Virus record (IMG/VR): IMGVR_UViG_3300032046_000001
Coordinates: 1-64,000 of that record
Length of the DNA stretch: 64,000 nt
Reading direction: 5' to 3' (one strand)
A program made the position numbers and the translations under genes. The notes below the pieces were generated by a model. That model searched no databases. It was not told the DNA's origin and saw only the letters and a list, made by a program, of their open reading frames with translations. This document shows, in pieces, positions 1 to 64,000 of this stretch; position 1 is the first letter of the stretch, and each line of letters starts with the position of its first letter.

Positions 1-484
1 CTGTATTAAGTATGTCAATCTTATTATCAATAATATTAACTTCAGTATTTATATCATTTGTTGTATTAATAATTACGTCTGATTTATTATCAATAATATC
101 AATTTTTTCATTAAGATTAGTACAATCAGTTGATAGAATGTCAATCTTATTATCGATAATATTTGTTGTATTAATAATTATATCCGATTTATTATCAATA
201 TCTGTAACTATATCCAAGATACTTGTAGTATCAGTATTATTGATATATATCTCTTCGCTGGCATATAATGGTTCGTCTTGACCATCATCCCACAATATAA
301 TTAAATTAACAGGATCATCAAAATTTATATCAACACCATAAATTCCAGAATCTATTTGAACTTCAAATACTCCAGATGTTGTACGGGATTGATAAGTTGA
401 TCCATCACTATTGATGAGGGTATACCCAACTGTTGTTAATCCAGAATAATCGAAACCAAAATTCACACTTCTTAGAATATACAT
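1..484 (-). CDS. Putative virion structural protein with coiled-coil repeats (3' end runs off the window)
   Basis: Manual translation from the ATG at 484 gives MYILRSVNFGFDYSGLTTVGYTL..., open to the window edge, with repeated IDNKSD(I/V)IINTTN and IIDNKIDIL units. The listed + ORF 12..281 is its antisense shadow. Confidence 0.7.
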   Translation of the reverse strand, partial: MYILRSVNFGFDYSGLTTVGYTLINSDGSTYQSRTTSGVFEVQIDSGIYGVDINFDDPVNLIILWDDGQDEPLYASEEIYINNTDTTSILDIVTDIDNKSDIIINTTNIIDNKIDILSTDCTNLNEKIDIIDNKSDVIINTTNDINTEVNIIDNKIDILNT

Positions 485-485
485 A

Positions 486-1112
486 TCAATATTCCTTATA
501 AAAATGATTATAAATATGATTCCACGATTTTCCATTTTTTATATACGAAACCATTACCGTTGAAATATCATATAATTTTGATATTTCAATATTTTTAAAT
601 CCCAATTTAATCAACATGTGAATTTGATGTATTTGTTTTTCTATTAATTTTGAAGGTCTATTTTCTTTAAGTATTTCACTCAATTTATTTTTATGTTCTT
701 CTGATAATTTTTTATCTTTATGTGATTCACTCATTTTCTTTTTAGATTCTTCTGAAAAATATTTACCAATATGATGTAATTGTTGATGTTCTCCATGAGA
801 TATCAATTCGAGATTATTTAAAATATTATTTTCTTTTATTTCATCTTTATGATGAACATCACACTCTTCTGTTATTTCTCCAATAAAAGTTTCATACATT
901 AATCTATGAATTTTAAATGTTTTTGTTTTATTTTTTTTGTATAATTTGATATTAAAATAATATTTAATATCTTTATACTGTTTTAATATTTTTTCTTTTC
1001 CAAATTTTAATGATTTAACTCTACCTAAATTACTAATCATATAATCTGGATAATCTTTTATAATTTTCCAAACTTCATTTTCTAAATCTAAATTATTATA
1101 ATTATCACTCAT
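486..1112 (-). CDS. NUMOD4-HNH homing-type endonuclease with NUMOD3 and C-terminal HTH
   Basis: EVWKII..YPDYMISNLGRVKS (NUMOD4), HRL...DVHHKDEIKENNILNNLE..H (HNH), SEESKKKMSE (NUMOD3). Confidence 0.9.
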   Translation of the reverse strand: MSDNYNNLDLENEVWKIIKDYPDYMISNLGRVKSLKFGKEKILKQYKDIKYYFNIKLYKKNKTKTFKIHRLMYETFIGEITEECDVHHKDEIKENNILNNLELISHGEHQQLHHIGKYFSEESKKKMSESHKDKKLSEEHKNKLSEILKENRPSKLIEKQIHQIHMLIKLGFKNIEISKLYDISTVMVSYIKNGKSWNHIYNHFYKEY

Positions 1113-1211
1113 TTTTTAAATTCTCCAGTTTGAATTTTACCAGTAAATAAAATTATAAGAGAGCGGGATTACTGGTTATCCTTTTCGAGTGATCATCTCT
1201 ATCTCTCTTAT
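1113..1211 (-). ncRNA. Structured leader RNA element, copy A (three-way junction plus pseudoknot), upstream of an HNH gene
   Basis: Minus strand reads AUAAGAGAG AUA GAG-AUGAUCA-CUC GAAAA GGAU-AACCAGUA-AUCC CG CUCUCUUAU ... UACUGGU ... ACUGGAG ... AUG. The same architecture recurs at three other loci with compensatory changes. Confidence 0.75.
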
Positions 1212-1264
1212 TATTTTTAGGTTGTTAATCAACTATAATCTTTACAGTTTTTATCATCTTATCC

Positions 1265-1816
1265 TCATACTAAACTTTCAACCTTACAACATCCAGATGT
1301 TCTAAATTTTAATAAACTACTCAAATCATCATTAACCGTAAGACTTAAACGATCTAACGTTCTACCAATTAATTTTACTGGTTCTGCGTATACTAATCTC
1401 ATTTTTAATATTGAATTTGTTCCATCTCCGCAAAATTGAACAATATCAGTATTTGAGATTGACATAAAATCAAATAAATCTTTGATATTGTAAGTAGCCC
1501 TAATTTTTTCATCTTGAATTCTGTTATACACGATCCCGTTTGTTAATTTGGTAAGATTTAATAATTTATTATATGAAAGATTTGGAAATGTCGCATTTTC
1601 AGTTGCTCCTACAACAGTTGTAATACCAGTGTATGGTCCAACTAATGTAAAATTTAAGGAACATATATAGACAATTTCATCAGGTAGTGGATCTAGTATA
1701 AAGATAATAGGACCACCCGTTTCTTGAATATGAATATAATCAAGGAAAAAATCAGGAGGTGGAGACCCAATTACCTGCACTCTTAATTGATTGATCGTTT
1801 GTTCAATTAAATTCAT
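1265..1816 (-). CDS. Putative structural protein, C-terminal part (in frame with 1844..2374 across one TGA)
   Basis: The 27-nt gap to the upstream ORF is in frame and open (QKFTIPLSN). There is no SD before the ATG at 1816. Confidence 0.6.
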   Translation of the reverse strand: MNLIEQTINQLRVQVIGSPPPDFFLDYIHIQETGGPIIFILDPLPDEIVYICSLNFTLVGPYTGITTVVGATENATFPNLSYNKLLNLTKLTNGIVYNRIQDEKIRATYNIKDLFDFMSISNTDIVQFCGDGTNSILKMRLVYAEPVKLIGRTLDRLSLTVNDDLSSLLKFRTSGCCKVESLV

Positions 1817-1843
1817 ATTTGATAATGGAATGGTAAATTTTTG

Positions 1844-2374
1844 TCAGACATTTAATGTAGTAATATTTATATAATTTGCAATATTTACAGCTATTCCAAC
1901 AATTGTTCCAGTTGTAGTATTCCATCCGTATATATTTACATACTTAGTTCCAGTTCCCCACGAAGTAATATAAATCCATCCAGTGATTGCCGTGTATCCT
2001 GTAAAATCAAAAGATCCAGCACCTGGTGTCATTGACATTGTATTGTTTGTTGCCGTTGCGCTCCCATCAATTGATTTAGTTCCATTATAATGTTGTGTTG
2101 TTGAAGCAAAATTCCACGTACCTGAAATTGCAGATGTATTCCATTCACCAGAACCAGAACCGACATTTTCATTATAAACAAGAACAGGAGTTCCTCCAAA
2201 TGTCGCATTTTGATTCATTTCGATTCCGTATGTTGTATTTAAAAAATAATGAGATTGGAATTCATATTCTGTTAAATTTCGGGTAGCACAGATTAACGCA
2301 TTACCATATTGATTATTAACATCTACTTTCGCCGAATCACCAGTTTTGATATCTGTGATAATTGATTTAATCAT
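1844..2374 (-). CDS. Putative structural (tail-associated) protein, N-terminal part
   Basis: T/G/S/N-rich, beta-type composition. The N-terminus resembles that of 2397..2945 (D..TG..AKV). Confidence 0.6.
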   Translation of the reverse strand: MIKSIITDIKTGDSAKVDVNNQYGNALICATRNLTEYEFQSHYFLNTTYGIEMNQNATFGGTPVLVYNENVGSGSGEWNTSAISGTWNFASTTQHYNGTKSIDGSATATNNTMSMTPGAGSFDFTGYTAITGWIYITSWGTGTKYVNIYGWNTTTGTIVGIAVNIANYINITTLNV

Positions 2375-2396
2375 TCATTCACCATCTGATATTTAA

Positions 2397-2945
2397 CTAA
2401 AAAGCTTCATGAAAAAATATAGATAGCGTCATATTGATCTTAATACTTCCAGTCACTGCTGAAAAAGCAATTGAGGTATTTTTTGGAACTATAAAGTTAC
2501 TTATCCAATCAATATTGATCATGCCAACAGTTCCTCCATTAATTACAAGTCGATCAACTGTATTTCCACCAGTTAATCCTGTGATATTATTTCCTACAAC
2601 ACATTCAGCGTCGGCAGTATTTGCCGACCCGCAGTATTTATTAATTGGAACATAGGTCGTTCCAACTGCGGTTCCTATTGGTAGTAAAACAAAATTTATT
2701 GCCTCAACACTTGGTGTATAGAGCTGAATCGACGTAATGATTAAATCATCATCTCCTGTATTTTTCAAATAAAAGAAATAATAACCAGCTCCACCCGGAG
2801 TTTGTTCAATAACACAATTATATGCGCGTCTTTCTACGTGGTTTACATGGTGTTCAACTGGTGAACTTATTGATAGTGTTTCCAAAAAATTTTCATCATT
2901 TACTTTAGCTCGGTGTCCTGTTCCTGTTCCATCATCTATCGTCAT
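2397..2945 (-). CDS. Putative virion structural protein
   Basis: ORF with SD GAGG, G/T-rich beta composition, structural-gene neighbourhood. Confidence 0.55.
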   Translation of the reverse strand: MTIDDGTGTGHRAKVNDENFLETLSISSPVEHHVNHVERRAYNCVIEQTPGGAGYYFFYLKNTGDDDLIITSIQLYTPSVEAINFVLLPIGTAVGTTYVPINKYCGSANTADAECVVGNNITGLTGGNTVDRLVINGGTVGMINIDWISNFIVPKNTSIAFSAVTGSIKINMTLSIFFHEAF

Positions 2946-2980
2946 GTTTTTATTACCTCTTGATTAAATTGTTAATTTTT

Positions 2981-3199
2981 TTAGATTATATCTGATTCTT
3001 CTAATACGTCATCTGTTAATAAACTCAAATGGGTTCTTATTAATTTAAGTTCTAATAACATCTCTTGAAAAATATCAATCATACTCAGATTATTTATCTG
3101 TAAAGAACCATCATCATATCCTTTCAAGTTTATTTTTTCATCTTCTTGATTCAAAACCTTTAAAGTCTGAGGTGGTGCTGGCGTTGGTGTTGCACTCAT
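2981..3199 (-). CDS. Hypothetical protein
   Basis: SD AAGGAG precedes MSATPTP (ATG at 3199) within ORF 2981..3223. Confidence 0.55.
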   Translation of the reverse strand: MSATPTPAPPQTLKVLNQEDEKINLKGYDDGSLQINNLSMIDIFQEMLLELKLIRTHLSLLTDDVLEESDII

Positions 3200-3209
3200 A
3201 AATTCTCCT

Positions 3210-6200
3210 TTAGTCACTTTCAAGCATCAAAGATGTAAAATACGCATTTAGTAAATCTCTTGCTGGATTAGCTTTTGGATATCTATATTCAGCATGTCCA
3301 GTTTGAATAATATCACTTATAATCTCGTTCTTTGTTATGTGATCGTCAGACATCGGACCAAATAATTCTTGAAGAGCTAATAAACAACCATAAGAAATGA
3401 AACTGAGAGATTCTTGTTCACCCAATCTTTGACCACCTTCGTGTCCTTTACCAGCAGTTGGTTGTAAAACTTTTCCAATAACTGGACCTGTACTACGAGA
3501 GTGAACCTTCATGTCACCCATATGCTCAAGTTTATAAATATACATATAACCGAATGGACACTCATATGAAGTATACGTCTTATACTCTGGTAAATATATT
3601 TTATATTTTGATTTTAATCCAAGTATCTTAAGAACATCACGAATCATTTTAAAATTTGGACCCTTAAATGGTGGAACTATGATTGGAAACGCATAATTCT
3701 TTTTAATTTGTTCCCACATAATTCCCATCTGAGAGTCACTTAATTTAGCCACATTATTGAGAAATCCAGTACTTATGGCCTGATTTTTCGATGTATCTAA
3801 CATTGGAAGAACTTTTCTTGCTATATCTAAAAATTCTCTTTTATTTTTAGTCTTTAAGAAAATTTCAGCTAACTTTCTTGATATTAAACCACAATACATC
3901 TCGTATACTTGTCCCATATTCATACGACTTAATATACCAAGTGGATTAATGATAAAATCAAGTTTTTCACCCCAAGGTGTTCTTGGCATTAATTCTTCTT
4001 TTTCAATTAAAGAAATTATTCCCTTATTTCCATATCGATTACAAAGTTTATCTCCAAGATTAATTATAAGTTCTTGTCTTATTTTAAATCGAATCAAGAT
4101 ACCTTCGATAACTTTACCACGATTGGTATATTTTTCTTTAGGAGGTTTATTATATTTTTTATCGGTTCTTTCAATTAGTCCATTTAACTGTATGAATTTA
4201 TTTGGATCTTCAATGTTTGAAAAAACCTCAATTTCTGCAATTAAACCACCAGGACTTTTTTTAATATATTGACCTGCTGTGATATCAGTTGTTTCGTCTT
4301 CTTCAAAACCAATCAACTCTTCAATTTCACCAATTGTTTTTCTAAGTAATGGTTCACCACGAGTTGTCATTTTACCCATATCATTTACATAGAGAAGTCT
4401 ATCTTTTTCTGATAATGTGATATCTTCTTCAACAAGATGTAATGATGTCAATTTATCTTCTTTAACCAATCTCTCATTAATAACAACACCATCATCAAAA
4501 TTATAACCTTTGTATGGAAAGATTGAAACGGCAAGTGTTCTACCAAGTGATATCATTCCATTACTGATAGAACTACCCTCGGCAATAATTGAGTCTTTTT
4601 TAACTTGTTGTCCTTTTTTAACAACTACATTAAACATACTCAACGTGTTTTTACCACTACCAGATTTTAATGGGACAGGAGTAATATTAACTTGACTCTT
4701 TTTACCATCTTTACAAATCATTGTGATCTCATCATTCGTTATTTCAGAGATACGACCATCACATGGTGCCCTCTTGATAAAACTATCAGAAAGAACACTT
4801 GGTAATATAGATTCATATCCTGTTTGAACTATAGGTGGTTCTGGATTTTTTAATGGTAATATTTGTCTTGATTGTGCAGCAGCCATGATAACTCTAGCAC
4901 CTTCATTATTTTCAATGAAAGGAATCATACATGTTGATGTACTGAGCATACCCGACTTTTCACTATTATTAAGCTCCTTAACCTTGATTAAGCCACGCGC
5001 AGATGTAAGATGGGCATCTATACTTAGTTGCTGTATAATGCCGATATTTGGACCTTCAGGTGTGTCTAATGGATCAATATTTCCAAAGTATGTACTATGA
5101 ACATTTCGAGATTCCATTTGAACTGCCTCTTTTCCAGGAATACCACCAATTGATTTTCCAACTGGTGATACTTTGGATAAAGTTGCCATCTCTTCAAGAG
5201 GATTACCATATTCCATATTAACCACAATTTCAGAATTTATAAAGTCAGATATGACCTTAGTTGGAACAATCTGAAATTTTGCATTCTTATTTCCAGCTAA
5301 TACTTGTTCTTTATAGTTGGTATAAGCAGCCAATATTTGTTTTTGTGCCAAGTGAACCAGAATTTCAGAATTTCGAATTCTCTGATTTGATAAATCATTT
5401 CTGGCTTGAACATAACCAGATATAACACGTTGTGCCATATACTTCATAATTTCATCAAGAGTTATTGGTAAATTTTGATTCATCAATACTTGACGAACAA
5501 CAGGATCAACGATATTATCAAGATTTGTTCTAACTTTATAAGTTGAATTTATTTTACCTGTAATTTTGATAATTAAATCATTAAAATATTCGTTAGTTCC
5601 AAATGGTTTGTCAATTTTATATTCGCCAACTTTAGCTCTAATAAAAGAATTCACAATTTCTTTTTTCAATTCAGTATCAACGTTCTCAAAAATTACAGTT
5701 GTATCTGAATTAATTTTAACTGCCAATTCAGCCTTTCTTGGTTTAGATTTTGATATGGTATATTTGATTCCAAAATCTTTCAAAACTTTATCAAATCCAA
5801 AACTATATGCCATCAAAACAAGAAATGGAAGTTTATAAGAGGCAATATATATTTCCAAATAATTTATCTTTTTTGTTTTCTTACTCCAAATATGAAAACT
5901 CGAATATGAACTTTCAAATTTAGCATCATATGGTTTTGGAAAAGTAATCGGATTTAATATAATTTGATTAATTAGACATTTCTTTTGTCCATTAATTCTG
6001 AATGTTCCCGACACTGGATCAATTTTTGGTAGTTCAATTTTAATCTCTTGAACATTACCGTTTAGATCCTTTAATTTAACTATCAACATAACTTCATCAG
6101 ATTTTTCAATTTCACCATACTTCATTGGTTTATCAACTATATTTAAAGACTCTACTTTAAGAGGTACTTCTTTAGTTTCCAATATTTTAAATGAATTTAA

Positions 6201-7313
6201 CATGTCTTTTTTCAAATTAATCTCAAAATCAATCTGGCGTTTTTTGAAGAGATGTGTTGGTGATTTTTCATCAACCATTTTTGGAATATTCATTGATTGA
6301 TTTACTATATTTTCAGAAGTTATGATTGTTTTTTCCTGTGGAATAATTTCATCAGCAAAGTTTTTATCAATAACTTTTAATGCAGATTCTACCTTATTTT
6401 TAGGAATCGCATCAATAATTTTAGTCGCTCTTATAATATTACCAGAAGTTTTATGTAGGATTGAACTGGCAGCTAATTTAACGATATCCTCATATGGTAC
6501 TTCTTTGGCCAAAAATCGATCTATTTTTCTCGGATCTGTTTTAAGATAAGAGACAACTGAACTTTTAACCGCTTCTTTATTTTCAGGCTTAATGAGTTTA
6601 TTATCAATTACTTTATTTGTAATTCTTCTTGATATATCATCAATTTCATTTTCAGTTTCTTCATCAATATCAATCGGAGTTATTTTACGTAACAAAGTTA
6701 TTATTTTATTTATTTGAAATTCTTTATTTTTAAAAATTAAACGATACGTTGTATTATTTTCACCAACCATTGCAAAAACAACATAATCAAATGGAAATTC
6801 AACTTTTTCATCCTTCAACATCTGAAGTATTGGAAAGAACTTCCTATTAACAAAAGAATTCATGTCTTTTGTTAAATCAACAGAATATATTAATACTTTT
6901 TGATAATTTTGTGGGAATGATAATAAAAGATTAAAACTATTTTTAATTAATACTCCAGATCGTTGACGATAATTAGTTGGTCTAAATAATGCGTCAATTT
7001 TTCCAAGATACTGTGATAAATCAAAAATAAAACTTTTATTTTCAGGAATACGTTGTTTCTGTGAATATGGTAATAAACCTAATTGTTTATATTCTTTAAT
7101 CAATTCAGTTGTAGCAATAGTACGTGGTATTTTTGTAATCGGAACAACAACTATTCTAAAATCAGCAAGTCTTAATCCAAGCTTTGGATAATCATCAACA
7201 AATCTACCATTCTCAGAAAAGTATGTGAGTAGATATGGATTATTTGGAATCAGAGGAAACGCGAGAGAATTCGCAACTTGTGAATATAATCTAAAATTAC
7301 TAAATCTTATCAT
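3210..7313 (-). CDS. rpoB: Phage-encoded multisubunit RNA polymerase beta subunit
   Basis: RNVHSTYFGNIDPLDTPEGPNIG, GYNFDDGVVI, GDKLCNRYGNKG, NPLGILSRMNMGQ, YKLEHM..KVHSRS, GGQRLGEQE. Confidence 0.95.
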   Translation of the reverse strand: MIRFSNFRLYSQVANSLAFPLIPNNPYLLTYFSENGRFVDDYPKLGLRLADFRIVVVPITKIPRTIATTELIKEYKQLGLLPYSQKQRIPENKSFIFDLSQYLGKIDALFRPTNYRQRSGVLIKNSFNLLLSFPQNYQKVLIYSVDLTKDMNSFVNRKFFPILQMLKDEKVEFPFDYVVFAMVGENNTTYRLIFKNKEFQINKIITLLRKITPIDIDEETENEIDDISRRITNKVIDNKLIKPENKEAVKSSVVSYLKTDPRKIDRFLAKEVPYEDIVKLAASSILHKTSGNIIRATKIIDAIPKNKVESALKVIDKNFADEIIPQEKTIITSENIVNQSMNIPKMVDEKSPTHLFKKRQIDFEINLKKDMLNSFKILETKEVPLKVESLNIVDKPMKYGEIEKSDEVMLIVKLKDLNGNVQEIKIELPKIDPVSGTFRINGQKKCLINQIILNPITFPKPYDAKFESSYSSFHIWSKKTKKINYLEIYIASYKLPFLVLMAYSFGFDKVLKDFGIKYTISKSKPRKAELAVKINSDTTVIFENVDTELKKEIVNSFIRAKVGEYKIDKPFGTNEYFNDLIIKITGKINSTYKVRTNLDNIVDPVVRQVLMNQNLPITLDEIMKYMAQRVISGYVQARNDLSNQRIRNSEILVHLAQKQILAAYTNYKEQVLAGNKNAKFQIVPTKVISDFINSEIVVNMEYGNPLEEMATLSKVSPVGKSIGGIPGKEAVQMESRNVHSTYFGNIDPLDTPEGPNIGIIQQLSIDAHLTSARGLIKVKELNNSEKSGMLSTSTCMIPFIENNEGARVIMAAAQSRQILPLKNPEPPIVQTGYESILPSVLSDSFIKRAPCDGRISEITNDEITMICKDGKKSQVNITPVPLKSGSGKNTLSMFNVVVKKGQQVKKDSIIAEGSSISNGMISLGRTLAVSIFPYKGYNFDDGVVINERLVKEDKLTSLHLVEEDITLSEKDRLLYVNDMGKMTTRGEPLLRKTIGEIEELIGFEEDETTDITAGQYIKKSPGGLIAEIEVFSNIEDPNKFIQLNGLIERTDKKYNKPPKEKYTNRGKVIEGILIRFKIRQELIINLGDKLCNRYGNKGIISLIEKEELMPRTPWGEKLDFIINPLGILSRMNMGQVYEMYCGLISRKLAEIFLKTKNKREFLDIARKVLPMLDTSKNQAISTGFLNNVAKLSDSQMGIMWEQIKKNYAFPIIVPPFKGPNFKMIRDVLKILGLKSKYKIYLPEYKTYTSYECPFGYMYIYKLEHMGDMKVHSRSTGPVIGKVLQPTAGKGHEGGQRLGEQESLSFISYGCLLALQELFGPMSDDHITKNEIISDIIQTGHAEYRYPKANPARDLLNAYFTSLMLESD

Positions 7314-7990
7314 TTCTTCTTCTCCGCTATCGTTCCTGTTAAAACTTTTTCTAAAATTGTTTTCTCACCAGACACATCCGAAATTAATCCAGTATTGATT
7401 GATTTTCCTATATTCTCAAATGCCAAACCTTGTACGAAACCAGACTGGAAAACAATATCTTTCATATTAATAAGAACTGGATTCCACTTTTTTCCTAATC
7501 TGGCTGGTATTGATAAATTATTTTTATCTCGAAGAGCATTGCTAATTAAGACTTCTTGATGAACTAAATCCATTCCAGAAACATCTTTAAAAGCGTTGTT
7601 CAATTTTAAGATTAAATGGTCAACATCTTTAAAAATTTCACGACCACCCATTAATCTTTCAACAAACGCAACTTGTTTTTTAACATCTTCAACTTCAAGA
7701 CTGGCTTCCAATATTATAGATTGTTCTGGATAATTAAGTTTAATTTCTTTACTGTCTTTCACCATATCACTAATTTGAACAGTGACGGCATAATCTAAAA
7801 TTATATGAAATTCAAGATCCTTAAATATGATTCTTGAAATTAAATTTTTGACCCATATAGTTCCATCGTCTTGATTAATATTTATAGAGTCTTCAAGATC
7901 ATAGTCTTCTAAATTAATTATCAAAGTACATGGTTTGACACAATTTAGAAAGTTTTCATTTTGGTAAATATAATCTGTTATTTTCTTCAT
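7310..7990 (-). CDS. rpoC: RNA polymerase beta' subunit, C-terminal fragment
   Basis: DLVHQEVLISNALR (cf. KHIEVIVRQM) and GFVQGLAFEN (cf. SFISAASFQE). It lies between the beta' N-fragment and beta and has its own SD AGGA. Confidence 0.75.
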   Translation of the reverse strand: MKKITDYIYQNENFLNCVKPCTLIINLEDYDLEDSININQDDGTIWVKNLISRIIFKDLEFHIILDYAVTVQISDMVKDSKEIKLNYPEQSIILEASLEVEDVKKQVAFVERLMGGREIFKDVDHLILKLNNAFKDVSGMDLVHQEVLISNALRDKNNLSIPARLGKKWNPVLINMKDIVFQSGFVQGLAFENIGKSINTGLISDVSGEKTILEKVLTGTIAEKKK

Positions 7991-8003
7991 TATTTGATTC
8001 CTA

Positions 8004-8037
8004 TATTTTAGATCGAGTAATGACTTTCTCTAAAATA
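8004..8037 (-). other. Hairpin in the spacer between the two beta' fragments
   Basis: TATTTTAGA-16 nt-TCTAAAATA inverted repeat starting immediately after the stop codon. Confidence 0.55.
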
Positions 8038-10380
8038 TTATTCTAATTCGATTAAGGGATCATTTGATAAAATATCTTTTATCATTTCTTTCTTTTTTAC
8101 TTTTACAACACCACCAGTATGGAATGTTCGCATGATTGCCTGGGTATTAACTTCTCCCAAAATTTGTGATGCGATAATTCCTATAAATGGACTCTTATGA
8201 CGTTTCAAAAGATCGCCATAACAAGTATGACAGATTTTAGGTGATATACAATATATTGGTGTTCTTAGATGAATAACATCACCAATATTAAAATCACTTG
8301 GATTGAATGGAACAACCTTACCATTTTTAATAATATATCGTCCATTTAATCTACCGATCATATCACCGTCAAGTTTTATAGTGATTGTTCTACTGGTTCC
8401 GCAATCTTTCTTAAACAAATCAGCTTCAACTGGATTAAGAACATATGATAATTTTCTCGCCATGTATCCTGTTGTTGCAGTATTTAAAACTCGGTCAGCC
8501 AAACCTTTTCGTGCTCCAGGAGCAGCCTTGAAAAATTCAATTGGTGTTAGTCCTTCAGCGAATGAACCTTTGATGGGTTCGAGAATATTACCTTTAGTAT
8601 CAGCAATAACACCTTTAGCACACAAAATCTGAAGTGGTTGTGTCCAACCTTTACCGGCACCAGATTCAATTAGGTCATATAATCCAGTATTTTGTAGATG
8701 TTTTTCAAGAATAACTTTCATCTGTTGAAGAATATTATCGGCAGTCTCAGTATCAGCACCAGTTAATTTCTCTTTTAATTCATAAATTTCTTTCGGAACT
8801 TCAATATCGTCTAAGGTTATTGTTGGTGCAATAATTGTAGCAAATTTAAAACCCATTTTTGATAACTTGGAAACAGATTCAATAATAATTTCCTGGTCAT
8901 ACTTTTCAACCAATTTTGAAATTATTTTAGTTGCGATTTTTTTATTAACTACATCGTTAACAAATGGAAAATCTTTTGGTAACGCACTATTTAAAATTGC
9001 CTTTCCCATCGTTGTAGCTTCACCACGATATCTCACTGGAATATAAGGATCGACAGCATCATCCAGATCTTTTTCCGAAACAACAATTGGTGATCTAGAA
9101 TATGAAATATTTTTTGTCATCAAATATAAACCAGCATACATGTCTTTACTTAGAGCAAATACAAAAGATTTAGAAGAATCAGAAGCTTCAAGCCGCATCA
9201 TTCTTGTTTTAACTTCTTCTTGAGCTTCATCTGTCAATGGTGTATATATTGCCATTTGATCTCCATCAAAATCGGCATTAAAACCACCAACCTGTAAAAC
9301 ACAAATTTGAAGCGTATCACCTTCAACAAGAACTGGATGAAATGCTCTTACTGATGACATGTGTAAAACAGGATCTCGTTTACAAATTACTACTCGATCT
9401 TTCATTACCAATTCAGCTACATCCCAAAATATTTTATGTAATTTTGGTGGCAATTTATCACCAGCAACGATTGCTTTAATTATTCTTCTTATACTATCAA
9501 CAGATATTTCAGTTTTAATGAATTTTTTGATTTCACTTGATAATTCTTCTCTATTTATTCTGTTCGTATATAATAGAACGTGCATAATAAATGGTTCAAA
9601 TAAATTAACTGCGATACGGAATGGTACACCAACCTGATTAATTTTTAAATTTGGTCCAGGTGTAATAACCGCTCGTCCAGAAAAATCAATTCTTTTACCC
9701 AACATTTGACTTCTTATAAGTCCATTTTTCTTTTCAACTTTTGTTCTAATAAATTTATCATGTTCTACTATAGCTAATTGAAGTCCGTAAGAAAGAAGAT
9801 CAAATAAAATTCCAGAACCTCCAGAACTTCTAACTTGAATAGCTTTCCTGATTATCGATTGATAGACATCGTTAAGTTTGTCGATCATCCAGTTGCCATC
9901 TTCTTCTTGAAAACTTGGCCGAAAATCTGGAGGAATAATGGGAATTTTATCGATAAATAGAGTTCCATCCTTATAAGATTTATGAAGAAGATTTATAAAT
10001 TTTTCTCGTGTTTCTGTTTCTCCCCTGAATTTTATATCTGGAAATATTTCTATAAATTTTGATAAACCAGTTAATTCGCCATCAGAATCTTGAACCAAGT
10101 CACCATTCACTTTTAAAGTAAAATTTTCAGATGCTGAAATAAAAAGATCAATCTTTCTATTTAATTGAAGAATTATTTTTAAAGCGGATGGATGAATAAC
10201 TTTTGTGTGCAAATCTATATAGGAAAATGTCTTTCGTCGTTCTTGTGATTCTAAATTTCCAAAAATTCTTTCCGAAAATAATCCATCATTATTAAATTCG
10301 TTAGGTCTTGAAAAAATTTCGGCAGATGTAACTGGAGATAGACCTTTAGAAAATTTGTCTAAATCTAAAAATTTCAACAT
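8038..10380 (-). CDS. rpoC: RNA polymerase beta' subunit, N-terminal catalytic fragment
   Basis: GLFSERIFG, MLGKRIDFSGRAVI, FNADFDGDQM catalytic motif, ARKGLADRVLNTATTGYMARKL bridge helix, TQAIMRTFHTGG trigger loop. Confidence 0.97.
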   Translation of the reverse strand: MLKFLDLDKFSKGLSPVTSAEIFSRPNEFNNDGLFSERIFGNLESQERRKTFSYIDLHTKVIHPSALKIILQLNRKIDLFISASENFTLKVNGDLVQDSDGELTGLSKFIEIFPDIKFRGETETREKFINLLHKSYKDGTLFIDKIPIIPPDFRPSFQEEDGNWMIDKLNDVYQSIIRKAIQVRSSGGSGILFDLLSYGLQLAIVEHDKFIRTKVEKKNGLIRSQMLGKRIDFSGRAVITPGPNLKINQVGVPFRIAVNLFEPFIMHVLLYTNRINREELSSEIKKFIKTEISVDSIRRIIKAIVAGDKLPPKLHKIFWDVAELVMKDRVVICKRDPVLHMSSVRAFHPVLVEGDTLQICVLQVGGFNADFDGDQMAIYTPLTDEAQEEVKTRMMRLEASDSSKSFVFALSKDMYAGLYLMTKNISYSRSPIVVSEKDLDDAVDPYIPVRYRGEATTMGKAILNSALPKDFPFVNDVVNKKIATKIISKLVEKYDQEIIIESVSKLSKMGFKFATIIAPTITLDDIEVPKEIYELKEKLTGADTETADNILQQMKVILEKHLQNTGLYDLIESGAGKGWTQPLQILCAKGVIADTKGNILEPIKGSFAEGLTPIEFFKAAPGARKGLADRVLNTATTGYMARKLSYVLNPVEADLFKKDCGTSRTITIKLDGDMIGRLNGRYIIKNGKVVPFNPSDFNIGDVIHLRTPIYCISPKICHTCYGDLLKRHKSPFIGIIASQILGEVNTQAIMRTFHTGGVVKVKKKEMIKDILSNDPLIELE

Positions 10381-10431
10381 TATATTTTAGTCTCCGTTTC
10401 AGTAAATTACATAATCTTCAAAAAAAAATAA

Positions 10432-10890
10432 TTAGAAATAATTTTTTAACCGCTTGATAAACTTGGTCACATTTGCTTTTTTTGCGGCCATATCACTCGG
10501 TTTTGGAATTTCTTTTTCAAATTTATTATTAAGACTATTTAATTTTTGAAGTATCACTACAAGATGGTCTTGATCAACAACATCATTACCCATTAATTTA
10601 TTTACCATTTTCATTGATAATTTAATTATCGCGGGATCAACAGAACCCATACGGTTACAAATCGGAAAAAAGGGAACTTCTCTTCCCATTTGTTTCATCA
10701 TTAAAAAACACTTCGGATTTTTTTCAAATAATTTTTTTCTGTTATCTTGCGACATTAACCATTTTAGTTGATATTCATAATTTATTGGATTAGACATTAC
10801 TTCATCTATCTTTTTAATTAGTTCTTCCAATAGTTGAAATTGTTCATTTAATTTTTTAATCATTATTTTTTGACTCCTATAAATAGTCAT
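10432..10890 (-). CDS. Hypothetical protein
   Basis: 152-aa ORF in operon orientation; the start may be the ATG at 10863. Confidence 0.6.
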   Translation of the reverse strand: MTIYRSQKIMIKKLNEQFQLLEELIKKIDEVMSNPINYEYQLKWLMSQDNRKKLFEKNPKCFLMMKQMGREVPFFPICNRMGSVDPAIIKLSMKMVNKLMGNDVVDQDHLVVILQKLNSLNNKFEKEIPKPSDMAAKKANVTKFIKRLKNYF

Positions 10891-10918
10891 ATAAAGCCCC
10901 TTTTAAAGAAGGCTTTAT
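10891..10918. terminator. Intergenic hairpin, possible terminator
   Basis: ATAAAGCC...GGCTTTAT inverted repeat. Confidence 0.4.
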
Positions 10919-10931
10919 ATGATTTAATTAG

Positions 10932-11207
10932 TTATCGAAGTTTTAATCGTGCCTCGGTTAAACGTAATTTTACATATTCTTCACAAGTCCGAAACCAACT
11001 TTCATCAAGATCTGAATGTACTGGAGTTCTATTATCATCACCAATTACAATTTTATATGTCCACTCTGACATCTCAGCATAGGTTTTTACTATAAGTCTT
11101 ACATAATTCAATTCTTCATTCATAGGAATAACCGCATGTATATAACATGATTGTCCAATTTGATATCGTTGATACTCGTCCCTATCAATTATCATTAGTC
11201 TTTTCAT
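10932..11207 (-). CDS. Hypothetical protein
   Basis: ORF coupled to the upstream HD gene. Confidence 0.55.
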   Translation of the reverse strand: MKRLMIIDRDEYQRYQIGQSCYIHAVIPMNEELNYVRLIVKTYAEMSEWTYKIVIGDDNRTPVHSDLDESWFRTCEEYVKLRLTEARLKLR

Positions 11208-11709
11208 TCATCAACCTCCCAGGTATGCCAAAATGTGCCGGAATTTTTTTATTCAATCGATTCACAATATCTTCTTTATCATATTTCATTTTTCGATTTG
11301 GATTTCTACCCATTCGATCCCATCTTGCTAATTGAACTAATTCGGGCAACCAGGGATGAGAACTGAGAAATTGACATTTAGAAAGTTTTGACATTTCACC
11401 TTCGATATATGACCATATTCTCATATGATGTTCGATTAAAAAAAGAGTTTTTACACTAACGTAATTTCTTAAAAGTTTAACTCCAATTTCTGCATGACCA
11501 TGTGACTCTACAAGTTTTCCAATATCATGCAACATTGCTGCTAAAATTAAATCAGTATCATCACTTTCTTTAAATGCGTGGGACATAACTTGTAAAGAGT
11601 GATTTAAAACATCACCTTCAGGATGATACTTATTATTTTGTTGTATACCATCACACATATCGAGAAAATTAAAAATTTCTTTCATATGTTCAACTGTAAA
11701 TAACTCCAT
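11185..11709 (-). CDS. HD-domain phosphohydrolase
   Basis: QQNNKYHPEGDVLNHS...AAMLHDIGK...GHAEIG...HHM...D, resembling the HD domain of CCA-adding enzymes. Confidence 0.85.
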   Translation of the reverse strand: MELFTVEHMKEIFNFLDMCDGIQQNNKYHPEGDVLNHSLQVMSHAFKESDDTDLILAAMLHDIGKLVESHGHAEIGVKLLRNYVSVKTLFLIEHHMRIWSYIEGEMSKLSKCQFLSSHPWLPELVQLARWDRMGRNPNRKMKYDKEDIVNRLNKKIPAHFGIPGRLMNEKTNDN

Positions 11710-11718
11710 AACATCACC

Positions 11719-11976
11719 TCATCGAATAACTGGACTTACAACAATACTTCTTTTTACATCTCTTCTTAATGAGTTATACCATGATCTTGAAAGGTTATAT
11801 TTATATTTTTTTCCGAATTGTTTAGCACTATAGTGTGGTTCATCTAAAATATATATGCGCCTGTGCATATTATAAAAATAAGTCTGAAGTACTAATTTTG
11901 CAATATCGGCCTGTTTAGAAGTTTCAAATTCTAATATTTCTATACAACTTGTATTTTCAATTAAAACATAATACAC
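11719..11976 (-). CDS. Small hypothetical protein (putative paralog family)
   Basis: YYVLIE..EFETSKQADIAKLVLQTYF pattern shared with neighbouring ORFs. Confidence 0.55.
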   Translation of the reverse strand: MYYVLIENTSCIEILEFETSKQADIAKLVLQTYFYNMHRRIYILDEPHYSAKQFGKKYKYNLSRSWYNSLRRDVKRSIVVSPVIR

Positions 11977-11981
11977 GTTAA

Positions 11982-12218
11982 TTAATCCCCATTTCTAACA
12001 TGATTTTTTTTCACTGATCTTATTATTTCACACATCCAGTTTCTACCAAGATTGGTATATTCGGATAAATATTCGGGTTCTGACTCAATAATTCTACAAT
12101 GTATTCCACCATTAAAATAAGTATGAATTATCAGTTTACCAATCTGTGCATCTTTTAATTTTTTTAACTTTAATTTATAATTACGTCCACCAGAATTAAA
12201 TAATATATGATACACCAT
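11982..12218 (-). CDS. Small hypothetical protein (putative paralog family)
   Basis: YHILF..KLKKLKDAQIGKLIIHTYF. Confidence 0.55.
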   Translation of the reverse strand: MVYHILFNSGGRNYKLKLKKLKDAQIGKLIIHTYFNGGIHCRIIESEPEYLSEYTNLGRNWMCEIIRSVKKNHVRNGD

Positions 12219-12225
12219 AAATTAT

Positions 12226-12249
12226 AGAGGGGATCTTTCAATCCCCTCT
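12226..12249. terminator. GC-rich hairpin, probable terminator
   Basis: AGAGGGGAT-CTTTCA-ATCCCCTCT directly after the nucleotidyltransferase stop codon. Confidence 0.6.
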
Positions 12250-12257
12250 CAACTCCT

Positions 12258-13340
12258 TTAAAATATAGATAAAATTCTTGAAATAATTTTTTTATATCCA
12301 GTTTCTTCTTTTACTTCTATTGAATCGATAACCGACTCTTCGGGTTCAGTTCCATCTAAAACTTCCAGTTTAGAGTCAAAACTTCTTTTGATAAAATCAT
12401 CATAAATTTCATTGATGAATTCATCCCAATATGTTCCATCACATTCTTTGGGTAAATCAGTTTTGTCCGCCAATGATACAACTTCATCAACTAACTCATC
12501 TAATATGGGAGCTACTTCTTTATACGGAATCTCACCTTTTTTAACTTGTCGGAGATAATCCCTTTCCTTCAATGGGAAAGTTATGGTTCTTTCAAGATAT
12601 AACTGTTTTAATTGATAACCAGCTCTAATGGCATGAGATACTGCCCGCCAATCAATATTTTTATTCTCTTCAGCGTCTTTTGAACGCTGACCATACGTGT
12701 CATAAAACTTTTTGACCATCTCCAACGCATACTTTACTCGAATTGTTTCTTGAATCTTCCGGTTGCAAACTTCAACTGTTCTAAATCGGTTACGACCTTC
12801 AGCGGGATATATTTTGATATTTATCCCTTTAGGAATCCCATCAAATACATCTTTGACTTTTATTGCTGGTTGATCGGTGAATTGTTCAAAATATTTGATG
12901 ATCTGTTTCGCATCATATAACCGACTACCTTTTATGCCATATTTGGCCGCTTGGCCTCTGGCATAGTCAACAAATGTTGCGATATTTTTTGTATAAAATC
13001 TTCCACGTTCACCGACAATTTTCTCCCAGATGTCACTGGTTTGAAGTAAATAATCTGGAGGACAATGAAGCATGTCCATTGCGATTATATTACCTTCTTT
13101 AGCCATCTTTAAAAAGAATAATAACGAAAAAAACTCAATATCAACATCCGCTTTCGTATTTTTCACTGTCTGGTTCTTTTTCGTATTGTACCGTAAACTA
13201 TTTTTAACGGTTTGAAAATATAAATCTTTCTTCGATGGAATATATACACCTTTAAAATCTTTATCACTTGTTGGTGTACGTGTTCCATACAAACTACTAC
13301 CATATGGCATTTTCACAATAACATTATCCATTTTTAACAT
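12258..13340 (-). CDS. Pol-beta superfamily nucleotidyltransferase (T4 NrdC.11/RlaP-like)
   Basis: YGSSLYGTRTPTSDKDFKGVY (GS..DxD), YARGQAAKYGIKGSR, DWRAVSHAIR. Confidence 0.85.
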   Translation of the reverse strand: MLKMDNVIVKMPYGSSLYGTRTPTSDKDFKGVYIPSKKDLYFQTVKNSLRYNTKKNQTVKNTKADVDIEFFSLLFFLKMAKEGNIIAMDMLHCPPDYLLQTSDIWEKIVGERGRFYTKNIATFVDYARGQAAKYGIKGSRLYDAKQIIKYFEQFTDQPAIKVKDVFDGIPKGINIKIYPAEGRNRFRTVEVCNRKIQETIRVKYALEMVKKFYDTYGQRSKDAEENKNIDWRAVSHAIRAGYQLKQLYLERTITFPLKERDYLRQVKKGEIPYKEVAPILDELVDEVVSLADKTDLPKECDGTYWDEFINEIYDDFIKRSFDSKLEVLDGTEPEESVIDSIEVKEETGYKKIISRILSIF

Positions 13341-13359
13341 AGTATCCTTTCATAACTTT

Positions 13360-13629
13360 CTAACTTTCTGATAATTGATTCACTACATTTTCACGAAATC
13401 TTTCATAAATTTTTCGTTCGAAATTTCCATAAATATAACTCAATAAATCACCATCATATGATGAACCAAGATTATGCACGGATACAAATTGAACCAATTC
13501 TGGTTTTATTACATATCGATACTGATAGTCTGCTAAATACATCTTAGAAAAATTCATATAGGCTTCTGCCATTCGCCTATTATTCATCTTTCTATACCAA
13601 TAATGACTTCCATCATTACGCCAGATCAT
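13360..13629 (-). CDS. Small hypothetical protein
   Basis: ORF overlapping the upstream gene, with a pattern similar to its neighbours. Confidence 0.5.
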   Translation of the reverse strand: MIWRNDGSHYWYRKMNNRRMAEAYMNFSKMYLADYQYRYVIKPELVQFVSVHNLGSSYDGDLLSYIYGNFERKIYERFRENVVNQLSES

Positions 13630-13915
13630 TAAATAACATTAATCCATGAAAATATTCCTGAAATTTTTCAGATGTCAATTTATTATTATAACGAGATCTA
13701 ATCGAATGAACAACATCATTTTCGAAAGAATTATCTAATTTTGAGTAAAATGAACGTGTTTTATTAGAGATAGATGATCTAACTTTTATTCGAAAGTTTC
13801 GTTGAGTGAAATATAGAACTAAAATATTTCTATATTCTTCGGCTAATTTTTTATTTTTAAATTCACTATAATAAATATATATACCATCATCTTCTAATGT
13901 TACATAGTATTTCAT
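13616..13915 (-). CDS. Small hypothetical protein (putative paralog family)
   Basis: YYVTLE..SEFKNKKLAEEYRNILVLYF; ATGA coupling. Confidence 0.55.
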   Translation of the reverse strand: MKYYVTLEDDGIYIYYSEFKNKKLAEEYRNILVLYFTQRNFRIKVRSSISNKTRSFYSKLDNSFENDVVHSIRSRYNNKLTSEKFQEYFHGLMLFNDLA

Positions 13916-14187
13916 GATATTTCTCTATAGTAACGTTTCATATTAAAAGATCTCATCTCTCTCACAATTTCATTATAGAGATCTCTCGGCATTTCTTCAA
14001 TTCTGAAACTGTTATATAAATTTTTTTCTGTTATTTTATTAGAATCATCTAAAACTTTGTATCGGTACTGTGTTTCATGCGCATCACCATACAATTTCAA
14101 TTCAGTACCAAATCGATGTGCGCATGTCTTATTACGAAACCGAATAAAATACATTGGTACAGTATTTAATAGAAATAATATAGACAT
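13912..14187 (-). CDS. Small hypothetical protein
   Basis: ORF with SD GGAG; RFRNKTCAHRFGTELKLY. Confidence 0.55.
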   Translation of the reverse strand: MSILFLLNTVPMYFIRFRNKTCAHRFGTELKLYGDAHETQYRYKVLDDSNKITEKNLYNSFRIEEMPRDLYNEIVREMRSFNMKRYYREIS

Positions 14188-14210
14188 TCAACATCCCACT
14201 CCTTTAATAT

Positions 14211-14888
14211 TTATTTAATCTTTGAATCTTCTCGATTAAAATAATTAATATCATTATATGATACTTCAGTACATCTAAGACCAATAACTGATAATGAATT
14301 TAACATGATGAATCCACCTCTAAATGAATTCCTAAATAGATCAATATTAACACCAGAAGCTCTAGATTTACCAATATTATATTTTTGAGATATTGTTGAA
14401 TTTGTAAAAATTTTATTTAACAAGAATCTAATTGAATCAATTTCCATTCTTTTTGTAAGTTCACAATAAATATGAAACGATGTCTTACCTGTAAATCTTA
14501 TCTGTTTATTTAAAAAAATCGGAAATCGATTTAAAATATCATAACAATCAACTGTTGCCTTTTTACCTAATTCGAAATCGTTTGTATCAATATCAACAAT
14601 ACATATGTTTTCATGTCTTTTCATTGTTGTATGAAGTGACAACGTTCGTCCGGTTATCACTATATCATAATTTTTATTATTGAGTTTGATAAAATCTGTT
14701 GTTTTACTTTTTCTTTTGACCAGTATGGAATCATCAACTTTAAAGAAAGTCATTATGTCTCTATTTTTGGCTTGATCTAAAATTGGTAGTTTGTATTTTT
14801 GATAATGATTCCATATATCTAATTCCGTCAAACCATTCGGATAAAACTTATTTTTGATTATAACAGTCTGAGGATGTTTAGGATACAT
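14211..14888 (-). CDS. Stand-alone LigD-type primase-polymerase (AEP) domain protein
   Basis: LTELDIWNHY..PIL..RDI N-terminus, DID, FTGKTSFHIY, IDLFRN; these match LigD Pol motifs. Confidence 0.7.
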   Translation of the reverse strand: MYPKHPQTVIIKNKFYPNGLTELDIWNHYQKYKLPILDQAKNRDIMTFFKVDDSILVKRKSKTTDFIKLNNKNYDIVITGRTLSLHTTMKRHENICIVDIDTNDFELGKKATVDCYDILNRFPIFLNKQIRFTGKTSFHIYCELTKRMEIDSIRFLLNKIFTNSTISQKYNIGKSRASGVNIDLFRNSFRGGFIMLNSLSVIGLRCTEVSYNDINYFNREDSKIK

Positions 14889-14929
14889 TATAATTTATAC
14901 CTTATATTGTTTCTGTTATACATTCATTT

Positions 14930-16483
14930 TTAAAACGATTTTTTCAATTCTGATTGAATAACCGCAAAATAATTTTTCATGGCATCAGCAAAAAAGTAAG
15001 TATAAAATATTATGACATCTTTTTCAAGTTTCTTTCTGTCATAATAAACCTGTTCACCAGTCATGATATTTAAAAACTTAGTCCCATATACTCTTCCAAT
15101 GATTTGTTCGTATAAACATCTTTGGTTATGACACTGTTCAAAACCCTGATAATTTTTAAGACGATTATATTCATTAACAAATGTGTGTGCTAAATCATCT
15201 TTGATCTTATAAGTTGTCTTTACTGGAACAGTAGAAGATGGATCAGGATAACATTCTAATAATTGAAATAATACATCAAAATTACTGAATGTTTTTGATA
15301 ATAAATATCTGATATATACTGATAACATTGCTGATGTTTCTGGATTTAATGATCTAAAATGACTATATTGAATGCCTGTTAACTTAGCCAGTATTGGAAA
15401 AACTAAATATTCAATTAATGGTGAGTCTTGTTTAATTTTTCCCATACGTTCTTGAAATTTAACTAATTTTTGGTCATAATTCATTATTTGAGAAGTTGTC
15501 ATACTTTCAAGTAATTGATGTACATAACTGACCGATACTGATTTAATACGACCGATAGTATCATTTGAAGCATATGATTTTAAATTATTTATTTTGATAG
15601 TTTGAATATCAACATTTGCCTCGTCGTTATAAACAATCGTAGATTTATAAACGCTTCTCAATATCCATATAATTGCGGTATCAACAACCGTAACAAAAAA
15701 AGTGATTGGATTACGATCGTGTTGACAAAGTACCATGATATTATTCATCAAAAAATTAAAAATTTCGACGATATATAAATCAATCTCTTTACATTGGATC
15801 ATTTTTATGTATTCCCACATAAACTGATCCGTTTGTTTATAACGATATGTTTTTATTTTTATTATTTCAAATATTTTATTTATTATTTCTTTTGAATTAT
15901 TTATACTTTGTAAAAAAGTATTAAAAATTTTCTTGTGAATTCTCATATCTAATCTCAGATTTGAATTTGAGATTAATGAATATACCTTCAAATATGATGA
16001 TAGTTTGATGATCTCGTATATTTCAGTTTCTGTGAAAAGAATGCTCGTCTTTTTAACTTTATCTTCATTAACAAACAAAGATAAATTTAAATTAAGTCGT
16101 TCTATATATTGATTAACAAAATCAACAATAATTGGAACGTTTTTTGAAATAGCCTCTGCTCTAATATCTTCATATTTTTCCAGATTGGGGCATACAGACT
16201 TTAAATTTGAAACACTTCTCTCAGTTAAATCCGTATTACACTCAGACTCTGGATTCTTCATACAATAATTACATGTATGAATAAATTGTTGTTTCATAAA
16301 ATTAGAAAACCAATCTTCACACTCACTTCCAAGTGTCGATATCATTCCTTCGATAAACCCGGTAATTAATTCGAATTTATTGGAAATCGAAGACGGTGTA
16401 ATTAAATCTAATTCTGCAATAACTTCCTCATCTTGATAAATAAAATACTTCTTCTTATGGACAATCTGTTCAAATTTTATCAA
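14930..16483 (-). CDS. Hypothetical protein (517 aa)
   Basis: Long ORF; no recognised motif. Confidence 0.75.
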   Translation of the reverse strand: MIKFEQIVHKKKYFIYQDEEVIAELDLITPSSISNKFELITGFIEGMISTLGSECEDWFSNFMKQQFIHTCNYCMKNPESECNTDLTERSVSNLKSVCPNLEKYEDIRAEAISKNVPIIVDFVNQYIERLNLNLSLFVNEDKVKKTSILFTETEIYEIIKLSSYLKVYSLISNSNLRLDMRIHKKIFNTFLQSINNSKEIINKIFEIIKIKTYRYKQTDQFMWEYIKMIQCKEIDLYIVEIFNFLMNNIMVLCQHDRNPITFFVTVVDTAIIWILRSVYKSTIVYNDEANVDIQTIKINNLKSYASNDTIGRIKSVSVSYVHQLLESMTTSQIMNYDQKLVKFQERMGKIKQDSPLIEYLVFPILAKLTGIQYSHFRSLNPETSAMLSVYIRYLLSKTFSNFDVLFQLLECYPDPSSTVPVKTTYKIKDDLAHTFVNEYNRLKNYQGFEQCHNQRCLYEQIIGRVYGTKFLNIMTGEQVYYDRKKLEKDVIIFYTYFFADAMKNYFAVIQSELKKSF

Positions 16484-16601
16484 ACTTTGTTCCTCTTCAC
16501 TTTTTTCATAGAGTATCCTCCCACTAATAAAAAAAATCGAGATTTGGTATCTCGATTATTAATATATATAGAAAAGATCTATTTTAAAGAAATTGGGAGG
16601 T

Positions 16602-17117
16602 TTATTTAACAACGAATCTTTTCAACATTGAAACTAACTTCTGTTTGTCCATGAAAGCACCAGGGCATGTTTCAAGTTCATCTTTGGATATTTCATGATG
16701 GAAATATATTCTGTGATATGTAATTGGTAAAAACTTCATAAGAGGATTTAATAGACGATACGCAATCACCTCGTATAATCTCAGATCAGGTATTTTATAA
16801 TCATAATTACCCATAACAGCGATATGAATCGCAGCATTATTAATATCAGGATCAATGTCGTCATAATCACATAAAGTTACAAATGGCCTACACATGATAA
16901 CCTGATAATCATCTTTGATCTTATCAACGACAAAATGATAATTAATATCAGCCTGTTTTTTTTCAAACATGTTACCTATTATTCCAGGTAGTTGATATTT
17001 AGACGTATCAACTTTTGATTCTGGAGCGGGATACTGGCAGGTTGTTTGATGAAGAACAATATAACGAATCTTAGTTCTTCTAATTTTTAATAAAGAATAT
17101 CGAAACGGAATTTTCAT
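16602..17117 (-). CDS. N-acetylmuramoyl-L-alanine amidase (Amidase_2/T7 lysozyme-like)
   Basis: IVLHQT...YHFVV...FHHEI...TCPG zinc-ligand pattern. Confidence 0.8.
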   Translation of the reverse strand: MKIPFRYSLLKIRRTKIRYIVLHQTTCQYPAPESKVDTSKYQLPGIIGNMFEKKQADINYHFVVDKIKDDYQVIMCRPFVTLCDYDDIDPDINNAAIHIAVMGNYDYKIPDLRLYEVIAYRLLNPLMKFLPITYHRIYFHHEISKDELETCPGAFMDKQKLVSMLKRFVVK

Positions 17118-17127
17118 AATTAGTCAC

Positions 17128-17874
17128 CTAAGCACATGGTGGTGGATCTAAATTTAAACTCTTAGCATAATCGACACCACTATCTAAAGAGCTATCGATA
17201 TCTTCTACAATACCAAGCAAACTATCCAAAGCTGTTTCAATATTTAATTTCTGACTTGGACTCATATTAATATCTGTATATAATCTATATCTATCAAAAT
17301 TACCATCGGATAAAATATATAATTGTACTAAATAATTATTAAAAGCTGTTACTCTACTAGATATATCATCATCACAAAGAGCATCAACGCAGTCAATAAT
17401 TTGATATATTTTTGGAATCTTAGTAGTCAAGTTGAAGCCTTTGGGTCCATATTTATGAATCATACTATCAATCAATTGTGCCGCAGAAAATTCATAAAGA
17501 CCACTTGTTAGAGAATTAATTGTACTTGCGGCTAAATTTTTCGTCTCACTTTCAATACTTCTTAATAGAGTAACAGGATTTTTGAAATTTAAATCTTCAC
17601 ATAAAAATGGACAGTTTCTAATAATATTTAATATTTCTCTAATAGCAGCATCATCAATATCTGGAACAATATCATCAATATTATTATTAATATCTTCAAC
17701 TGCACTATTAATCGCACCAATAGCTGCATACTGCATAGTTTGAAGTGTTGTTTTTATTGTATTTATTGGTCCATAAACAGCAGCTTTGACTATAGCCAGT
17801 AATTTTAAAACAGCATCAAATTCAGTTATTAACTTTTTACACACAGTATTTCGTACTAGGGTTAATGTTGACAT
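17128..17874 (-). CDS. Hypothetical helical protein, probably structural
   Basis: 248-aa ORF in the baseplate neighbourhood. Confidence 0.6.
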   Translation of the reverse strand: MSTLTLVRNTVCKKLITEFDAVLKLLAIVKAAVYGPINTIKTTLQTMQYAAIGAINSAVEDINNNIDDIVPDIDDAAIREILNIIRNCPFLCEDLNFKNPVTLLRSIESETKNLAASTINSLTSGLYEFSAAQLIDSMIHKYGPKGFNLTTKIPKIYQIIDCVDALCDDDISSRVTAFNNYLVQLYILSDGNFDRYRLYTDINMSPSQKLNIETALDSLLGIVEDIDSSLDSGVDYAKSLNLDPPPCA

Positions 17875-18506
17875 TATTCACCATCCAGTTTTATATGACA
17901 CCATATTTTTCCTAATTTTATTAATGAAATTGTTTGTCTACAAACTCCAAATATATTAGCGATTTCTGTCTGAGTTATTTTTAACTGTTTTATAATTGGA
18001 GAATTTGAAATTTGATATATTGTCTTAACTTGCCATTCTTCTAATTTTGAATTATTATTACTTTCTCCATTTTGAACTGAATTTTCACTCATTTTCTTTC
18101 TAGTTTTTTCTGAAGGGTGTTTTCCAAAAAGCACATGATTTTCACCTTTTGGATTATGATATATACTATGCTCTATTTTAGGCATTTTTTTTAAATTATT
18201 AATAAAATTATCTTCTTTATTTTCATTTATATGATGAACATCATAACCTTTTCCTAATTTTTCTTTGAAGGTTTCATAAACAAGATGATGAATTTTTTTA
18301 TTTAGTTTTTTATTTTTATTATATAATCTCAAACATAAATATTTCTGTTTTTTATATGGTTTTAATATGTTTCCATTTATCTTATTATACTTAAAACTTT
18401 TAATTCTACCAAAATTACTAACTTCATAATCTGGACAATCTTCTATAACTTTCCATATTTCATTTTCTAAATCATTAATATTTAAATTTTTATAAATTTC
18501 ACTCAT
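17874..18506 (-). CDS. NUMOD4-HNH homing-type endonuclease
   Basis: EIWKVIED.PDYEVSNFGRIKS; DVHHINENKEDNFINNL; C-terminal HTH ITQTEIANIFGV. Confidence 0.9.
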   Translation of the reverse strand: MSEIYKNLNINDLENEIWKVIEDCPDYEVSNFGRIKSFKYNKINGNILKPYKKQKYLCLRLYNKNKKLNKKIHHLVYETFKEKLGKGYDVHHINENKEDNFINNLKKMPKIEHSIYHNPKGENHVLFGKHPSEKTRKKMSENSVQNGESNNNSKLEEWQVKTIYQISNSPIIKQLKITQTEIANIFGVCRQTISLIKLGKIWCHIKLDGE

Positions 18507-18518
18507 ATTTTAAATTTC

Positions 18519-19514
18519 CTATGTTTCTCGATCACCTTTAGGATTCGCAGCACTCGCTGAACTGGCCGTATCAGCGTTTGTTGCTGGTGTTGATGATCCA
18601 CTATTACTACTAACAATAGGCGCATCAACCGATATTGTCGCGGCAGACATTAAACTCAATGATCCAATTGCTTGCTCATTAATATTAAGACCACCCATGA
18701 CATTGTAGTTCATCACAGATTCAGATTTTAAATTAGCACCAGCTTTTAAACTCAAATCATCACCACTTTCACAGTTTAACGCATCACCAGATTTTAAATT
18801 TAAATTACTACCAGATTCACAATTAAGATTATTAGTTGATTTTAAGTGAATATTTTTCCCAGTTATTTTAATATCACCATCAGATTTGATTTCAATTCCA
18901 CTTTTAAAATATGCCTGTAATTTTTGTTGGTCGATGTCAATGTGAAAGAAATCACCTTTATATGTTCTTATAAGAACTTTTTGTTTTCCATCTCTTTCAT
19001 CGAAAAAAATAGTCGTTTGATTATCATCTATAGTATATACCGAGTCGGTATCACCAGATGGTGGAGTTGATATTTGTCTTTTTTTACCTGTTATCTCAAC
19101 TCTGGCATCATCAGGATCATCACTAACTACAATACATCTTCCATCATGTGATTTAAAAATAACCCATTTTTCAAATGGGTTAGTTCCAAGTTGATTTTCT
19201 GGAAGAACTTTAGCGTTTTTCAAATTTAGTGCCGCAAAATAATATGGCCTATTAATATTTCCTTTTTCAAAAAAAATGAGAACCCATGAATTTTTTGGTG
19301 GTATATAACTTGTTCCAGCATAATAAGGATCTTCTGTTGATTCTGAATTTCTTCCACCTATTGGGTTATTTGCTGGAAGTGCCCATATACCTTCTGTTTC
19401 AGATAATTCACCCATAACATCAGGAATCCAGACCATTACTTGACCAAATTTTTCTGGATCATTGTTATCAACTACTTTTGCTCTATAAATATCATGATAT
19501 TCAAAATTTTTCAT
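18519..19514 (-). CDS. Baseplate hub/spike protein (T4 gp5/VgrG-like)
   Basis: YRAKVVDNNDPEKFGQVMVWIP..WALP..PPKNSWVLIFFEKGNINRPYY OB-fold, then beta-helix repeats (LNLKSG, LNCESG). Confidence 0.85.
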   Translation of the reverse strand: MKNFEYHDIYRAKVVDNNDPEKFGQVMVWIPDVMGELSETEGIWALPANNPIGGRNSESTEDPYYAGTSYIPPKNSWVLIFFEKGNINRPYYFAALNLKNAKVLPENQLGTNPFEKWVIFKSHDGRCIVVSDDPDDARVEITGKKRQISTPPSGDTDSVYTIDDNQTTIFFDERDGKQKVLIRTYKGDFFHIDIDQQKLQAYFKSGIEIKSDGDIKITGKNIHLKSTNNLNCESGSNLNLKSGDALNCESGDDLSLKAGANLKSESVMNYNVMGGLNINEQAIGSLSLMSAATISVDAPIVSSNSGSSTPATNADTASSASAANPKGDRET

Positions 19515-19525
19515 TTTAATCTCTA

Positions 19526-20416
19526 TTATTTCTTAAAAATCCCTTTTGATATTTCGAGTATTTTCGAATATTCTGATTCATTATACTTGGAAATAAAAGT
19601 TGGAACAATATTTGAACCAGATAGTGAACTTGTTGTAATGATTGATATAAATCTCGACAAATCTTCTAAAGCTGGAAGAAAACCATATCCAAAAAGTTTT
19701 AATATTTTAGATGAAAAAATATATGGGTTAATTCCAGGCATCACTTTAAAATGACTCAATGAATTGATAAAATCCTTGATTTGATAAAAATCAAAATTAT
19801 CCAATTCATCCATACTGAGTGATTTATAATTGAATGTTGATGCTGTTCCTGAAAGTTTATACATTGATTCATTATCAACATCAAAAAAGGATTTTAAAAT
19901 ATAACAATTCGTTAAAAATTTTAATTTGGGAATTTCGGTAGAGTATATACCTAATAAACCATAATCTTTACCGAATAATCTGATAAAAATACTCATGAGA
20001 AAATTTGATATTGTCACAAAATATTTTTGATCTATCTTATACTTACCTGAAACTAACTTGGCAAAACATACAGTGTATACCAATGCTGCATATATGTTTT
20101 TAGGATCATATCTAGATAAATCAGTTGAACCCATTGATTGTAAATTAATAATCATCCCATCTGTAGTTGTATTATATGTCACAGGCAATAAATATTTTGG
20201 AATATTAACAATCTCAATTTTTTCTCTTTTTTTAATATCAGATATTAAATTAAAAATTACTGGTTTCGTAAAATGATCTATTCTATTTTCGATTAACTTT
20301 AAAATAACAAATATTTTTCTTGGTCCACCTTCTGTTTTATAACTATCAATCACGGATCTTGAAAGACTTAAAATATTTGGTAGATCCTTTAACAAACTAA
20401 ATTCTTTTTTTATCAT
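19526..20416 (-). CDS. Hypothetical protein
   Basis: 296-aa ORF with SD. Confidence 0.7.
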   Translation of the reverse strand: MIKKEFSLLKDLPNILSLSRSVIDSYKTEGGPRKIFVILKLIENRIDHFTKPVIFNLISDIKKREKIEIVNIPKYLLPVTYNTTTDGMIINLQSMGSTDLSRYDPKNIYAALVYTVCFAKLVSGKYKIDQKYFVTISNFLMSIFIRLFGKDYGLLGIYSTEIPKLKFLTNCYILKSFFDVDNESMYKLSGTASTFNYKSLSMDELDNFDFYQIKDFINSLSHFKVMPGINPYIFSSKILKLFGYGFLPALEDLSRFISIITTSSLSGSNIVPTFISKYNESEYSKILEISKGIFKK

Positions 20417-20430
20417 TTTACTATATTCCT

Positions 20431-20823
20431 TTATAAAGAAACAGATGTCAGTTCTGAAGGAGGAACTTTAGTAAAATTGTCTTTACAGATAGTAACAATA
20501 GATTGAAATGACGGAATTACTACTGTACTCATAGTAAAATCTTCTTTACTAAAGACATTATTAACGTACATTAAAACCAGCCATAATGACGGATTCCCGT
20601 ACTCATCAATTGAGAGATATTCCGGCTTCATAAAATATTTCGTATCCAATTTTTTTTCTACTGAATATTTTAACAAATAGAATAAATTTTTTTCTAACGT
20701 ATAGATATTGGGATTTGGAAATATATAAATCCCATTATCTGTACGCAGTCTTTCTCTCATATTATCGAAGTCAATACTTTGTATACTATATCGTCTGCTC
20801 TCATCATCAATAGTTACACTCAT
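20431..20823 (-). CDS. Baseplate wedge protein (gp53/LysM-like)
   Basis: KPEYLSIDEYGNPSLWLVLMYVNN...VVIP. Confidence 0.65.
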   Translation of the reverse strand: MSVTIDDESRRYSIQSIDFDNMRERLRTDNGIYIFPNPNIYTLEKNLFYLLKYSVEKKLDTKYFMKPEYLSIDEYGNPSLWLVLMYVNNVFSKEDFTMSTVVIPSFQSIVTICKDNFTKVPPSELTSVSL

Positions 20824-21455
20824 GACATCCCAACTTTCTCATATACATCATCAATATTTAGACCTGGATAATTATCTTTCTCCCATTTAATATTGGAGCA
20901 AGTTACCGCCATTCTCTCATTAATAACTTCCATATCACTATCATCAATATATTGACCATACTCTTCTATAAATAATCTATAACTTCCCTTAATTAAACCA
21001 ATAGGGATTTTTAAAAATCCAGCATGAAATTTTTCATGTATTGTTTTAACAAGAGGAATATATCCAAGTTGATTACAGAAATGAATTCTCATAACTTCTG
21101 ATGCAACATCAAAACTACTAAAAGACTCATTAGTATCTATTTTTTTATTAATGACCGTCTTAGTAATTGAAAATAATGAAATTGGATGATGATGAATATC
21201 AATTGATACCTCGTCATTGATTTCATGCGTTACAAAACAAAAATTATTTTTAAGTACATTTACCAAGTAGTCACGCCATTCCTTGTATTCTGGACACATA
21301 CGAATTAACTTTTCACAATTTTTAGTAAATTTAAAAAATTCTTTTTCATTTTCAAAATTACTAATTTTTAATGAAATACTAAATGGATAATCATCACTAT
21401 ATAATTCAAGTTTATCAACATTTGATAATATACTGGTATCGATTTGTTCATTCAT
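20820..21455 (-). CDS. Hypothetical protein
   Basis: ORF with SD; C..T...IDIHHHP...HEKFH is a possible HNH-like fold. Confidence 0.65.
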   Translation of the reverse strand: MNEQIDTSILSNVDKLELYSDDYPFSISLKISNFENEKEFFKFTKNCEKLIRMCPEYKEWRDYLVNVLKNNFCFVTHEINDEVSIDIHHHPISLFSITKTVINKKIDTNESFSSFDVASEVMRIHFCNQLGYIPLVKTIHEKFHAGFLKIPIGLIKGSYRLFIEEYGQYIDDSDMEVINERMAVTCSNIKWEKDNYPGLNIDDVYEKVGMS

Positions 21456-21467
21456 TTTTAACTCCCT

Positions 21468-22451
21468 TTAGACAAGATATTTATCAAGTTTTTCCAGGGT
21501 GGTTGTTTCAGTAACAATCTTTCCAGGTTTTTTCATTAATTTAAAAAATGGACTAGATGACTTTTTAACATCTTCTAAATCGTCAAAAACTTTACCATAC
21601 TCAGAACCCAATGCACTATACATGAAATTATATTGAACCGTAGAACACAAACCTTGAAATTCTTTCATACAGAAGTATGCTCTCTTATTAACATCATCAC
21701 AGATAACAAACGAAGACCAACCTAAACTATATAATCTTCTTATATTCGCGGTCCTCTCTAAGAAACTATATCCAAGATCCATCATATTCAAAACAGTAAA
21801 AATATTGTCTTTATGTACTGTTCTTGCCATAATAACATCTTTCTTTGGATCACCACTTATAGTTAATTGGGTAAAAGGAAGATGTGTCCAACGTACAACT
21901 GCCCACATTGTTTTGAGAAATTTTCTTCCGAGAATGGATAGTCTTGATTGAAGGAAATTCATTGATTGATCTGACATGATTAAATCGATAAGAGCAGCAT
22001 CAGACTGAACAGGAAACGGAATTGTTTTAATACCAGCGATTCTTGTACCAGCAAAAGTATCAACTTTAATCCATGTAGGTTCTAAACTTACAGAACTAAA
22101 ACTTGGTGGTTCTACTTTAACATCAATTTTTACTGTCGCTTTTTCACCTTGAGATATTTTCTTATCTTTTTCTGGTGCAGCGGGCATATTAATAACAACA
22201 CTTGGTGGTTTCTTACCTTGTTCTAATATGACACCATCGTCACTTCTATGATCATTTGTCTCAGCTTCATGTAGTTTTAACATACCTTTCTGAAAGAATA
22301 ATGATCTTTTACCTCTTGCAAAATTATTCGCAGCTTTGACAATATCATCCATCTTATAAATTAACACAAACTTCTCAATTACTTTTGAAATACCCGGCAA
22401 AACATTTGCGGAGACATTACTAGATACCAACATTGGGTAAACCACAATCAT
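21468..22451 (-). CDS. Hypothetical protein, probably structural
   Basis: SD GAGGAGG inside the upstream endonuclease gene precedes MIVVYPM (ATG at 22451). Confidence 0.65.
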   Translation of the reverse strand: MIVVYPMLVSSNVSANVLPGISKVIEKFVLIYKMDDIVKAANNFARGKRSLFFQKGMLKLHEAETNDHRSDDGVILEQGKKPPSVVINMPAAPEKDKKISQGEKATVKIDVKVEPPSFSSVSLEPTWIKVDTFAGTRIAGIKTIPFPVQSDAALIDLIMSDQSMNFLQSRLSILGRKFLKTMWAVVRWTHLPFTQLTISGDPKKDVIMARTVHKDNIFTVLNMMDLGYSFLERTANIRRLYSLGWSSFVICDDVNKRAYFCMKEFQGLCSTVQYNFMYSALGSEYGKVFDDLEDVKKSSSPFFKLMKKPGKIVTETTTLEKLDKYLV

Positions 22452-23035
22452 CTTAAATCCTCCTCTATATGATTCCAATTCCTTTTATTTTTAATATTAG
22501 AAATTGTCAATCGACTAACTCCAAACATATCAGCTATTTCTTGTTGAGTTAATATTCCTTCTTTTAATAATAATTTTATTTGAATAACTTGTTCTTCTGT
22601 TAATTTATGATTTGGATGATTTTCTCCTTTGACATTATAATGATTTTTAGACATTAATTTTTTTGTTTTGTCAGAAAAATGTTTACCCAAATTTGGACTA
22701 TTATTTTTATTATTATGAAAACTATTATGTTCTAATTTTGGCATTAATTTTAAATTTTCTAAATTATTATTTTCTTTATCTCCATTAATATGATGAATAC
22801 ATTCATCATTCTTTAATTTATAATTATTAAAAGTTTCATAAACTAATCTATGAATATAATTTAAATTATATTCATTATTTTCTTTATATAGCTTTATATT
22901 ATAATACTCATTAATATTTTTTAATTTTTTTAATATTTTACCACATTTATACCTTTTAAAACTTTTAATTCTGCCTAAATTACTTATAAGGTAATCTCCA
23001 TTGTATCCATCGATTTCTTTCCAAGTTTCATTCAT
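22448..23035 (-). CDS. NUMOD4-HNH homing-type endonuclease
   Basis: ETWKEIDGYNGDYLISNLGRIKS; HRLVYETF; CIHHINGDKENNNLENL; HTH LTQQEIADMFGVSR. Confidence 0.9.
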   Translation of the reverse strand: MNETWKEIDGYNGDYLISNLGRIKSFKRYKCGKILKKLKNINEYYNIKLYKENNEYNLNYIHRLVYETFNNYKLKNDECIHHINGDKENNNLENLKLMPKLEHNSFHNNKNNSPNLGKHFSDKTKKLMSKNHYNVKGENHPNHKLTEEQVIQIKLLLKEGILTQQEIADMFGVSRLTISNIKNKRNWNHIEEDLR

Positions 23036-23047
23036 ACTATCTCCAAT

Positions 23048-23899
23048 TTAAAGTATAAATTTTGATTTTGGTTTAATATTTTCTATATTTTCTTTACAGT
23101 ATTTTTTATATGGGCAGAATGTACAATCACTCGTATTTTCTTCTCTTGGAAGAGTATTTTTCTTCAAACTATCAGAAATGATAAATGATTTATTCAAAAA
23201 TGATTCAGCAATTGAATCATTCAACGGTAGATTATTAAATGGAAATACAGTTTTTAAATTACGTCCAATATACACAATTGAAATATTTTTTATTTTATAA
23301 TTATAATCATTATTTAATATATACGAATAAATAAGACCTTGATGATAATGTGTTAATTCATATTTATTTTCAAATTTTTCATTATCCATTGTCTTTAACT
23401 CATATAACGTATTTCCCTTTATTGCGTCAACTCTGCCCTTTACATTATATTTTTTACTTATTACCGTTTTTTCAATCTCATCAAACTTATATAATTCTTG
23501 TACAATTTTGTGTACTAAATTTCCAACTTTTTTAATAAGATGTAGATATGAAAATTTGAATGTATTTTGAAGATCAATGTTATATTTTTTACACTGAAAA
23601 TAAACTTTTTTAGGACACGAGATCAAATCACTCACTGAAATATAAGTTTTTTCATAATTATTAGAACGGTTGTGTTCTTTAATTAATTCATTTCTCATAG
23701 CTTGTTCAAGTCTATTAATATCAAAACCTGAGTCTTCGCTATTTGAAATTGAAGGTTGAACTTGTAACTCGTGTGGAAGTTCTTGTATATGTTGAGTGTG
23801 AGGAATCTTTTCCATAAGAAAAGATTCCTCGATTTTATTTTCTGTTTTATTTTTTTCTAAATTCTCTAAGAATGCCAAAATTTCATTAAATTCGTCCAA
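23048..23899 (-). CDS. Cas4-like PD-(D/E)XK exonuclease
   Basis: SVSDLISCPKK, GNLVH, GRVDAI..ELKT, HQGLIY, CTFCPYKKYC Fe-S cysteines. Confidence 0.85.
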   Translation of the reverse strand: MDEFNEILAFLENLEKNKTENKIEESFLMEKIPHTQHIQELPHELQVQPSISNSEDSGFDINRLEQAMRNELIKEHNRSNNYEKTYISVSDLISCPKKVYFQCKKYNIDLQNTFKFSYLHLIKKVGNLVHKIVQELYKFDEIEKTVISKKYNVKGRVDAIKGNTLYELKTMDNEKFENKYELTHYHQGLIYSYILNNDYNYKIKNISIVYIGRNLKTVFPFNNLPLNDSIAESFLNKSFIISDSLKKNTLPREENTSDCTFCPYKKYCKENIENIKPKSKFIL

Positions 23900-23908
23900 A
23901 ATATCACC

Positions 23909-24145
23909 TTATTCTTTATCTTCTTTTTCTTCACTTTCTTGATATGGATTCCATTTAGAAGCTGGATATTTACCTTGGGTATAACCAGCTTTATGAAGTG
24001 CCATTTGTTTTGCGCCAGTTCTAGCAGCAACATCTTTTACTACTGAACTAGATTGTGGTTTTTTTACTATAGATGGTTTAGATGCTGTTTTAATACCAGC
24101 ACCAGTTGGATTTGGTTGTCCTGACATTATTCCAGCTTCACCCAA
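23909..24145 (-). CDS. Hypothetical protein
   Basis: Short low-complexity ORF filling the intergenic space. Confidence 0.45.
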   Translation of the reverse strand: MGEAGIMSGQPNPTGAGIKTASKPSIVKKPQSSSVVKDVAARTGAKQMALHKAGYTQGKYPASKWNPYQESEEKEDKE

Positions 24146-24174
24146 AGTCTCATCATGTAGATTATTTACCTCAG

Positions 24175-24759
24175 TTAGTTTTTTTTTACATCACGATTTA
24201 AGATCTCAAGACTTGTCTCAATTAAAGAGTCCCTCAAAATCTTATAAGCATCTTCGATGATTTTACCAGTCCACGAATTGAGTTCTTTGTAATTCGTTGA
24301 CTCATTGATCGCTCTAGATACTAAGAGATTATCGACAGCCAATGAAAAAGCTTTCTCTTTAATCCGAGTCTTAACTTCTTCCTCAAGATCAACTTTCTTA
24401 TTCTCAGTTAAACTCTCGACAAGCCTATCCTTAATACTTGTTTTACCCCGTGGAGTATCCAATAAAGAAAGAGCGTTCTTTCTAGCTTGTTTAGCACTCT
24501 TAACTGCCATCTCATTTAACTGTTTCACATTGACTTTTTCTTGAATTACTTCAGGACTGTGATCAATCAACTTGTACATCTCAATAATCGTACTCAACAA
24601 TGCACCCTTAGTTGCTACATACTCTTCAACCAAAGCTGCATTACACACTTCACAATCCTCTTTCAACTCAATGTTCTTTAATGGTTTACCAAATAAAACA
24701 TAGTCGATTGAATAAAAATTTTCAAGGATTCTGATTTTTGTTTCTTTACTTAACGACAT
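24175..24759 (-). CDS. Hypothetical protein
   Basis: Strong SD GGAGG, 194 aa. Confidence 0.7.
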   Translation of the reverse strand: MSLSKETKIRILENFYSIDYVLFGKPLKNIELKEDCEVCNAALVEEYVATKGALLSTIIEMYKLIDHSPEVIQEKVNVKQLNEMAVKSAKQARKNALSLLDTPRGKTSIKDRLVESLTENKKVDLEEEVKTRIKEKAFSLAVDNLLVSRAINESTNYKELNSWTGKIIEDAYKILRDSLIETSLEILNRDVKKN

Positions 24760-24776
24760 TGTATATCCTCCAAAAA

Positions 24777-25070
24777 TTAATTCTTTTTATAATTAAAACT
24801 AGGAACCTCATCATCTAAAATTTCCAAAGATATCTTCCTCAGATCATTTGAAAAGTGAGTGTTTTTCATGGCAGAAACAATAGTACGTAATGCCTCAATC
24901 GTTTTTCCTTTTCTACCAATAATCTTACCATAATCCAATTTGGCAGCCTTAACTTGACATATAATTGTGATTGTGCTTGTGATTATTGTGATTTCGACTT
25001 TCTCTGGTTCATCAACAAAACTACAAATAATCGGGGTTAATTTATCTTTCAAAAATTCTGATATACTCAT
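24777..25070 (-). CDS. khpA: KH-domain RNA-binding protein, KhpA/UPF0109-like
   Basis: FVDEPEKVEI...DYGKIIGRKGKTIEALRTIV...ISLEI (GxxG loop). Confidence 0.85.
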   Translation of the reverse strand: MSISEFLKDKLTPIICSFVDEPEKVEITIITSTITIICQVKAAKLDYGKIIGRKGKTIEALRTIVSAMKNTHFSNDLRKISLEILDDEVPSFNYKKN

Positions 25071-25135
25071 ATTTAATACTCCTTACACGTTTTTTTGCCA
25101 ATTTTAATTTTTTTTTGAAAATTATTTTTCATTTA

Positions 25136-25150
25136 TATTTTGTTCCCAAT
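25136..25150 (-). promoter_or_regulatory. Intergenic 15-mer ATTGGGAACAAAATA, copy 1 (candidate phage promoter)
   Basis: Identical 15-mer at 35253-35267 and 49760-49774; all three are at gene boundaries on the same strand. Confidence 0.55.
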
Positions 25151-25160
25151 ACTTACATTC

Positions 25161-25787
25161 CTACTTTCCAGTACTTCCAAAACCACCATCTCCACGTTCA
25201 GTATCATCCAATTCATTAACTTCAGTAATTTTAAGTACATTAGATGAAAGAACAGGACAGATAACACCCTGAGCGATACGATCTCCAGCCTTGATTTGAT
25301 AACCATCTTGACTAATACCAAAATGAATAGTTTGTTCATTTTCATTAAAATATGTACATTGATTTAAATTATACTTAACGACAGTCATAGGAATGATTAA
25401 TTCACCTCTATAGTCATTATCAATAGTACATGGAGTATTAGGCATCGTAACACCAAATTTTCTAGCGAGACCAGAACGTGGGCGAATCTGCATTTCAAAA
25501 GTAAATGGATAGGTTTCATCAGGATTGGGGAGTTGAACACACAGTCCTGTTCGAACTGGTGTAATAACTCCAGGAACTAAATAACAATCTTCAATAGATA
25601 CTAAGTCAAACCCTGAAGAACTTGGGGTTGAAAACTTAGGAATAACAGCAGATTCGTGCATCTTTTTGAAAGACACACAAATCTCCGTTTCTATAACAGG
25701 AATATGAGCTTCACAAGCTTGTTCCTGTAATAGTCTAACTAAATCAATTTCATTCACATTCTCACCTATAATTGGTATATTATTCAT
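25161..25787 (-). CDS. dut: Trimeric dUTPase
   Basis: SGFDL, QIRPRSGLA, TIDNDYRGEL, GDRIAQ, RGDGGFGSTG. Confidence 0.95.
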   Translation of the reverse strand: MNNIPIIGENVNEIDLVRLLQEQACEAHIPVIETEICVSFKKMHESAVIPKFSTPSSSGFDLVSIEDCYLVPGVITPVRTGLCVQLPNPDETYPFTFEMQIRPRSGLARKFGVTMPNTPCTIDNDYRGELIIPMTVVKYNLNQCTYFNENEQTIHFGISQDGYQIKAGDRIAQGVICPVLSSNVLKITEVNELDDTERGDGGFGSTGK

Positions 25788-25800
25788 TATTCATTTCTCC

Positions 25801-27051
25801 TTATAATTCGTTTGGTTCGAGTATTTCTTTACGGATTGTATCTTTCACCAATTCGTCAAATGCGGTTCTAAAATCCATATCGGTCTCATATGTAATTGGA
25901 GCTTCTTTAACACGATATTTCTTGGTTGGATAATTTAGTAAATTATGCCATTGCCCTGTATCAATTTTCTTCTTATCCATTAAAAATTTATAATTAGACC
26001 AAAAATTTGAAAACCCGTGATTTAAACCACCTATAATTTCTACCTCAATATTTGAGGGATATAATTTGTTTTTAATGCATTTCATACTAGACATTATTCC
26101 ATTATATCCAATTTTTTCAACAAGTTTACTATCAAAACTTTTTTGTTTTAAATCGATTAACTGAAAAGTATTAAATTTGATCGATTTACCACCGGGCATA
26201 TTTTGATTTTGATTCATATATTTTAAATCATTAGTTGGTTTATTATACGGATTAATTGAAATTATATCTCTCAACTGATTAATAGCCAATAAACAAACAT
26301 TATACTGACTCAATTTCATAACGTACTTTGGAACCAAGAATGAATATAATCTTGATTTAAATCCCATTACTTTGTTAAGATCATCCGTCTCTAATTCTTT
26401 GTTACACATTGTATTTGCGATTGAATCCCAAACAACTATTGCTGGTCTATCCTCTTTTCTTTTATCTTTAAAAGTACACAAACTTTCTAAAAGTTGAAAA
26501 AGTTTTTCAACAGTAACACCAACGTGTGGTCTAATTTTAGGTTGGACAACACCAAGATTAAATAATCGAGCAACCGACATTGAATACTCAGCATCTAAAT
26601 ATATTATTGCAATATCACCACTATATTTTTTTTGTATGTTTCCTAAAAATTGACCAACAAACATTGATTTACCAGAACCTGGAGGTCCAATAACAACATT
26701 TAAAGCACCACTTGCAAATCCTCCTCCTAAAATACCATCAACAAGATCAATACCAGTTGGAAGAATATCTTTCACTCCAGTATCGAGTTTCAAATCTGTT
26801 GTTTTTTCTAAAAAATTATATAATTCATCATATAATTCTTTGACATCATCTGGGGATGCTTCAAATGTCTCATCTTCAGTCATGGATGATATATCTGAGG
26901 TATTTGTTTTTGATTTTCGTTTCTTTCTTGGTTTTACAACAACCTCATCGATATTTTTTAATTGAATATCACTTAATACAGCATTCTTGTCAATTTCCAC
27001 CTGAACAAATTCTGATTCTTCTCCACTATATTCTAATTCTTCATCATTCAT
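25801..27051 (-). CDS. recA: RecA/UvsX-like recombinase
   Basis: PTGIDLVDGILGGG, GPPGSGKS, YLDAE, VVWDSIA, INQLR, PGGKSIKF, KNK. Confidence 0.9.
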   Translation of the reverse strand: MNDEELEYSGEESEFVQVEIDKNAVLSDIQLKNIDEVVVKPRKKRKSKTNTSDISSMTEDETFEASPDDVKELYDELYNFLEKTTDLKLDTGVKDILPTGIDLVDGILGGGFASGALNVVIGPPGSGKSMFVGQFLGNIQKKYSGDIAIIYLDAEYSMSVARLFNLGVVQPKIRPHVGVTVEKLFQLLESLCTFKDKRKEDRPAIVVWDSIANTMCNKELETDDLNKVMGFKSRLYSFLVPKYVMKLSQYNVCLLAINQLRDIISINPYNKPTNDLKYMNQNQNMPGGKSIKFNTFQLIDLKQKSFDSKLVEKIGYNGIMSSMKCIKNKLYPSNIEVEIIGGLNHGFSNFWSNYKFLMDKKKIDTGQWHNLLNYPTKKYRVKEAPITYETDMDFRTAFDELVKDTIRKEILEPNEL

Positions 27052-27407
27052 ACAACATTCTCCTTGTTCATAAGTTTGTTTTTATTCAACAATTCAATCT
27101 TTGTTGCCAATGACCTGATATCAATACTTTCTGTACCGTTATCGTCATTTTCATCTAATTTTCGTTTTAATTCAATTTCATCTTTCAAACTTTTATTGAT
27201 CTCTTTACGAATATCAAGAATGGAATTAAATAAAGCCGTTGTAGCTTTCACTTTCTCTTCAAAGAATCTTATAAATCTGTTATCAACCTTATCTGGAAAA
27301 AGTAAGTAAACTTTCTTTTTAAGTTCTTCTAAGTCAATAATCATTGCCTTAAGTGCGTCTCTATTTTCTTTAAACTCACTTATAAGGGCATCTAAATTTT
27401 CTATCAT
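27048..27407 (-). CDS. Hypothetical coiled-coil protein
   Basis: ORF with ATGA coupling to the recombinase gene. Confidence 0.65.
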   Translation of the reverse strand: MIENLDALISEFKENRDALKAMIIDLEELKKKVYLLFPDKVDNRFIRFFEEKVKATTALFNSILDIRKEINKSLKDEIELKRKLDENDDNGTESIDIRSLATKIELLNKNKLMNKENVV

Positions 27408-27417
27408 TTATTCATTC

Positions 27418-27627
27418 CTATTCTTGAATAAATTTCATTTTACCAGTAATATCCAGTCTATTTCTCATCTCACCATGTTCTAAAATATTACCTCTTTCAT
27501 CAACATAGTCGCATGAAAAATCGGTATCTCTTGGTGCCGTTCCATGACAAAAACCAAAACCATCAAGTTTATGATGATATGGACATTTGCCAGAATACGG
27601 ACATATTTCATTGGCTTTCAATATCAT
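27418..27627 (-). CDS. Small Cys-rich hypothetical protein
   Basis: CPYSGKCPY..C..C; SD AAGGAG. Confidence 0.6.
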   Translation of the reverse strand: MILKANEICPYSGKCPYHHKLDGFGFCHGTAPRDTDFSCDYVDERGNILEHGEMRNRLDITGKMKFIQE

Positions 27628-27639
27628 TGTCTATCTCCT

Positions 27640-29643
27640 TTATATCTCCAATTGTTCGAATCTTCTTCGAGGAAATTCATATTCTCTGCGTTCTTTAACC
27701 CAGTTATTAATGGGTGTTAGATAACCTACAACCCTTGTATACTTCTCATTTATTTGTTCTCCACATATTGGACACAATGCTCCATTAGTTACAGAAACAT
27801 GTCCGTTAGAACATTTAGCGAAACATGCGTTAAGAGCAAAATGATCTAATCCACAAGATGTCGCAAACGATATGAGATCTACCATTTGTTTTTTACTTGT
27901 TTTAGCACTGATGTTCAAATGACTAATTACGCCTCCTCCGAAGAACTTAGACAATTTCCCATCAATCTTTGCTCTTGAAATCAAATCAATGTTTTCCCAA
28001 AGTGGGACAAATTGATTAGAATATAATATACTTTCACTATCACCAAAATACACTTTGTCTTTTTTAGCCAAGTTTATAGCGGCACCTTCACCTGGGATCT
28101 GTTCCAGATTAAAAGGAACTTGGTACTCACCAGCCAAATCATTTAATAGATCATTACAATATTTAAAAAGTTCAATCGCTTCATCTTGAGACTGAACTAA
28201 ATCAATACCTAATGTTTTAAACGCTTCATATATTCCGTTAAAACCAATCGTACTAAAAAACATTGTGTCAAGATCAAGCCATTTCATAGGCTTAAAAAAT
28301 TGAAGAAAATTCTGATTAATTCTATCTTTTATTAGTGCTCGATGTGCAACTAATATTTTGGCCGAATCATACATTGCACGTTTAAGCGATTCCTTAAATA
28401 AATCGAGAGTTTTGGTCTTTCTTGCAAGTCTTACAAGATTGATTGTAACAACCCTATGACTACCTAAATTCAATCCACCATTACCAAAACTATCAATTCC
28501 TTTATATTTCATAAGTTCAGTTTTATTATTAATCATTCGACAACAACTTGCAATCTTGGCTTTATCATTTGTTATGAATATGTTAAATACACCCTCCGTA
28601 TTATATTCAGCCAAGTCTTCTAAGAATGCCTTATCTCCAACTTCACGATTCTCAGCATCAATAAACAAACTTACTGTCACAATTGGGAATCGATATGGAA
28701 TATTAGTAAGAGGATCTTTCTGAGATATAAATTTCATGAAAACACGTTGAACAGCCATAATCACTTCGATTATATCAAGTGGAGAAGTACCATCGGGATA
28801 ATAATAATTTTTAAACATGTTTTCTAATGTTTTTCTACAATATAAAGAAACATTGGAAAATGGGCTATCACCACCAATTCTAAAATTATTATTGGCAACA
28901 TGTACAAATGATTGAAAATCATTTTCGATTTTCTTTTCAATCTCACATATCAAACTATCTGGCCATAATTTTTCTTCAAAGGTTACACCAGTTTCCATTG
29001 TTGTTAGCAAATCATTAATACTACTAACCATCTCATTAACTTCTTTATTGATATACCATGCATAATTAACTAAAAGATCACCAAAGGCAACAGCACCAGC
29101 GAATTCTTGAGACATTGACATAAGATGTTCAATACACTGTGCTATAAATGATGATGCTCTCTTAGGTGGTTTACTACTCAAAGTTCCATATGGTCGCCCA
29201 TTCAACATAATGTTATATGTTGATATAGCAACACAATATGGAACATTAATCTTCGTTAAATCATGTGGATAGAACTTTCCATCAAGACAACTTGAAATTA
29301 ATCGATTTGCCTCTTCTAATCCAAATATTTTTTGGACATATTTCCACAATAAATAATACCCATCTAATTTCATCAGTCCTTTCATAATTTCTGATGAAAA
29401 AGTATTTAAATTTTTTAACTGGCCAACATTAGCATTAGGATCAACAGAAATATCACTTGTGTGATTTTCAAAATATTGCCGACTAATCGTGGCAATATCT
29501 AATTTATCTCTCGATATTCCTGATAACTCTAAATAGTCTTTTCCCTTTGGTGTGTTATTAAATTTATTGTATAAATCATTAAACTCTGATGGAAAATTCA
29601 TTTCAATCCTAAGCATAATTTCTAACCCTCTTATAAACTTCAA
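27640..29643 (-). CDS. nrdD: Anaerobic (class III) ribonucleoside-triphosphate reductase
   Basis: YPHDL, YC, SQEFAGA, ASCCR, EQIPGE, GGVISH, C..GH..CPICG, TRVVGYL glycyl-radical motif. No ATP cone is evident, and the start may be the ATG at 29616. Confidence 0.95.
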   Translation of the reverse strand: MKFIRGLEIMLRIEMNFPSEFNDLYNKFNNTPKGKDYLELSGISRDKLDIATISRQYFENHTSDISVDPNANVGQLKNLNTFSSEIMKGLMKLDGYYLLWKYVQKIFGLEEANRLISSCLDGKFYPHDLTKINVPYCVAISTYNIMLNGRPYGTLSSKPPKRASSFIAQCIEHLMSMSQEFAGAVAFGDLLVNYAWYINKEVNEMVSSINDLLTTMETGVTFEEKLWPDSLICEIEKKIENDFQSFVHVANNNFRIGGDSPFSNVSLYCRKTLENMFKNYYYPDGTSPLDIIEVIMAVQRVFMKFISQKDPLTNIPYRFPIVTVSLFIDAENREVGDKAFLEDLAEYNTEGVFNIFITNDKAKIASCCRMINNKTELMKYKGIDSFGNGGLNLGSHRVVTINLVRLARKTKTLDLFKESLKRAMYDSAKILVAHRALIKDRINQNFLQFFKPMKWLDLDTMFFSTIGFNGIYEAFKTLGIDLVQSQDEAIELFKYCNDLLNDLAGEYQVPFNLEQIPGEGAAINLAKKDKVYFGDSESILYSNQFVPLWENIDLISRAKIDGKLSKFFGGGVISHLNISAKTSKKQMVDLISFATSCGLDHFALNACFAKCSNGHVSVTNGALCPICGEQINEKYTRVVGYLTPINNWVKERREYEFPRRRFEQLEI

Positions 29644-29655
29644 TTTGATTTTTCA

Positions 29656-30165
29656 TTAATAGACTCCTTTATTAATTTCTAAATTTTCTATATTCTCTAT
29701 TTTCCCATTAATCCAACATCTTTGATTTAATGATGCTGGAAAACCACTATTCTTTTTCATTTGATCATATGGACCATCAATGATTATATCAATATTATTT
29801 TTAAAATATTCATCAATATTTTCAAATAATTCTCCTGTATATAAGATAGTTCTTAAACTTCTTGATTTACAAAAATCAATCAATTTTTTAAGTTGAATTT
29901 TATAGGTTGGTAAAAAATCTCCACCACAAAAACATACACTACTAATCAGACACAATCGATTTTCAATTAATTCTTGAATTTCATCTAAAAAAAATAACAT
30001 ATGATTTGTTTCGGTCAATTCTTGTATCTCTGGATTCTGACATCCATGACATTTCCGAATACAACCTACTACAAACAGGGTTAGACTTATTGTTTCAAGC
30101 GTTGGGTCATCATTTGTATTTATTTCATATGATGCAATTGGTAAGGTTTCGGGAGATATCTCCAT
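29656..30165 (-). CDS. nrdG: Anaerobic RNR activating radical-SAM protein
   Basis: GCIRKCHGCQNP (CxxxCxxC), GGD, YTG, IDGPY, SLNQR; adjacent to nrdD. Confidence 0.92.
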   Translation of the reverse strand: MEISPETLPIASYEINTNDDPTLETISLTLFVVGCIRKCHGCQNPEIQELTETNHMLFFLDEIQELIENRLCLISSVCFCGGDFLPTYKIQLKKLIDFCKSRSLRTILYTGELFENIDEYFKNNIDIIIDGPYDQMKKNSGFPASLNQRCWINGKIENIENLEINKGVY

Positions 30166-30256
30166 TTATACTTTCCTTTTCACTTTTAAAATTTAAGACA
30201 GGAGAATCCTTCTTATATATTTGTAGTCACTCTGAAAAAAATAAAGTCACTATAAA

Positions 30257-30571
30257 TTATATTTTGCTCGGTTTTCTTATTAGATCTTCTACTTCCTTGA
30301 AGCCCTCTTCATAAAATTTTTGTTCGTTTGGATCTAATTCAAATAATACACGTAAAAATTCTCCAACATGCACCTTCTCTTCTCTGGCTATATCTCTCAT
30401 AACTTTTTTAAATAGAGGATTATTAGAAGCGTTCGATAACTGTTCATAAAGTTGAATTGCCTCCGATTCAGCAGCTATGCTGAATCTTAACGCTCTTGTC
30501 ATTTCTTCTGTCGATAGCTTAGTATCTCTACTTAAATCATTTCCCTTAAACGGGGTTCCAAAATCAGGCAT
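30257..30571 (-). CDS. Ferritin-like/rubrerythrin-like protein (encapsulin-cargo Flp type)
   Basis: RALRFSIAAESEAIQLYEQ...DIAREEKVHVGEF di-iron E/ExxH ligands. Confidence 0.85.
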   Translation of the reverse strand: MPDFGTPFKGNDLSRDTKLSTEEMTRALRFSIAAESEAIQLYEQLSNASNNPLFKKVMRDIAREEKVHVGEFLRVLFELDPNEQKFYEEGFKEVEDLIRKPSKI

Positions 30572-30582
30572 TCATTTCTCCT

Positions 30583-30972
30583 TTAATCTTTTATTCCAGC
30601 TCCACTTTCCATCTTATCAAGTCTTGTATAATAATCAGGAATCTCGGCTATATGAGCTTTCGCTATCATTTTAGAAATCACAGGATTATCAATATGTTCT
30701 TTCTCTACTTCAATTCCTCTTTCAAGTTGTTTAGAATCATATTTGTCATCAGGATCATCTCCATGTTTTAAATTTATAAGACTTGATAGTAATTTATAAA
30801 TTTCAACCTCTAATTTGTGAGGAGATAAACCCAATTGATTAGCGAAGTCATGTATTTGTTCATCACTCTGTATTTTATTTTTCTGAAAAAATTCAATAAT
30901 TTTATTTTGTACATTTTTATTATTTTCTTCTGCCTCGTTTAGAACTAATAAGTAATCTTCAATTAGTTTCAT
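30583..30972 (-). CDS. DUF5661-like protein
   Basis: QLERGIEVEKEH..IAKAHIAEIPDYYTRL..ME. Confidence 0.7.
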   Translation of the reverse strand: MKLIEDYLLVLNEAEENNKNVQNKIIEFFQKNKIQSDEQIHDFANQLGLSPHKLEVEIYKLLSSLINLKHGDDPDDKYDSKQLERGIEVEKEHIDNPVISKMIAKAHIAEIPDYYTRLDKMESGAGIKD

Positions 30973-31333
30973 TATAATTTCCTCTAAAAATCAAATAATG
31001 ATTTTCTTTACCTAAAACATAAACAAAATGATATACTCCTTTTAATTGAGATCCATAAAAATTTATCACAATATGTTTTTTATTATATTTTAAAATTTCA
31101 CATCCACCAGAATCAATTTTGATTATTCTTCCAGTTTTGGTTTTACCAGTAAAAAGAGCACTGGTTTCAGAATGATTTTTAGTTCTAATCATCAACGATT
31201 TCTTATTTTCAAGTGGTATACCCTTCACAACGGCAAAACTAATCCATTTATTTTTTTTAACTTTGATTCTTATATCATAGTGTTTTTTTTTATTTATTTG
31301 GTGTTCCATCAATATAAATTTTGTTTTTGTCAT
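30959..31333 (-). CDS. LigD 3'-phosphoesterase-like protein, diverged paralog
   Basis: FILMEH..KHYDIRI..WISFAVVKG; clear similarity to 31334..31729. Confidence 0.7.
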   Translation of the reverse strand: MTKTKFILMEHQINKKKHYDIRIKVKKNKWISFAVVKGIPLENKKSLMIRTKNHSETSALFTGKTKTGRIIKIDSGGCEILKYNKKHIVINFYGSQLKGVYHFVYVLGKENHYLIFRGNYNETN

Positions 31334-31729
31334 TTAAACCATCTTGCCTTTGAAAAATAAATAAGTTTTATCTTTTTCACTTTTTCCAATACTTGCCATA
31401 GAAATGAAGTGATAAATCCCATTTAATTTAACACCATGAAAATTTATAACTATATGATTTGGTTTATATTTCATAACCTCACAATTTCCTTGATCTTCAA
31501 TTTCTAAAAAACCAGCACCATAACCAGATTTAATTTCACCTGTAAGTAGAGCTTCTTCCTCACTATGCCATGTTGTTCGAACTACCATTCTTTTTTCTCC
31601 AGCATTCGTTGGTGGTCCTTTTCTAATAGCGAATGAATCCCAGTCTTTTCGTCCAGGTACTTGAAAACGCAAATCGTAATGTAGTCCTGCCTTCTTTGCG
31701 GTATGTTTCATTAAAACAAATCTTTCCAT
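31334..31729 (-). CDS. Stand-alone LigD 3'-phosphoesterase (PE) domain protein
   Basis: FVLMKH.A...LHYDLRF..SFAIRKGP...KRMVVRT.H...GEIKSGYGAG..D.G...FHG.KL.G.Y. Confidence 0.85.
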   Translation of the reverse strand: MERFVLMKHTAKKAGLHYDLRFQVPGRKDWDSFAIRKGPPTNAGEKRMVVRTTWHSEEEALLTGEIKSGYGAGFLEIEDQGNCEVMKYKPNHIVINFHGVKLNGIYHFISMASIGKSEKDKTYLFFKGKMV

Positions 31730-31731
31730 TA

Positions 31732-32295
31732 TTATTCCTTTTTTTCAAAAATAATATCTTTTGGATCTATTCTTCCATTTAAAGGTGCGATTGCTAAATG
31801 AGGAACATGTGAGAATAAGAACCGTCCTCCTTTCTTTTTTTCAAATACTTTTTGATTCATTGTTTTTTTCATTTTTAAAACATCTTTTAAAGTTAATGAT
31901 GTCCACTGACGGGAAGATACGATACCAAGACCATAATATGTCCAATCTGGTTTAAAAACATCTAAAGATATTTTAGTTAATATCATATGTTTTACAAATT
32001 CATCTCGTTCTTTATGAAGTCCGGGTGTTACTGGTTCACATAAAAACCATATAACTTTTGAGGCATTTTTACCATTAGCTTTATCAAAAAGTTGAAAAAA
32101 AAGTTCAGGGTTTTTTATGAGATCATCTTTAGACAAATGGGATTTTTCTATTCTCCCTCTGTCTAAATATTTCTCAGCCGAATTAACGAATTTATCGATA
32201 AGACCAACATGATAAAGACCATACAGTGACAATAACCCATATTTTTTTATGAGTTGATAATTATTTTTGTCTATGTACGAATAAAGATATTTCAT
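31732..32295 (-). CDS. Hypothetical protein
   Basis: IKKYGLLS...FSHVPHL..G.I; a weak resemblance to ADP-ribosyltransferase-like folds is unverified. Confidence 0.6.
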   Translation of the reverse strand: MKYLYSYIDKNNYQLIKKYGLLSLYGLYHVGLIDKFVNSAEKYLDRGRIEKSHLSKDDLIKNPELFFQLFDKANGKNASKVIWFLCEPVTPGLHKERDEFVKHMILTKISLDVFKPDWTYYGLGIVSSRQWTSLTLKDVLKMKKTMNQKVFEKKKGGRFLFSHVPHLAIAPLNGRIDPKDIIFEKKE

Positions 32296-32308
32296 TTTTA
32301 TTTAACCT

Positions 32309-33172
32309 TTATTTATAATTATTTTTTGTTGTTGCCCCAGGAATCTCCTCCCAATCTTTTAAAGTTCTAACACGCTTATTTGTTTTAATTGCAGCCTTTA
32401 GTGTGTTTAATTCAAAATTATTTTTATCTGCCCATTGTACTAAAGCATTGATATCTTTGATAAAACATTTTCCACCAAATCCTCGATCACCATCATGACC
32501 AGGAACATCAGCATGACTATTACCAATCCTACCATCAGCTAAAAACATCTTTTTCAAATCATCATATTTAATCCCTAATTTTTCAGCGATATCATAAATT
32601 TCATTTAAATATGAAACTTTCAATGCGAAAAAACAATTAGCCATATACTTAACTAACTCGGCACCTTCCCAAGTTGTTTTATAAATGGGCGTATGAACAA
32701 ATCGATTCTTATATAAAGCCTCAACCTTATTTAATGATTCTTCATCATCACCACCAAGAACAATCCTTGCAGTATTAATAAAATCCAATTTCGCTGTTCT
32801 TTCTGTCAAAAATTCAGGATTAAAAATTAGATTGTGATTTGTAAACTTTTCAGCCAATCCTCTTGTTGTACCAGGAAGAATAGTACTTTTTAAAATAATT
32901 ATTTTTTTACTATTAGCAACATCATCAATGCTTTCTAAGGCATCACACACGGCTGTTAAATCTTGTTTACCATTATCATCCATTGGAGTTGGAACACATA
33001 CAAATAAGAAATCAGACCCATTTACTGTCTCTTCTAATGTATTTGGAGTTATTTGAAACTTGTCATATATTCTGATTTCGGAATGTAATGAAAATCCATA
33101 AGCAACTGCTGAACCGACAAAACCACAACCAATAATTCCAATTTTATATTTTTCTCTATTATTTTTTCCCAT
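32309..33172 (-). CDS. UDP-glucose/GDP-mannose dehydrogenase family protein (short form)
   Basis: GCGFVG, CVPTP, KSTILPGT, NPEFL, AELVKY.AN, GFGGKCFIKD. Confidence 0.9.
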   Translation of the reverse strand: MGKNNREKYKIGIIGCGFVGSAVAYGFSLHSEIRIYDKFQITPNTLEETVNGSDFLFVCVPTPMDDNGKQDLTAVCDALESIDDVANSKKIIILKSTILPGTTRGLAEKFTNHNLIFNPEFLTERTAKLDFINTARIVLGGDDEESLNKVEALYKNRFVHTPIYKTTWEGAELVKYMANCFFALKVSYLNEIYDIAEKLGIKYDDLKKMFLADGRIGNSHADVPGHDGDRGFGGKCFIKDINALVQWADKNNFELNTLKAAIKTNKRVRTLKDWEEIPGATTKNNYK

Positions 33173-33191
33173 TTATAAATTCTCCAATATC

Positions 33192-33359
33192 TTAAAATAT
33201 ACGTGGATCTATTTCATTTTCATCAATACGTATAAACCAAGGATTATAGTCTTTGTTTATATTTTCATTAATTAATTTTTTTTGATCTTCTGTTAGTTCT
33301 TGTGGTTGACCAAAAATTTTCAGAAGTTCTTTTGTTTTTATTTCTATTGGCTTTCCCAT
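33192..33359 (-). CDS. Small hypothetical protein (55 aa, not in the ORF track)
   Basis: MGKPIEIKTKELLKIFGQPQEL...DPRIF; fills the gap between genes and has an upstream GGAG. Confidence 0.5.
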   Translation of the reverse strand: MGKPIEIKTKELLKIFGQPQELTEDQKKLINENINKDYNPWFIRIDENEIDPRIF

Positions 33360-33682
33360 TTAATATCACTCCATTTTGTTGTTGGTACTTTCCATCCTCT
33401 CGCAATCCAGAGTTCTTGTCTAAGTTTTTGAAATGTTTTTCGTTCTTCGTTATCTTTATTATGAAATACTTTATTAAAAATAAAATAACATTCTGAACTA
33501 CAAGAACATCCACTTCCATGAAACCACGAATTGATTCTTCTAAGACATATACAACAACCATTGATATATGGTGCTTTTTCATCTGGTTCAGGATCTTTAT
33601 ATGACAATATTTTTTCTTTTAATTCATCTAATGTCATTTCAACTTTATCTGAATCTTCATCACCAATCAAATATTTTTTCAT
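33344..33682 (-). CDS. Cys-rich hypothetical protein
   Basis: CCIC...CSCSSEC; TAATG coupling. Confidence 0.6.
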   Translation of the reverse strand: MKKYLIGDEDSDKVEMTLDELKEKILSYKDPEPDEKAPYINGCCICLRRINSWFHGSGCSCSSECYFIFNKVFHNKDNEERKTFQKLRQELWIARGWKVPTTKWSDIKWESQ

Positions 33683-34017
33683 TAATCTTTATGTCCTTTT
33701 GAATTCAAAATTTTAACGACACCCAACAAAGTGTGTGTGTTTTTGACTTGTCCTGATGTAAAAGTAATATTAAAATGTTTTCCGAGCATATCAAAAAATC
33801 TCAATTTTTGTTGATCATTAAACATCAAACCTTTAAATGAAACATCATAACCTCTTTGTTTTAAATAATGAATAACATCCTCTCTTTCATCTTCGGGAAC
33901 AATACTTAATATAATACGATCCAATATATCACCAATATATTCTTTTTTTCTACCAAATAATTCATTTAAATAATTTCCTAAAATTCCATCATTACTTTCA
34001 ATCGAATATTTTGTCAT
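33682..34017 (-). CDS. Hypothetical protein
   Basis: ORF with SD GGAGG inside ruvC. Confidence 0.6.
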   Translation of the reverse strand: MTKYSIESNDGILGNYLNELFGRKKEYIGDILDRIILSIVPEDEREDVIHYLKQRGYDVSFKGLMFNDQQKLRFFDMLGKHFNITFTSGQVKNTHTLLGVVKILNSKGHKD

Positions 34018-34480
34018 TTTTTACAACATCCTCCCACGCCATTCTTGCAAGAGAATAAGCGTCGGCTAAATTGTCATCAGAGAACTCAATGCCAAATTTT
34101 TTATAAACCTGTAACAGCATCAAATTTTTCTTGGCATTACCACTACCAGTAATAAATTTTTTTAATACTTTTGGTTCGATAACTTTGAAATTTAAAGATT
34201 CTTTCTTCATCATGATTCTAATATAATAATGAAGAGCACCCAATTGAATAAGGGTATTTCCCTTCGAATTAAATGATACTCCTTCTATATTAATAATAGA
34301 ATCTTTTTGAGTATATTTTTGAATTTCTTTCCATATACTTATAAAACGAGCTTCAATTTCTTCAGTACTTTTGGTATTAAATAATTTTGATTGTATTATA
34401 TTGCCTCTTTCATCGAGAACAATAATTCCAGTTCCGGTTAGCGAAGGATCTATGCCTATAAATATTTTTTTATCCAACAT
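33998..34480 (-). CDS. ruvC: RuvC-like Holliday junction resolvase
   Basis: IGIDPSLTGTG, IEG, LKKFITGSGNAKK, DDNLADAYSLA; likely ATG at 34480. Confidence 0.9.
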   Translation of the reverse strand: MLDKKIFIGIDPSLTGTGIIVLDERGNIIQSKLFNTKSTEEIEARFISIWKEIQKYTQKDSIINIEGVSFNSKGNTLIQLGALHYYIRIMMKKESLNFKVIEPKVLKKFITGSGNAKKNLMLLQVYKKFGIEFSDDNLADAYSLARMAWEDVVKNDKIFD

Positions 34481-35219
34481 GTGACCAACTCCTTCCAATT
34501 TTTATATATGAAATTGTTCTTCGACTAACTCCGAACATATCAGCTATTTCTTGTTGAGTTAATATTCCATCTTTCAATAATAATTTTATTTGAATAACTT
34601 TTTGTTCGGTTAATTTTGAATTTGGATGTTTTTCACCTCTAAAATCAGCATGGTTTTCACTCAATTTCTTTTTGTGTTCTTCTGAAAGTGAAAATCCTTT
34701 CTTTTTTTCACTTATTTTATTTTTTGATTCTTCTGAGTGGTGTTTTCCAAGCATTGATTTTGGATGTTTTTCACCTCTAAAATCAGCATGGTTTTCACTC
34801 AATTTCTTTTTGTGTTCTTCTGATTTAGGTCGTCCTTTTCTGTCACAACTCATTTTCTTTTTCGATTCGTCAGAAAAGATATAACCACTTATTCCATCAC
34901 CACCATCAGTTATATTAACAAGAGATCCAGTTTTTAAATTAATTCTACCAATTTCATTAATTAATTGTTTTTCAAATTTAAATGAATTTTCTTCATTTAA
35001 ATTTTCATATAATTTAAAAACAATTGGTTCTAATCCAGACTGTTTAATTTTATTTATTTTATTTTTAAATAATCTACATCGACTATTGTCTAATTCTTTG
35101 TATCTATTATCTTTTCCTTTACCAATATATATTGGTTCAAAAATAAAACATACATCATTATAACAATATCTTCCAGATTTTCTTGGATCTAAATAAATAT
35201 AAATGTAAAATTTGTTCAT
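34470..35219 (-). CDS. GIY-YIG-like homing-type endonuclease with NUMOD3 repeats and HTH
   Basis: FYIYIYLDPR...PIYIGKGKDNR...E..LI..IGR...LVNITDGGDG; NUMOD3 repeats. Confidence 0.85.
   Translation of the reverse strand: MNKFYIYIYLDPRKSGRYCYNDVCFIFEPIYIGKGKDNRYKELDNSRCRLFKNKINKIKQSGLEPIVFKLYENLNEENSFKFEKQLINEIGRINLKTGSLVNITDGGDGISGYIFSDESKKKMSCDRKGRPKSEEHKKKLSENHADFRGEKHPKSMLGKHHSEESKNKISEKKKGFSLSEEHKKKLSENHADFRGEKHPNSKLTEQKVIQIKLLLKDGILTQQEIADMFGVSRRTISYIKIGRSWSHVG
34621..34823. repeat. Exact 65-bp intragenic direct repeat (duplicated NUMOD3-like module)
   Basis: 34621-34685 is identical to 34759-34823 and encodes SEEHKKKLSENHADFRGEKHP twice. Confidence 0.9.
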
Positions 35220-35252
35220 TAAATAAACTTCTCCAATTAATAATCATCTTTT

Positions 35253-35267
35253 TATTTTGTTCCCAAT
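35253..35267 (-). promoter_or_regulatory. Intergenic 15-mer ATTGGGAACAAAATA, copy 2
   Basis: Identical to the copies at 25136 and 49760. Confidence 0.55.
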
Positions 35268-35268
35268 T

Positions 35269-35835
35269 TTATAGGTATAAGATTTCAAAAATTTTAATCC
35301 TGTCTTCCATAGAAGATTCTTTTGTAAAAGAGACATATTCAATGTCAAAATTCTCATATACACCTTTTAGTATATAGTCGAAAAGAATATATTTATTTTT
35401 ACTTTTATTTCCACTACGAAAACCATCATCTAAATTAATATTCTCCAAAATTGGAAAATAAAATATTTTATCATATATATTTGTTTTTACAAATAATGAA
35501 CAATAATCATATATTTTATTCCTCAAATAGTCACTAACTGTGTCATGATAATATAAAATATATAAAAATATATCAAACACAGTTCTATCAGTAATTAATA
35601 TCTCTTTGTTTCTTTTTGTTTTTAAAATATTTATGTGATTTTCAATTATCATCTCTTGAAATTTATCACGATCTTGATCTAATACTTCTCCAGGATTGTT
35701 TACTCCAAGAGCTTCACATGCTTCTGTCGTACCCTCACTACAAAGAGCAATCTTATTAGGATATTTTTGGACTAACTCTTTTGCTAAAGATGTTTTGCCA
35801 ACACCACATGTTCCAGAAAATGCTATTATTTTCAT
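35269..35835 (-). CDS. P-loop NTPase / nucleotide kinase (AAA_28/NadR-like)
   Basis: SGTCGVGKTS, ITDRTVFD..Y, DDGFR. Confidence 0.8.
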   Translation of the reverse strand: MKIIAFSGTCGVGKTSLAKELVQKYPNKIALCSEGTTEACEALGVNNPGEVLDQDRDKFQEMIIENHINILKTKRNKEILITDRTVFDIFLYILYYHDTVSDYLRNKIYDYCSLFVKTNIYDKIFYFPILENINLDDGFRSGNKSKNKYILFDYILKGVYENFDIEYVSFTKESSMEDRIKIFEILYL

Positions 35836-35861
35836 AAAAAATTATTCCTTCCATGAGAGAT

Positions 35862-35892
35862 GACTGCTTAGTGATTAAATCACTAAGCAGTC
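35862..35892. terminator. Palindrome with perfect 15-bp arms (terminator or operator)
   Basis: GACTGCTTAGTGATT-A-AATCACTAAGCAGTC, intergenic. Confidence 0.6.
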
Positions 35893-35906
35893 TAATTTCA
35901 ATTTAT

Positions 35907-36131
35907 CTATCCTGGATAATAACTCGTAAATACTTCATTAATTTCCTTTTCCTCAAAATCATAATCTTCTGGGAAATTATATAAATCATCACATGAGTAA
36001 CCATTATCATTAATTTTTAATTTTTCTTCAATATATTTTTTTACTTGTTCAAACGCATGTTCTTTTGATTCAGCTACCACATAAAAAGAATGTGTTTCAT
36101 ATTCATAAATTCTCCAACAGTATACCTTCAT
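35907..36131 (-). CDS. Hypothetical protein
   Basis: SD AAGGAG; FYVVAESKEHA. Confidence 0.65.
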   Translation of the reverse strand: MKVYCWRIYEYETHSFYVVAESKEHAFEQVKKYIEEKLKINDNGYSCDDLYNFPEDYDFEEKEINEVFTSYYPG

Positions 36132-36161
36132 TATTCGATCTCCTTTAAAATTATTAAGTAA

Positions 36162-36881
36162 TTAACCCTTATCAAATGTGACATTGGGTAAACTACCAAG
36201 AGTCATCTTATCAACAAGATCTCTCTTCATTTCCTTACCTTCTTCTAATATTTCAGCTCCAAGAGGAATTTCACCAAACGGGGTTCTTAAATTTCCACCA
36301 CCATATCTTTGACGAATACGACCAATCAATATCATAATATCAGCAAGAGCAAGTTGACAAAATAATAATTGAAATTCATTTGGAATTTTTCTCAGATCTT
36401 CAGGATGGTTGCGTTCGTACTCAATAGTTATATTCCTAACATTAATTGGTGTTGGTGAGATGCGTACAATATTTGGATGGAAGAACTCGATCGTTCTATC
36501 GTAATTAGAGAATGTCTTCAACATACCCGCAATTTCGGTATCAAGTGCCCAACTTCTTAGTTCTCCTTGTGTAAATGGACCAAGAGGAGGAAATCCATTA
36601 ATTAAGTAATCACTCATATCTCCATACATGTTTTTAACATTGAGTATTTCCAATCCTTCTGGATCTTCAATATAGTACTCATTTCCACGTCCTGGTACTT
36701 GTGCGCTTTCAAGTAATGGATTCAAATATACTTTGTTTGTGTCAGGAAAATATCGTGAGAATTCACGAAGGGTATAATTTTTAAAATAATCGATAATTTT
36801 AGAATCATCTAATTCCAGAACCATGAATGAAAATCCTAAATTATCTTTTATATACTCTAAGACGCGCGTCTGAGTTAACAA
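36162..36881 (-). CDS. Neck/head-completion protein (T4 gp13-like)
   Basis: VLEYIKDNLG..LELDD..I..F..Y N-terminus and GRIRQRY.G..GEI.LG..I.EEG C-terminus; TTG start at 36881 after SD AAGGAG. Confidence 0.6.
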   Translation of the reverse strand: MLTQTRVLEYIKDNLGFSFMVLELDDSKIIDYFKNYTLREFSRYFPDTNKVYLNPLLESAQVPGRGNEYYIEDPEGLEILNVKNMYGDMSDYLINGFPPLGPFTQGELRSWALDTEIAGMLKTFSNYDRTIEFFHPNIVRISPTPINVRNITIEYERNHPEDLRKIPNEFQLLFCQLALADIMILIGRIRQRYGGGNLRTPFGEIPLGAEILEEGKEMKRDLVDKMTLGSLPNVTFDKG

Positions 36882-37567
36882 TGGATGTCTCCTTCTATTA
36901 ATGACCAACCTTTCCCAGATTTTATTCTAGAAACTGTTGATATACTAATGTTAAATATATTACTAATTTCTTTTTGAGTTATCTTTAACTGTTTTATAAT
37001 AGGAGAATTTGTAATTTTGTAAATAACTACAACTTGCCATTCTTTTAATTTAGAATTCGAATTATTTTCTCCTACATTTTTTTGACTTATTTTTAATTTT
37101 GTTTTGTTAGAAAGAAATTTTCCAATTCGTTTATTTCTCATTATTTCTTTTGATTTATTCGAATGTTTTTTTCCAAACATTGGATTCGACTCATCTTTAT
37201 TACCATTAATCATATGAAACACTCTATGTTCTTTTTTAGTCATTAAATTTAAATTTTCATAATAATTATCTTCTTTATTTTCATTAATATGATGAATACA
37301 CTCGTTTGATTTTAATTTATAATTATTAAAAATTTCAAATAGTAAAATATGAATTGACTTATTTTTAACTTTTCGATTTTTACACAAAACAATATAAAAA
37401 TATCCACTACTATCTTTATTTTGTCTTAATATTCTTCCTTCTTTGTATCTTTTAAAACTTTTAACTCTACCAAGATTACTGACTTGATAATCTGGATAAT
37501 CTTCTATAGTTTTCCAAACTTCATTTTCTAAATCACTAATGTCTAAATTTTCAAATATTTTAATCAT
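36875..37567 (-). CDS. NUMOD4-HNH homing-type endonuclease
   Basis: EVWKTIEDYPDYQVSNLGRVKS; CIHHINENKEDN..ENL; NPMFGKKHS; likely ATG at 37567. Confidence 0.9.
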   Translation of the reverse strand: MIKIFENLDISDLENEVWKTIEDYPDYQVSNLGRVKSFKRYKEGRILRQNKDSSGYFYIVLCKNRKVKNKSIHILLFEIFNNYKLKSNECIHHINENKEDNYYENLNLMTKKEHRVFHMINGNKDESNPMFGKKHSNKSKEIMRNKRIGKFLSNKTKLKISQKNVGENNSNSKLKEWQVVVIYKITNSPIIKQLKITQKEISNIFNISISTVSRIKSGKGWSLIEGDIHC

Positions 37568-37661
37568 TTTATAATCGCCTGTCAATTATTTCCTGAAATT
37601 AATTTAAAGAGAGCAGGAAGTTCAGGATTACTTCTTTTCGACGGCCAATCTATCTCTCTTT
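37568..37661 (-). ncRNA. Structured leader RNA element, copy B
   Basis: AAAGAGAG AUA GA-UUGGCCG-UC GAAAA GAAG-UAAUCCUGAA-CUUC CUG CUCUCUUU ... UUCAGGA ... ACAGG ... AUG. Confidence 0.75.
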
Positions 37662-37666
37662 TTTAT

Positions 37667-38002
37667 TTAAATGCTATTCCATAATACCATTGCTCTTTCT
37701 TTTCGTGGAACTTCTTGTTTTTCGCGTTCTATATCTAATTCGAGTTTCTTTTTTAATGGTGTTATTTCATCTATTTTTTTACCACATCTTAAACAAATTT
37801 TTTTGATATATCGTTTATCAAAATCTATAGGATCTTTTATTAATCTACAAGGTGGGGATTCTGGAGGCATAGGACGACCGTCAGTTATTTTTTTACAGTC
37901 TTCAAGATATCTTTGATGATGTTTTATATTACTTATTAATTGTACTTCTGTAATTCTTTCTAATATTTCCCAATCATGAAAACCTAATTTACACCAGTTC
38001 AT
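37667..38002 (-). CDS. Hypothetical protein with zinc-finger-like motif
   Basis: CKLGFHDW...CLRCGK. Confidence 0.65.
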   Translation of the reverse strand: MNWCKLGFHDWEILERITEVQLISNIKHHQRYLEDCKKITDGRPMPPESPPCRLIKDPIDFDKRYIKKICLRCGKKIDEITPLKKKLELDIEREKQEVPRKERAMVLWNSI

Positions 38003-38882
38003 TATCTAATATATCTCTTGTCTCACTTCGAATCGTATAATCATTATCATTTTTAGATTCATAAACTTGAAGGAGTCCATAAGTCAAATCAAATAATCTT
38101 CTAATCTTGGCATATACTTCTTTAGTATCACCTAAGTCTCTTCGAAAAACATCTTTATCTAATTTTTCATTAGTCTTGAGATCCCACAAACGACAAGTAT
38201 CAGGTGATATTTCATCAGCTAATATAAGATGTTGATCTTCAGTTCTGTGACCAAATTCGAGTTTCATATCGACCAGTAAAATTCCATGTTTTTCAAAAAA
38301 TTCTTTGATGTGAATATTGATAAGTTTAGTTAAATTTTTTATTTTGAATAAAATAATATCAACTTTACACTTATATATTGGAAGATATTCTTTTTCAGTT
38401 GGAACCTTTCTTATTAATCCCAATTTTCTAATATGGTCTTCTGTAATCATTGGATCGTCCAATTCATCACTTTTATAATAATACTCTATAATAGGTTCAA
38501 CTATTGGTGTTCCTTCTTCTATATCAAGTCTTTTTGATAAACTTCCAGCAACAACATTTCGAACAACAACTTCAATTGGAAGTATATTGACTCTATTAAC
38601 TAACATCTCCCTATCATTTAATTTAGTAATAAAATGAGTACTGATGTTATTACTGTGCAAATGAGAAAATAATATAGATGAAGAACTATTATTACAAATA
38701 CCCTTATCTTCAATTACAGCCTTCTTCTTTCCATTGAAAGCTGTTGCGTCATCATTAAATCGTTGTATTAAAATATTAGGATCATTAGTTTCAAATAATG
38801 TCTTTGCCTTACCAGAATAAAGTTCTTTTCCTCTTTTAATATGACCCCATTTAGGATCAGTATAATCAAATAAATCGTTCAT
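37989..38882 (-). CDS. purC: SAICAR synthetase
   Basis: LYSGKAK, DDATAFNG, PIEVVVRNVVAGS, YKSDELDDP, LVDMKLEFG, LADEISPDTCRLWD, DKDVFR; ATG at 38882 with SD GAGGAG. Confidence 0.95.
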   Translation of the reverse strand: MNDLFDYTDPKWGHIKRGKELYSGKAKTLFETNDPNILIQRFNDDATAFNGKKKAVIEDKGICNNSSSSILFSHLHSNNISTHFITKLNDREMLVNRVNILPIEVVVRNVVAGSLSKRLDIEEGTPIVEPIIEYYYKSDELDDPMITEDHIRKLGLIRKVPTEKEYLPIYKCKVDIILFKIKNLTKLINIHIKEFFEKHGILLVDMKLEFGHRTEDQHLILADEISPDTCRLWDLKTNEKLDKDVFRRDLGDTKEVYAKIRRLFDLTYGLLQVYESKNDNDYTIRSETRDILDNELV

Positions 38883-38889
38883 ATTCTCC

Positions 38890-40035
38890 TCAAAAATTCT
38901 CAAAATCAAAATCACTTCTATTAGAAAATAAGATATCAACATCTTCTTCTAATACTTCTACATTCCCTTTTCTTAGTGCCTTGTACATTGTATTTGACTC
39001 GGTGAAATTATCATTATTCAAAATATTAGTCACATAGTTTCTTTTAGCGATAATTTCTGTATTCGGTGGATCTTTAAAAACTTCGGATATTATTTTAAAC
39101 CACACCAATCTTAAATTATTAGATATAATTGAAGTTTTATTTTCTTCTTCAATTATTTTTGATATAGTTTTATCATTACTATTTTTTATAAATATTTTTT
39201 TCTTATTGAGAACATTATGATATAAATCTTCCATACTACCAACACACTCAATTAGACCACTGATTATTTTTGGAATGGTTTTAGGACCAATACTTTTAAT
39301 CTTAGGAACATCATCAGTTTTATCACCAAGTACAGCCATAACCAATGGAAAATATTTATCTGGTATGTCAACTTTAAATTTTAAATATGTTGACATAATT
39401 TCACCTTTTTTAACTATCTTTATTTTCTGACCTGATTTACAAAATTGATATATGTCACTTCCGAGAGAAATAGTCTGAAATAAATCATGATCATTTGAAT
39501 AAATTATATTACATGAATCTTGTAATGTAATCAATGAATTACTTATAAGATAGTATGGAATAAAATCAGCTTCGAAATTTTGTAACAAAAATAATTTACA
39601 ACTTGGAATTTTATTTATAACTTTTTCGGATAATTTCAAATTATTTTGAATAGTAGAAAAAAATACATCTTTGTCTATTTGATTAAGATTAAATAAATCA
39701 CCAATTTTACGATTACTTTTATAATTTTTATCAATATTCGTATGATAATATGAATGTCCCATTTCTGCGAAAAATATGAAATTAATATCGAGACTACGTT
39801 TTATCGCATATTTTTTATGGAATGAAAGAAAAGATATCAAAGACTCAAAAATAGAAGTATCAATAAATTTAGAATATTTTGTAGATTCTACAATATTAAC
39901 AACAAATTCTTCCAAATAGAGACAATTTAAGATGTTACGTAAATCTATAAATAAATTTAAAATTTTATAATTATTAGAATATGATAAAATGTTGTCTAAA
40001 ATCGAATATGTGGGGTAATAAGAAATGACGTTCAT
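38890..40035 (-). CDS. 5'-3' exonuclease / T4 RNase H-like (FEN family)
   Basis: FID, YKSNR, FEADFI, SNDHDLFQ, LGDKTDDVPKIKSIGPKT; ATG at 40035 coupled to the upstream mini-ORF. Confidence 0.85.
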   Translation of the reverse strand: MNVISYYPTYSILDNILSYSNNYKILNLFIDLRNILNCLYLEEFVVNIVESTKYSKFIDTSIFESLISFLSFHKKYAIKRSLDINFIFFAEMGHSYYHTNIDKNYKSNRKIGDLFNLNQIDKDVFFSTIQNNLKLSEKVINKIPSCKLFLLQNFEADFIPYYLISNSLITLQDSCNIIYSNDHDLFQTISLGSDIYQFCKSGQKIKIVKKGEIMSTYLKFKVDIPDKYFPLVMAVLGDKTDDVPKIKSIGPKTIPKIISGLIECVGSMEDLYHNVLNKKKIFIKNSNDKTISKIIEEENKTSIISNNLRLVWFKIISEVFKDPPNTEIIAKRNYVTNILNNDNFTESNTMYKALRKGNVEVLEEDVDILFSNRSDFDFENF

Positions 40036-40085
40036 AACTGTCCTGACCATCGAGGATCTAAATAAGTATAAATATAATAATTCAT
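40032..40085 (-). pseudogene. 17-codon remnant of a GIY-YIG-like endonuclease
   Basis: MNYYIYTYLDPRWSGQL* versus MNKFYIYIYLDPRKSGRY of 34470..35219; intact SD AGGAG. Confidence 0.75.
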
Positions 40086-40178
40086 AAATAATCTCCTGTT
40101 AATTATTTCCTGAAAAGAAAAAGAGAGAAGGAAGTTCAGGATTACTTCTTTTTCGAGCTTAAGTCTCTATCTCTCTTA
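40086..40178 (-). ncRNA. Structured leader RNA element, copy C
   Basis: AAGAGAG AUA GAG-ACUUAAG-CUC GAAAAA GAAG-UAAUCCUGAA-CUUC CUU CUCUCUU ... UUCAGGA ... ACAGGAG ... AUG. Confidence 0.75.
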
Positions 40179-40185
40179 TTATCCA

Positions 40186-41676
40186 TTAAGAAACCTTCCC
40201 AAATCTTGAGTAATATAATCTTGATTTAATAACATCAAATTTATCAGCAAATTTAGAACCATAACGTTTCTTGGATTCATCTTTTGTCATCATACCCCAT
40301 TGTTCTGGAACTAATTTGACAGCAACATCACCAATAACAACTTTTAATTTACGATCATGTTCTAAAATAATATCAAAACCAGTTTCCTTAGATTCTTCTT
40401 GAATCATAAGACCAATATTGGCAAAATTTAAAATTCGTTGAAATACTTCAGAAAACTTTGCACCATATTTTTCTCTAACCTGTACTGGTGTTGATTGTAA
40501 CCAGTTAACATAACTTTGTTTAACTTCTATATCATCAATTGAAACTTTTAAACCATCTGGTTCTAAAAAGAACTCAATCGATTTAAATTTAGGAATAAAA
40601 ACAGTATCAAGAACTTCACCTGTGTCTGTACCACAAAGTTGTAAACAAACAGGATCGCTCATTTCTCTATCAAATTCATAGTATTTGTTTCTAACCACTT
40701 TTACAGTAATGTTTTTATTGTTATTTCTATATAATTTTTTCAGTACATTAGTTATCTTAATGGTATCAACAGAACCATATAGTAGGTCAGCACTATTATC
40801 TTCAAAAATCAAATTCATATTACATTGTAAATGATGAAGTTGATCAGACACATTCAATATATCAGTCTTTTCTTTTATTTCAGAGTCTTTCTCTTTAACT
40901 CCAAATTTAACAGTAGGTGTTTCATTTGTTAGATCAAGCAGACATGTTAATTCATGACACTCATCAAGTTCTGTATTGCCAATTTCATCTATGACTTTTT
41001 TCAAATCATTACATGTTTCAATTTTATCTTGTTCTGGAATTAGATCTTTAGTTTCTTTTTCAACAGTCACTAAAACAAGATTAGGTTCAGTTGTTTTATC
41101 AACAGTAGCAACAATCTTTGCTCTATCACCATCACGATCAATAATTTCTTTTTCAAATCGATCTTCAGTTTCTCCAGAAATTTTTGTCACATCTTTTATC
41201 ACGTTTTCTTCTTCCTCGACAACTTTTTTAAACTTTTCCATTTCTTTTATAGTTTTTTCATTTTTCTTATCTATCAATTTACCACATGATTCAACAATCT
41301 TTTCAAGTGGAACATTGATATTGCCAGAATTTTCTTTTTCTAAAAATTTTCTATACTGATTTACAAATGTTTTATTATTTGGATCGTTATTTATTTTTAA
41401 AAACTCTTCAGGATCAGGATATTCATTTGGGTAGAAGTCTAAATCGAAAACATTTATTGGCATGATTACGTCAAATTTATAATCTGATGGTAATGTAAGT
41501 ATTTTATCATTTCGTCCAACTTTTTCTAAACTGAAAACGAGTCTTGGAATATCTTCAGATTCATCAACATGACATATAATATAATAATCTTTGTTCAAGA
41601 TATGTTCACATTTCTGACCAGCTTCAAGTAGGATCAATCTTATTTTATTAATTTCATCTCGTTCAAATGGAGTCAT
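40186..41676 (-). CDS. Hypothetical protein (496 aa)
   Basis: Long acidic ORF; two similar C-terminal units (LKV.I.D..VK...W......KYG.KF). Confidence 0.7.
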   Translation of the reverse strand: MTPFERDEINKIRLILLEAGQKCEHILNKDYYIICHVDESEDIPRLVFSLEKVGRNDKILTLPSDYKFDVIMPINVFDLDFYPNEYPDPEEFLKINNDPNNKTFVNQYRKFLEKENSGNINVPLEKIVESCGKLIDKKNEKTIKEMEKFKKVVEEEENVIKDVTKISGETEDRFEKEIIDRDGDRAKIVATVDKTTEPNLVLVTVEKETKDLIPEQDKIETCNDLKKVIDEIGNTELDECHELTCLLDLTNETPTVKFGVKEKDSEIKEKTDILNVSDQLHHLQCNMNLIFEDNSADLLYGSVDTIKITNVLKKLYRNNNKNITVKVVRNKYYEFDREMSDPVCLQLCGTDTGEVLDTVFIPKFKSIEFFLEPDGLKVSIDDIEVKQSYVNWLQSTPVQVREKYGAKFSEVFQRILNFANIGLMIQEESKETGFDIILEHDRKLKVVIGDVAVKLVPEQWGMMTKDESKKRYGSKFADKFDVIKSRLYYSRFGKVS

Positions 41677-42359
41677 TTCTGAATCTCCCCAAGCTTCTCA
41701 GATATCTCTTTTTCTTTAGTAAATAAATTCCACTCTTTTGATTTATCTATTTTTTCTTGTCCAACTTCATCTACAATTTTATAAGAATAAATTTTTTCAA
41801 CTGCTTCTGTATGATGCTTTTCATAATCTACAGCAGCAGCATGAAGATCTTCATAATTATCTTTTTCATTAGGAACTTTTACAATCTTGGTTTCACCATC
41901 AACATTTTGAATATCAAGTACCACTGATTTATCCATAGATTCTTTTAATTTTTTCTTGGTTTCCGTCATCTTTTTTACACGATCAAGAGGACGTACAACT
42001 AATTTACCATTCGTATCAAAAAACATTTCAGTCTCTTGAATACTATCATCTATTTTTGTGATTGTATCCAAAATCGTATGTGCCAAGTTTTTAATTTTAC
42101 TTAGATAAGGATCAAATATGTGTCCACATTCTTGTTGAAAATATGCGTCATTAAGATGAGTCCATTCTTGATATGTCATAGAAATTGAATATTTTCCAAG
42201 TGTCACAGTTAAATTATCTGGTTCAGCCGAAATTGTGATTAATGAATTGAGATAATCATAATCTCTTTGAATGTCTTTTTCTAATTTAAGTAAGGCATAA
42301 TCAATCATATCCTTGTGTTTATAATACTCTCGTTTTGGTTTCCTATTCACCTTCGGCAT
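41673..42359 (-). CDS. Hypothetical protein
   Basis: ORF shares PYLSKIK..A with 42347..42736. Confidence 0.65.
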   Translation of the reverse strand: MPKVNRKPKREYYKHKDMIDYALLKLEKDIQRDYDYLNSLITISAEPDNLTVTLGKYSISMTYQEWTHLNDAYFQQECGHIFDPYLSKIKNLAHTILDTITKIDDSIQETEMFFDTNGKLVVRPLDRVKKMTETKKKLKESMDKSVVLDIQNVDGETKIVKVPNEKDNYEDLHAAAVDYEKHHTEAVEKIYSYKIVDEVGQEKIDKSKEWNLFTKEKEISEKLGEIQK

Positions 42360-42736
42360 TTTTGGTGATGTTCATCATATAACTCATGAACAAATTCTTT
42401 AAATTCGATTTCAATATTTCTATATAATCTTTTTTTATTAACTTCGATCATGACTTGAACATAGTAACTATCTTCGTTTCTATAAAATTCAGAAATTTTA
42501 ACTGAATCATAGAACCGTGTCACTTCTAAAGCACGATCTTTTATTTTAGATAAATATGGAATGAGTAAGTTCCATTTTTCTTGTTTGATATAATCTGGAT
42601 AATTATTTTCATCAAAGGTTAACCATTCATCATAATCATATGGACCAAACCATTGTCTACCATCTTGTAAAATTGCTACTATACTATAATCACCATTAAT
42701 CTCAATATTTTCATCTACATAATCTTTTAAATACAT
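42347..42736 (-). CDS. Hypothetical protein
   Basis: ORF with SD GGGAG. Confidence 0.65.
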   Translation of the reverse strand: MYLKDYVDENIEINGDYSIVAILQDGRQWFGPYDYDEWLTFDENNYPDYIKQEKWNLLIPYLSKIKDRALEVTRFYDSVKISEFYRNEDSYYVQVMIEVNKKRLYRNIEIEFKEFVHELYDEHHQKCRR

Positions 42737-42753
42737 TTTTTAAATCTCCCAAT

Positions 42754-43404
42754 TCATATAACATTGTACCATGATCTTCCATTTTTAATATTTGAAATAG
42801 TACTCTGATCAATATTATATATTTTTGATATATCTTTATTTTTAAATTTCAATTTTAATAACATTTTAATTTGGATAATTTGTTTAATAACTAATTTATG
42901 ATTTGTATTATTTTCTCCTATAAATTTTCCATTAAGTGATTCACTTATTCTTTGTTTTGTTATATCAGATCTATGTTTTCCAAAATTTGGATTATTTTCT
43001 CCTTTCATGTGTTCGCTAATTTTTTGTTTGTGTCTATCTGATAATTTTCTTCCTATTGTGTTTTTATTATTAATTTTATGTAAACTATTATGATCTGATT
43101 TTGTTTTCTTTTCTAAATTTTTCCAATAATTATTTTTTATATTTTCATCTTTGTGATGGACACACTCATCCTGTTTTAATTTATCATTATAGAAAGTTTC
43201 ATAAACTAATATATGAATTTTTTTACTTTTACCATGATCATTTCTATATAAACTAATCTGAAAATAACCATGAGAATCTGTACATAATTTTAATATTTTT
43301 TCTTTATTAAATTTCAGTGACTTTATTTTTCCAAAGTCACTGATCAAATAATCTGAATATTCATTAATTATTTTCCATGTTTCTTTATTCTTCATCTTCA
43401 TCAT
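42754..43404 (-). CDS. NUMOD4-HNH homing-type endonuclease
   Basis: ETWKIINEYSDYLISDFGKIKS; CVHHKDENIKNNYWKNLE; NPNFGKHRS; HTH. Confidence 0.88.
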   Translation of the reverse strand: MMKMKNKETWKIINEYSDYLISDFGKIKSLKFNKEKILKLCTDSHGYFQISLYRNDHGKSKKIHILVYETFYNDKLKQDECVHHKDENIKNNYWKNLEKKTKSDHNSLHKINNKNTIGRKLSDRHKQKISEHMKGENNPNFGKHRSDITKQRISESLNGKFIGENNTNHKLVIKQIIQIKMLLKLKFKNKDISKIYNIDQSTISNIKNGRSWYNVI

Positions 43405-43663
43405 CTTCGGTTATTTCATCATCATAACCATCTTGAAATTCACTGTCTTCATCAACATTTTCATATCTCTCAACCAATTCTAAGATATCAATACCAGTAT
43501 GTGTAGGTATTGTCCCACTCCCAGAACAAATTGGACATGTCGTAGTTGGTTCTGGTTCATCGCCGTTCCAACCATTAAGATCCCATTCTAAAAATTTCGG
43601 ATTTATAACTTCACATGTCCCATTACAAAAAGGACATACTGTTTCTAAATAATCTTCTTCCAT
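43385..43663 (-). CDS. Small DnaJ-type zinc-finger protein with acidic tail
   Basis: CPFCNGTC and CPICSGSG. Confidence 0.7.
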   Translation of the reverse strand: MEEDYLETVCPFCNGTCEVINPKFLEWDLNGWNGDEPEPTTTCPICSGSGTIPTHTGIDILELVERYENVDEDSEFQDGYDDEITEDDEDEE

Positions 43664-43673
43664 AATTTACCTC

Positions 43674-43704
43674 TCCCAATAAATGATAATCATTTTTAAA
43701 TCTC
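43674..43704. promoter_or_regulatory. Fur-box-like palindrome / left inverted repeat
   Basis: tcccaat-AAATGATAATCATTT-ttaaatctc; inverted copy at 44593-44623. Confidence 0.55.
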
Positions 43705-43718
43705 AATTCACCATTTTG

Positions 43719-44528
43719 TTAGATTAAACATGTTCCACAATTAGGGCAAAATTTAAAATTAGTTTTATATTTTCTTCCACATGTAGGACATTGAATATTT
43801 GTTTTTAAATAGATTGGTTTTGATACTTCAGTCTGATTTGTTTTACCTTTCAATTTGATAACCATAGTATATATTGTTGATTCTAATTCACCAATATATC
43901 CATAACTAAAACCTTGATTAGATATTGATCCTTTAACAGTGATGCCATCATTAGGTTGTTCTACTGTGCTCGCATAGTATGCGTTTGAAATAGTAGAGCA
44001 TTGTATATTGTCGGCACAATGTGGTGAATCACACAAACTACGACCAAGGGTCATACCTCTAACAGTAGATCCATCAAAAGTATTATCGAAATAATAATAT
44101 TTTTCATTCCAGTGCCATTCTGATGAATCAATCATTCTGAATGGAACACCAGGAGTTATATACGATTGTTTATCTTTTTCAAATTGAAATTTAATTTCAA
44201 TTAAACCATCATCTATTTTATCTCCACGAAAATTTGATATTTCTTGAGTCTTTTCAATAAATTTAAATTTATTGCCTTGATTGAAATTATTATTTATAAT
44301 AAATCTCTCAATATTTGTTTCAATATCGGGATATAAAATAATCTGATTTCCATCTAAAACATCAGTACCATCTATTTTAATAGAAGCAACGGCTTTCTTT
44401 GTTCCAAGAGATTTGAGCGATAGTTTATATTCATTTCCAAATGGAATATAAACCGTATCATCATATTCTCTTAAAATTTTTCCATTATCATCTTTTACTA
44501 CACATATAAGTTTATTCTTATACATCAT
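43719..44528 (-). CDS. Hypothetical phage protein with C-terminal double zinc ribbon
   Basis: CPTCG..FKFCPNCGT; SD AAGGAG before the ATG at 44528. Confidence 0.75.
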   Translation of the reverse strand: MMYKNKLICVVKDDNGKILREYDDTVYIPFGNEYKLSLKSLGTKKAVASIKIDGTDVLDGNQIILYPDIETNIERFIINNNFNQGNKFKFIEKTQEISNFRGDKIDDGLIEIKFQFEKDKQSYITPGVPFRMIDSSEWHWNEKYYYFDNTFDGSTVRGMTLGRSLCDSPHCADNIQCSTISNAYYASTVEQPNDGITVKGSISNQGFSYGYIGELESTIYTMVIKLKGKTNQTEVSKPIYLKTNIQCPTCGRKYKTNFKFCPNCGTCLI

Positions 44529-44592
44529 TGAATCTCTCCTTTTATTTAAGGCCATCAGTTAAGACCTAATTTTTTTAAACTGATTAAATTTA

Positions 44593-44623
44593 GAGATTCT
44601 AAATGATTATCATTTATTTGGGA
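44593..44623. promoter_or_regulatory. Fur-box-like palindrome / right inverted repeat
   Basis: gagattct-AAATGATTATCATTT-atttggga. Confidence 0.55.
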
Positions 44624-44630
44624 AAATTAT

Positions 44631-44966
44631 TTAATCTTTATATTTATTAGTCATGTGTTGACTAAATTCTGAAATTTCATAATTTCCTGATTCATAGCTC
44701 TGTTTCTGTCTATCAGAAAATTCTTTTTTCTGAAGTTTCCTTTGTTCTTCTCTCTCATAATGAAGTTCATGACTTATTTCTATTACTTCCATTTTATTTA
44801 ATGATTCATATAATTTTTTACATTCTTGAGTACATAAATAATTAATTATTGGATAATCATCATATGTTATTCTTCCACATAAATAACATCTATTCATATA
44901 TTTTTTTATATCACCATGTGACAACTCATCATCAAATTCAAGTATTTTATTTTTTAATTCATTCAT
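44631..44966 (-). CDS. Hypothetical protein with CxxC...CxxxC motif
   Basis: CYLCG...LCTQEC. Confidence 0.6.
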   Translation of the reverse strand: MNELKNKILEFDDELSHGDIKKYMNRCYLCGRITYDDYPIINYLCTQECKKLYESLNKMEVIEISHELHYEREEQRKLQKKEFSDRQKQSYESGNYEISEFSQHMTNKYKD

Positions 44967-45010
44967 GGTTTTTATTTTTTCTCCATTTTTATTATTATTT
45001 TAAATTTATA

Positions 45011-45265
45011 CTATCTCCGTGCTTGTGATCGCACTCTTGCACTATACTTTCTCATTAATTGTTCTTTTGCTTTTTTATACATAGCTTTGTAACGCAACAT
45101 ATTTTTGTAAAGGGGATCATTTTTCTTTCTAGCAGCACTACTTGCTAAAGAACCTATAGCACGATTGATTTTTGCCTGTCTAGAAATTGTTGATCTTGAT
45201 GTTCTCTTGACTTCTTCAAGATTATCATCAAAAAGCTCTTCTAAATACTGTTCCAATAGAGTCAT
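45011..45265 (-). CDS. Small basic hypothetical protein
   Basis: SD GAGG; acidic N-terminus followed by a basic helix. Confidence 0.65.
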   Translation of the reverse strand: MTLLEQYLEELFDDNLEEVKRTSRSTISRQAKINRAIGSLASSAARKKNDPLYKNMLRYKAMYKKAKEQLMRKYSARVRSQARR

Positions 45266-45313
45266 ATTAAATTCCTCTAAAATTATGTTATCATCAAATA
45301 AAAAATAATTTGA

Positions 45314-46297
45314 CTATAGATTCAAATAATCTAAAATCTCATTTATATTTGTTGAATTTATTCCAATTTTACCAACTACAATACCAGCCACTATATTCGC
45401 CAATTCAACTGATTCTTCTAATGACAATATTTCTGATAAATATGATAATGTAAGTGTTGATATTACTGTATCACCCGCACCACTTACATCATAAACTTCT
45501 TTAGCTTTAGTTGGTAAACTTATCATTTTGTGTCCATCGTTTCTTATAATAGATATTCCATCTTTTCCCCGTGTAACTATAAGATAATCAAGATTTAATT
45601 TATGATATAATTTCATTCCAGCTTTATATATTTTATCTTCAGTATCAACAACCATCTTAGAAATTTTTGATAGTTCTTTTAAATTGGGTGTTAAAAAATT
45701 GGCATTTTTATATTTAAGATAATTAGATCCTTTAGGATCTATAAAAATTAATTTATTATTTTTTTTACACGTATTAATTATTTTCTGAGTCAATTTAAAA
45801 GTCAAAACTCCTTTTAAATAATCAGAAATAATAACTGCCGAACATTTGTCAATATGACTATTGACAAATTCTAATATTAATTTTTCTAATTTAGAATCTA
45901 TTTCTCTCGTTGATTCTTTATCAAATCTAATTAATTGATAATTTTCTGAAAAAATTCTATTTTTTATTGTTGTTGGTCTGTCATAATCTATAAAAATACC
46001 ATCAATTGAACACACATTCTTTAATTTATTTAATACAAATTCTCCATTTGAATCATTTCCGATTATTCCACATGGAATAACATTTCCACCTAATGATAGT
46101 ATATTAGATATAACATTTCCACTTCCACCAATCATTTTAAAAGTTTTTTCAATATCCACAATAGGAACTGGAAATTCTGGAGAAATGCGTTCTACTTTAC
46201 CAATAATATATTTATCTACCATAATATCTCCAATAACTAATATATTATGATAATTAAATTTAGAAAATATATTTTTAATTTTTTCTTTACTGAACAT
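45314..46297 (-). CDS. rfaE: D-glycero-D-manno-heptose-7-phosphate kinase (HldE/RfaE domain I, PfkB family)
   Basis: VIGDIMVDKY..G.VERISPEFPVPIV, GGSGNV, RPTTIKNR, ISDYLKG, DPKG, TPNLKE, VYDVSGAGDTV. Confidence 0.92.
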   Translation of the reverse strand: MFSKEKIKNIFSKFNYHNILVIGDIMVDKYIIGKVERISPEFPVPIVDIEKTFKMIGGSGNVISNILSLGGNVIPCGIIGNDSNGEFVLNKLKNVCSIDGIFIDYDRPTTIKNRIFSENYQLIRFDKESTREIDSKLEKLILEFVNSHIDKCSAVIISDYLKGVLTFKLTQKIINTCKKNNKLIFIDPKGSNYLKYKNANFLTPNLKELSKISKMVVDTEDKIYKAGMKLYHKLNLDYLIVTRGKDGISIIRNDGHKMISLPTKAKEVYDVSGAGDTVISTLTLSYLSEILSLEESVELANIVAGIVVGKIGINSTNINEILDYLNL

Positions 46298-46901
46298 GAT
46301 ACCAGATTTTTCCTCTTTTTATATCCGAAATCGTTATTCTACTAACTCCAAACATGTCAGCTATTTCTTGTTGGGTTAATATTCCTTCTTTTAATAATAA
46401 TTTTATTTGAATTACTTGTTCTTCTGTTAATTTGTGTTGTGGATGATTTTCACCTTTATAATTTAATTTTCCACTTTTAAACTCTTCTTTTCTCGTTTTA
46501 CTTATTTTAATTTTTGTTTCATTTAATAATATTTTTCCTTTGTTATGATATTTTGAGTGTCTTGAATGTGGTTCAGATTTCAAATTATCAATAAAATTAT
46601 TTTCTTTATCTTCGTTTGTATGATGAACATCATAATTTTTTTCTAATTTTTTGTTGAAAGTTTCATAAACTAATCGATGAATAACTTTAGTTTTAGATTT
46701 CTTATTCTTATTATGTAAATCAACATAAAAATATCCCTTATGATTTCTACACTGTTTTAATATTCTACAATCAGTACCTTTCCATTTTATAAAACTTTTA
46801 ATTCTCCCAAGATTACTAACTTGATATTCTGGATATTCTTCAATAGTTTTCCAAACTTCATTTTCTAAATCATTAATATCTAAATTTTCATATATTTTCA
46901 T
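46287..46901 (-). CDS. NUMOD4-HNH homing-type endonuclease
   Basis: EVWKTIEEYPEYQVSNLGRIKS; HRLVYETF; DVHHTNEDKENNFIDNL; ATG at 46901 after SD AAGGAG. Confidence 0.9.
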   Translation of the reverse strand: MKIYENLDINDLENEVWKTIEEYPEYQVSNLGRIKSFIKWKGTDCRILKQCRNHKGYFYVDLHNKNKKSKTKVIHRLVYETFNKKLEKNYDVHHTNEDKENNFIDNLKSEPHSRHSKYHNKGKILLNETKIKISKTRKEEFKSGKLNYKGENHPQHKLTEEQVIQIKLLLKEGILTQQEIADMFGVSRITISDIKRGKIWYHVQ

Positions 46902-46987
46902 TATAACTCCTTGTATTATTTTCCTTGAATGATTAAAGAGAGCAGGTAGCAAGGTCTACTTTTCGAGCGATCGACTCTATCTCTCTT
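46902..46987 (-). ncRNA. Structured leader RNA element, copy D
   Basis: AAGAGAG AUA GAG-UCGAUCG-CUC GAAAA GUAG-ACCUUG-CUAC CUG CUCUCUU ... CAAGG ... CAAGGAG ... AUG. Confidence 0.75.
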
Positions 46988-46992
46988 ATTAT

Positions 46993-48741
46993 TTACGGAC
47001 TAATATCATATATGTATATTTCAACAACATCACTATTGTGTTGACCGTCAAAAATACCATGTGTATCAAAATCTGCCCAACCGCCAGCTAATATATAATT
47101 TAATGAACCATCAACCGATGTTGAATCAATATTTATATACTCATACGCATTAGATGATGTTGCGTCGTGAAAATTCATAATATCTTCGATTGTTTGTTCA
47201 ATATACATTTGAATATTTTCATCATCTGTCGATGCACCAATATCAAAATATGAACCACAATCATAAGTTTCTCGCGGATCTAATAAACTACACGTTGAAT
47301 CTGAACATAATACACATGCAGTACTATCAGCAACATCAAAATCAATTACAATTTCTGTTCGATTGTCATATACTTCATCTTCCATTACCAACGAATCAGC
47401 AACAGGATTATTAATAATATAAGCAGCTTCTAAACTTATTAGTCTGGCATGATATGGTTTGAAAAAATTAATAACTTTATTTAATTCAGTTAGTGATTCA
47501 ATACCAAGTACAGTAGTTGCAATATTAAAATCAGCACTAATATTGAGTATCATCCAGTCATTTAAATCTTGAAGTAGTAAAGATAATAAAGTCAAACCGT
47601 GTCCTGACAAAAGATAACTTCTAACACTAAGATATAAATCCGAATTTATGGTTTGTAATAGTGTTGCAAGTGTTGTTCGAGTCAGTGATGTAAAAAAATT
47701 TGTTGACTGACTTCTCGTAAATAAATCATTAAATTGACTTATTCTTAAATCTCGTAAACTTCTTGAATCATTTTGTGTTGGATCGGTTGAATATAATCGT
47801 TGTGTTAAATTTTCATATTGTGAAAGAATGATACTGGTTTCTAAAACTGATGTTCCATCATAACAAGAAAAAAGTGGATCTGTCGAACCATTAGTGCGAT
47901 CATAATATTCATCAAAAAGATAGACTATTGACAAATATAATTCTAATAATGACACATTAAAATTTAATTCTGTCAATTTTATATCTGGCGTTAGCGTACC
48001 ACCAGATGAATATGTTATATATTGATCTTGAATATGTCGAGATAAAATAGACATAATCACATTTAGACTTGATAAGTTATATCTTGGTCTTAATGAAAAA
48101 TATGGTGATTTTGATGGTAAACCAATTATATTAGTAGTCAGAAGATTTCTGATGTTTGTCTCAGTTAATAACCAATGAGGATCAAGTTGAACAATATCAT
48201 TAAAAGCTATATCAGCAAAAGGAACATCAATAACTCCTGGAGGTAAATATCGTTCACTTCGGAAAACTAATCTATTCGATGAATCAAGTTCTAACCAATA
48301 TTCAGCAAGATCAATATCGATAAGACCATAATATCCCATTATATCAATAATAGATTCTGGTGTGCCTTTAATCTTATATAAATTAACAAGATCTAAAAAA
48401 AAATTAGCTTTGGTGAGAAATGATAATGGTTTGGTTGAAAAATTATAACCAAAACTTTTAAATAACTCATCAAGTTGAGTTTCAGGCATTGAGAAAATAT
48501 CAGATACTTGTTTTTGAGTAGATATTATGGTTCTGTGAGATGCATACCAGTTTATAAGAAAATTTCTTAATCTTTTATAATCTTGTGTGCTGTACACTAA
48601 TTGATCGATCGTATTTTCGAAAAGCTGTGTTGATGTTCCCTGTTCACTCTTTGATAATACTTGTGTATTTATATCGAGATTAGAGACCGTTGTTCCATCG
48701 ATATAATTCATTATGTTAAAAAAATCTGTAACTGAAAACAT
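46993..48741 (-). CDS. Putative baseplate wedge/structural protein
   Basis: LDELFKSFG..LVNLYKIKGTPESI (P2 gpI/T4 gp7-like pattern), INFFKPYH. Confidence 0.6.
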   Translation of the reverse strand: MFSVTDFFNIMNYIDGTTVSNLDINTQVLSKSEQGTSTQLFENTIDQLVYSTQDYKRLRNFLINWYASHRTIISTQKQVSDIFSMPETQLDELFKSFGYNFSTKPLSFLTKANFFLDLVNLYKIKGTPESIIDIMGYYGLIDIDLAEYWLELDSSNRLVFRSERYLPPGVIDVPFADIAFNDIVQLDPHWLLTETNIRNLLTTNIIGLPSKSPYFSLRPRYNLSSLNVIMSILSRHIQDQYITYSSGGTLTPDIKLTELNFNVSLLELYLSIVYLFDEYYDRTNGSTDPLFSCYDGTSVLETSIILSQYENLTQRLYSTDPTQNDSRSLRDLRISQFNDLFTRSQSTNFFTSLTRTTLATLLQTINSDLYLSVRSYLLSGHGLTLLSLLLQDLNDWMILNISADFNIATTVLGIESLTELNKVINFFKPYHARLISLEAAYIINNPVADSLVMEDEVYDNRTEIVIDFDVADSTACVLCSDSTCSLLDPRETYDCGSYFDIGASTDDENIQMYIEQTIEDIMNFHDATSSNAYEYINIDSTSVDGSLNYILAGGWADFDTHGIFDGQHNSDVVEIYIYDISP

Positions 48742-48797
48742 TATTTAGTCTCCATAAAGTTATTTACTATCTATCTAAGTATCTATTTTCTTATTTT

Positions 48798-49100
48798 TTA
48801 TTTATTTTTTGAATTTACATGATCCAACCATTTTTGTTGATTTGCCTGATTCATTTTCTCTCTTGTTATGGAATTTACGTTACGAGTTAATTGTTCTCTA
48901 CGTCTTTCATTTGAATCACCCGACCGAGGTTGCTGTGGCATTGATCGTCTAAATTCTCCCTGCTCATCAACAACTTCTGCCTCTTCAACTTCTTCTTCTT
49001 TTTCTTTTAAAAATTTTTTTTCCAGTAAAATATCGGCTGAACTTTCTTTATCTTTGTGTAGTTCTTTGAGTAGATTTTTATAAGTTTCGTCATTAATCAT
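48798..49100 (-). CDS. Hypothetical protein
   Basis: Charged 100-aa ORF. Confidence 0.6.
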   Translation of the reverse strand: MINDETYKNLLKELHKDKESSADILLEKKFLKEKEEEVEEAEVVDEQGEFRRSMPQQPRSGDSNERRREQLTRNVNSITREKMNQANQQKWLDHVNSKNK

Positions 49101-49102
49101 TG

Positions 49103-49699
49103 TTATGTTCCTTTATTTGTCATAAAAACGAAAAAGTTTTCGATTAAAAATGTCTCATATAATATTTCCAATGGTTTAGTTGCATCAGATATTAATATGG
49201 TATTATTATAATACTGATAATGTTCATTTATTTTTAAATCAAGATATCGATAAATCATTATTGATAAATTAGTTGTAAGTGCTGTTGAGTCAATATCGAT
49301 GAGTGTTACAGATGTTGAATCCAATCTATACTCTAATAGTTTGTTAAGCATCGTAAAATCATCACTTCTTAAATTAAAAATATTAATATTTGTTGATGAT
49401 GTTTCATCAATCGGACTTAACATATAACATTGTCCTGATGCTGGATAAATTAATAAACGATCCTTAAAAACTTGAGGCCATGCCGTTCTTGATACTATTG
49501 TATATAAATATTTATAAGATGTATAAAGTTTCGGCCAATTTTCATCAAATAATAATTGTACGAATGATTGTGGTGTTGTATAAACTTCCGCAAAAGTTGC
49601 GGGAATTGGTATATTATTTTTGTTTAGAGTCAACGACTTCAAAAACTGTTCAGAGTAATATTGAAGTTCTGGTATCAGAATGGTAGAACTTAAAGTCAT
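49103..49699 (-). CDS. Hypothetical protein, probably structural
   Basis: SD GGAG before MTLSST (ATG at 49699). Confidence 0.6.
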   Translation of the reverse strand: MTLSSTILIPELQYYSEQFLKSLTLNKNNIPIPATFAEVYTTPQSFVQLLFDENWPKLYTSYKYLYTIVSRTAWPQVFKDRLLIYPASGQCYMLSPIDETSSTNINIFNLRSDDFTMLNKLLEYRLDSTSVTLIDIDSTALTTNLSIMIYRYLDLKINEHYQYYNNTILISDATKPLEILYETFLIENFFVFMTNKGT

Positions 49700-49714
49700 T
49701 TTATCTCCAATCAA

Positions 49715-49745
49715 GAAGGGGATGAATTAAATTTCATCCCCCTTC
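49715..49745. terminator. GC-rich hairpin
   Basis: GAAGGGGATGAA-TTAAAT-TTCATCCCCCTTC. Confidence 0.55.
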
Positions 49746-49759
49746 ATAGGTTAGGTTTT

Positions 49760-49774
49760 TATTTTGTTCCCAAT
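49760..49774 (-). promoter_or_regulatory. Intergenic 15-mer ATTGGGAACAAAATA, copy 3
   Basis: Identical to the copies at 25136 and 35253. Confidence 0.55.
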
Positions 49775-50514
49775 TATAATTCATCATCCTCTTCTTGGAG
49801 TAGTGATTTAGTATATGAATTGATTTGAACACCACCAACCTCTGCTGAAAATTTACTATAACAACCTTCTTGTGTTTCATATATCTTTAATAAAATATCA
49901 CCATCATGATCGACTATAAAAGGTATTGTGATAATATGAGTTATACCATTTAATTCTTTATTTGTAGGTATTAGATCAAGTAACACAGCCTCTTGATTCT
50001 TACTCTGATGAATTGACACAATCGATGCTGTATTGTTATTAAAAACTATTTTAATATATGGATTATCAAAATTTTCCGTTATAACTTTGATACGTTTTGT
50101 AATCGTTTTATTTAATTGAACATCTAAAATCAAGTCTTCAGGATCTAATATAAATAAACTACTAAATTCTTCATTCTTGATAAATGGGTTATCTACAAAC
50201 TCAAGTATTGGAATAGAAAATTTAATTTGCGTTGATTCATCAGCAACAATATGAGAATCATTAGTAGTTGATATCTGAATATCATTATCCTTAAAAATTT
50301 TTAAAATATCTAATTTCTTTTTTATATCAATAATTGGTAGATTGATATTACCAATTATTGGAGTTAAATCCATTTCAAATAAACACAGAAGAGAATTAAT
50401 TCTTTGACGAATTAATCCTCCTTGAATATCACAATCATTACAAAGATCTTTCAAGATTGAAAGTACGCGCATGAATGTTTTAAACTTTTCAGCATCTAAA
50501 TTCACTGTCGTCAT
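49774..50514 (-). CDS. Probable DNA sliding clamp (gp45/PCNA-like)
   Basis: 246 aa, acidic, two-domain beta-alpha-beta pattern, near the primase and clamp loader; no diagnostic motif. Confidence 0.5.
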   Translation of the reverse strand: MTTVNLDAEKFKTFMRVLSILKDLCNDCDIQGGLIRQRINSLLCLFEMDLTPIIGNINLPIIDIKKKLDILKIFKDNDIQISTTNDSHIVADESTQIKFSIPILEFVDNPFIKNEEFSSLFILDPEDLILDVQLNKTITKRIKVITENFDNPYIKIVFNNNTASIVSIHQSKNQEAVLLDLIPTNKELNGITHIITIPFIVDHDGDILLKIYETQEGCYSKFSAEVGGVQINSYTKSLLQEEDDEL

Positions 50515-50887
50515 TTAAAAAATCACCTTTCTTTATTTTTTTTACTACAGTTAAAAATACATATGGTTTTTCTTCTTTTAAATTTCTGTAGTCAAGGGTC
50601 ACAAAAATACACTCGATTTCTTTTAACACATCAAATATTCTTTCACTTAAACTTTTTGGATCTTCAGACTCGATTGGAATGGCAAAGATCATTAAAACAC
50701 AGTCATTATTATTATAACGATGTTTAAACAAATAAACATTGTTATTTCCATACTGTAGATTTTGATTTTTATCACTTGCTAACATCATAGCCTTGAAGTA
50801 GTCTATCTTTTTTAAGTTACACTGATACTCGTAACCATTTTTTACTATATTTTTGAAACAGGTCTTTAATTTATTTTCTATGATCAT
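50489..50887 (-). CDS. Hypothetical protein
   Basis: ORF in the replication cluster. Confidence 0.6.
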   Translation of the reverse strand: MIIENKLKTCFKNIVKNGYEYQCNLKKIDYFKAMMLASDKNQNLQYGNNNVYLFKHRYNNNDCVLMIFAIPIESEDPKSLSERIFDVLKEIECIFVTLDYRNLKEEKPYVFLTVVKKIKKGDFLNDDSEFRC

Positions 50888-50900
50888 TTCTTTCTATTAC

Positions 50901-51887
50901 CTATATTATAAATTTTTCAGGAATTATCGGATATTCATTGAAATCTTTTCCTCCCTTATTATAATAAACTGACAAACTATTAATTACATGTGAATTATAC
51001 TTCTTAAGTTTTTCATAATAACTTAATTTAACATCAGCATCAGATAGGATACTAACATCAACCCTATAAATTTTTTCATTTAGAACGATACTTTTGAGTA
51101 GAGATGGGTATGATGAAGAAAGAGCTGACGCATAAAGTTTTACCTGATTTTTAATATTTAAAATATTAAAAACACTTTCACTTAATATATCAAATACACC
51201 TTCTGCTAATACTACATGATTTGAATTACTATTACAACCTTCTATTTTATAATAATCTATAAAACTTATTTTTTGAAGTTCAAGTTTGAAGTGTTTAAAG
51301 GGGGATTTGGAATCAATGTTCCGAAAAATAACAAGAGTATGGTTCTCTGTAAGAAAACCTACAAAATTGGAATTTAAATAGTCTTTCCATTTGAAAACAT
51401 TCTCATCTTTAATAAAATTTTTATTGACTTCAATAAAATTATTGATGTCAAATATTAAACCTTTTATCGATTTTAAATCGATATTTTGGAATCCTAATCT
51501 TTTCTTGATATACAATGATTTTAATTTAAATTTGTCTTCATCGAGATTAGGAGTGTAAATTTCTTTTGGTGCTAAAATCTTTTTTTCTTGTTTTAATTTT
51601 TTTGATTTAATAATTATATCAGAATCAATAAATTGTTCCGATATATCATTACCTATAATCTTTCGTATAAGAACTGAAAGATTTCCAGATTTTTTAGGAC
51701 AACTTGCACGAAAACAGTGAAATATTGGAATTTCTAAACTTATATAACAGTGATGATGATTTTTATCAGAGTCAGATTCACAATATGGACACTTTATTAT
51801 AATATTATGTGAAGTTACTTTTACACAATTATCACCTAAATTATCTTTAAGAAACTGAATAAAATTTTCATTATAAATACCAATCAA
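50901..51887 (-). CDS. DNA primase (DnaG/T4 gp61-like)
   Basis: CPYC...FHCFRASC zinc finger, AEGVFD and SDAD TOPRIM motifs, KDFNE. Confidence 0.8.
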   Translation of the reverse strand: MIGIYNENFIQFLKDNLGDNCVKVTSHNIIIKCPYCESDSDKNHHHCYISLEIPIFHCFRASCPKKSGNLSVLIRKIIGNDISEQFIDSDIIIKSKKLKQEKKILAPKEIYTPNLDEDKFKLKSLYIKKRLGFQNIDLKSIKGLIFDINNFIEVNKNFIKDENVFKWKDYLNSNFVGFLTENHTLVIFRNIDSKSPFKHFKLELQKISFIDYYKIEGCNSNSNHVVLAEGVFDILSESVFNILNIKNQVKLYASALSSSYPSLLKSIVLNEKIYRVDVSILSDADVKLSYYEKLKKYNSHVINSLSVYYNKGGKDFNEYPIIPEKFII

Positions 51888-51898
51888 TTATCTACCTA

Positions 51899-52291
51899 TT
51901 AACTATATACAAATTCTACATTGAAAAAATTAATTGTGACTGGTCCAAATTGATGACCATTTATTGTTTGTGTCATCGAACAACAATCGTAATGTGATTT
52001 TTCAAGATCTATAATTAAATTATATGGTATATCTGAATTTTTCATATTGATCATAACTTCCATTTTTTTAAATTGTCTTACACTAAATCCCCAACTGTGA
52101 ACTGTCGGATAATGATATCGATTTAAATATGCGTCACAGATCAGTTCAAAATTATATACAACTTTTTCATCATTCCAATCTTGATCTTTCGTGTTATTGT
52201 ATGCTGACATACTTATAAGAATCGTGTGTTGAATAAAATGTAATAAGTCAAGAGTCTCTTTCGTTAATTTAAATTTCTTATCTTCAATCAT
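51899..52291 (-). CDS. Hypothetical protein
   Basis: SD AAGGAG. Confidence 0.6.
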   Translation of the reverse strand: MIEDKKFKLTKETLDLLHFIQHTILISMSAYNNTKDQDWNDEKVVYNFELICDAYLNRYHYPTVHSWGFSVRQFKKMEVMINMKNSDIPYNLIIDLEKSHYDCCSMTQTINGHQFGPVTINFFNVEFVYS

Positions 52292-52337
52292 TATTCATTC
52301 TCCTTAATTTATTTAATCTTTTTAATATAGAATCAAT

Positions 52338-52541
52338 TTATTTTTTGATATTATTTATCGCATCCGATAACATATTCACTGTAGTAATTATTTCATTAAT
52401 TTTGTCAATCATATGAACTAAATTTTTTGTTGATGGCAACGGTTGTGGATAAACATCACCATTTCGATCATAATCAACTTCGGTTGAATCTGGAAATTCA
52501 AATTCATTTAATTTTTCAATTTCATCTATTTTCATCTTCAA
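52338..52541 (-). CDS. Hypothetical protein
   Basis: Short coupled ORF. Confidence 0.5.
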   Translation of the reverse strand: MKMKIDEIEKLNEFEFPDSTEVDYDRNGDVYPQPLPSTKNLVHMIDKINEIITTVNMLSDAINNIKK

Positions 52542-52722
52542 TCACTTTCTTTAATCTTTTTAACTTTGTTAATACACGATTCGAAATATTTTTATCACCA
52601 ATATAAATTCTTGTCCAATTAAAAAATTCAATTTCTGTACAAGGAACTCTTGGATGACAATCGGTTTCTTCAGCAATAAATAACTCAACATACTCTTTAA
52701 TATCTTTATGTTTATCACTCAT
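52522..52722 (-). CDS. Hypothetical protein
   Basis: Short coupled ORF. Confidence 0.5.
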   Translation of the reverse strand: MSDKHKDIKEYVELFIAEETDCHPRVPCTEIEFFNWTRIYIGDKNISNRVLTKLKRLKKVIEDENR

Positions 52723-52725
52723 TTC

Positions 52726-52902
52726 CTAAAGATCTATGGTCATGACTTTGAGAATATCTTTTTCTAATTCCTGTACTTTTCTCGATAAGTATGCAACAGT
52801 CTCTTCGAGCTTTCGGATTATTTCTTTCATCTCAATAATTTCAATTATTTCATCCTGAGCAACAGTCCGAGGCATTGGAATGAATGATTCCATTTTTTCC
52901 AT
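52726..52902 (-). CDS. Small coiled-coil protein (58 aa, not in the ORF track)
   Basis: MEKMESFIPMPRTVAQDEII...LEETVAYLSRKVQELEK; SD AGGAG. Confidence 0.55.
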   Translation of the reverse strand: MEKMESFIPMPRTVAQDEIIEIIEMKEIIRKLEETVAYLSRKVQELEKDILKVMTIDL

Positions 52903-52959
52903 TTTAACTTTTCTCCTATCACTAATGGTATTTTCTTTATAATATTTTCTCCGAATGTT

Positions 52960-53220
52960 TTAGGTGTTGATTTCATTAATCATCCTCGCTAAAATATCGC
53001 CATGACAGGATTTCGGTGAACACCAACAACCTAAAACTTTATCTTTCAATTCATGAAAATCTTTTAATAAATTAGGTTGTGTTCTAATCCATATTTCATA
53101 TTTCTTAATAACTTCTTCTCGTGTTCCATCTTTTCCGATTGTGAAAGGATTACCCCATTTAGATGGTCTTCCAATATAGATATCATATTTTTCTTTTTTA
53201 CAATGAACAACTCTTGTCAC
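52960..53220 (-). CDS. DUF4326 family protein
   Basis: VVHCKK..YDIYIGRPSKWGNPF..G.R.EVI..Y...L..K.LGCWC.P..CHGDIL. Confidence 0.85.
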   Translation of the reverse strand: MTRVVHCKKEKYDIYIGRPSKWGNPFTIGKDGTREEVIKKYEIWIRTQPNLLKDFHELKDKVLGCWCSPKSCHGDILARMINEINT

Positions 53221-54179
53221 TATTTACCACCTAAAAATTTAATTATTTCAAATATCATAGCCATAAAGTGCATTGAAGGTACTAACGCGCTATTATGAGC
53301 ATTGGTATATCGATTAATAATAATTTTAATAGGAACTGGCATTTCTTTCATATAAAATAATGTCATATATATTTCAGTAAAATAAAGATCATCACCATTT
53401 AATAATTCAATAATCTCACTAATGAGTTTATTAATATTATTAAATGTTTTTGCTGAGGCTAATTTAATAATTTGAAGAATAGATTCGATGATCTTCTTTT
53501 CATTTGTCACATAATGTTTTACTTTTAAAACATTTGATACCGTACTTCTTTCAATAAAATTTAGAATCTTTCTTATATCTGGATAATGGAGATCAATCAA
53601 GAATTTTAGATCTTCTTCTTTATAAGTTATATTTTCACCAATCAGAATTTTTCTACAGTAATCAGTCACATAGTCAACTGATAATTTATTAAATTTGTAC
53701 ATTTGAAGTCTTGATTGTAATGGACTCGGTAATTTATATAAATTATTTCCAGTAAATATAAATCTGGAATACTTCTGGTATCTCTCAACTATATGTCGTA
53801 AAGAATCAAAAGCATCTGGCGTCATATTATCAGACTCATCAATATAAACAACCTTGATTTTGTCACTACCAGATGGTGGCGAACTTAAAAACGGTTCTAT
53901 CACTGAACTAATAAAACCAATTCCTCTATTCTGTTGTGCAGAACCGTTTATTCTTAATAAATTACTCTTAGGTAAAGACAAGATACCATTCTTAGAAACA
54001 AGTATCTCACTTATAGTTGATTTACCAGAACCTGGAGGTCCAATAAATAATAAATGTGGAATCTCACGACTATCTATATATTCTTGAAATTTTTTTCTAT
54101 CATCGTCATCAAGAATTAGATCCTCAAGTTTATTAGGTCTATATTTAGAAACTAATAAACAACTTACAAATTCATTCAT
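53220..54179 (-). CDS. Clamp loader subunit (RFC small/T4 gp44-like AAA+)
   Basis: KYRPNKLEDLI, PHLLFIGPPGSGKST, IDESD, RFIFTGN, PLQSR, PDIRK. Confidence 0.92.
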   Translation of the reverse strand: MNEFVSCLLVSKYRPNKLEDLILDDDDRKKFQEYIDSREIPHLLFIGPPGSGKSTISEILVSKNGILSLPKSNLLRINGSAQQNRGIGFISSVIEPFLSSPPSGSDKIKVVYIDESDNMTPDAFDSLRHIVERYQKYSRFIFTGNNLYKLPSPLQSRLQMYKFNKLSVDYVTDYCRKILIGENITYKEEDLKFLIDLHYPDIRKILNFIERSTVSNVLKVKHYVTNEKKIIESILQIIKLASAKTFNNINKLISEIIELLNGDDLYFTEIYMTLFYMKEMPVPIKIIINRYTNAHNSALVPSMHFMAMIFEIIKFLGGK

Positions 54180-54201
54180 TCAAAATCCTTTCTTTATTTA
54201 T

Positions 54202-54600
54202 CTAACACTCGCTTCCTACTTGATGAGTTCTAAGATAATGGTTTTGTATTTCTGATCTTACAAAATCATCAATTATCAGTTTTCTTGTATTTTCTTGATG
54301 TTTTTTAATACAATCACTACCAGAAATATATTTTCCCTCTTCATCGATCATATATACTTCCATTATATTAAGACCATTAACATTTTCCAAGTCATTTAAT
54401 ATGAGAGTACAATGAGCGGCTATATCAGCTCTCGTAGCAACATTAAATGATAAATCAATAATTTTATCATTATTTGAATAATTTATAATCATAAATTCGG
54501 TGATTATATAATCTTTATCATCAACTGTATAATCAGTTAAAATATTAATATTATTTTTAGATAAATAGTCTTTGATTTTTTGAGTAACACTTAGATCCAT
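54202..54600 (-). CDS. Hypothetical protein
   Basis: ORF in operon. Confidence 0.6.
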   Translation of the reverse strand: MDLSVTQKIKDYLSKNNINILTDYTVDDKDYIITEFMIINYSNNDKIIDLSFNVATRADIAAHCTLILNDLENVNGLNIMEVYMIDEEGKYISGSDCIKKHQENTRKLIIDDFVRSEIQNHYLRTHQVGSEC

Positions 54601-54602
54601 AG

Positions 54603-54866
54603 TTATTCCTGAAAACTCTCTGCTTGTTTAATAATATCTATCATTAAAGATGAAAATAACTTCTTATAATCTTTTATATTTTTTGTTTTGATGTGTTCAA
54701 CTAAAAACTTTTTTAAATTTGAAAGAAATTCACTAAAATCAATTTCTTCTCCAGATGTTGTTTTTTCTTTTGCCATCGGACACGATTCACCTTCAATTAT
54801 AGGTGGATGAAAAAATCCACATTGAGGGCATTTAGGTGCAATTGGCATCATTCTCGGTCTATCCAT
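54603..54866 (-). CDS. Hypothetical protein with CxxC..H..C motif
   Basis: CPQCGFFHPP...CP; SD AAGGAG. Confidence 0.65.
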   Translation of the reverse strand: MDRPRMMPIAPKCPQCGFFHPPIIEGESCPMAKEKTTSGEEIDFSEFLSNLKKFLVEHIKTKNIKDYKKLFSSLMIDIIKQAESFQE

Positions 54867-55375
54867 AAAATTTCTCCTTATATAATTTATAATATATTTC
54901 TTTTATATTATGTTATAGAATCTAAAATTTTATTCCCAGTGCAAATTAAAATGATAGTGATGATAACAAAATCGTAGATTTTAAAAATATTGTTTTTAAA
55001 AGCTATAAACGATTACATAACTTGTTATGTAAATAGTTATGTTAAGAATCTACGAGATATATATCGAAGAGTAATCCAAGTTGAAGGAAGGTTGAATGAT
55101 CTTGAGCAAAGCGAAAGATCATTCAACTAAAATTATTATTACAGAGGAACGAAGTGACGATTATTAGATTATAAAGTTTTAGATACGAAGAAGCCATTAT
55201 TTTAAAAATTCATAAAATTAATTTTAACTGGGTTTATTTTTTTTATACAACCTAACATAATATTAGATTCTTGTTATTCATGTTTAATTCCTTTATATGT
55301 CAAAAGGGGGATTTCATCCCCCTTTGACGAATCCCCCATTAATTTAAAAATGAGGATCTATTAACAAATATATAA
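54867..55375. other. Divergent intergenic region with several palindromes (candidate origin or divergent promoters)
   Basis: The coding strand switches here; hairpins at 55013-55032, 55091-55127 and 55299-55328. Confidence 0.5.
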
Positions 55376-56929
55376 ATGAAAACGAAAGGATGTAAAATGA
55401 AAATAGAAGAAGAAATTTTTTGGTTTAATCAGAAGTATCTTGTCCATAAAGATAATATATTTAATTCAAATGGAACAATCGATATTTCTACATCATGTAA
55501 TACACAAAACTTTCAGAATTTCTCAAGTCCAACATTTAATATTGCTATATATAATGATAAGTCTCGATATAGTGTAAATCTTCGATATCAGGATGTTGTT
55601 GACTTATTATTATCAATTGAAGAAGTATCTAAAAATATTGATGATATTTATTTGAAAGATCTAAAGGCAGAAATAGTTAAAAACTACAGTACTAAATTTT
55701 TAAAAATATTATTTAAAAAATCTAATCGTAATCAGGAAAAAGGTGTATTAATTAATATTTTAAATACACAAACAGATTTTGGTGTTATTGTACTTTATTA
55801 CAACTTCTTTACTTCAATTGTAGATTTATTAAAATCATTCAAACAAGATTATTTGAGACTATCTCTTGAAATTTCAAATAGAGCTTTAATATCAAATTTA
55901 TTTGAAGAAGTAAAACAGATTAAAAATGGAGTTAGATCATTGCCGTCTTCAATAATTGAACTTAAAAGTTTAAATAACAGTTATATACCAGAATTTAAAA
56001 ATGAAGTTCAAGAAGAATTAGACAAATATATTGAAGAACATTCGAATGATAATGAAGTTCCCTGGTTAGATGAGCAGTTACCAATAATAATTAAAGAAAA
56101 TATTATTCAAAGTATATTAGTTAATGATATATGTCAAAATGATATTTCAAATCTTGAATCACTGATGATGACATTAGTAACAGAACAATATCCTATTGAT
56201 AAAATTAAATTATTATTTTCTCAATATTTTTCGAGCAGTTTTGAGTTACTTCCTGGTATTTCAGAAAAAGATTTGAAGTCGATTCACTATTATTCAAAAT
56301 TAATTTTTATGTCTAATCTTCAAAACTACTCAAAAAACAATCAACCGATTCCGACTAGTGTTCCAATTTTAAAATATAATGCCACCAATTTTAATTTTAG
56401 TAACATTGATCTGGCATATGATCTGCTAACGATAACAATATATATCAGGCTTATGAAAACTAAATTAGAATCTAAAATTCAAGATTCTTCAATTAATAAA
56501 TCATTATTATATCTGATATTAAGAAATTTTACTGATATATTTACTTTCAGCTTTTTAGATACCAAAGAATCTAATATTATAATTAATAGTGTTATTGATC
56601 GATTTAAATATTTTAGTTCTAAAGGTTTCTTTAAAAAATTTGAAGAAATATTAAATCAATACAATCTCCCAAATATTAGTGAAACTGAAATAAGAAATTT
56701 TTTGAAAGATGGAATCATTCGAGTTATTGGTCCAAATAAGACACAATATATTAATGAACTACATACATCGGATTATAATAATAATAAAGTTAAAATTCCG
56801 TATCTAAACGAATTAAGTTTAGAAGAGATAAATAAAATAATCAAAGATGAGATTAATTTCCAACCAGAAGAACCAAGTAAGAAAACTGAAGATGGGAATT
56901 GGGTAAACTCAATATTAGAAGATGAATAA
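55376..56929 (+). CDS. Hypothetical protein (517 aa)
   Basis: Long ORF; the start may be the second Met (MKIEEE). Confidence 0.75.
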   Translation: MKTKGCKMKIEEEIFWFNQKYLVHKDNIFNSNGTIDISTSCNTQNFQNFSSPTFNIAIYNDKSRYSVNLRYQDVVDLLLSIEEVSKNIDDIYLKDLKAEIVKNYSTKFLKILFKKSNRNQEKGVLINILNTQTDFGVIVLYYNFFTSIVDLLKSFKQDYLRLSLEISNRALISNLFEEVKQIKNGVRSLPSSIIELKSLNNSYIPEFKNEVQEELDKYIEEHSNDNEVPWLDEQLPIIIKENIIQSILVNDICQNDISNLESLMMTLVTEQYPIDKIKLLFSQYFSSSFELLPGISEKDLKSIHYYSKLIFMSNLQNYSKNNQPIPTSVPILKYNATNFNFSNIDLAYDLLTITIYIRLMKTKLESKIQDSSINKSLLYLILRNFTDIFTFSFLDTKESNIIINSVIDRFKYFSSKGFFKKFEEILNQYNLPNISETEIRNFLKDGIIRVIGPNKTQYINELHTSDYNNNKVKIPYLNELSLEEINKIIKDEINFQPEEPSKKTEDGNWVNSILEDE

Positions 56930-56943
56930 AGAAAGGAAATAAA

Positions 56944-57528
56944 ATGTCTTTAAATTTAGGGAAAATTTTAAATCGAAATTATGCGATTAGAATTCCATTT
57001 TTAAATGGAAATTATGATATCAATATATTCTTTAATAAAAAATCATCATTCCTATTATTTGATGTAAATCCTGATTTTAGAGATGATATTAATATCAATT
57101 ATGGAGTTAAAATAAATATGTTTAAAAATTTACAATCATCAAAGTTTTGTGAAACTTTTTTGAATCTTCATAATTATCATGGGAAAAAACTAGACATTAT
57201 TAATCAATTTGAATCTGTTAAAGATGAGCATTTAAATGATGTTCATTTTATATTAAACGAATCAATTAATTTATCAAAGTTTGAATTTGATAATAAAACT
57301 TTTTATGATTCATTACAAATATATGGAATGACTCTCACTATTTATAATAGTGAATTTATTTTTATTATTGCTGAAAGACAAAATATTATCCCAAAATTAA
57401 ATAAAAAAGTTGTAAGAACAACGGCTATACAGATCGCAACCAATAATTCAATTAATATTTTAAATGAATTTCACGATGAACTAAAATTACATCATGACAA
57501 TATTTTTGAAATAGATGAGGATATATAA
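56944..57528 (+). CDS. Hypothetical protein
   Basis: SD AAGGA. Confidence 0.65.
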   Translation: MSLNLGKILNRNYAIRIPFLNGNYDINIFFNKKSSFLLFDVNPDFRDDININYGVKINMFKNLQSSKFCETFLNLHNYHGKKLDIINQFESVKDEHLNDVHFILNESINLSKFEFDNKTFYDSLQIYGMTLTIYNSEFIFIIAERQNIIPKLNKKVVRTTAIQIATNNSINILNEFHDELKLHHDNIFEIDEDI

Positions 57529-57531
57529 AAA

Positions 57532-58221
57532 TTGAAAATATTTGAAAATTTAAATTTACAAGATTTGGAAAACGAAATATGGAAAGATATTGTAGATTAT
57601 GATGGTGATTATCAAGTTAGTAACTTTGGAAGAATTAAATCATTAAAATTTAAAAATGAAAAAATATTAAGACAAAATAAAGATAACAAAGAATATTTAT
57701 TTATTAATCTGTGTAAAAATGGAAAATACAAACCTAAGAGAATTCATATTTTAGTTTATGAAACTTTTAATAATTATAAATTAAAAGAAGATGAATGTGT
57801 TCATCACAATAAAGATTGGTGTAAAGAAAATAATAATTTTGATAATTTAATAATGATGTCTAAAAAAGAGCATAATAAATTACACATGAAAGGTAAAAAT
57901 AATCATAATTTTGGAAAACATCATTCAGAAGAATCGAAAAAGAAAATAAGTGAAAAAATTACAATGAGTGAAAGTAGTAAAGGTGAGAATAATCCAAGTC
58001 ATAAATTAAAAGATGGAGAAGTTTGGTTAATCAAAAAAATATTAAATTCTGATTATTATAAATCTGGAAAAATAAGTCAAACTTTTATAGGAAAGATGTT
58101 TGGAGTTAGTTCAATGATTATTTCGTATATAAAGACTGGAAAACTTTGGTCTCACATTAAATATGATGAATTTAAAACTAATTCCCGCTTTGACTTGGAG
58201 CTTGATGACAATGATGAATAA
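57532..58221 (+). CDS. NUMOD4-HNH homing-type endonuclease
   Basis: EIWKDIVDYDGDYQVSNFGRIKS; CVHHNKDWCKENNNFDNL; NHNFGKHHSEESKKKISE; HTH. Confidence 0.88.
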   Translation: MKIFENLNLQDLENEIWKDIVDYDGDYQVSNFGRIKSLKFKNEKILRQNKDNKEYLFINLCKNGKYKPKRIHILVYETFNNYKLKEDECVHHNKDWCKENNNFDNLIMMSKKEHNKLHMKGKNNHNFGKHHSEESKKKISEKITMSESSKGENNPSHKLKDGEVWLIKKILNSDYYKSGKISQTFIGKMFGVSSMIISYIKTGKLWSHIKYDEFKTNSRFDLELDDNDE

Positions 58222-58396
58222 AATTTTAAAAATTATATCATATCTATTAGTACCTTTCGCTTTTTTTGGATCGTTTATATTATTACTTTTTGTGTCAATA
58301 AAAGACACAGAATGGGCAGACGTTGTTTACATGGCTAATGATATTCACAATGATATTCTATCAAAATTAAGGATAAAAAATGGCAGACGTAAATAA
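58211..58396 (+). CDS. Small membrane protein
   Basis: One hydrophobic segment (IISYLLVPFAFFGSFILLLFV); GGAG upstream of MMNKIL. Confidence 0.5.
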   Translation: MMNKILKIISYLLVPFAFFGSFILLLFVSIKDTEWADVVYMANDIHNDILSKLRIKNGRRK

Positions 58397-59606
58397 AATA
58401 ACAACTCGTTACCATTACGAATATATTAATAATATATTCAGTTCTTTTTATAAATCGGTTTTAGATTATTTTGCCACATACTTACAACCTAGATTTGAAT
58501 ATCAAGTTGTTAGTACATACGATAAAGCTGTTGAATATCTTTCAAAAAAAGATCAATATGGCCGAGAAATAGATCAACCTAATCTTCCAGCCTTAATATT
58601 AAATCCGACTGGTGATTTTGGAATATCAGATAATGGTGGTATGCAATTCTGGAGATTTCCAAATTTGGCACCAGCAATGATTAAAAGATTGTTTTATCCC
58701 ATTTATCAGGATAGTAACGTATTAGTCACTGTTGGCTTTAGTCGTATTAAAGGTGAAATGGAAATCATAACTTTAGTAAATAGTATATATGAATATATTG
58801 ATATTAAAATGTTATTTTTACAAATACTTGGTGGATATAATCGACTGATATATCCCCAATGGTTTAGTAGTTATATAATTATACCAGATTCACTTTTAAA
58901 CTATACATACAGAAATGAGTATACTGGTGAACGATATAAATTAGATTGGGAGAGTGCTGGTGCAACAGAAGTTTTAGTTAAGAGCACGAATAAAAATGAA
59001 ATTGTATGTCCTGTTAGTATTAAACCCTGGTTTAAATTAACATCTATGAGTGATGGAAGTACTAAATATGGTGGTACAGATAAGTTAGCTGACTGGAGAC
59101 TTGTTTCTACTATTGAGTATGAAGTAGAAGTTCCTTCATTTATAGTTCTCGAATCTGATTATCTTGCTGAGAATATTAATCTTAATGTCAATTTTGGATC
59201 TATATTTTCATCATATCCTAAGTATCAACCACCGGCTAATAGAGAGTTAACTAGATTTCATTGGGACTTTGGACTTGATGAGACATCCAATAGCACAATA
59301 AATTATGATGATGCTACATCAGAAATAGAATATACAAAACATTTAGTTTTCAACACAAGATACTATCATGTAGTAACAGCAATTGAAGCCGAATCAACAA
59401 CTGATGTTGATATTTCACTTCCAGAAACTATTGATGATCCCGATTATCTTTTGGTAAATTCTAAAAGTGGTCTTTTAACTTATAATGATCACTACTCGAT
59501 TATCGACGACGGAAATATTTTACGAATAAAAGTTGATTATGTCGATTTAACTGAAGGTCAAGTTATTGAACTATATGTTTACAAAGATGAATTTTCTATT
59601 GTTTGA
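58380..59606 (+). CDS. Putative tail/neck structural protein
   Basis: 408-aa ORF, beta-rich; NLPALIL pattern as in tail-completion proteins (unverified). Confidence 0.5.
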   Translation: MADVNKITTRYHYEYINNIFSSFYKSVLDYFATYLQPRFEYQVVSTYDKAVEYLSKKDQYGREIDQPNLPALILNPTGDFGISDNGGMQFWRFPNLAPAMIKRLFYPIYQDSNVLVTVGFSRIKGEMEIITLVNSIYEYIDIKMLFLQILGGYNRLIYPQWFSSYIIIPDSLLNYTYRNEYTGERYKLDWESAGATEVLVKSTNKNEIVCPVSIKPWFKLTSMSDGSTKYGGTDKLADWRLVSTIEYEVEVPSFIVLESDYLAENINLNVNFGSIFSSYPKYQPPANRELTRFHWDFGLDETSNSTINYDDATSEIEYTKHLVFNTRYYHVVTAIEAESTTDVDISLPETIDDPDYLLVNSKSGLLTYNDHYSIIDDGNILRIKVDYVDLTEGQVIELYVYKDEFSIV

Positions 59607-59829
59607 TTTAATTTCATATTTTGGTATCGTTCTTATTTTTATAGCTTATGGTTTAAATAGACTAATAAAATTCAATCCAAAAATTTATAATATATTAAAC
59701 ATGATTGGTGGTATATTGCTAACAATATATTCTATTTATATTGATAATATAGTTTTTACAGTATTAAATATTGTATGGTCAGTTATAGCCATGACTGATT
59801 TATTTTTATATCACAGAAAGGAAATTTAA
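59588..59829 (+). CDS. Small three-helix membrane protein
   Basis: ISYFGIVLIFIAY...YNILNMIGGILL.IYS...F.VLNIVW. Confidence 0.65.
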
Positions 59830-59831
59830 AA

Positions 59832-60386
59832 ATGGAGATTGTATACGAAGATTATCCAAGTAATAATACAATATTTAAAGTTCTCGTCGCTGCTGGTATT
59901 ATAGTCAGAACTAATCATGAATCTGGTGATGAGGAATTACTTTTAATTCAACGTTCACCTGCTGATAAATGGCCACTACTTTGGGAAATTCCCAGAGGTA
60001 AATGTGATCATGTGCAGAAAAATGGTGAGAATGAAAAAATATTACATTGTTTAAAACGTGAAATAAAGGAAGAAGTTGGTTTAGATATAAGAATAATAAA
60101 ATTGATTGATATTTTTGAATATTCGTCAAAAGACAGAAAAAGAAGAGCAATACAATATAATTATTTATGTAGATTAACTAATGAAAGTCAACATATTACA
60201 CTATCAAATGAACATATCAATTATAAATGGGTAAGATCAATGTCAGAAGTACAATTGATGTTGGCAAGTGAACTGGTTAAAGTTATTGCTCAAATATTTA
60301 ATGAAGAAGATAAAATTATCAATTATCCAGAAGAGATACTTCCTATTGAAGAAAAACTTGATAAATATCTTGGTAAATTAAAATGA
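59832..60386 (+). CDS. Nudix hydrolase
   Basis: LLLIQRS...WEIPRG...E....CLKREIKEEVG Nudix box; LSNEH..YKW. Confidence 0.88.
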   Translation: MEIVYEDYPSNNTIFKVLVAAGIIVRTNHESGDEELLLIQRSPADKWPLLWEIPRGKCDHVQKNGENEKILHCLKREIKEEVGLDIRIIKLIDIFEYSSKDRKRRAIQYNYLCRLTNESQHITLSNEHINYKWVRSMSEVQLMLASELVKVIAQIFNEEDKIINYPEEILPIEEKLDKYLGKLK

Positions 60387-60949
60387 AAATATATGAAAAT
60401 TTAGATATTAATGATTTAGACAGAGAAATCTGGAAAACTATAAAAGATTTTCCAGATTATCAAGTTAGTAATTTTGGTAGAGTTAAAAGAAAAATTCATG
60501 ATAAATACAATCGTAAATTAAAAATATTAAAACAATTTAAAAGTAAAGAATATCTACGTGTTAGTTTTTTCAAAAATGGAAAAATAAAACACAAATCAAT
60601 TCATATAATAATATTTGAATCTTTTAATAATTGTAAATTAAAAAATGATGAATGTATTCATCATATTGACAAGAACAGAGAAAATAATTATTATAAAAAT
60701 TTAAAATTAATGAGTAAGAAAAAACACAATAGTCTTCATAAAAAAGAAGAAAATAAAGGAAATTTAAATCCAATGTTTGGCAGTAAAAGACCTGGAGAAA
60801 TATCTGGAAATCATAAATTACTAGAACAAGATGTTTATGACATTCGAAAATCATTAGAATTAAAATTATATACACCAAAACAATTATCTTGGATGTTTGA
60901 TGTTAGTGTAGAAACAATTTCACTAATAAAAAATAAAAAGCGTTGGTAG
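60383..60949 (+). CDS. NUMOD4-HNH homing-type endonuclease
   Basis: EIWKTIKDFPDYQVSNFGRVK; CIHHIDKNRENNYYKNL; HTH. Confidence 0.88.
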   Translation: MKIYENLDINDLDREIWKTIKDFPDYQVSNFGRVKRKIHDKYNRKLKILKQFKSKEYLRVSFFKNGKIKHKSIHIIIFESFNNCKLKNDECIHHIDKNRENNYYKNLKLMSKKKHNSLHKKEENKGNLNPMFGSKRPGEISGNHKLLEQDVYDIRKSLELKLYTPKQLSWMFDVSVETISLIKNKKRW

Positions 60950-60956
60950 TGAAATT

Positions 60957-61532
60957 ATGAAAAAGATTTTTTTAAAAATCAAGAATCCGGGAATAATGTT
61001 TCAACTCGGAAACAAAAAATTTCGATCTCCTGTTGAAATTGATGTAACTCATCTTAAAGTTGATAATATTATTTCTCAAATGAAAACATATGGGATTACC
61101 GATTTTGATATCACAACCAGTGAAGTTTCTATTCCAACAAAAGAAAAACATAAACCAAACGTAATTATTATTGATACGGATAACAAAGAGATCGAAAAAC
61201 TTAATTTAAAAATCGATCAAATGGAGAAGGTTCTAAAAGAACTTTTAAATCAAAATAAACGGGAACAAAATAATGTAGAATCTAAAAAAATTAAAGAAAC
61301 ACAAATAGAGATTAAACCTGAAGTTAAAATTCCAGTAAAACCAAAGACTCAATCACAACCACAATTACAACCAGTACAGGAGATATTAAAAAAAGTTGTA
61401 ATTGAAGAACTCGAAGAATTGGTAGAAGAACCAAAATTTAATTTTATTACTAAAGATTTTAAATTAGGAACAGTTGATCCGTTTATGACTTTACCTAATA
61501 TCGATCAACTTAAAGTACTTAAAAAAAAATAG
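60957..61532 (+). CDS. Hypothetical protein
   Basis: 191-aa ORF with a coiled-coil middle region. Confidence 0.65.
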   Translation: MKKIFLKIKNPGIMFQLGNKKFRSPVEIDVTHLKVDNIISQMKTYGITDFDITTSEVSIPTKEKHKPNVIIIDTDNKEIEKLNLKIDQMEKVLKELLNQNKREQNNVESKKIKETQIEIKPEVKIPVKPKTQSQPQLQPVQEILKKVVIEELEELVEEPKFNFITKDFKLGTVDPFMTLPNIDQLKVLKKK

Positions 61533-61541
61533 GAGCATATA

Positions 61542-61946
61542 ATGGCCAAAAGTTTAGAAAGTATGATTAAAAAAGCACACGCACTCGTTGACCAACTTCT
61601 TGAGAGTGTCAAAAATGAAATTCCAGAAGTACCAGATAATAGTAAAACTGCTGGTGCTAATATTAAGAAAGAATTACTTGGTGATGGAAAACCGTCTGAA
61701 GCATTAGAAGAGCATGAAGACAACTTCATGCCAGAAGTACCAGATGAAAGTAAGACTGCTGGTTCTGATATTAAGAAAGCTATCGCAACCGCTGTCAATC
61801 CAAAAGTTAAACAACCAATTGATATTAAACAACCAAAGATTGATAATGAACTTGAAACTGGTGAAAAACCTGCACCTGTACAGACATCAGCAAAACAAAT
61901 GATAAAAGATATTGTAGAAGGCACTGTTGTAAAAAAAAATCGATAA
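61542..61946 (+). CDS. Hypothetical protein with internal repeat; may extend to 62131 via a -1 shift
   Basis: SD AGGAG; PEVPD.SKTAG..IKK twice (61623-61671, 61731-61779); ends at an A9 run. Confidence 0.7.
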   Translation: MAKSLESMIKKAHALVDQLLESVKNEIPEVPDNSKTAGANIKKELLGDGKPSEALEEHEDNFMPEVPDESKTAGSDIKKAIATAVNPKVKQPIDIKQPKIDNELETGEKPAPVQTSAKQMIKDIVEGTVVKKNR

Positions 61947-62138
61947 CATTAGCTGATATATCTGACTATATTGGTAATATAAAACATGCTGGTTTTAAAG
62001 ATCAAACAAAATTACAAGGAATGTTGAATAGGGCTAAAACTATAGCGGCCAAACAAGGCAAAGAAAATGATTTACCAACAGTAGTTGGGATAATTCAACA
62101 ATTCTTTAAAGAAGAAGAACTGGATTATTAGAATGTTG

Positions 62139-62171
62139 AGGGAACTTGTTAAAACGAGTTCCCTATTTTTT
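62139..62171 (+). terminator. Rho-independent terminator
   Basis: AGGGAACTTGTT-AA-AACGAGTTCCCT followed by ATTTTTT. Confidence 0.7.
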
Positions 62172-62193
62172 ATGAAAAAGAGAAGGATGTATA

Positions 62194-63438
62194 ATGAATA
62201 ATAATGGATTGAATATGACTGGAATACAACCACCAACAAAACTTGAAATGAGCGAATTTGGAATTTCACAAAACAATGTGAGTATTGTTGAGACAGTGGA
62301 AGAAATAAAGAAGAACCCGCCTAATATCGTTGTAGCAGAATGTATGAACGACGTTGCCTTTATTCAAAATCGCTATAAATTACAGAAGATGTATAAAAAA
62401 ATACAATATTGTATGAGTCTTGGTGTATATACTCAATTACGATTTGATACTAAAAGAAATATGAAGATTCTACGACCCGGAAAATATAAATTTAAAAATA
62501 TTTATAAACCATATAATGGACAAAATTTAAATAATAAAAAATTGTTAATTTGGAGGACAGGTGGAATCGGTGATCTTTTATTTATAAATCCAATTATACG
62601 ATATATAAAAGAAATATATCCAACATGTAAGATTTCATTAGCATGTGGACCTCAATATCAACCGATGGTTGAGACATTTGAAGGCATTGATAATTTGTAT
62701 GATTTACCGTTCAACGCCTCAATTCTTTTTGATAATAATTATCATGCCATATTTGAAGGTGTTATTGAACGGACAAAAGAGGCTGAAAAAACCAACGCTT
62801 ATGTTTTATTTGCCAAGTCTCTTGGATTGAATATTCCAGTTGAAAAACTGGTTCCTCATCAGAAACCTAAAGAAGATAAAGTTGAGGAATGTAAGAAGAT
62901 TTTAGACACTTGGAAAATATCAGATAAACCATTTATATTATTACAACCAAGAGCTAGTTCGCCAATCAGAACACCAAGAACTGATTTTTGGAAACAGATA
63001 ATTAATAAATTAATCAGTCTTGATTATAATGTTATTTTGACCGATTCACCACATCAGAAAGAAAAATTAGATAACTTTATAGCAGAACTTGAAAATAAAA
63101 ACAGAGTTTTTAATTTTTGTGGACATTCAAAATCACTTGATTATACAATTGCATTAGCATCACTTGCTAATCTTATAGTAGCGACCGATTCAGCTCTAAT
63201 TCATATTGGAGCTTCATTGGGTAAGAAAGTTTTTGGAGTGTATGGTCCATTTCCTGGTGATATTCGAATGGCAACATATCCTAATTCTCGATGGGTAGAA
63301 CCACACAATTATAAATGCTGTCCTTGTTTTCGCCACGGCCACCTGAGTTGTGAGTACTCACGAAATTCATATCCTACTTGTTATGACCAAATCGACATGA
63401 ATGAGTGTTATGAAAAAATAGAAGAATTGTTAAGTTAA
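62194..63438 (+). CDS. Glycosyltransferase family 9 (ADP-heptose heptosyltransferase-like)
   Basis: RTGGIGDLLF, ATDSALIHIGASLG..VFGVYGP, C.PC...C...C C-terminus. Confidence 0.85.
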   Translation: MNNNGLNMTGIQPPTKLEMSEFGISQNNVSIVETVEEIKKNPPNIVVAECMNDVAFIQNRYKLQKMYKKIQYCMSLGVYTQLRFDTKRNMKILRPGKYKFKNIYKPYNGQNLNNKKLLIWRTGGIGDLLFINPIIRYIKEIYPTCKISLACGPQYQPMVETFEGIDNLYDLPFNASILFDNNYHAIFEGVIERTKEAEKTNAYVLFAKSLGLNIPVEKLVPHQKPKEDKVEECKKILDTWKISDKPFILLQPRASSPIRTPRTDFWKQIINKLISLDYNVILTDSPHQKEKLDNFIAELENKNRVFNFCGHSKSLDYTIALASLANLIVATDSALIHIGASLGKKVFGVYGPFPGDIRMATYPNSRWVEPHNYKCCPCFRHGHLSCEYSRNSYPTCYDQIDMNECYEKIEELLS

Positions 63439-63448
63439 GGAATTATGA

Positions 63449-64000
63449 ATGATTAAAATATTTATTTCAGTTCGTAATCGTTTAGAAATAACAAAAAAAT
63501 GTATAGAAGCTCTTGAACGTCACTCAGTGATACCTCATGATATTTATATTTATGATAATTCTACAAATTATCGTTTACGTGAACATTGGGAGTATTTTTA
63601 TAATTTATACAAGAATGGATTGATTGTTCAGTGTATTTTTAACACAGATATATCGACATTTAATGCTTTTTCAAAAGCTGTTTCTTGTAATCAGTTTGGT
63701 CAAACTCACATGTTAGATCCAAAATGGAATCAGTGTGATTTTCTAACTATACTGGATAATGATATAATCGTTATGCCTGGATGGGATGAAATTATTAAAA
63801 AAACTTGGAAAGAAGTTAGAAATGATAATAATTTAAAAAATAAAATAAAAATTATTGGTCAAAGTCCTGGAGGAATTAAAGGATCTAAATTTGATAAAAA
63901 AATTGCTGGATATGATATTAGAATCGGAAAATATGGAGGTAGTGGATTTTGGACCGTACAATCAGATTTTTTTAAAACAATTGGCTTTCTTGATTTGACT
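63449..64000 (+). CDS. Glycosyltransferase family 2 (partial, runs off the window)
   Basis: Manual translation MIKIFISVRNRLEITKKCIEAL...IYIYDNST...AVSCN...LDNDIIV.PGW (DxD motif). Confidence 0.8.
   Translation, partial: MIKIFISVRNRLEITKKCIEALERHSVIPHDIYIYDNSTNYRLREHWEYFYNLYKNGLIVQCIFNTDISTFNAFSKAVSCNQFGQTHMLDPKWNQCDFLTILDNDIIVMPGWDEIIKKTWKEVRNDNNLKNKIKIIGQSPGGIKGSKFDKKIAGYDIRIGKYGGSGFWTVQSDFFKTIGFLDLT

What the first reader, a model, noticed from the sequence alone, without database searches (positions are those of the whole stretch)
1113..1211. Four-copy structured RNA leader dedicated to homing-type endonuclease genes (copies at 1113-1211, 37568-37661, 40086-40178, 46902-46987)
Seen in sequence: on the coding (minus) strand each copy reads P1 AAGAGAG - AUA - P2 hairpin with a 7-nt loop - GAAAA - P3 hairpin - C(U)G or CUU - P1' CUCUCUU, then a short AU-rich linker, a sequence complementary to the P3 loop, the SD and the AUG. 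P3 covaries (GGAU/AUCC, GAAG/CUUC twice, GUAG/CUAC). The pseudoknot also covaries (ACCAGUA/UACUGGU, UCCUGAA/UUCAGGA twice, CCUUG/CAAGG), while the junction nucleotides are nearly invariant. Three copies precede NUMOD4-HNH genes and one precedes a GIY-YIG remnant; I found none before other genes. Established: T4 homing endonucleases such as I-TevI are held down by simple SD-sequestering hairpins. Inference: this is a more elaborate cis-regulatory or endonuclease-partner RNA that travels with the mobile gene. I do not recognise it as a known riboswitch or ribozyme class.
Basis: partly seen in the sequence, partly recalled or inferred. Interest (0 to 1): 0.92.

Follow-up and report, generated by a model that had tools for sequence, protein, structure and literature searches.

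The report
Known int-alpA RNA leading homing endonucleases
The four repeats are real copies of a small folded RNA that sits in front of selfish nuclease genes in a giant phage, but it belongs to an RNA family already catalogued in Rfam (int-alpA, function unknown), and its anatomy suggests a switch that hides or exposes the ribosome-binding site.

Summary
Four minus-strand copies share a three-way junction: P1, AUA, P2, GAAAA, P3, CUG/CUU/CG, P1'. A downstream segment pairs with the P3 loop.

About 41 distinct relatives from viral and metagenome contigs give strong covariation: 98.8% of cells are paired and 13 of 15 pairs show double changes.

The claim of novelty fails. The element is Rfam RF02996, int-alpA RNA. 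Copy 2 scores 36.6 bits against a threshold of 35.8. Copies 4 and 3 score 35.3 and 34.8. A relative scores 40.1. The default Rfam scan of the whole window missed all of them.

Family-wide it is not dedicated to homing endonucleases. In E. coli it follows an integrase gene and precedes an unknown protein. Elsewhere it precedes Dam methylases, Rha, HNH and other genes. In this window, 5 of 8 NUMOD4-HNH genes and the intact GIY-YIG gene lack it.

- The P3 loop is complementary to two sites, a decoy and the 5' half of the Shine-Dalgarno. The two pairings have nearly equal predicted stability, and both covary with the loop in two clades.
- The P2 loop is usually self-complementary (6-nt palindromes, or GACG), which suggests RNA dimerisation.
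- The leader and its HNH gene are absent together from a related phage contig.

Best reading: a cis-acting, two-state translational switch whose input is unknown.

The parts
1157..1209 (-). Copy 1 three-way junction. P1 1209-1203 / 1163-1157; J1/2 AUA; P2 1199-1187 with loop AUGAUCA (palindrome UGAUCA); J2/3 GAAAA; P3 1181-1166 with loop AACCAGUA; J3/1 CG.
   Evidence: R1 model 52.2 bits. No RF02996 hit at E<=10.
1139..1146 (-). Copy 1 decoy UUACUGGU, complementary to the P3 loop.
   Evidence: Duplex -10.2 kcal/mol.
1125..1129 (-). Copy 1 second loop-complementary site ACUGG, running into the SD (ACUGGAG).
   Evidence: Duplex -7.2 kcal/mol.
486..1112 (-). NUMOD4-HNH homing endonuclease gene behind copy 1.
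   Evidence: Pfam NUMOD4, HNH_3, NUMOD3.
37607..37660 (-). Copy 2 three-way junction. P2 loop UGGCC (GGCC palindrome); P3 loop AAUCCUGA; J3/1 CUG.
   Evidence: RF02996 36.6 bits, threshold 35.8. R1 66.9 bits.
37591..37597 (-). Copy 2 decoy UUCAGGA.
37578..37581 (-). Copy 2 second site CAGG at the SD. GAUUA further on can pair with the 5' part of the loop.
36875..37567 (-). NUMOD4-HNH gene behind copy 2 (ATG at 37567).
   Evidence: Pfam.
36855..37674 (-). Indel unit holding leader copy 2 plus its HNH gene. It is absent from a related phage contig.
   Evidence: read laying: run X4 record 17 covers 36060-36764 and 37675-39254 and skips 36855-37674.
40121..40177 (-). Copy 3 three-way junction. P2 loop ACUUAAG (palindrome CUUAAG); J2/3 GAAAAA; P3 loop AAUCCUGA; J3/1 CUU.
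   Evidence: RF02996 34.8 bits. R1 76.5 bits.
40094..40114 (-). Copy 3 decoy UUCAGGA (40114-40108), a 9-nt spacer, and the second site CAGGA at the SD (40098-40094).
40032..40085 (-). 17-codon GIY-YIG remnant. Its TGA overlaps the ATG (40035) of the 5'-3' exonuclease-like ORF 38893-40035.
46936..46987 (-). Copy 4 three-way junction. P2 loop UCGAUCG (palindrome CGAUCG); P3 loop ACCUUG; J3/1 CUG.
   Evidence: RF02996 35.3 bits. R1 51.7 bits.
46909..46927 (-). Copy 4 decoy CAAGG (46927-46923), a 9-nt spacer, and the second site CAAGG within the SD CAAGGAG (46913-46909).
46287..46901 (-). NUMOD4-HNH gene behind copy 4.
   Evidence: Pfam.

Best explanation
The four elements are members of the known int-alpA RNA family (Rfam RF02996), used here as portable 5' leaders of homing endonuclease gene cassettes in a jumbo phage.

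The RNA folds into a compact three-way junction. Its P3 hairpin loop is an anti-Shine-Dalgarno sequence with two mutually exclusive partners downstream. One is a decoy 4-15 nt after P1'. The other is the 5' half of the gene's own SD.
- Loop:SD pairing blocks ribosome binding (OFF).
- Loop:decoy pairing forms a pseudoknot and leaves the SD free (ON).

The two duplexes have nearly equal predicted stability. The decoy hangs on a very short tether. So the conformation of the conserved junction (UA / GAAAA / CUG) should decide which partner the loop can reach.

Shown: the structure, the two complementarities and their covariation, the fixed position before an ORF, and co-mobility with the gene for copy 2.

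Inferred: that translation is the output; which state is the default (probably ON, with the decoy paired); and what flips the switch. My leading candidate for the input is homodimerisation through the self-complementary P2 loop. Melting of P1 by ribosomes terminating on the upstream gene is another. Neither has been tested.
For: Structure. On 40 distinct sequences, 98.8% of cells are paired and 13 of 15 pairs have changes on both sides. 0 of 500 shuffles reach this, and slid controls give at most 65% paired. P1 itself covaries: UAAGGG/CCCUUA, GUGUGG/CCACAC, CAGGG/CCCUG.

Family membership. RF02996 hits of 40.1, 36.6, 35.3 and 34.8 bits cover the whole 71-position model. Reciprocally, my model built only from phage copies finds E. 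coli int-alpA at 32.6 bits, E 2e-5.

Dual pairing, AT-rich clade. 35 of 41 have a Watson-Crick match of 5 nt or more between loop and decoy region (shuffles: mean 5, max 13). 32 of 41 have one to the SD region (mean 3.7, max 10). There are at least 12 different loop/decoy/SD triplets.

Dual pairing, independent GC-rich clade with 29 distinct loops. 23 of 42 for the decoy (mean 3.2, max 9) and 30 of 42 for the SD region (mean 4.5, max 11). E. coli copies show the same layout.

Energies. Mean predicted duplex energy is -7.1 kcal/mol for the decoy and -6.9 for the SD. The difference is usually 0.4-3 kcal/mol.

Position. The start codon lies 24-47 nt after P1' on the same strand in all instances.

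P2 loop. 14 of 27 distinct P2 hairpins carry a 6-nt palindrome (shuffles: mean 1.6, max 6 of 2000). 11 different palindromes occur. None has a second copy within 200 nt. Other members carry GACG, a loop known to self-pair in MoMuLV RNA (PMC7357161).

Co-mobility.
Against: No experiment or RNA-level data exist: only DNA runs hold this sequence.

The decoy is on average slightly stronger and closer than the SD site. The predicted default therefore leaves the SD free, and the element might hardly repress at all.

Rfam files the family as a gene (sRNA), not as cis-regulatory.

Five NUMOD4-HNH paralogues and an intact GIY-YIG gene in the same window work without the leader.

The P2-loop palindrome signal is weaker in the GC-rich clade: 14 of 23 have 4 nt or more, against a shuffle mean of 6.5 and a maximum of 15.

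The search patterns fixed parts of the motif, so the apparent invariance of P1 (AT clade) and P3 (GC clade) is partly an artefact of sampling.
Confidence: 0.55

Rival explanations
1. A trans-acting small RNA, as Rfam classifies int-alpA. The junction RNA is released or separately terminated, and its P3 loop pairs with SD regions of target mRNAs in trans. Targets could include its own gene and paralogous copies that share the same loop.
For: Rfam type 'Gene; sRNA'. Several copies in one genome share identical loops and sites, for example copies 2 and 3. The linker after P1' is T-rich in the AT clade, at 56% T.
Against: Each copy's loop covaries with sites 10-45 nt downstream on the same strand, always just before an ORF. 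Linkers in the GC clade are short (4-12 nt) and not U-rich, so a terminator after P1' is not a family feature. The pseudoknot partner must be transcribed on the same molecule for its covariation to make sense.
Confidence: 0.1
2. A riboswitch. The invariant junction (UA, GAAAA, CUG) forms a pocket for a small molecule or ion, and binding fixes the P3 orientation and so the loop's choice of partner.
For: The junction letters are nearly invariant from E. coli islands to jumbo phages, while all helices vary. Two balanced alternative pairings resemble an expression platform.
Against: Downstream genes share no metabolic theme: nucleases, methylases, Rha, integrative-element genes and unknowns. With about 11 junction nucleotides the core is very small. 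No similarity to any riboswitch family appears in Rfam searches at E<=10.
Confidence: 0.1
3. A self-cleaving ribozyme or processing signal that cuts the nuclease mRNA out of the polycistronic transcript. This would resemble the lariat-capping ribozyme ahead of I-DirI (recalled from memory, not checked here).
For: The size and layout, a three-way junction with conserved junction letters, variable helices and a loop-tail pseudoknot, recall small ribozymes. CGAAA after P2 resembles the hammerhead C11.1-G12-A13-A14. The element is tied to selfish genes.
Against: The hammerhead core CUGANGA is absent, since J1/2 is (N)UA. No ribozyme family matches at E<=10. Cleavage would not explain why the loop matches the SD.
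Confidence: 0.07
4. An insulator or terminator at the cassette border. A stable fold right after the upstream stop codon stops read-through transcription, or stops ribosomes from re-initiating, so the inserted gene does not disturb its neighbours and they do not disturb it.
For: P1 begins 5-8 nt after the upstream stop codon for copies 2-4 and within 3-18 nt in many GC-clade members. The linker is T-rich in the AT clade. The leader is part of the inserted unit.
Against: This does not explain the three-way covariation of loop, decoy and SD. The U-tract is not conserved across the family. The terminator scan finds nothing at the copies. Copy 1 lies 55 nt from the upstream stop.
Confidence: 0.1
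5. A protein-binding operator. The nuclease itself, or a common host or phage RNA-binding protein, recognises the conserved junction and sets the switch.
For: A conserved junction with variable helices is typical of protein-recognised RNAs. At least 11 copies in one genome could be controlled together.
Against: The same junction is kept in front of unrelated proteins in unrelated hosts, so autoregulation by the encoded protein is unlikely. No candidate protein co-occurs.
Confidence: 0.08

Closest known systems
int-alpA RNA motif, Rfam RF02996 (I recall it as one of the 224 motifs of Weinberg et al. 2017, PMC5737381; the held main text does not mention it)
   Same: It has the same three-way junction, the same junction letters (UA, GAAAA, CUG), a GACG-type or self-complementary P2 loop, a pyrimidine-rich P3 loop, and a downstream AGG-containing partner. 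The whole 71-position model aligns at 34.8-40.1 bits.
   Different: The window copies are AT-rich, with a homopurine/homopyrimidine P1 and longer palindromic P2 loops. They sit before homing endonuclease genes in a jumbo phage, not between int and alpA. Three of the four score just under or below the curated threshold. Rfam lists the family as an sRNA gene, whereas the anatomy found here points to a cis-acting leader.
RBS-sequestering hairpins of T4-type homing endonuclease genes (I-TevI, mobE, seg genes; reviewed in PMC2988022; mechanism from my own knowledge)
   Same: A cis RNA structure masks the ribosome-binding site of a phage homing endonuclease gene.
   Different: Those are simple local hairpins, relieved by transcripts that start inside the hairpin. 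Here a hairpin loop within a three-way junction pairs at a distance with the SD and competes with a built-in decoy. No internal promoter was detected.
Anti-SD / anti-anti-SD rearrangements in type I toxin mRNAs (e.g. dinQ, PMC5066626)
   Same: Mutually exclusive pairings decide whether the SD of a harmful gene is accessible.
   Different: Those switches are triggered by 5' processing and use long-range helices. They are unrelated in sequence and fold.
SD-sequestering pseudoknot riboswitches (preQ1-II, SAM-II; from my own knowledge)
   Same: A loop-to-3'-tail pseudoknot includes or competes for the SD.
   Different: No ligand is known or implied by gene context. No Rfam similarity was found. 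Those RNAs have no decoy duplicate of the SD flank.
Palindromic kissing loops of retroviral dimer initiation sites (HIV-1 DIS, MoMuLV GACG loops; PMC7357161)
   Same: A 6-nt palindrome preceded by unpaired A, or a GACG tetraloop, sits at the tip of a short hairpin.
   Different: Dimerisation of int-alpA RNA has not been demonstrated, and the context is a bacterial or phage mRNA leader.
HEARO / IscB omega-RNA (HNH endonuclease-associated RNA; from my own knowledge)
   Same: A structured RNA is encoded next to an HNH nuclease gene.
   Different: HEARO is a guide RNA several hundred nucleotides long that is bound by the nuclease. No Rfam hit to it was found, and the size and fold are unrelated.

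Membership tests
Rfam RF02996 int-alpA RNA | Covariance-model score at or above the curated gathering score (35.8 bits). | tested here: met
   Copy 2 (37592-37660) scores 36.6 bits over model positions 1-71. Relative L009:7496-7566 scores 40.1 bits.
Rfam RF02996 int-alpA RNA | The same score criterion for copies 1, 3 and 4. | tested here: inconclusive
   Copy 4 scores 35.3 bits and copy 3 scores 34.8 bits, with E about 1e-6 but just under threshold. Copy 1 has no hit at E<=10. Copy 1 is tied to the others by model R1 at 52.2 bits.
Rfam RF02996 int-alpA RNA | Three-way junction with J1/2 (N)UA, J2/3 GAAAA and J3/1 CUG. | tested here: met
   Compare the alignment to the Rfam consensus.
Rfam RF02996 int-alpA RNA | A conserved 3' tail segment (uaAgGG in the consensus) complementary to the P3 loop. 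| tested here: met
Rfam RF02996 int-alpA RNA | Reciprocal detection: a model built only from the phage copies finds bona fide int-alpA RNAs. | tested here: met
   R1 finds the E. coli copy L347:2493-2546 at 32.6 bits, E 2e-5, and nine GC-clade members.
Rfam RF02996 int-alpA RNA | The name-giving context between an integrase gene and alpA. | tested here: not met
   In the window the flanks are phage metabolic and replication genes plus nuclease genes. The int...alpA context was confirmed only for E. coli members. Context is not part of the Rfam model.
Hammerhead ribozyme | Core CUGANGA between stems I and II, GAAA between II and III, and a UH cleavage site. | tested here: not met
   J1/2 is AUA or CUA and J3/1 is CUG. 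No hammerhead hit at E<=10.
Group I intron carrying a homing endonuclease ORF | Inserted in a split host gene, with intron core helices around the ORF. | tested here: not met
   The flanking ORFs are unrelated complete genes (SAICAR synthetase, pfkB kinase, 5'-3' exonuclease). No intron family hit appeared. The empty-site contig removes only the leader, the ORF and about 20 nt.
HEARO / IscB omega-RNA | A match to the Rfam HEARO model, with a guide RNA several hundred nucleotides long next to an IscB-type HNH gene (family features recalled from memory). | tested here: not met
   No hit. The downstream proteins are NUMOD4-HNH_3 homing endonucleases of about 200 aa.
Ligand-sensing riboswitch | Specific binding of a small molecule that changes the fold. 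| not testable with these tools
   Indirect evidence only: no shared metabolic theme among downstream genes.

The most novel reading that the evidence does not exclude
int-alpA RNA is an RNA-only dosage or conformation sensor carried by selfish and accessory gene cassettes. Homodimerisation through the self-complementary P2 loop, or melting of P1 by ribosomes finishing the upstream gene, re-orients the three-way junction. The short-tethered decoy then loses the anti-SD loop, and the loop moves to the SD. Translation of a potentially harmful gene would thus be shut off as transcripts accumulate, without any protein or metabolite.
Probability: 0.15. Interest if true: 0.8.

Novelty: new member of a known kind. 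Interest (0 to 1): 0.42.

Why it matters
int-alpA is a widespread orphan RNA. More than 118 loci matched one narrow pattern in viral contigs. BLAST matches to the Rfam consensus occur in 219 of 5,426 complete E. coli genomes, of which four were inspected and confirmed. Its function is unknown.

The comparison gives a concrete, cheap-to-test model: an anti-SD loop with a built-in decoy, and possible RNA dimerisation. It argues that the family is a cis-acting leader of mobile accessory genes rather than an sRNA.

It also shows that a default Rfam scan can miss sub-threshold, AT-rich members. Apparent novelty in phage genomes therefore needs a permissive re-scan.

For phage biology, it adds a portable regulatory module to the known ways that homing endonuclease genes are kept in check.

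Tried and rejected
- **Default Rfam scan.** The gathering-mode scan of the whole window returned nothing. A first permissive scan around copy 1 also found nothing relevant. These nearly led to a false 'novel' verdict. Permissive scans of short stretches around other copies found RF02996.
- **Cultured phages.** Megablast and blastn against cultured phage records gave no true match to the region or the motif.
- **Bacterial genomes.** The genome contigs pattern scan gave 9 loci. None passed the structural filter, so they are probably chance.
- **HNH relatives.** Among the 80 best NUMOD4-HNH relatives in viral contigs, only the two from the same jumbo phage carry the motif. The link to HNH genes is therefore lineage-restricted.
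- **Promoters and terminators.** The sigma-70 promoter scan was not enriched (25 found, 26.4 expected) and no terminator lies at the copies. The idea of a late promoter inside the linker was dropped.
- **Intrinsic terminator.** P1 plus a U-tract as a terminator was rejected as a family feature, because GC-clade linkers are short and not U-rich.
- **P1 triple helix.** A triple helix on the homopurine P1 was rejected because P1 is not homopurine in other members.
- **Other folds.** Hammerhead and group I intron readings were rejected (see the membership test).
- **RNA evidence.** Only DNA runs hold the sequence, so there are no transcript ends.
- **Literature.** Searches found no paper on the function of int-alpA RNA or on an RNA leader of homing endonucleases. 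The supplement of the discovery paper is not held.
- **E. coli downstream proteins.** They have no hit in Pfam, PHROGs, PADLOC or NCBIfam.

Full report
**1. What is in the sequence**

Each copy has this order: P1 (AAGAGAG), AUA, a 3-bp P2 hairpin, GAAAA (GAAAAA in copy 3), a 4-5-bp P3 hairpin, CG/CUG/CUU, and P1' (CUCUCUU). After P1' come a 6-10-nt A/U-rich linker, a 5-8-nt segment complementary to the P3 loop, a 9-nt spacer, the SD and the ATG.

The 12-mer AAGAGAGATAGA occurs exactly four times in the window. A gapped core pattern occurs 4 times against 0.02 expected.

Three copies precede NUMOD4+HNH_3 genes. Copy 3 precedes a 17-codon stump whose sequence matches the N-terminus of full-length GIY-YIG genes found behind other copies.

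**2. It is a conserved, covarying structure**

Pattern scans of viral and metagenome contigs were followed by a structural filter and a covariance model (R1, built from seven gap-free relatives). Together they gave 42 matches, 40 of them distinct.

On that alignment 98.8% of pair cells are standard pairs. 13 of 15 pairs show changes on both sides. No shuffle out of 500 reaches the observed values, and sliding the partners by 1-3 columns drops pairing to 42-65%.

P1, which looked invariant, covaries in members found with looser patterns: UAAGGG/CCCUUA, GUGUGG/CCACAC, AGAUAG/CUAUCU and CAGGG/CCCUG.

The window is part of a 312-kb viral contig, IMGVR_UViG_3300032046_000001, which carries at least 11 copies. 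It also encodes a multisubunit RNA-polymerase beta'-like protein.

**3. It is a known family**

The default Rfam scan of the whole window found nothing. Neither did a permissive scan around copy 1.

Permissive scans of short stretches around other copies matched RF02996, int-alpA RNA, over the full 71-position model:
- relative L009: 40.1 bits, against a gathering score of 35.8;
- copy 2: 36.6 bits;
- copy 4: 35.3 bits;
- copy 3: 34.8 bits.

The Rfam consensus has the same layout: P1, UA, P2 with a gAcgu loop, GAAAA, P3 with a CCuU loop, CU, P1', a U-rich stretch, then uaAgGG.

The reverse test also works. R1, built only from AT-rich phage copies, finds an E. coli int-alpA RNA at 32.6 bits (E 2e-5) and nine members of a GC-rich clade.

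Rfam types the family as 'Gene; sRNA'. I found no paper on its function.

**4. Gene context across the family**

In the AT-rich clade the downstream genes are as follows:
- NUMOD4-HNH: 17 of 34;
- GIY-YIG: at least four by Pfam;
- long proteins with a DUF4379 zinc finger: 10, some also with CapR or DUF2726 domains. I read their C-terminal motif as a PD-(D/E)XK-type nuclease.

That makes three unrelated nuclease types.

The link is not general. BLAST of the Rfam consensus finds matches in 219 of 5,426 complete E. coli genomes. In the four loci I inspected, the RNA lies 15-35 nt after the stop of a tyrosine integrase gene. It lies about 25 nt before a variable 293-321 aa protein with no hit in four profile libraries, and an AlpA regulator follows.

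In a GC-rich clade from viral contigs the downstream genes include DUF6387, Dam, HNH, Rha, other methyltransferases and many unknowns.

Among the 80 closest NUMOD4-HNH relatives in viral contigs, only the two from this same phage have the motif. Inside the window, five further NUMOD4-HNH genes and an intact GIY-YIG gene have no leader.

So every copy here precedes a nuclease gene or its remnant, but most nuclease genes do without it. Family-wide it accompanies accessory or mobile genes of many kinds.

**5. The leader moves with the gene**

Contigs of four other metagenome runs were laid on 36000-41000. One 2.7-kb contig of a related phage (run X4) covers 36060-36764 and 37675-39254 and skips 36855-37674.

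The skipped 820 nt hold leader copy 2, its HNH gene and about 20 nt beyond the stop codon. The flanking genes are unrelated and complete. This is therefore a free-standing cassette, not an intron.

Other joints in the same table link a copy-3-like leader to a copy-2-like HNH gene. Locus L023 combines the P2 of copy 3 with the P3 of copy 1. The modules are evidently reshuffled among copies.

**6. New anatomical points**

(a) Two partners for the P3 loop. The loop matches the decoy, and it also matches the nucleotides that run into the SD.

| Copy or locus | Loop | Decoy | SD site |
|---|---|---|---|
| Copy 1 | AACCAGUA | UUACUGGU | ACUGGAG |
| Copy 4 | ACCUUG | CAAGG | CAAGGAG |
| L122 | CAACGUCAA | UUGACG | UUGACGAGGGG |

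In the AT clade, 35 of 41 have a 5-nt or longer match in the decoy zone (shuffled loops: mean 5, max 13 in 1000). 32 of 41 have one in the SD zone (mean 3.7, max 10). At least 12 different triplets occur.

In the GC clade, with 29 distinct loops, the figures are 23 of 42 (mean 3.2, max 9) and 30 of 42 (mean 4.5, max 11). E. coli copies show the same layout.

Part of the matching segment lies outside what 16S rRNA would pair with (the 16S 3' end recalled from memory). Its covariation therefore points to pairing with the loop.

Predicted duplex energies are close: mean -7.1 kcal/mol for the decoy and -6.9 for the SD, usually 0.4-3 kcal/mol apart.

(b) A self-complementary P2 loop. 14 of 27 distinct P2 hairpins in the AT clade carry a 6-nt palindrome (shuffles: mean 1.6, max 6 in 2000). 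Eleven different palindromes occur. Each sits at the 3' side of a 7-8-nt loop behind one or two unpaired A.

No second copy of the palindrome lies within 200 nt, so an intramolecular partner is unlikely. P3 loops show no such bias.

Other members, including the four E. coli copies examined, carry GACG. That loop is documented to form a two-base-pair kissing homodimer in MoMuLV RNA. Six-nucleotide palindromic loops drive HIV-1 and oskar RNA dimerisation (PMC7357161).

In the GC clade the signal is weaker: 14 of 23 have 4 nt or more, against a shuffle mean of 6.5 and a maximum of 15.

**7. How it most likely works**

Shown so far are the fold, the two mutually exclusive loop pairings, the constant placement before an ORF, and co-mobility. 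From these I infer a cis-acting translational switch. The loop on the SD blocks initiation. The loop on the decoy frees the SD.

The decoy is tethered to P1' by only 4-15 nt. It can reach the loop only if P3 folds back along P1. The SD site has a longer tether and is less dependent on geometry.

Anything that changes the junction could therefore move the loop from decoy to SD. Candidates are dimerisation through P2, melting of P1 by a ribosome terminating 5-8 nt upstream (copies 2-4), or a bound factor.

The default state is probably ON, for three reasons. The decoy is transcribed first. It is slightly more stable. And copy 3 is retained in front of a gene stump that is translationally coupled to a 5'-3' exonuclease gene.

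These steps are inference, and I put about 0.55 on the switch model as a whole. The rivals each explain part of the anatomy, but none explains the three-way covariation as directly. They are a trans sRNA, a riboswitch, a ribozyme or processing site, an insulator or terminator, and a protein operator.

**8. Verdict**

It is wrong on novelty and on exclusivity.

The element is a divergent, AT-rich subgroup of the catalogued int-alpA family. What remains of interest is the testable mechanism for an orphan RNA family, and the caution that default Rfam filtering missed it.

Noticed in passing
window 40032-40085 and 38893-40035 (minus strand): Leader copy 3 is intact although its GIY-YIG gene is reduced to 17 codons. 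The stump's TGA overlaps the ATG (ATGA) of a 5'-3' exonuclease-like gene. The leader may therefore now govern that gene through translational coupling.
   Followed up: partly
window 489-1115, 17877-18509, 22451-23047, 36878-37585, 42757-43410, 46290-46955 (minus strand); 57529-58218, 60377-60946 (plus strand); 34473-35243 (minus strand): The 64-kb window holds eight NUMOD4-HNH paralogues and one intact GIY-YIG gene, an unusually dense load of homing endonuclease genes. Only three of them carry the leader.
   Followed up: partly
5-25 nt upstream of P1 in L013:8171, L022, L023, L135, L157, L164, L166, L221; window 35258-35264, 49765-49771, 25141-25147 (minus strand): A conserved box GGGAACAAA(A/U)U lies just upstream of many leader copies. 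In the window, GGGAACA sits in intergenic spots before other genes, including the leaderless GIY-YIG gene. It may be a promoter of the phage's own RNA polymerase. The resemblance to AACA-type promoters of phage AR9 is from memory only.
   Followed up: partly
window about 36859-36870 (minus strand): A GC-rich palindrome, AGACGCGCGUCU, lies directly after the stop codon of the copy-2 HNH gene, at the 3' edge of the indel unit. It could be a hairpin marking the cassette end.
   Followed up: no
window 8038-10380 (minus strand): A multisubunit RNA polymerase beta'-like ORF is 24-28% identical to phage and bacterial RpoC-like proteins. The contig is a 312-kb jumbo phage from a sediment metagenome with no close cultured relative.
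   Followed up: partly
window 37989-38942 and 45314-46297 (minus strand): The phage encodes a SAICAR synthetase (purC-like) and a pfkB-family sugar or nucleoside kinase. Both are auxiliary nucleotide-metabolism genes lying next to endonuclease cassettes.
   Followed up: no
L347:2582-3535, L348:2583-3506, L349:2082-2963, L350:2083-3048 (E. coli islands next to yicC): The gene behind the E. coli int-alpA RNA is a variable protein of 293-321 aa. The two products compared share only a weakly similar N-terminus. Those two have no hit in Pfam, PHROGs, PADLOC or NCBIfam. It is an unexplored variable gene of these integrative elements.
   Followed up: partly
Group-2 loci L002, L008, L009, L011, L015, L020 (upstream of P1): Copies that precede the DUF4379 zinc-finger proteins share a further conserved upstream stretch, UUAACRCAA...GGUAGUNGGUAAUAAC. 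It is either the end of a conserved upstream gene or another signal.
   Followed up: no
window copies 1-4: spacers 1138-1130, 37590-37582, 40107-40099, 46922-46914: The spacer between the decoy and the SD-proximal site is exactly 9 nt and A-rich in all four window copies.
   Followed up: no

What the first reader, a model, noticed from the sequence alone, without database searches (positions are those of the whole stretch)
37568..37661. Leader P3 loop has two alternative targets 14-15 nt apart, the second on the Shine-Dalgarno sequence
In every copy the sequence complementary to the P3 loop appears twice downstream. Copy A has UACUGGU then ACUGG(AG), B has UUCAGGA then CAGG(CG), C has UUCAGGA then CAGGA(G), and D has CAAGG then CAAGG(AG). 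Offsets are 15, 14, 14 and 14 nt, and both sites change together with the loop. Inference: a two-state translational switch in which the proximal pseudoknot leaves the SD free and distal pairing blocks it. Alternatively, in an RNA dimer the partner's loop could cover the SD while the own loop holds the proximal site.
Basis: partly seen in the sequence, partly recalled or inferred. Interest (0 to 1): 0.8.

Follow-up and report, generated by a model that had tools for sequence, protein, structure and literature searches.

The report
RNA loop with decoy and ribosome-site targets
Four leader RNAs in this giant-phage fragment belong to a known but unexplained RNA family (int-alpA), and one hairpin loop in them can pair with either of two downstream sites, a decoy or the ribosome-binding site of a homing-endonuclease gene, which points to control of translation by the RNA.

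Summary
The leader is on the minus strand (copy B: 37660 to 37565). Copies A, B and D precede NUMOD4/HNH homing-endonuclease genes. Copy C precedes only a 17-codon GIY-YIG remnant.

In all four copies the P3 loop (L3) is complementary to two downstream sites, 14-15 nt apart. The second site covers the Shine-Dalgarno (SD) sequence.

In about 48 related phage leaders, with nine or more loop types, both sites follow the loop:
- Site 1: 85 of 90 Watson-Crick pairs.
- Site 2: 56 of 60 at the two bases 5' of the G-run.
- No loop shuffle reached either value.

- The leader is a divergent member of Rfam int-alpA (RF02996). Copy B scores 36.6 bits against a cut-off of 35.8.
- Site 2 lies in the loop of a fourth, covarying hairpin (P4). 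P4 starts right after site 1 and ends just before the AUG.
- The same two-site layout with P4 occurs in bacterial int-alpA RNAs from many phyla.

The best reading is an anti-SD loop, a decoy and the SD acting together as a translational control element. That it switches, which state is ON, and what triggers it are all untested. The dimer alternative is weak.

Verdict: a new variant of a known kind, of moderate to high interest.

The parts
37565..37660 (-). Copy B, whole leader from P1 to the ATG of a NUMOD4/HNH_3/NUMOD3 homing-endonuclease gene (ORF 36875-37567). Parts: P1 37660-37654 with 37613-37607; J12 AUA; P2 37650-37640; J23 GAAAA 37639-37635; P3 37634-37630 with 37621-37617; J31 CUG.
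   Evidence: coordinates. Rfam int-alpA, 36.6 bits, E 1.7e-6. (Pfam); own covariance model, 63.5 bits.
37622..37629 (-). Copy B, P3 loop L3 (AAUCCUGA), the anti-SD-like element with two alternative partners.
37591..37597 (-). Copy B, site 1 (UUCAGGA). It is the proximal partner of L3 (the family's pseudoknot) and lies 9 nt after P1 and 1 nt before P4.
   Evidence: Duplex energy -8.2 kcal/mol.
37571..37589 (-). Copy B, hairpin P4 (AUAAUUG / CGAUUAU) with loop ACAGG. It ends 3 nt before the ATG.
   Evidence: The MFE fold predicts exactly this hairpin.. P4 covaries across the family.
37578..37581 (-). Copy B, site 2 (CAGG). It is the distal partner of L3, lies inside the P4 loop and overlaps the weak SD (AGG).
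   Evidence: Duplex energy -4.6 kcal/mol.
1110..1209 (-). Copy A leader, upstream of the HNH homing-endonuclease ORF 486-1112. L3 AACCAGUA 1177-1170; site 1 UUACUGGU 1146-1139; P4 1137-1132 with 1123-1118; site 2 ACUGG 1129-1125; SD GGAG 1126-1123.
   Evidence: Own covariance model 50.4 bits. No Rfam hit at E<=10.
40083..40177 (-). Copy C leader. L3 AAUCCUGA 40143-40136; site 1 UUCAGGA 40114-40108; P4 40108-40101 with 40093-40086; site 2 CAGGA 40098-40094. It is followed only by a 17-codon GIY-YIG remnant (MNYYIYTYLDPRWSGQL*) and then the 5'-3' exonuclease gene (40050-38890).
   Evidence: Own covariance model 65.2 bits.
46899..46987 (-). Copy D leader, upstream of the HNH homing-endonuclease ORF 46287-46901. 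L3 ACCUUG 46955-46950; site 1 CAAGG 46927-46923; P4 46919-46915 with 46907-46903; site 2 CAAGG 46913-46909; SD GGAG 46910-46907.
   Evidence: Own covariance model 44.0 bits.

Best explanation
Each leader is a cis-acting RNA of the int-alpA family.

Architecture:
- A three-way junction of P1, P2 and P3, with nearly invariant junction strands UA, GAAAA and CU(G).
- An AU-rich linker, then site 1.
- A hairpin P4 directly after site 1, carrying the SD in its loop and 3' strand.
- The start codon 0-6 nt after P4.

The P3 loop (L3) is an anti-SD-like sequence, (U/A)CC plus 2-4 variable bases. It has two partners that exclude each other:
- Site 1, a decoy or anti-anti-SD. This pairing forms the family's pseudoknot, which probably stacks on P4.
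- Site 2, the SD and the 2-3 bases 5' of it in the P4 loop. This pairing is a kissing interaction that would block 30S binding.

The element would therefore set how much homing endonuclease is translated. In bacteria it would do the same for the first gene downstream of an integrase.

Shown: the architecture, the covariation of both pairings and of P4, and the family membership.

Inferred: that the RNA toggles; that loop:site 1 is the permissive state and loop:site 2 the repressed state; and that a trigger shifts the balance. The trigger is unknown. Candidates are a ligand or factor bound at the conserved junction, or unfolding of P1 by a ribosome terminating on the upstream gene.
For: Family membership:
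- Rfam int-alpA hits: copy B 36.6 bits, L160 46.5 bits, against a cut-off of 35.8.
- The Rfam consensus ends in aAgGG opposite the loop's CCuU, so the site-1 pseudoknot partner is part of the model.

Three-way covariation in phage leaders:
- Nine or more loop types.
- Site 1: 85/90 Watson-Crick pairs. Site 2: 56/60 at two positions. 0 of 5000 shuffles reach either.
- On the covariance-model alignment, loop:site 2 shows UA10/GC8/CG3 and AU10/GC7 at its two variable pairs. Score 0.132 against 0.056 for shuffles, 0/500.

Same layout in bacteria:
- E. coli islands have loop (A/G)CCUUA, site 1 UAAGG(U/C) and site 2 AAGGU, which is the SD.
- About 100 bacterial genomes from many phyla show it too.
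- Loop:P4-loop complementarity is 4.12 for cognate pairs against 3.01 for foreign pairs, 0/2000 permutations.
- Loop:site-2 covariation is 0.123 against 0.075, 0/500.

P4:
- 94.3% paired in bacteria and 92.6% in phages, with compensatory changes at every pair.
- Cognate stem halves pair better than permuted ones, 0/2000.
- The start codon lies within a few nt of P4.

Other points:
- The two duplexes are close in energy, -6.8 against -5.2 kcal/mol.
- The leader precedes two unrelated endonuclease families, HNH and GIY-YIG. It is therefore an expression module, not part of one gene.
Against: - There are no expression, probing or RNA-seq data. Only DNA metagenome runs hold this sequence.
- Site 1 is usually the stronger partner and is transcribed first, so the distal state needs a trigger that has not been identified.
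- Site 2 is short, 4-6 bp. Covariation fades at the third base (10/30), and in bacteria already at the second (17/58).
- P4 in the phage copies is thermodynamically weak, mean -1.1 kcal/mol. It is only slightly longer than stems around the SDs of other window genes, 5.6 against 4.7 bp.
- In GC-rich relatives P4 itself hides the SD, so the proximal state may not be ON.
- The loop:site-1 count on the phage covariance-model alignment did not beat shuffles (54/500). I attribute this to misaligned linker columns.
- L156 matches neither site. L153 and L181 have single-base irregularities.
- MFE z-scores of the four copies are unremarkable, -0.43 to +0.51. Pseudoknots are not modelled there.
Confidence: 0.5

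Rival explanations
1. A constitutive damper, not a switch. The folded leader always keeps translation of the endonuclease low. In one conformer the SD sits in P4, stabilised by stacking on the loop:site-1 pseudoknot. In the other it is covered directly by the loop. The two sites are redundant ways to hide the ribosome-binding site and to insulate the gene from read-through transcripts.
For: - In bacterial members P4 is GC-rich and includes part of the SD, for example CGCCU[GGGA]GGGCG.
- Site 1 abuts P4, with a gap of 0-3 nt.
- Most leaders start within 30 nt of an upstream stop codon, so they lie inside operons.
- From established knowledge: the phage T4 homing endonuclease I-TevI is held down by a hairpin that sequesters its ribosome-binding site.
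Against: - If only hiding the SD mattered, a plain hairpin would do.
- It does not explain the strictly conserved junction strands shared between E. coli and AT-rich phages.
- It does not explain why a decoy that competes with the SD for the same loop is the best-conserved pairing.
Confidence: 0.2
2. The trigger is translation of the upstream gene. A ribosome terminating a few nucleotides before P1 melts the 5' strand of P1 and collapses the junction. This changes which site the loop occupies, or opens P4. Downstream translation is thereby coupled, positively or negatively, to upstream translation.
For: - 62 of 86 bacterial leaders, and 24 of 48 phage leaders (many of them on truncated loci), have a same-strand ORF of at least 80 aa ending 30 nt or less before P1. 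In 37 of the bacterial ones it ends 10 nt or less before P1.
- Copy B starts 6 nt after the upstream stop codon.
- In E. coli the RNA follows the integrase stop codon.
Against: - Copy A lies 55 nt from the upstream stop codon.
- Eight of 43 phage leaders carry an AR9-type late-promoter match that would start transcription at the first base of P1. Those transcripts would contain no upstream ORF (consensus from PMC7598289).
Confidence: 0.12
3. Action in trans or as a dimer. The loop of another molecule pairs with site 2 while the molecule's own loop holds site 1. The other molecule could be a second leader copy with the same loop type, or a junction fragment released by cleavage in the AU-rich linker.
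For: - Rfam types int-alpA as 'Gene; sRNA'.
- Each of the four loop types in this 312-kb phage genome occurs at least twice: CCAGU x2, CCUGA x2, CCUUG x2, CCGAA x3.
- Copy C is an orphan leader with no endonuclease gene.
Against: - Each molecule has one loop, so a symmetric dimer cannot satisfy both sites.
- E. coli genomes usually carry a single copy, median one place per genome, yet they keep both sites.
- Repeated loop types are explained as well by duplication and module exchange between copies.
Confidence: 0.08
4. The junction plus pseudoknot is a structural or processing element, such as a self-cleaving or nuclease-resistant fold or a protein-binding site. On this view the second complementarity is incidental, because both sites are simply SD-like.
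For: - Bacterial hammerhead ribozymes also cluster near prophage integrase genes (PMC3088659).
- The topology (three-way junction, loop-to-3'-tail pseudoknot, adjacent hairpin) resembles flavivirus exonuclease-resistant RNAs. This comparison is from my own memory and was not tested.
Against: - The bases of site 2 that are not SD bases follow the loop: 56/60, and both-side changes.
- The junction strands do not match the hammerhead core. CUGANGA is absent, and Rfam gave no ribozyme hit even at E<=10.
Confidence: 0.05

Closest known systems
int-alpA RNA motif (Rfam RF02996; one of the 224 candidate structured RNAs of Weinberg et al. 2017, PMC5737381)
   Same: - A three-way junction with J12 UA, J23 GAAAA and J31 CU(G).
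- A P3 loop containing CC, with a 3' tail complementary to it.
- Copy B (36.6 bits) and relative L160 (46.5 bits) pass the curated cut-off of 35.8.
- Occurs on mobile DNA.
   Different: - The phage copies are AT-rich with an invariant P1 (AGAGAG). Most fall below the cut-off or go undetected: A gave no hit, L191 scored 31.6 and L177 29.0.
- They precede homing-endonuclease genes in a jumbo phage rather than lying between int and alpA-like genes.
- The Rfam model stops at site 1. P4 and the second site on the SD are not in it.
- I found no published function. Two full-text hits for 'int-alpA' were a gene-order label and an sRNA checklist. The 2017 supplement could not be read.
Translational riboswitches that bury the SD in a pseudoknot (preQ1-II, SAM-II/SAM-V); comparison from established knowledge
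   Same: A conserved fold upstream of the start codon, in which a loop or tail pairing that includes the SD decides access for the ribosome.
   Different: - No ligand is known here.
- One loop chooses between a decoy and the SD, instead of the SD being part of the ligand-binding fold.
- The regulated genes are mobile-element genes, not metabolic ones.
IncI-alpha/IncB plasmid repZ/repA control (Rfam PK-repZ, PK-repBA); comparison from established knowledge
   Same: A hairpin loop has two competing partners, one of them a short sequence next to the SD, and the choice sets the translation rate.
   Different: - There the competitor is a trans antisense RNA, and the pseudoknot activates translation.
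- Here both partners are in cis on the same leader, and the sign of the effect is unknown.
RBS-sequestering hairpins of phage T4 homing endonucleases (I-TevI and others; reviewed in PMC3014915)
   Same: Translation of a phage homing endonuclease is restrained by RNA structure at its ribosome-binding site.
   Different: - T4 uses a simple hairpin, relieved by a late promoter that starts inside it.
- Here the element is a conserved multi-helix RNA with a pseudoknot, shared with bacterial integrative islands.

Membership tests
int-alpA RNA (RF02996) | Scores at or above the curated gathering cut-off (35.8 bits) against the Rfam covariance model | tested here: inconclusive
   - Copy B scores 36.6 bits, but only with permissive filters on a 161-nt slice. 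The whole-window gathering scan found nothing.
- Copy A gave no hit at E<=10.
- Relatives: L160 46.5, L191 31.6, L177 29.0 bits.
- Copies C and D were not scanned individually.
int-alpA RNA (RF02996) | Three-way junction P1/P2/P3 with conserved junction strands UA, GAAAA and CU(G) | tested here: met
   - All four copies parse this way.
- P1 is 97.8%, P2 100% and P3 99.5% paired, with compensatory changes, in 46 distinct phage leaders.
- Bacterial members give the same result.
int-alpA RNA (RF02996) | Pseudoknot between the P3 loop and the 3' tail shortly after P1 | tested here: met
   - Site 1: 85/90 Watson-Crick pairs, 0/5000 shuffles.
- In bacteria, covariation 0.119 against 0.089, 0/500.
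- The count on the phage covariance-model alignment was not significant, which I attribute to misaligned linker columns.
int-alpA RNA (RF02996) | Genomic setting next to integrase or alpA-type genes of integrated elements | tested here: not met
   - In the window the leaders precede HNH homing-endonuclease genes or a GIY-YIG remnant in a jumbo phage.
- The E. coli members do lie between int and an HTH-regulator region.
- The setting is what the name refers to. The covariance model does not test it.
Translational RNA switch (SD / anti-SD / anti-anti-SD) | One element has two partners that exclude each other, and one partner overlaps the ribosome-binding site | tested here: met
   - The same loop bases pair with site 1 and with site 2.
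- Site 2 overlaps the SD core and lies 5-10 nt before the start codon.
Translational RNA switch (SD / anti-SD / anti-anti-SD) | The two states exist and give different translation rates | not testable with these tools
   No RNA data are available. Reporters, toeprinting and structure probing are needed.
Riboswitch | Direct binding of a small ligand to the conserved fold changes the structure | not testable with these tools
   The only indirect hint is that the junction strands are invariant from E. coli to AT-rich phages.
Hammerhead or other known self-cleaving ribozyme | Matches a ribozyme family model or its catalytic core (CUGANGA ... GAAA ... UH) | tested here: not met
   - No ribozyme family was hit, even at E<=10.
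- J12 is UA, not CUGANGA, as read directly from the sequence.

The most novel reading that the evidence does not exclude
int-alpA is a widespread class of genuine RNA switch, either a riboswitch or a sensor of ribosome or translation state. Its conserved junction senses a universal cellular signal. That signal moves an anti-SD loop between a built-in decoy and the real ribosome-binding site. In this way it would time expression of the first cargo gene behind integrases in bacterial islands across many phyla, and of free-standing homing endonucleases in jumbo phages.
Probability: 0.25. Interest if true: 0.8.

Novelty: new variant of a known kind. Interest (0 to 1): 0.6.

Why it matters
int-alpA is an orphan structured RNA. 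It is in Rfam, typed as an sRNA, and the library I searched holds no study of its function.

Three findings turn it into a concrete, cheaply testable model of cis translational control:
- Its loop has a second, covarying target on the SD.
- That target is presented in a conserved fourth hairpin next to the start codon.
- The layout is kept from E. coli islands to AT-rich jumbo phages.

The work also shows that two unrelated homing-endonuclease families in giant phages share a portable RNA expression module. This bears on how selfish nuclease genes are kept harmless to their host genome.

Finally, the loop, decoy and SD triplets occur in at least nine natural variants. These could serve as natural compensatory mutants for experiments.

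Tried and rejected
- **Rfam gathering scan of the whole window:** no hit. The family appeared only in a permissive scan of a short slice.
- **Megablast of 6 kb against GenBank phages:** no match.
- **Literature:** searches for 'int-alpA', RF02996 and related terms gave nothing on function. The supplement of the 2017 paper is not held.
- **Loose viral scan (GATAGA..TCGAAAAG):** Only L117 and L127 were usable divergent members. L003, L076, L102 and L118 were rejected as chance.
- **MAFFT alignments A1 and A2:** too poorly registered in the loop and site columns to count pseudoknot pairs. I used anchored parsing in Python and covariance-model alignments instead.
- **MFE folding:** z-scores are unremarkable. 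Pseudoknots are not modelled, so this says little either way.
- **P4 length against SD-flanking stems of other window genes:** only a small excess. The support for P4 comes from covariation.
- **Unanchored search for site 2 in GC-rich bacteria:** weak contrast, 4.27 against 3.74. I replaced it with a test restricted to the P4 loop.
- **RNA evidence:** only DNA metagenome runs hold the sequence.
- **Hammerhead identity:** considered and rejected, because the core is absent.
- **DNA-level operator for the endonuclease's own HTH domain:** considered and rejected. The same loop type occurs with both HNH and GIY-YIG genes, and the inverted copy sits exactly in a conserved RNA hairpin loop.
- **Pfam on downstream bacterial genes:** almost nothing.

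Full report
**What is at the coordinates**

The window is AT-rich (about 28% GC), and most genes in this region are on the minus strand. Read on the minus strand, 37661-37568 is the untranslated stretch between a small upstream ORF (stop codon at 37669-37667) and an ATG at 37567. The ORF that follows (36875-37567) has NUMOD4, HNH_3 and NUMOD3 domains, so it is a free-standing homing endonuclease.

The string AAGAGAGATAGA that opens the leader occurs four times with no mismatch, always on the minus strand: at 1209 (A), 37660 (B), 40177 (C) and 46987 (D). A covariance model built later finds these four and no others in the window.

A, B and D precede NUMOD4/HNH genes. C is followed by only 17 codons that look like the N-terminus of a GIY-YIG endonuclease, then a stop, then the 5'-3' exonuclease gene.

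The window holds eight HNH-type genes and one GIY-YIG gene. Only three of these nine have the leader.

**Architecture**

All copies parse in the same order:
- P1 (AAGAGAG / CUCUCUU)
- J12, AUA
- the P2 hairpin
- J23, GAAAA
- the P3 hairpin with a variable loop (L3)
- J31, C(U)G or CUU
- the 3' strand of P1
- an AU-rich linker of 5-16 nt
- site 1
- 0-3 nt
- hairpin P4, whose loop holds site 2 and the first part of the SD
- 0-6 nt
- the start codon

For copy B the plain MFE fold predicts P4 exactly.

**Check of the observation**

To ask whether this exceeds chance, I collected relatives:
- A strict pattern scan of viral contigs gave 14 loci.
- The same scan of metagenome contigs gave 65 loci.

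Nine matches lie on one 312-kb contig. Its leaders are identical to A, B, C and D, so the window is almost certainly part of it.

A descriptor scan gave 48 distinct leaders, including four from E. coli. The loop cores include CCAGU, CCUGA, CCGAA, CCUUG, CCUAA, CCUCAA, CCUAUU, CCUUCA, CCCUA, CCCGA, CUCUUC, CUAUUC and the full anti-SD CUCCUA.

I anchored the comparison on the loop's C-run and each site's G-run, so the anchors do not depend on complementarity. Thirty distinct triples gave these results:
- Site 1: 85/90 Watson-Crick pairs over three positions (loop shuffles: mean 42.5, maximum 59).
- Site 2: 30/30 at the first base 5' of the G-run, 26/30 at the second and 10/30 at the third.
- For two positions at site 2 that is 56/60, against a shuffle mean of 24.6 and a maximum of 38.
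- 0 of 5000 shuffles reached the observed value in either case.

So site 2 is the CC:GG core plus two, sometimes three, covarying bases.

As a check independent of my anchors, I built a covariance model from one phage leader and aligned 60 hits (46 distinct) to it. The model does not fit pseudoknot columns. On that alignment the loop:site-2 pairs show UA10/GC8/CG3 and AU10/GC7. The covariation score is 0.132, against 0.056 for shuffles (0/500) and at most 0.038 for slid partners.

The same count for loop:site 1 was not significant (54/500). Inspection shows the site-1 columns are scattered within the variable AU-rich linker. I therefore rely and on direct reading for site 1.

Exceptions:
- L156 has loop CCUGA with a site 1 of UCGGGA and a site 2 of AUAGG. 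It looks like a recombinant.
- L153 and L181 have one-base irregularities.

**What it is**

A permissive Rfam scan of a 161-nt slice matched copy B end to end to int-alpA (RF02996): 36.6 bits against a cut-off of 35.8, E 1.7e-6. Relative L160 scores 46.5, L191 31.6 and L177 29.0. Copy A is not detected, and the fast filters miss everything in a whole-window scan.

The Rfam consensus has the same junction strands. Its loop is AaaCCuUua and its tail ends in aAgGG, so the site-1 pseudoknot partner is already part of the known motif. The model stops there.

I used the Rfam consensus printed by the tool as a BLAST query and found the motif in 220 E. coli genomes. There it lies between a tyrosine integrase gene and an unannotated gene of about 300 aa, which is followed by an HTH regulator.

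Those RNAs also have two sites and a P4. One example reads loop GCCUUA, site 1 UAAGGC, P4 GCGU[GAAAGGUG]ACGC, then the AUG one base later.

They came from Proteobacteria, Acidobacteriota, Nitrospirota, Planctomycetota, Verrucomicrobiota, Firmicutes and Chloroflexota. Results from these loci:
- 86 of 99 distinct RNAs show a P4 candidate starting within a few nt (-2 to +6, mostly 0-2) of site 1.
- Loop to P4-loop complementarity is 4.12 for cognate pairs against 3.01 for foreign pairs (0/2000 permutations).
- On a covariance-model alignment of 100 bacterial members, P1 is 94.8%, P3 99% and P4 94.3% paired, with compensatory changes at every pair of these three helices.
- Loop:site 2 alone scores 0.123 against 0.075 (0/500; slid partners at most 0.062).
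- Loop:site 1 alone scores 0.119 against 0.089 (0/500).
- In the anchored test, site 2 in bacteria follows the loop mainly at the first flanking base (40/58; shuffle maximum 37).

Some members have loops with no CC, and both sites still follow the loop:
- L222: loop UCUCAA, sites UUGAGA and UUGAG.
- L228: loop UCAUUC, sites GAAUGA twice.
- L229: loop CUGUGA, sites UCACAG and CACAG.

This argues against the idea that both sites are merely SD-like.

**How it probably works**

The same loop bases serve both pairings, so the pairings exclude each other. The distal one covers the SD.

The two duplexes are close in predicted energy, on average -6.8 and -5.2 kcal/mol. Site 1 is the stronger in 39 of 47 leaders.

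Site 1 abuts P4, so the pseudoknot helix can stack on it. P4 in the phage copies is weak on its own (mean -1.1 kcal/mol). It is only modestly longer than chance stems. It covaries all the same.

The most economical reading is the classical three-part logic of translational control. The loop is the anti-SD, site 2 is the SD, and site 1 is an anti-anti-SD decoy built into a conserved fold.

Which state is permissive, and what moves the equilibrium, are inferences. Two clues bear on the trigger:
- The junction strands are essentially invariant from E. coli to AT-rich phages. That is typical of a ligand, a bound factor or a tertiary-contact site.
- 72% of bacterial leaders begin 30 nt or less after the stop codon of an upstream same-strand ORF. 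A terminating ribosome could then melt P1.

Copy A, however, lies 55 nt from its upstream stop codon. In addition, eight of 43 phage leaders carry a match to the AR9 late-promoter consensus A(-11)ACA-N6-U-A/G(+1) (PMC7598289) that places +1 at -2 to 0 of P1. Upstream translation therefore cannot be the universal trigger.

A constitutive damper in which both conformers hide the SD remains a serious rival. The dimer idea is the weakest, because each molecule has only one loop, and because E. coli genomes usually hold a single copy yet keep both sites.

**Context and module exchange**

The window encodes split multisubunit RNA polymerase beta/beta' homologues, UvsX, NrdD and PurC. These are typical of jumbo phages of the phiKZ or AR9 kind.

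The leader precedes both HNH genes and GIY-YIG genes.

Copies A and L013 share P3, the loop, site 1, P4 and site 2. They differ in P2 and in the family of the gene that follows. L013's P2 is identical to that of C and L010. So leader halves are exchanged between copies, and the loop/site 1/site 2 block travels as one unit.

This limits the number of independent events to roughly the number of distinct blocks (nine or more). That is still ample.

**Comparison with known systems, and verdict**

The RNA is a divergent member of a known family, so it is not categorically new. Three things appear to be new relative to the Rfam model and the literature I could search:
- the P4 hairpin and the second, covarying loop target on the ribosome-binding site, kept across the whole family;
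- an AT-rich subfamily in jumbo phages;
- its use as a shared expression module for two homing-endonuclease families.

It works like SD-sequestering pseudoknot riboswitches and like the repZ pseudoknot, where one loop has competing partners. No ligand, factor or expression effect has been shown.

**Limits**
- All evidence is comparative.
- The sequences are related, so shuffle counts overstate significance.
- My anchoring rules and P4 finder are heuristic.
- The covariance-model alignments lean towards their nested helices, but not towards the pseudoknot pairs.
- No RNA-level data exist for this phage.

Noticed in passing
window 40083-40177 (-), with 39990-40085 and 38890-40050: Leader copy C is intact but orphaned. 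It is followed by a 17-codon remnant of a GIY-YIG homing endonuclease (MNYYIYTYLDPRWSGQL*). The 5'-3' exonuclease (FEN-like) gene starts at 40050 in another frame. This looks like a decayed endonuclease cassette whose leader survived.
   Followed up: partly
window 486-1112, 17874-18506, 22448-23035, 34470-35219, 36875-37567, 42754-43404, 46287-46901 (all -); 57532-58221, 60383-60949 (+): The 64-kb window holds nine intact homing-endonuclease genes, eight NUMOD4/HNH-type and one GIY-YIG. Only three carry the leader. The upstream regions checked for leaderless genes show a small ORF running up to the 43404 start and an unstructured 49-nt spacer before the GIY-YIG gene.
   Followed up: partly
loci L006, L012, L013, L140, L141, L146, L147, L156, L159, L160, L181, L182, L187, L200; 5-45 nt upstream of P1: GGGAACAAA lies upstream of the leader in 11 related loci. 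Eight of 43 phage leaders have AACA-N6-T-A/G with the predicted +1 at -2 to 0 of P1. This matches the published late-promoter consensus of jumbo phage AR9 (PMC7598289). The window's four copies lack it.
   Followed up: partly
window 1110-1209 (A) compared with L013:1134-1232, L010 and window 40083-40177 (C): The leaders are mosaics. A and L013 share P3, the loop, site 1, P4 and site 2, but they differ in P2 and precede different endonuclease families (HNH and GIY-YIG). L013's P2 equals that of C and L010. This suggests recombination between leader copies within one genome.
   Followed up: no
L037:10112-10230, L045:65-180, L061:13508-13620 (approximate): Three viral contigs carry a similar junction (UA, a P2 hairpin, GAAAA, a short P3, CU) followed by a strong intrinsic-terminator-like hairpin and a U-run, instead of site 1, P4 and the SD. 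This may be a transcription-terminating variant of the family, or it may be unrelated. The loop has only weak complementarity to the tail.
   Followed up: no
window 3210-7313, 8038-10380, 25801-27051, 27640-29643, 37989-38942 (all -): The window encodes split multisubunit RNA polymerase beta/beta'-like proteins, a UvsX-like recombinase, an NrdD-like anaerobic ribonucleotide reductase and a PurC-like enzyme. The source is a 312-kb contig from a sediment metagenome with no near relative among GenBank phages.
   Followed up: partly
window 37583-37585 (-): In copy B a UUG lies 6 nt after site 1 (UUCAGGA), inside the 5' strand of P4. It is in frame with the endonuclease ATG six codons downstream. 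The other copies do not share this.
   Followed up: no
L156:2030-2126: This natural leader has loop CCUGA, which matches neither its site 1 (UCGGGA) nor its site 2 (AUAGG). Its GIY-YIG gene starts with UUG. It may be a recent recombinant, and it could serve as a natural mismatch control.
   Followed up: no
L222, L228, L229 (bacterial genome loci): These bacterial members have loops with no CC, yet both downstream sites follow the loop (for example GAAUGA twice in L228). In L228 the second site sits where an SD would be, without being SD-like.
   Followed up: partly

What the first reader, a model, noticed from the sequence alone, without database searches (positions are those of the whole stretch)
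40032..40178. Endonuclease deleted but its RNA leader and a 17-codon stub retained, now coupled to the 5'-3' exonuclease gene
Copy C is intact and drives MNYYIYTYLDPRWSGQL*, which matches the N-terminus of the GIY-YIG protein at 34470..35219. Its TGA overlaps the ATG (ATGA, 40035) of the exonuclease gene. This shows the leader accompanies both HNH and GIY-YIG families. It also suggests domestication: a core replication gene may now be translated through a leader peptide under the element's control.
Basis: partly seen in the sequence, partly recalled or inferred. Interest (0 to 1): 0.7.

Follow-up and report, generated by a model that had tools for sequence, protein, structure and literature searches.

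The report
Leftover stub of a deleted homing endonuclease
A selfish endonuclease gene that once sat in front of a jumbo phage's flap-exonuclease gene has lost its middle, leaving its structured RNA leader and a 17-codon mini-gene that still ends on the exonuclease start codon; this is ordinary decay of a mobile gene, and the leader turns out to belong to a described but uncharacterised RNA family.

Summary
On the minus strand, a 96-nt structured leader (40181-40086) drives MNYYIYTYLDPRWSGQL* (40085-40032). Its TGA overlaps the ATG (40035) of a flap-endonuclease-like 5'-3' exonuclease gene.

A relative (L016/L017, exonuclease 79% identical) has, at exactly this site, the same leader, a full 282-aa GIY-YIG/NUMOD3 homing endonuclease and the same ATGA overlap. 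Other relatives (L050-L053, L055) have no endonuclease there. The stub allele recurs in a distinct mosaic genome (L057, 18 codons) and in another sample's assembly (run X2). So the stub is a real internal deletion remnant: the first ~16 codons joined to the original stop.

New points:
- The cassette entered within the first four codons of the exonuclease gene. A relic of the old start (ATGGATAATAA, 40186-40176) survives.
- The leader has 14 genome copies. They sit before HNH genes, GIY-YIG genes and a second mini-ORF. It is a relative of Rfam int-alpA (RF02996), and one hairpin loop covaries with two downstream sites, one flanking the Shine-Dalgarno.
- Copy C has a 1-nt insertion in the otherwise conserved CGAAAAG core.

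"Domestication" is unproven. The stub supplies AGGA 5 nt before the exonuclease ATG, so independent initiation is as plausible as coupling.

The parts
40186..41676 (-). Upstream 496-aa gene of unknown function. Its TAA (40188-40186) overlaps the relic exonuclease start.
   Evidence: ORF. No Pfam or PHROG hit. Orthologues of 490-540 aa lie upstream of the exonuclease gene in L016 and L050.
40142..40186 (-). Relic of the pre-invasion exonuclease start (ATGGATAATAA, 40186-40176). It now opens a 14-codon ORF, MDNKRDRDLSSKKK*, that runs through the 5' half of the leader.
   Evidence: Endonuclease-free relatives L050-L053 read ...GGTTTCTTAATGGATAATAATCTGATAGC (exonuclease MDNNLIAYYP). The window reads ...GGTTTCTTAATGGATAATAAGAGAGATAGAG. 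L057 has the same sequence.
40086..40181 (-). Leader copy C, an int-alpA-like structured 5' UTR. P1 is 40177-40170 paired with 40128-40121. P2 is 40167-40165 paired with 40157-40155. The core GAAAAAG is 40154-40148. P3 is 40148-40144 paired with 40135-40131. The P3 loop AATCCTGA is 40143-40136. The first complementary site TCAGGA is 40113-40108. The stub's Shine-Dalgarno and flank CAGGAG is 40098-40093.
   Evidence: Model R1 gives 91.1 bits. The predicted minimum-energy fold shows P1, P2 and P3. Rfam int-alpA is matched by sister copies.
40032..40085 (-). Stub ORF of 17 codons plus TGA. It is the first ~16 codons of a GIY-YIG homing endonuclease joined to the original stop, which overlaps the exonuclease ATG.
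   Evidence: Intact orthologue at L016:5156-6004. Same stub with 18 codons in L057. Identical stub in a contig of run X2.
40041..40046 (-). TCAGGA (Ser-Gly codons of the stub). It supplies AGGA 5 nt before the exonuclease ATG and is a third site complementary to the P3 loop.
   Evidence: Sequence. Duplex energies are -9.6, -7.2 and -8.8 kcal/mol for the three sites. The intact alleles have no Shine-Dalgarno-like motif here.
38890..40035 (-). 381-aa flap-endonuclease-like 5'-3' exonuclease gene.
   Evidence: Pfam 5_3_exonuc_N and 5_3_exonuc match below their cut-offs for this protein and match in 16 of 17 aligned homologues. A profile of the alignment hits phage T5 5'-exonuclease structures (1exn, E=5e-4). 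584 homologues; conserved N-terminus.
34470..35219 (-). It has no leader of this type.
   Evidence: Pfam. PHROG 314 'homing endonuclease', 1.5e-19. Upstream sequence.
37565..37664 (-). Fourth leader copy in the window, before the HNH gene 36875-37585. It passes the Rfam int-alpA gathering score.
   Evidence: int-alpA 36.6 bits against a cut-off of 35.8.
46897..46991 (-). Leader copy before an HNH gene.
   Evidence: 77.9 bits.
1112..1213 (-). Leader copy before an HNH gene.
   Evidence: 73.7 bits.

Best explanation
The stub is the decayed remnant of a free-standing GIY-YIG homing-endonuclease cassette.

Step 1, shown by comparison. The ancestor had the 496-aa gene's TAA overlapping the exonuclease start (TAATGGATAAT...).

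Step 2, shown. A cassette of int-alpA-like leader plus GIY-YIG endonuclease entered within the first four codons of the exonuclease gene. Its 3' end supplies a new ATG for the exonuclease, and the endonuclease TGA overlaps that ATG (ATGA).

Step 3, shown. In the lineage of the window, L057 and run X2, an internal deletion of about 265 codons (~0.8 kb) removed every functional domain. What remains is the leader, the Shine-Dalgarno, the ATG, about 16 N-terminal codons and the original stop. The stub contains only the first beta-strand motif (YIY) and cannot be a nuclease.

Step 4, inferred. The 3' end of the cassette is kept because it carries the exonuclease's translation start. The leader and 5' codons may simply not have been lost yet.

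Step 5, inferred. The exonuclease is translated in one or both of two ways. Ribosomes that finish the mini-ORF may re-initiate at AUGA. Ribosomes may also load directly at AGGA-N5-AUG, a motif the deletion brought into place.

Step 6, pairings supported by covariation, function inferred. The leader is a translational control element. Its P3 loop can pair either with an upstream site or with the Shine-Dalgarno flank.
For: Intact allele at the same site. L016 and L017 have a 490-aa gene, then the leader, then a 282-aa gene (NUMOD3 3.9e-13; PHROG 314 'homing endonuclease' 9.6e-21), then the exonuclease with an ATGA overlap.

Other occupants of the same junction. L011 and L056 have endonuclease C-termini ending ...WSYIKI* and ...WSYVII* plus ATGA. 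The L011 fragment resembles the zinc-finger-bearing GIY-YIG paralogue at 244595.

Empty alleles. L050-L053 and L055 have no endonuclease there.

Relic start codon. Twenty nucleotides are shared with the empty alleles.

The stub allele recurs. L057 is a mosaic relative: 98-100% identical upstream, 95-97% in the first ~400 nt of the exonuclease gene, and 61-82% in purC. It has the same junction, one extra codon and one substitution. A contig of run X2, from another sample and study, covers 39828-40700 with one difference.

Extent of N-terminal homology. At DNA level it runs to ...TCA GGA CAG T, compared with paralogues reading TCx GGA CAG/CAA TAT TGT.

Leader. There are 14 copies. On the model-fitted alignment 99.6% of cells pair, 6 pairs show compensatory changes, and 0 of 500 shuffles reach the observed values. 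Eight P3-loop classes each have a matched upstream site and a matched Shine-Dalgarno-flank site.

Parallel case. A second leader-driven mini-ORF (G000:151426-151578, 50 aa) keeps the N- and C-termini of a 676-aa homing-endonuclease paralogue. It replaces the native AAAGGAG start region seen in relatives L078 and L079.
Against: The exact deletion junction cannot be fixed. Codon 13 (TGG) matches no paralogue at that position, and TGGTCA also occurs near the C-terminus of the L016 gene. A fusion of 12 N-terminal codons to the C-terminal codons is therefore a weaker alternative.

The closest relative with an endonuclease at the site (L011) is cut by the contig end, so the true parent gene was not seen whole.

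The GIY-YIG assignment of the parent family rests on Pfam hits below the cut-off (E about 1e-4 to 3e-5) and on the motifs. The AlphaFold model was too poor to confirm the fold (pLDDT 47.7).

Nothing here measures translation.
Confidence: 0.85

Rival explanations
1. Domestication. The leader plus mini-ORF is kept by selection as a regulated upstream ORF. Exonuclease synthesis would then depend on, and be gated by, the mobile element's RNA switch through termination and re-initiation at AUGA.
For: All leader pairings, the Shine-Dalgarno, the ATG and the frame to the original stop are preserved in two diverged genomes, despite a 3-nt indel in the stub.

Between the window and L057 the leader is 99% identical over 40180-40085 (one mismatch and an insertion next to the ATG), against 98% just upstream and 95% downstream.

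The intact-endonuclease alleles have no Shine-Dalgarno before the exonuclease ATG. Coupling is therefore plausible there and could have been inherited.

A second locus shows the same architecture, and that fusion is also in frame.

The TCAGGA before the exonuclease ATG is complementary to the P3 loop.
Against: The window and L057 are too close for any test of selection.

The 3-nt indel lies in an AAT AAT repeat, where slippage is expected.

Two in-frame remnants out of two has a chance probability of about 0.11. The remnants were found through the leader, so their retention of the leader is an ascertainment effect.

The stub lineage carries an insertion in the otherwise conserved core of the leader, which looks more like decay.

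AGGA-N5-ATG gives the exonuclease its own start signal.

TCAGGA needs only a third-position A in a Ser codon.

Relatives without the cassette manage without it.
Confidence: 0.2
2. Inert relic. The mini-ORF and leader have no effect on the exonuclease. The exonuclease is translated solely from its own AGGA-N5-AUG, or from a transcript that starts inside the remnant, and the remnant is on its way to being lost.
For: AGGA lies at good spacing. About half of this phage's ORFs have such a motif against a background of 4%, including the ORFs whose starts overlap an upstream stop.

The predicted fold leaves AGGACAGUU largely unpaired.

There is a 1-nt insertion in the leader core and an altered linker.

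A sigma-70-like TTAACA-17-TATTAT lies at 40102-40074.
Against: Promoter-like matches are no more frequent than in shuffled sequence (6 found, 5.1 expected).

The stub keeps a strong GGAG at 7-nt spacing and an ATG. It would therefore be translated unless the leader blocks it, and a ribosome terminating on AUGA would very likely affect initiation there.
Confidence: 0.35
3. Artefact or chance. The stub is an assembly error or a random short ORF that happens to resemble an endonuclease N-terminus.
For: The tblastn E-value for the stub alone is only 0.16. The 211-nt region does not fold better than shuffled sequence (z = +1.0).
Against: The same junction is found in an independent JGI contig (L057) and in another run's contig (X2). 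An intact gene lies at the same position in relatives. The stub follows a leader that precedes endonuclease genes in 12 other places in this genome.
Confidence: 0.01

Closest known systems
Degenerate homing-endonuclease genes in the invasion, fixation, decay and loss cycle (Goddard and Burt model). One example is the truncated, inactive I-TevIII of T4 compared with the full-length gene in phage RB3. Both are recalled from my own knowledge and were not checked here.
   Same: A selfish endonuclease gene that has lost its function by deletion while its insertion site stays occupied. Full, empty and decayed alleles coexist among relatives.
   Different: This is a free-standing cassette, not one inside an intron. 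It entered the first codons of a host gene and supplies that gene's start codon. The remnant keeps an elaborate RNA leader and an in-frame mini-ORF.
RNA structures that sequester the ribosome-binding site of T4-family homing-endonuclease mRNAs: I-TevI, I-TevII, I-TevIII, segB, and mobE of Aeh1 (review PMC2988022).
   Same: A structure in the 5' UTR of an endonuclease gene that can pair with its Shine-Dalgarno region, presumably limiting translation.
   Different: Those are individual simple hairpins with a late promoter inside. Here a ~95-nt three-helix element with a loop-to-tail pairing is shared by 14 genes of three endonuclease families. Its loop covaries with two alternative downstream sites. 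No internal promoter was shown.
int-alpA RNA motif, Rfam RF02996. It was recalled as one of the candidate structured RNAs of Weinberg et al. 2017 (PMC5737381), but that paper's main text does not mention it and its supplements are not held. Function unknown; Rfam types it as an sRNA.
   Same: The same order of elements and conserved nucleotides: P1, UAG, P2 hairpin, CGAAAAG, P3 with loop AACCUU, CCUG, P1', and a tail ending AAGG. Two copies in this genome pass the gathering score (36.6 against 35.8 bits) and a third scores 33.4.
   Different: The helices are AT-rich. The context is homing-endonuclease genes of a jumbo phage, not integrase or alpA genes. Most copies, including copy C, were not reported by the Rfam model. 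The element continues into a second complementary site at the Shine-Dalgarno, which the Rfam model does not cover.
Overlapping stop/start junctions between T4 homing-endonuclease genes and their neighbours, for example nrdA/mobE UAAUGA (PMC2988022).
   Same: An endonuclease ORF and a host ORF share stop and start nucleotides, which suggests translational coupling.
   Different: In T4 the endonuclease is the downstream partner. Here the host gene is downstream of the endonuclease, or of its stub.

Membership tests
GIY-YIG homing endonuclease (the stub's parent gene and the stub itself) | N-terminal ~100-aa catalytic domain with the GIY...YIG motifs, recognised by a family model | tested here: inconclusive
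   The intact orthologue and paralogues show YIY...YVGKG. Pfam LEM-3_GIY-YIG gives E=3.3e-5 and 1.5e-4, below the cut-off. PHROG 314 'homing endonuclease' gives 1e-19 to 1e-20. The PDB profile search gave only a weak GIY-YIG hit (E=0.41). The AlphaFold model was unusable.
GIY-YIG homing endonuclease (the stub's parent gene and the stub itself) | DNA-binding region (NUMOD3 repeats and a C-terminal helix-turn-helix), as in Seg and I-TevI-like enzymes | tested here: met
   True of the intact alleles only. NUMOD3 gives 3.9e-13 (L016) and 1.8e-12 (window 34470-35219), with HTH hits.
GIY-YIG homing endonuclease (the stub's parent gene and the stub itself) | The stub itself encodes a catalytic domain | tested here: not met
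   It has 17 residues. Only the first YIY strand is present, with no YVG motif and no downstream catalytic residues. The stub is a remnant, not a member.
int-alpA RNA (Rfam RF02996) | Score at or above the Rfam gathering threshold (35.8 bits) | tested here: not met
   Copy C gives no int-alpA match at E<=10, and none of the window's copies passed in the default scan. Sister copies at 37592-37660 and G000:172555-172622 score 36.6 bits, and G000:181410-181481 scores 33.4. The family of leaders is related to int-alpA, but copy C on its own does not qualify.
int-alpA RNA (Rfam RF02996) | Architecture and conserved nucleotides: P1, UAG, P2, CGAAAAG, P3 loop AACCUU-like, CCUG, P1', and a 3' AAGG that pairs with the loop | tested here: met
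   Seen in the alignment to the Rfam consensus and in all 21 aligned copies. Copy C has one extra A in the core (GAAAAAG).
int-alpA RNA (Rfam RF02996) | Genomic context near integrase or alpA genes, as the family name implies | tested here: not met
   All 14 copies lie directly upstream of homing-endonuclease genes or their remnants.
Endonuclease leader that sequesters the ribosome-binding site (T4 type) | The Shine-Dalgarno region can pair within the leader | tested here: met
   The P3 loop pairs with the Shine-Dalgarno flank over 4-6 bp in all 20 copies, and the pairing covaries across 8 loop classes. The mean duplex length is 4.95 for a copy's own site against 3.75 for other copies' sites. 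This is predicted pairing, not a measurement.
Endonuclease leader that sequesters the ribosome-binding site (T4 type) | An internal late promoter yields a shorter, translatable transcript | not tested
   Only a sigma-70 consensus scan was run, and its hits were at chance level. A GGGAACAAAAT motif sits directly before two leaders, but none was seen inside a leader.
Translationally coupled gene pair | Overlapping stop and start codons | tested here: met
   ATGA at 40035-40032. The same overlap is present in L016, L011, L056 and L057.
Translationally coupled gene pair | The downstream gene lacks its own ribosome-binding site | tested here: not met
   The stub allele has AGGA 5 nt before the ATG. 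The intact alleles do lack one: TATATAAAAATATG.
Translationally coupled gene pair | Downstream translation depends on upstream translation | not testable with these tools
   This needs reporter assays or ribosome profiling. The one run search listed only DNA runs and was not a search for RNA.
Flap endonuclease / 5'-3' exonuclease (the downstream gene) | N-terminal resolvase-like domain and C-terminal SAM-fold domain | tested here: inconclusive
   Both Pfam domains hit this protein below their cut-offs (28.6 and 20.2 bits) and hit 16 of 17 aligned homologues (best 1.7e-9 and 3.3e-9). A profile of the alignment hits T5 5'-exonuclease structures at E about 5e-4.

The most novel reading that the evidence does not exclude
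A mobile-element riboregulator may have been co-opted. After homing-endonuclease cassettes overwrote the translation start regions of host genes, internal deletions left 'leader plus mini-ORF' modules. These modules would now act as regulated translational couplers. Expression of the phage flap exonuclease here, and of a 552-aa glycosyltransferase-like gene at G000:151579, would then be gated by an int-alpA-type RNA switch. This would also give the orphan int-alpA family its first functional context.
Probability: 0.15. Interest if true: 0.65.

Novelty: new member of a known kind. Interest (0 to 1): 0.42.

Why it matters
The stub itself is an expected stage in the life of a selfish endonuclease gene. 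The locus is still useful because all stages are visible among close relatives:
- empty site;
- full GIY-YIG gene;
- a second, partly seen endonuclease occupant, which resembles a zinc-finger-bearing GIY-YIG paralogue;
- deleted stub.

It shows that these cassettes enter at, and replace, the translation start of a host gene. That explains why their ends outlive their middles.

The more valuable by-product concerns the leader. It is a covariation-supported RNA element that recurs 14 times before three endonuclease families and is related to the uncharacterised Rfam motif int-alpA. One of its loops can pair with either of two sites, one next to the Shine-Dalgarno. That yields a concrete, testable hypothesis for what int-alpA-type RNAs do: translational control of DNA-cutting genes of mobile elements.

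Tried and rejected
- **Isolate phage collection:** megablast with the locus and tblastn with the exonuclease found no match, so there is no cultured relative.
- **Single-protein scan of viral contigs:** found nothing. The alignment-based scan found only distant relatives, at most 47% identical.
- **Metagenome scan for the exact stub junction:** returned only the window's own contig, Ga0315289_10000013.
- **Rfam at gathering thresholds on the window:** nothing. The int-alpA link appeared only in permissive scans of other copies.
- **Fold of the 211-nt region:** no more stable than shuffled sequence (z = +1.0). Support for the structure comes from covariation, not energy.
- **Promoter and terminator scan:** promoter-like hits at chance level and no terminator.
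- **PDB sequence and profile searches with the endonuclease:** only spurious or very weak hits.
- **AlphaFold model of the L016 endonuclease from a 6-sequence alignment:** pLDDT 47.7, so it was not used for fold search.
- **Junction model '12 N-terminal codons + C-terminal TGG TCA...':** considered less likely than N-terminal homology through codon 16, because TCA GGA CAG T matches the paralogue N-termini while the following bases do not match the known C-termini.
- **Two-step model (deletion between TATGAA microhomologies, then a 5-nt deletion):** fits the letters but needs two events. It is kept only as a possibility.
- **Start at ATG 40050 (386-aa ORF):** rejected. Homologues and gene callers start at 40035, and no Shine-Dalgarno precedes 40050.
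- **Supplement of PMC5737381:** not held, so the original description of int-alpA could not be read.
Full report
**Setting.** The window is bases 1-64000 of a 312,420-bp virus record with direct terminal repeats and 28.6% G+C. The record is IMG contig Ga0315289_10000013, and the runs that hold the sequence are labelled sediment metagenomes. Its size makes it a jumbo phage. No cultured phage is similar. Genes around the finding lie on the minus strand.

**The observation.** One search confirms the sequence as described.
- The 496-aa gene ends with TAA at 40188-40186.
- A leader of about 96 nt follows (40181-40086).
- GGAG lies 7 nt before ATG(40085).
- The ORF reads MNYYIYTYLDPRWSGQL and stops at TGA(40034-40032).
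- The ATG at 40035 shares three of its bases with that stop region (ATGA). It opens a 381-aa protein whose N-terminus, MNVISYYPTYS, is conserved in homologues.
- The ORF listing reports a longer 386-aa frame from ATG 40050. No Shine-Dalgarno precedes that ATG, and gene callers do not use it.
- The protein is a divergent flap-endonuclease-like 5'-3' exonuclease. Both Pfam domains hit below their cut-offs here and hit in 16 of 17 homologues. A profile of the alignment hits phage T5 exonuclease structures.

**Is the stub an endonuclease remnant?** Similarity alone is marginal.
- It shares 12 of 17 residues with the gene at 34470-35219 (my count).
- DNA identity is 73% over 51 nt.
- tblastn against the whole genome gives E=0.16.

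Comparison with relatives settles the matter.
- In L016 and L017 (two NCBI metagenome assemblies, exonuclease 79% identical) the order is: 490-aa gene, leader, 282-aa gene, exonuclease.
- The 282-aa gene begins MIDNYYIYICLDPRKSGRY... and ends ...GKSWSYIKI*. Its TGA overlaps the exonuclease ATG in the same ATGA arrangement.
- It carries NUMOD3 and a helix-turn-helix, hits PHROG 314 'homing endonuclease', and gives a below-cut-off GIY-YIG hit.
- L011 (exonuclease 93.7% identical at DNA level) and L056 also have an endonuclease C-terminus (...WSYIKI*...WSYVII*) abutting the exonuclease with ATGA. Both are cut by the contig end.
- The L011 fragment resembles the zinc-finger-bearing GIY-YIG paralogue at 244595, whose N-terminus reads PRTSGQY. 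That is the closest match to the stub's PRWSGQL.
- L050-L053 and L055 have no endonuclease at the site.

**The stub allele is not an assembly accident.**
- L057 is a JGI contig from another sample. It carries the same junction with MNNYYIYIYLDPRWSGQL*, which has one more AAT codon and Ile instead of Thr.
- L057 is a mosaic relative, not a duplicate. Identity to the window is 98-100% upstream, 95-97% in the first ~400 nt of the exonuclease gene, 61-82% in purC, and 100% beyond that.
- A 1,968-nt contig of run X2 (another sample and study) covers 39828-40700 with a single difference.

**Anatomy of the deletion.**
- Codon by codon, the stub follows the paralogue N-termini through ...GAT CCx AGA xxx TCx GGA CAG T. 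It then reaches TATGA, the stop/start junction.
- The deletion therefore removed about 265 codons. The reading frame still ends on the original stop.
- Codon 13 (TGG) is unexplained. TGGTCA also occurs near the C-terminus of the L016 gene, so a junction after codon 12 cannot be excluded.
- A two-event path through TATGAA microhomology also fits the letters.
- In every version, the remnant encodes only the first YIY strand and cannot be an enzyme.

**How the cassette sits in the host gene.**
- The empty alleles read ...GGTTTCTTAATGGATAATAATCTGATAGCTTACTATCC. That is the upstream stop overlapping an exonuclease that starts MDNNLIAYYP.
- The window and L057 read ...GGTTTCTTAATGGATAATAA and then run straight into the leader (GAGAGATAGAG...).
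- The first 11 nt of an older exonuclease start therefore survive at 40186-40176. They now open a 14-codon ORF that runs through P1, P2 and half of P3 of the leader.
- The cassette entered within the first four codons. The exact point is blurred by ATAATAA, which is also the usual 5' flank of the leader.
- The cassette brought a replacement start, ATG AAx GTx ATx...
- In more distant relatives the exonuclease start also abuts or overlaps the upstream stop. Tight junctions are therefore ancestral here.
- They are also common in this genome: 50 of 349 ORFs of at least 100 aa start with an ATGA or TAATG overlap.

**The leader.**
- BLAST and a covariance model built from 18 copies find 14 copies in the genome. 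Four of them are in the window: 1213, 37664, 40181 and 46991.
- Ten copies precede HNH/NUMOD4 genes, two precede GIY-YIG genes (74735+ and 244595-), one precedes the stub, and one precedes a 50-aa ORF.
- Overall, 10 of 23 HNH-type and 2 of 11 GIY-YIG-type genes have the leader.
- The structure is P1 (AAGAGAGA/TCTCTCTT), UAG, a 3-4-bp P2 with a variable loop, the core CGAAAAG, a 4-5-bp P3, CCUK, and the P1 return strand.
- On the model-fitted alignment of 21 copies, 99.6% of cells pair and six pairs show compensatory changes. None of 500 shuffles reaches the observed values. Versions with the 3' partners slid by 1-3 columns drop to 47-69% pairing. The alignment leans towards the model.
- The most telling feature is the P3 loop. 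It comes in eight sequence classes (for example CCTGA, CCGAA, CTCAA, CCCTA, CCTTG, CCAGTA, CTTTCA, CTCCA).
- In each copy, a matching complement lies about 10 nt after P1. A second matching complement lies immediately 5' of, and running into, the GGAG.
- The loop can therefore pair with one site or the other. Only the second pairing would occlude the Shine-Dalgarno.
- I infer a translational switch. The pairing is supported by covariation, but the function is not shown.

**The leader is related to a described family.**
- Permissive Rfam scans match two copies to int-alpA (RF02996) at 36.6 bits, just above the 35.8-bit gathering score. A third copy scores 33.4.
- The alignment to the Rfam consensus shows the same order of helices and the same conserved UAG, CGAAAAG, loop AACCUU, CCUG and tail AAGG.
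- The function of int-alpA is unknown. I recalled it as one of the candidate RNAs of Weinberg et al. 2017 (PMC5737381). That paper's main text does not mention it, and its supplements were not available.
- Copy C itself gives no Rfam hit, although it scores mid-range with my own model.
- Copy C and L057 share an extra A in the core (GAAAAAG). Eighteen of the other 19 aligned copies read GAAAAG and one (L058c) reads GATAAG. The orthologous L016 leader and a 151-nt contig of run X4 have the four-A form.
- This may be the first sign of decay, but that is inference.

**What drives exonuclease translation?**
- In the intact-endonuclease alleles the bases before the exonuclease ATG are TATATAAAAAT, with no Shine-Dalgarno-like motif. 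Coupling to endonuclease translation is plausible there.
- In the stub allele, the Ser-Gly codons TCA GGA place AGGA 5 nt before the ATG.
- About half of this phage's ORFs have such a motif, against 4% at random positions. The share is the same for ORFs whose starts overlap an upstream stop.
- The predicted fold leaves AGGACAGUU mostly unpaired.
- The exonuclease may therefore be started by terminating ribosomes, by free ribosomes, or by both. The sequence cannot say which.
- TCAGGA is also a third complement of the copy C loop (-8.8 kcal/mol, against -9.6 and -7.2 for the two canonical sites). It needs only an A at one third-codon position, so I treat it as possibly chance.

**A second example.**
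- The leader at G000:151325-151427 drives a 50-aa ORF whose stop abuts the ATG of a 552-aa glycosyltransferase-like gene.
- Residues 2-39 of the 50-aa ORF match the N-terminus of a 676-aa paralogue at 190400-192430, and residues 26-46 match its C-terminus at 71% identity.
- That paralogue has C2H2 zinc fingers and a Vsr-like nuclease domain, and hits PHROG 3339 'homing endonuclease' at 6.6e-92.
- Relatives L078 and L079 have, at that site, a plain 60-nt spacer with AAAGGAG before the gene.
- Here again a cassette overwrote a host gene's start region, lost its middle, and left both ends. The retained 3' end supplies GAGG 8 nt before the host ATG.
- This supports a general rule: the 3' end is kept because the host gene needs it.
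- It does not prove that the leader is needed, because I found these remnants through the leader.
- Both fusions are in frame, which has a chance probability of about 0.11.

**Verdict.**
- Deletion of the endonuclease, and the leader's association with several endonuclease families, are supported.
- Control of the exonuclease by the element is possible but unshown. To whatever extent it exists, it dates from the invasion, not from the deletion.
- The finding is a well-documented member of a known kind, a decaying homing-endonuclease gene.
- The side result is of more interest: a covarying leader related to int-alpA.

Noticed in passing
window 37565-37664 (-), plus 1112-1213 (-) and 46897-46991 (-); G000 69403, 74635, 125115, 135964, 151325, 153863, 172551, 181406 (+); G000 205443, 244692 (-): The leader has 14 copies in the genome, four of them in the window. 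The copy at 37565-37664 is beyond the three that the finding's lettering (copy C) implies. Two copies pass the Rfam int-alpA (RF02996) gathering score. The P3 loop covaries with two downstream sites, one of them flanking the Shine-Dalgarno.
   Followed up: yes
window 40142-40186 (-): A relic of an older exonuclease start (ATGGATAATAA), still overlapping the upstream TAA. It opens a 14-codon ORF, MDNKRDRDLSSKKK*, that reads through P1, P2 and half of P3 of the leader. Ribosomes coupled from the 496-aa gene could unfold the leader. That effect is speculative.
   Followed up: partly
G000:151325-151578 (+), outside the window (locus L076:526-779): A second leader-driven mini-ORF of 50 aa. It is made of the N- and C-termini of a 676-aa zinc-finger/Vsr-like homing endonuclease whose paralogue lies at G000:190400-192430. 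It abuts a 552-aa glycosyltransferase-like gene. Relatives L078 and L079 have a plain AAAGGAG spacer at that site.
   Followed up: yes
window 40041-40046 (-): TCAGGA inside the stub is a third site complementary to the P3 loop of copy C. It also provides AGGA 5 nt before the exonuclease ATG. Its genome-wide frequency is 2.8e-4 per position, so it may be chance.
   Followed up: partly
whole genome G000: The genome is extremely rich in homing endonucleases. There are 23 HNH/NUMOD4-type and 11 GIY-YIG-type N-terminal domains. There are also partial copies with no intact ORF found from their start, for example at 157076 and 232403.
   Followed up: partly
window 35264, 25147, 49771 (-) and 61261 (+); 10 more sites in G000: The motif GGGAACAAAAT occurs 14 times. 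Most copies lie a few tens of nt upstream of a likely gene start on the same strand, and two lie directly before leader copies (74627, 181396). It is probably a phage promoter or another transcription signal. No copy lies before leader copy C.
   Followed up: partly
window 37989-38942 (-): The phage carries a SAICAR synthetase (purC) gene (Pfam 5.7e-76). Between the window and L057 this gene is only 61-82% identical, while both flanks are 96-100% identical. This indicates allele replacement by recombination.
   Followed up: no
window 39990-40035 (-) compared with L011:343-388: L011 is 93.7% identical to the window across the exonuclease gene, but only from codon ~16 onward. The first ~45 nt differ by many synonymous changes. 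This would fit co-conversion or target-site divergence next to a different endonuclease occupant.
   Followed up: partly
window 40074-40102 (-): A sigma-70-like TTAACA-17-TATTAT spans the stub's Shine-Dalgarno and first codons. It could give a transcript that starts inside the stub, but such matches are at chance frequency in this AT-rich sequence.
   Followed up: no
locus L055:1767-1836: In an endonuclease-free relative, the 540-aa upstream gene is itself reduced to its last codons (...KFGKVS*) just before the exonuclease ATG. This is another case where only the piece abutting the exonuclease start survives.
   Followed up: no
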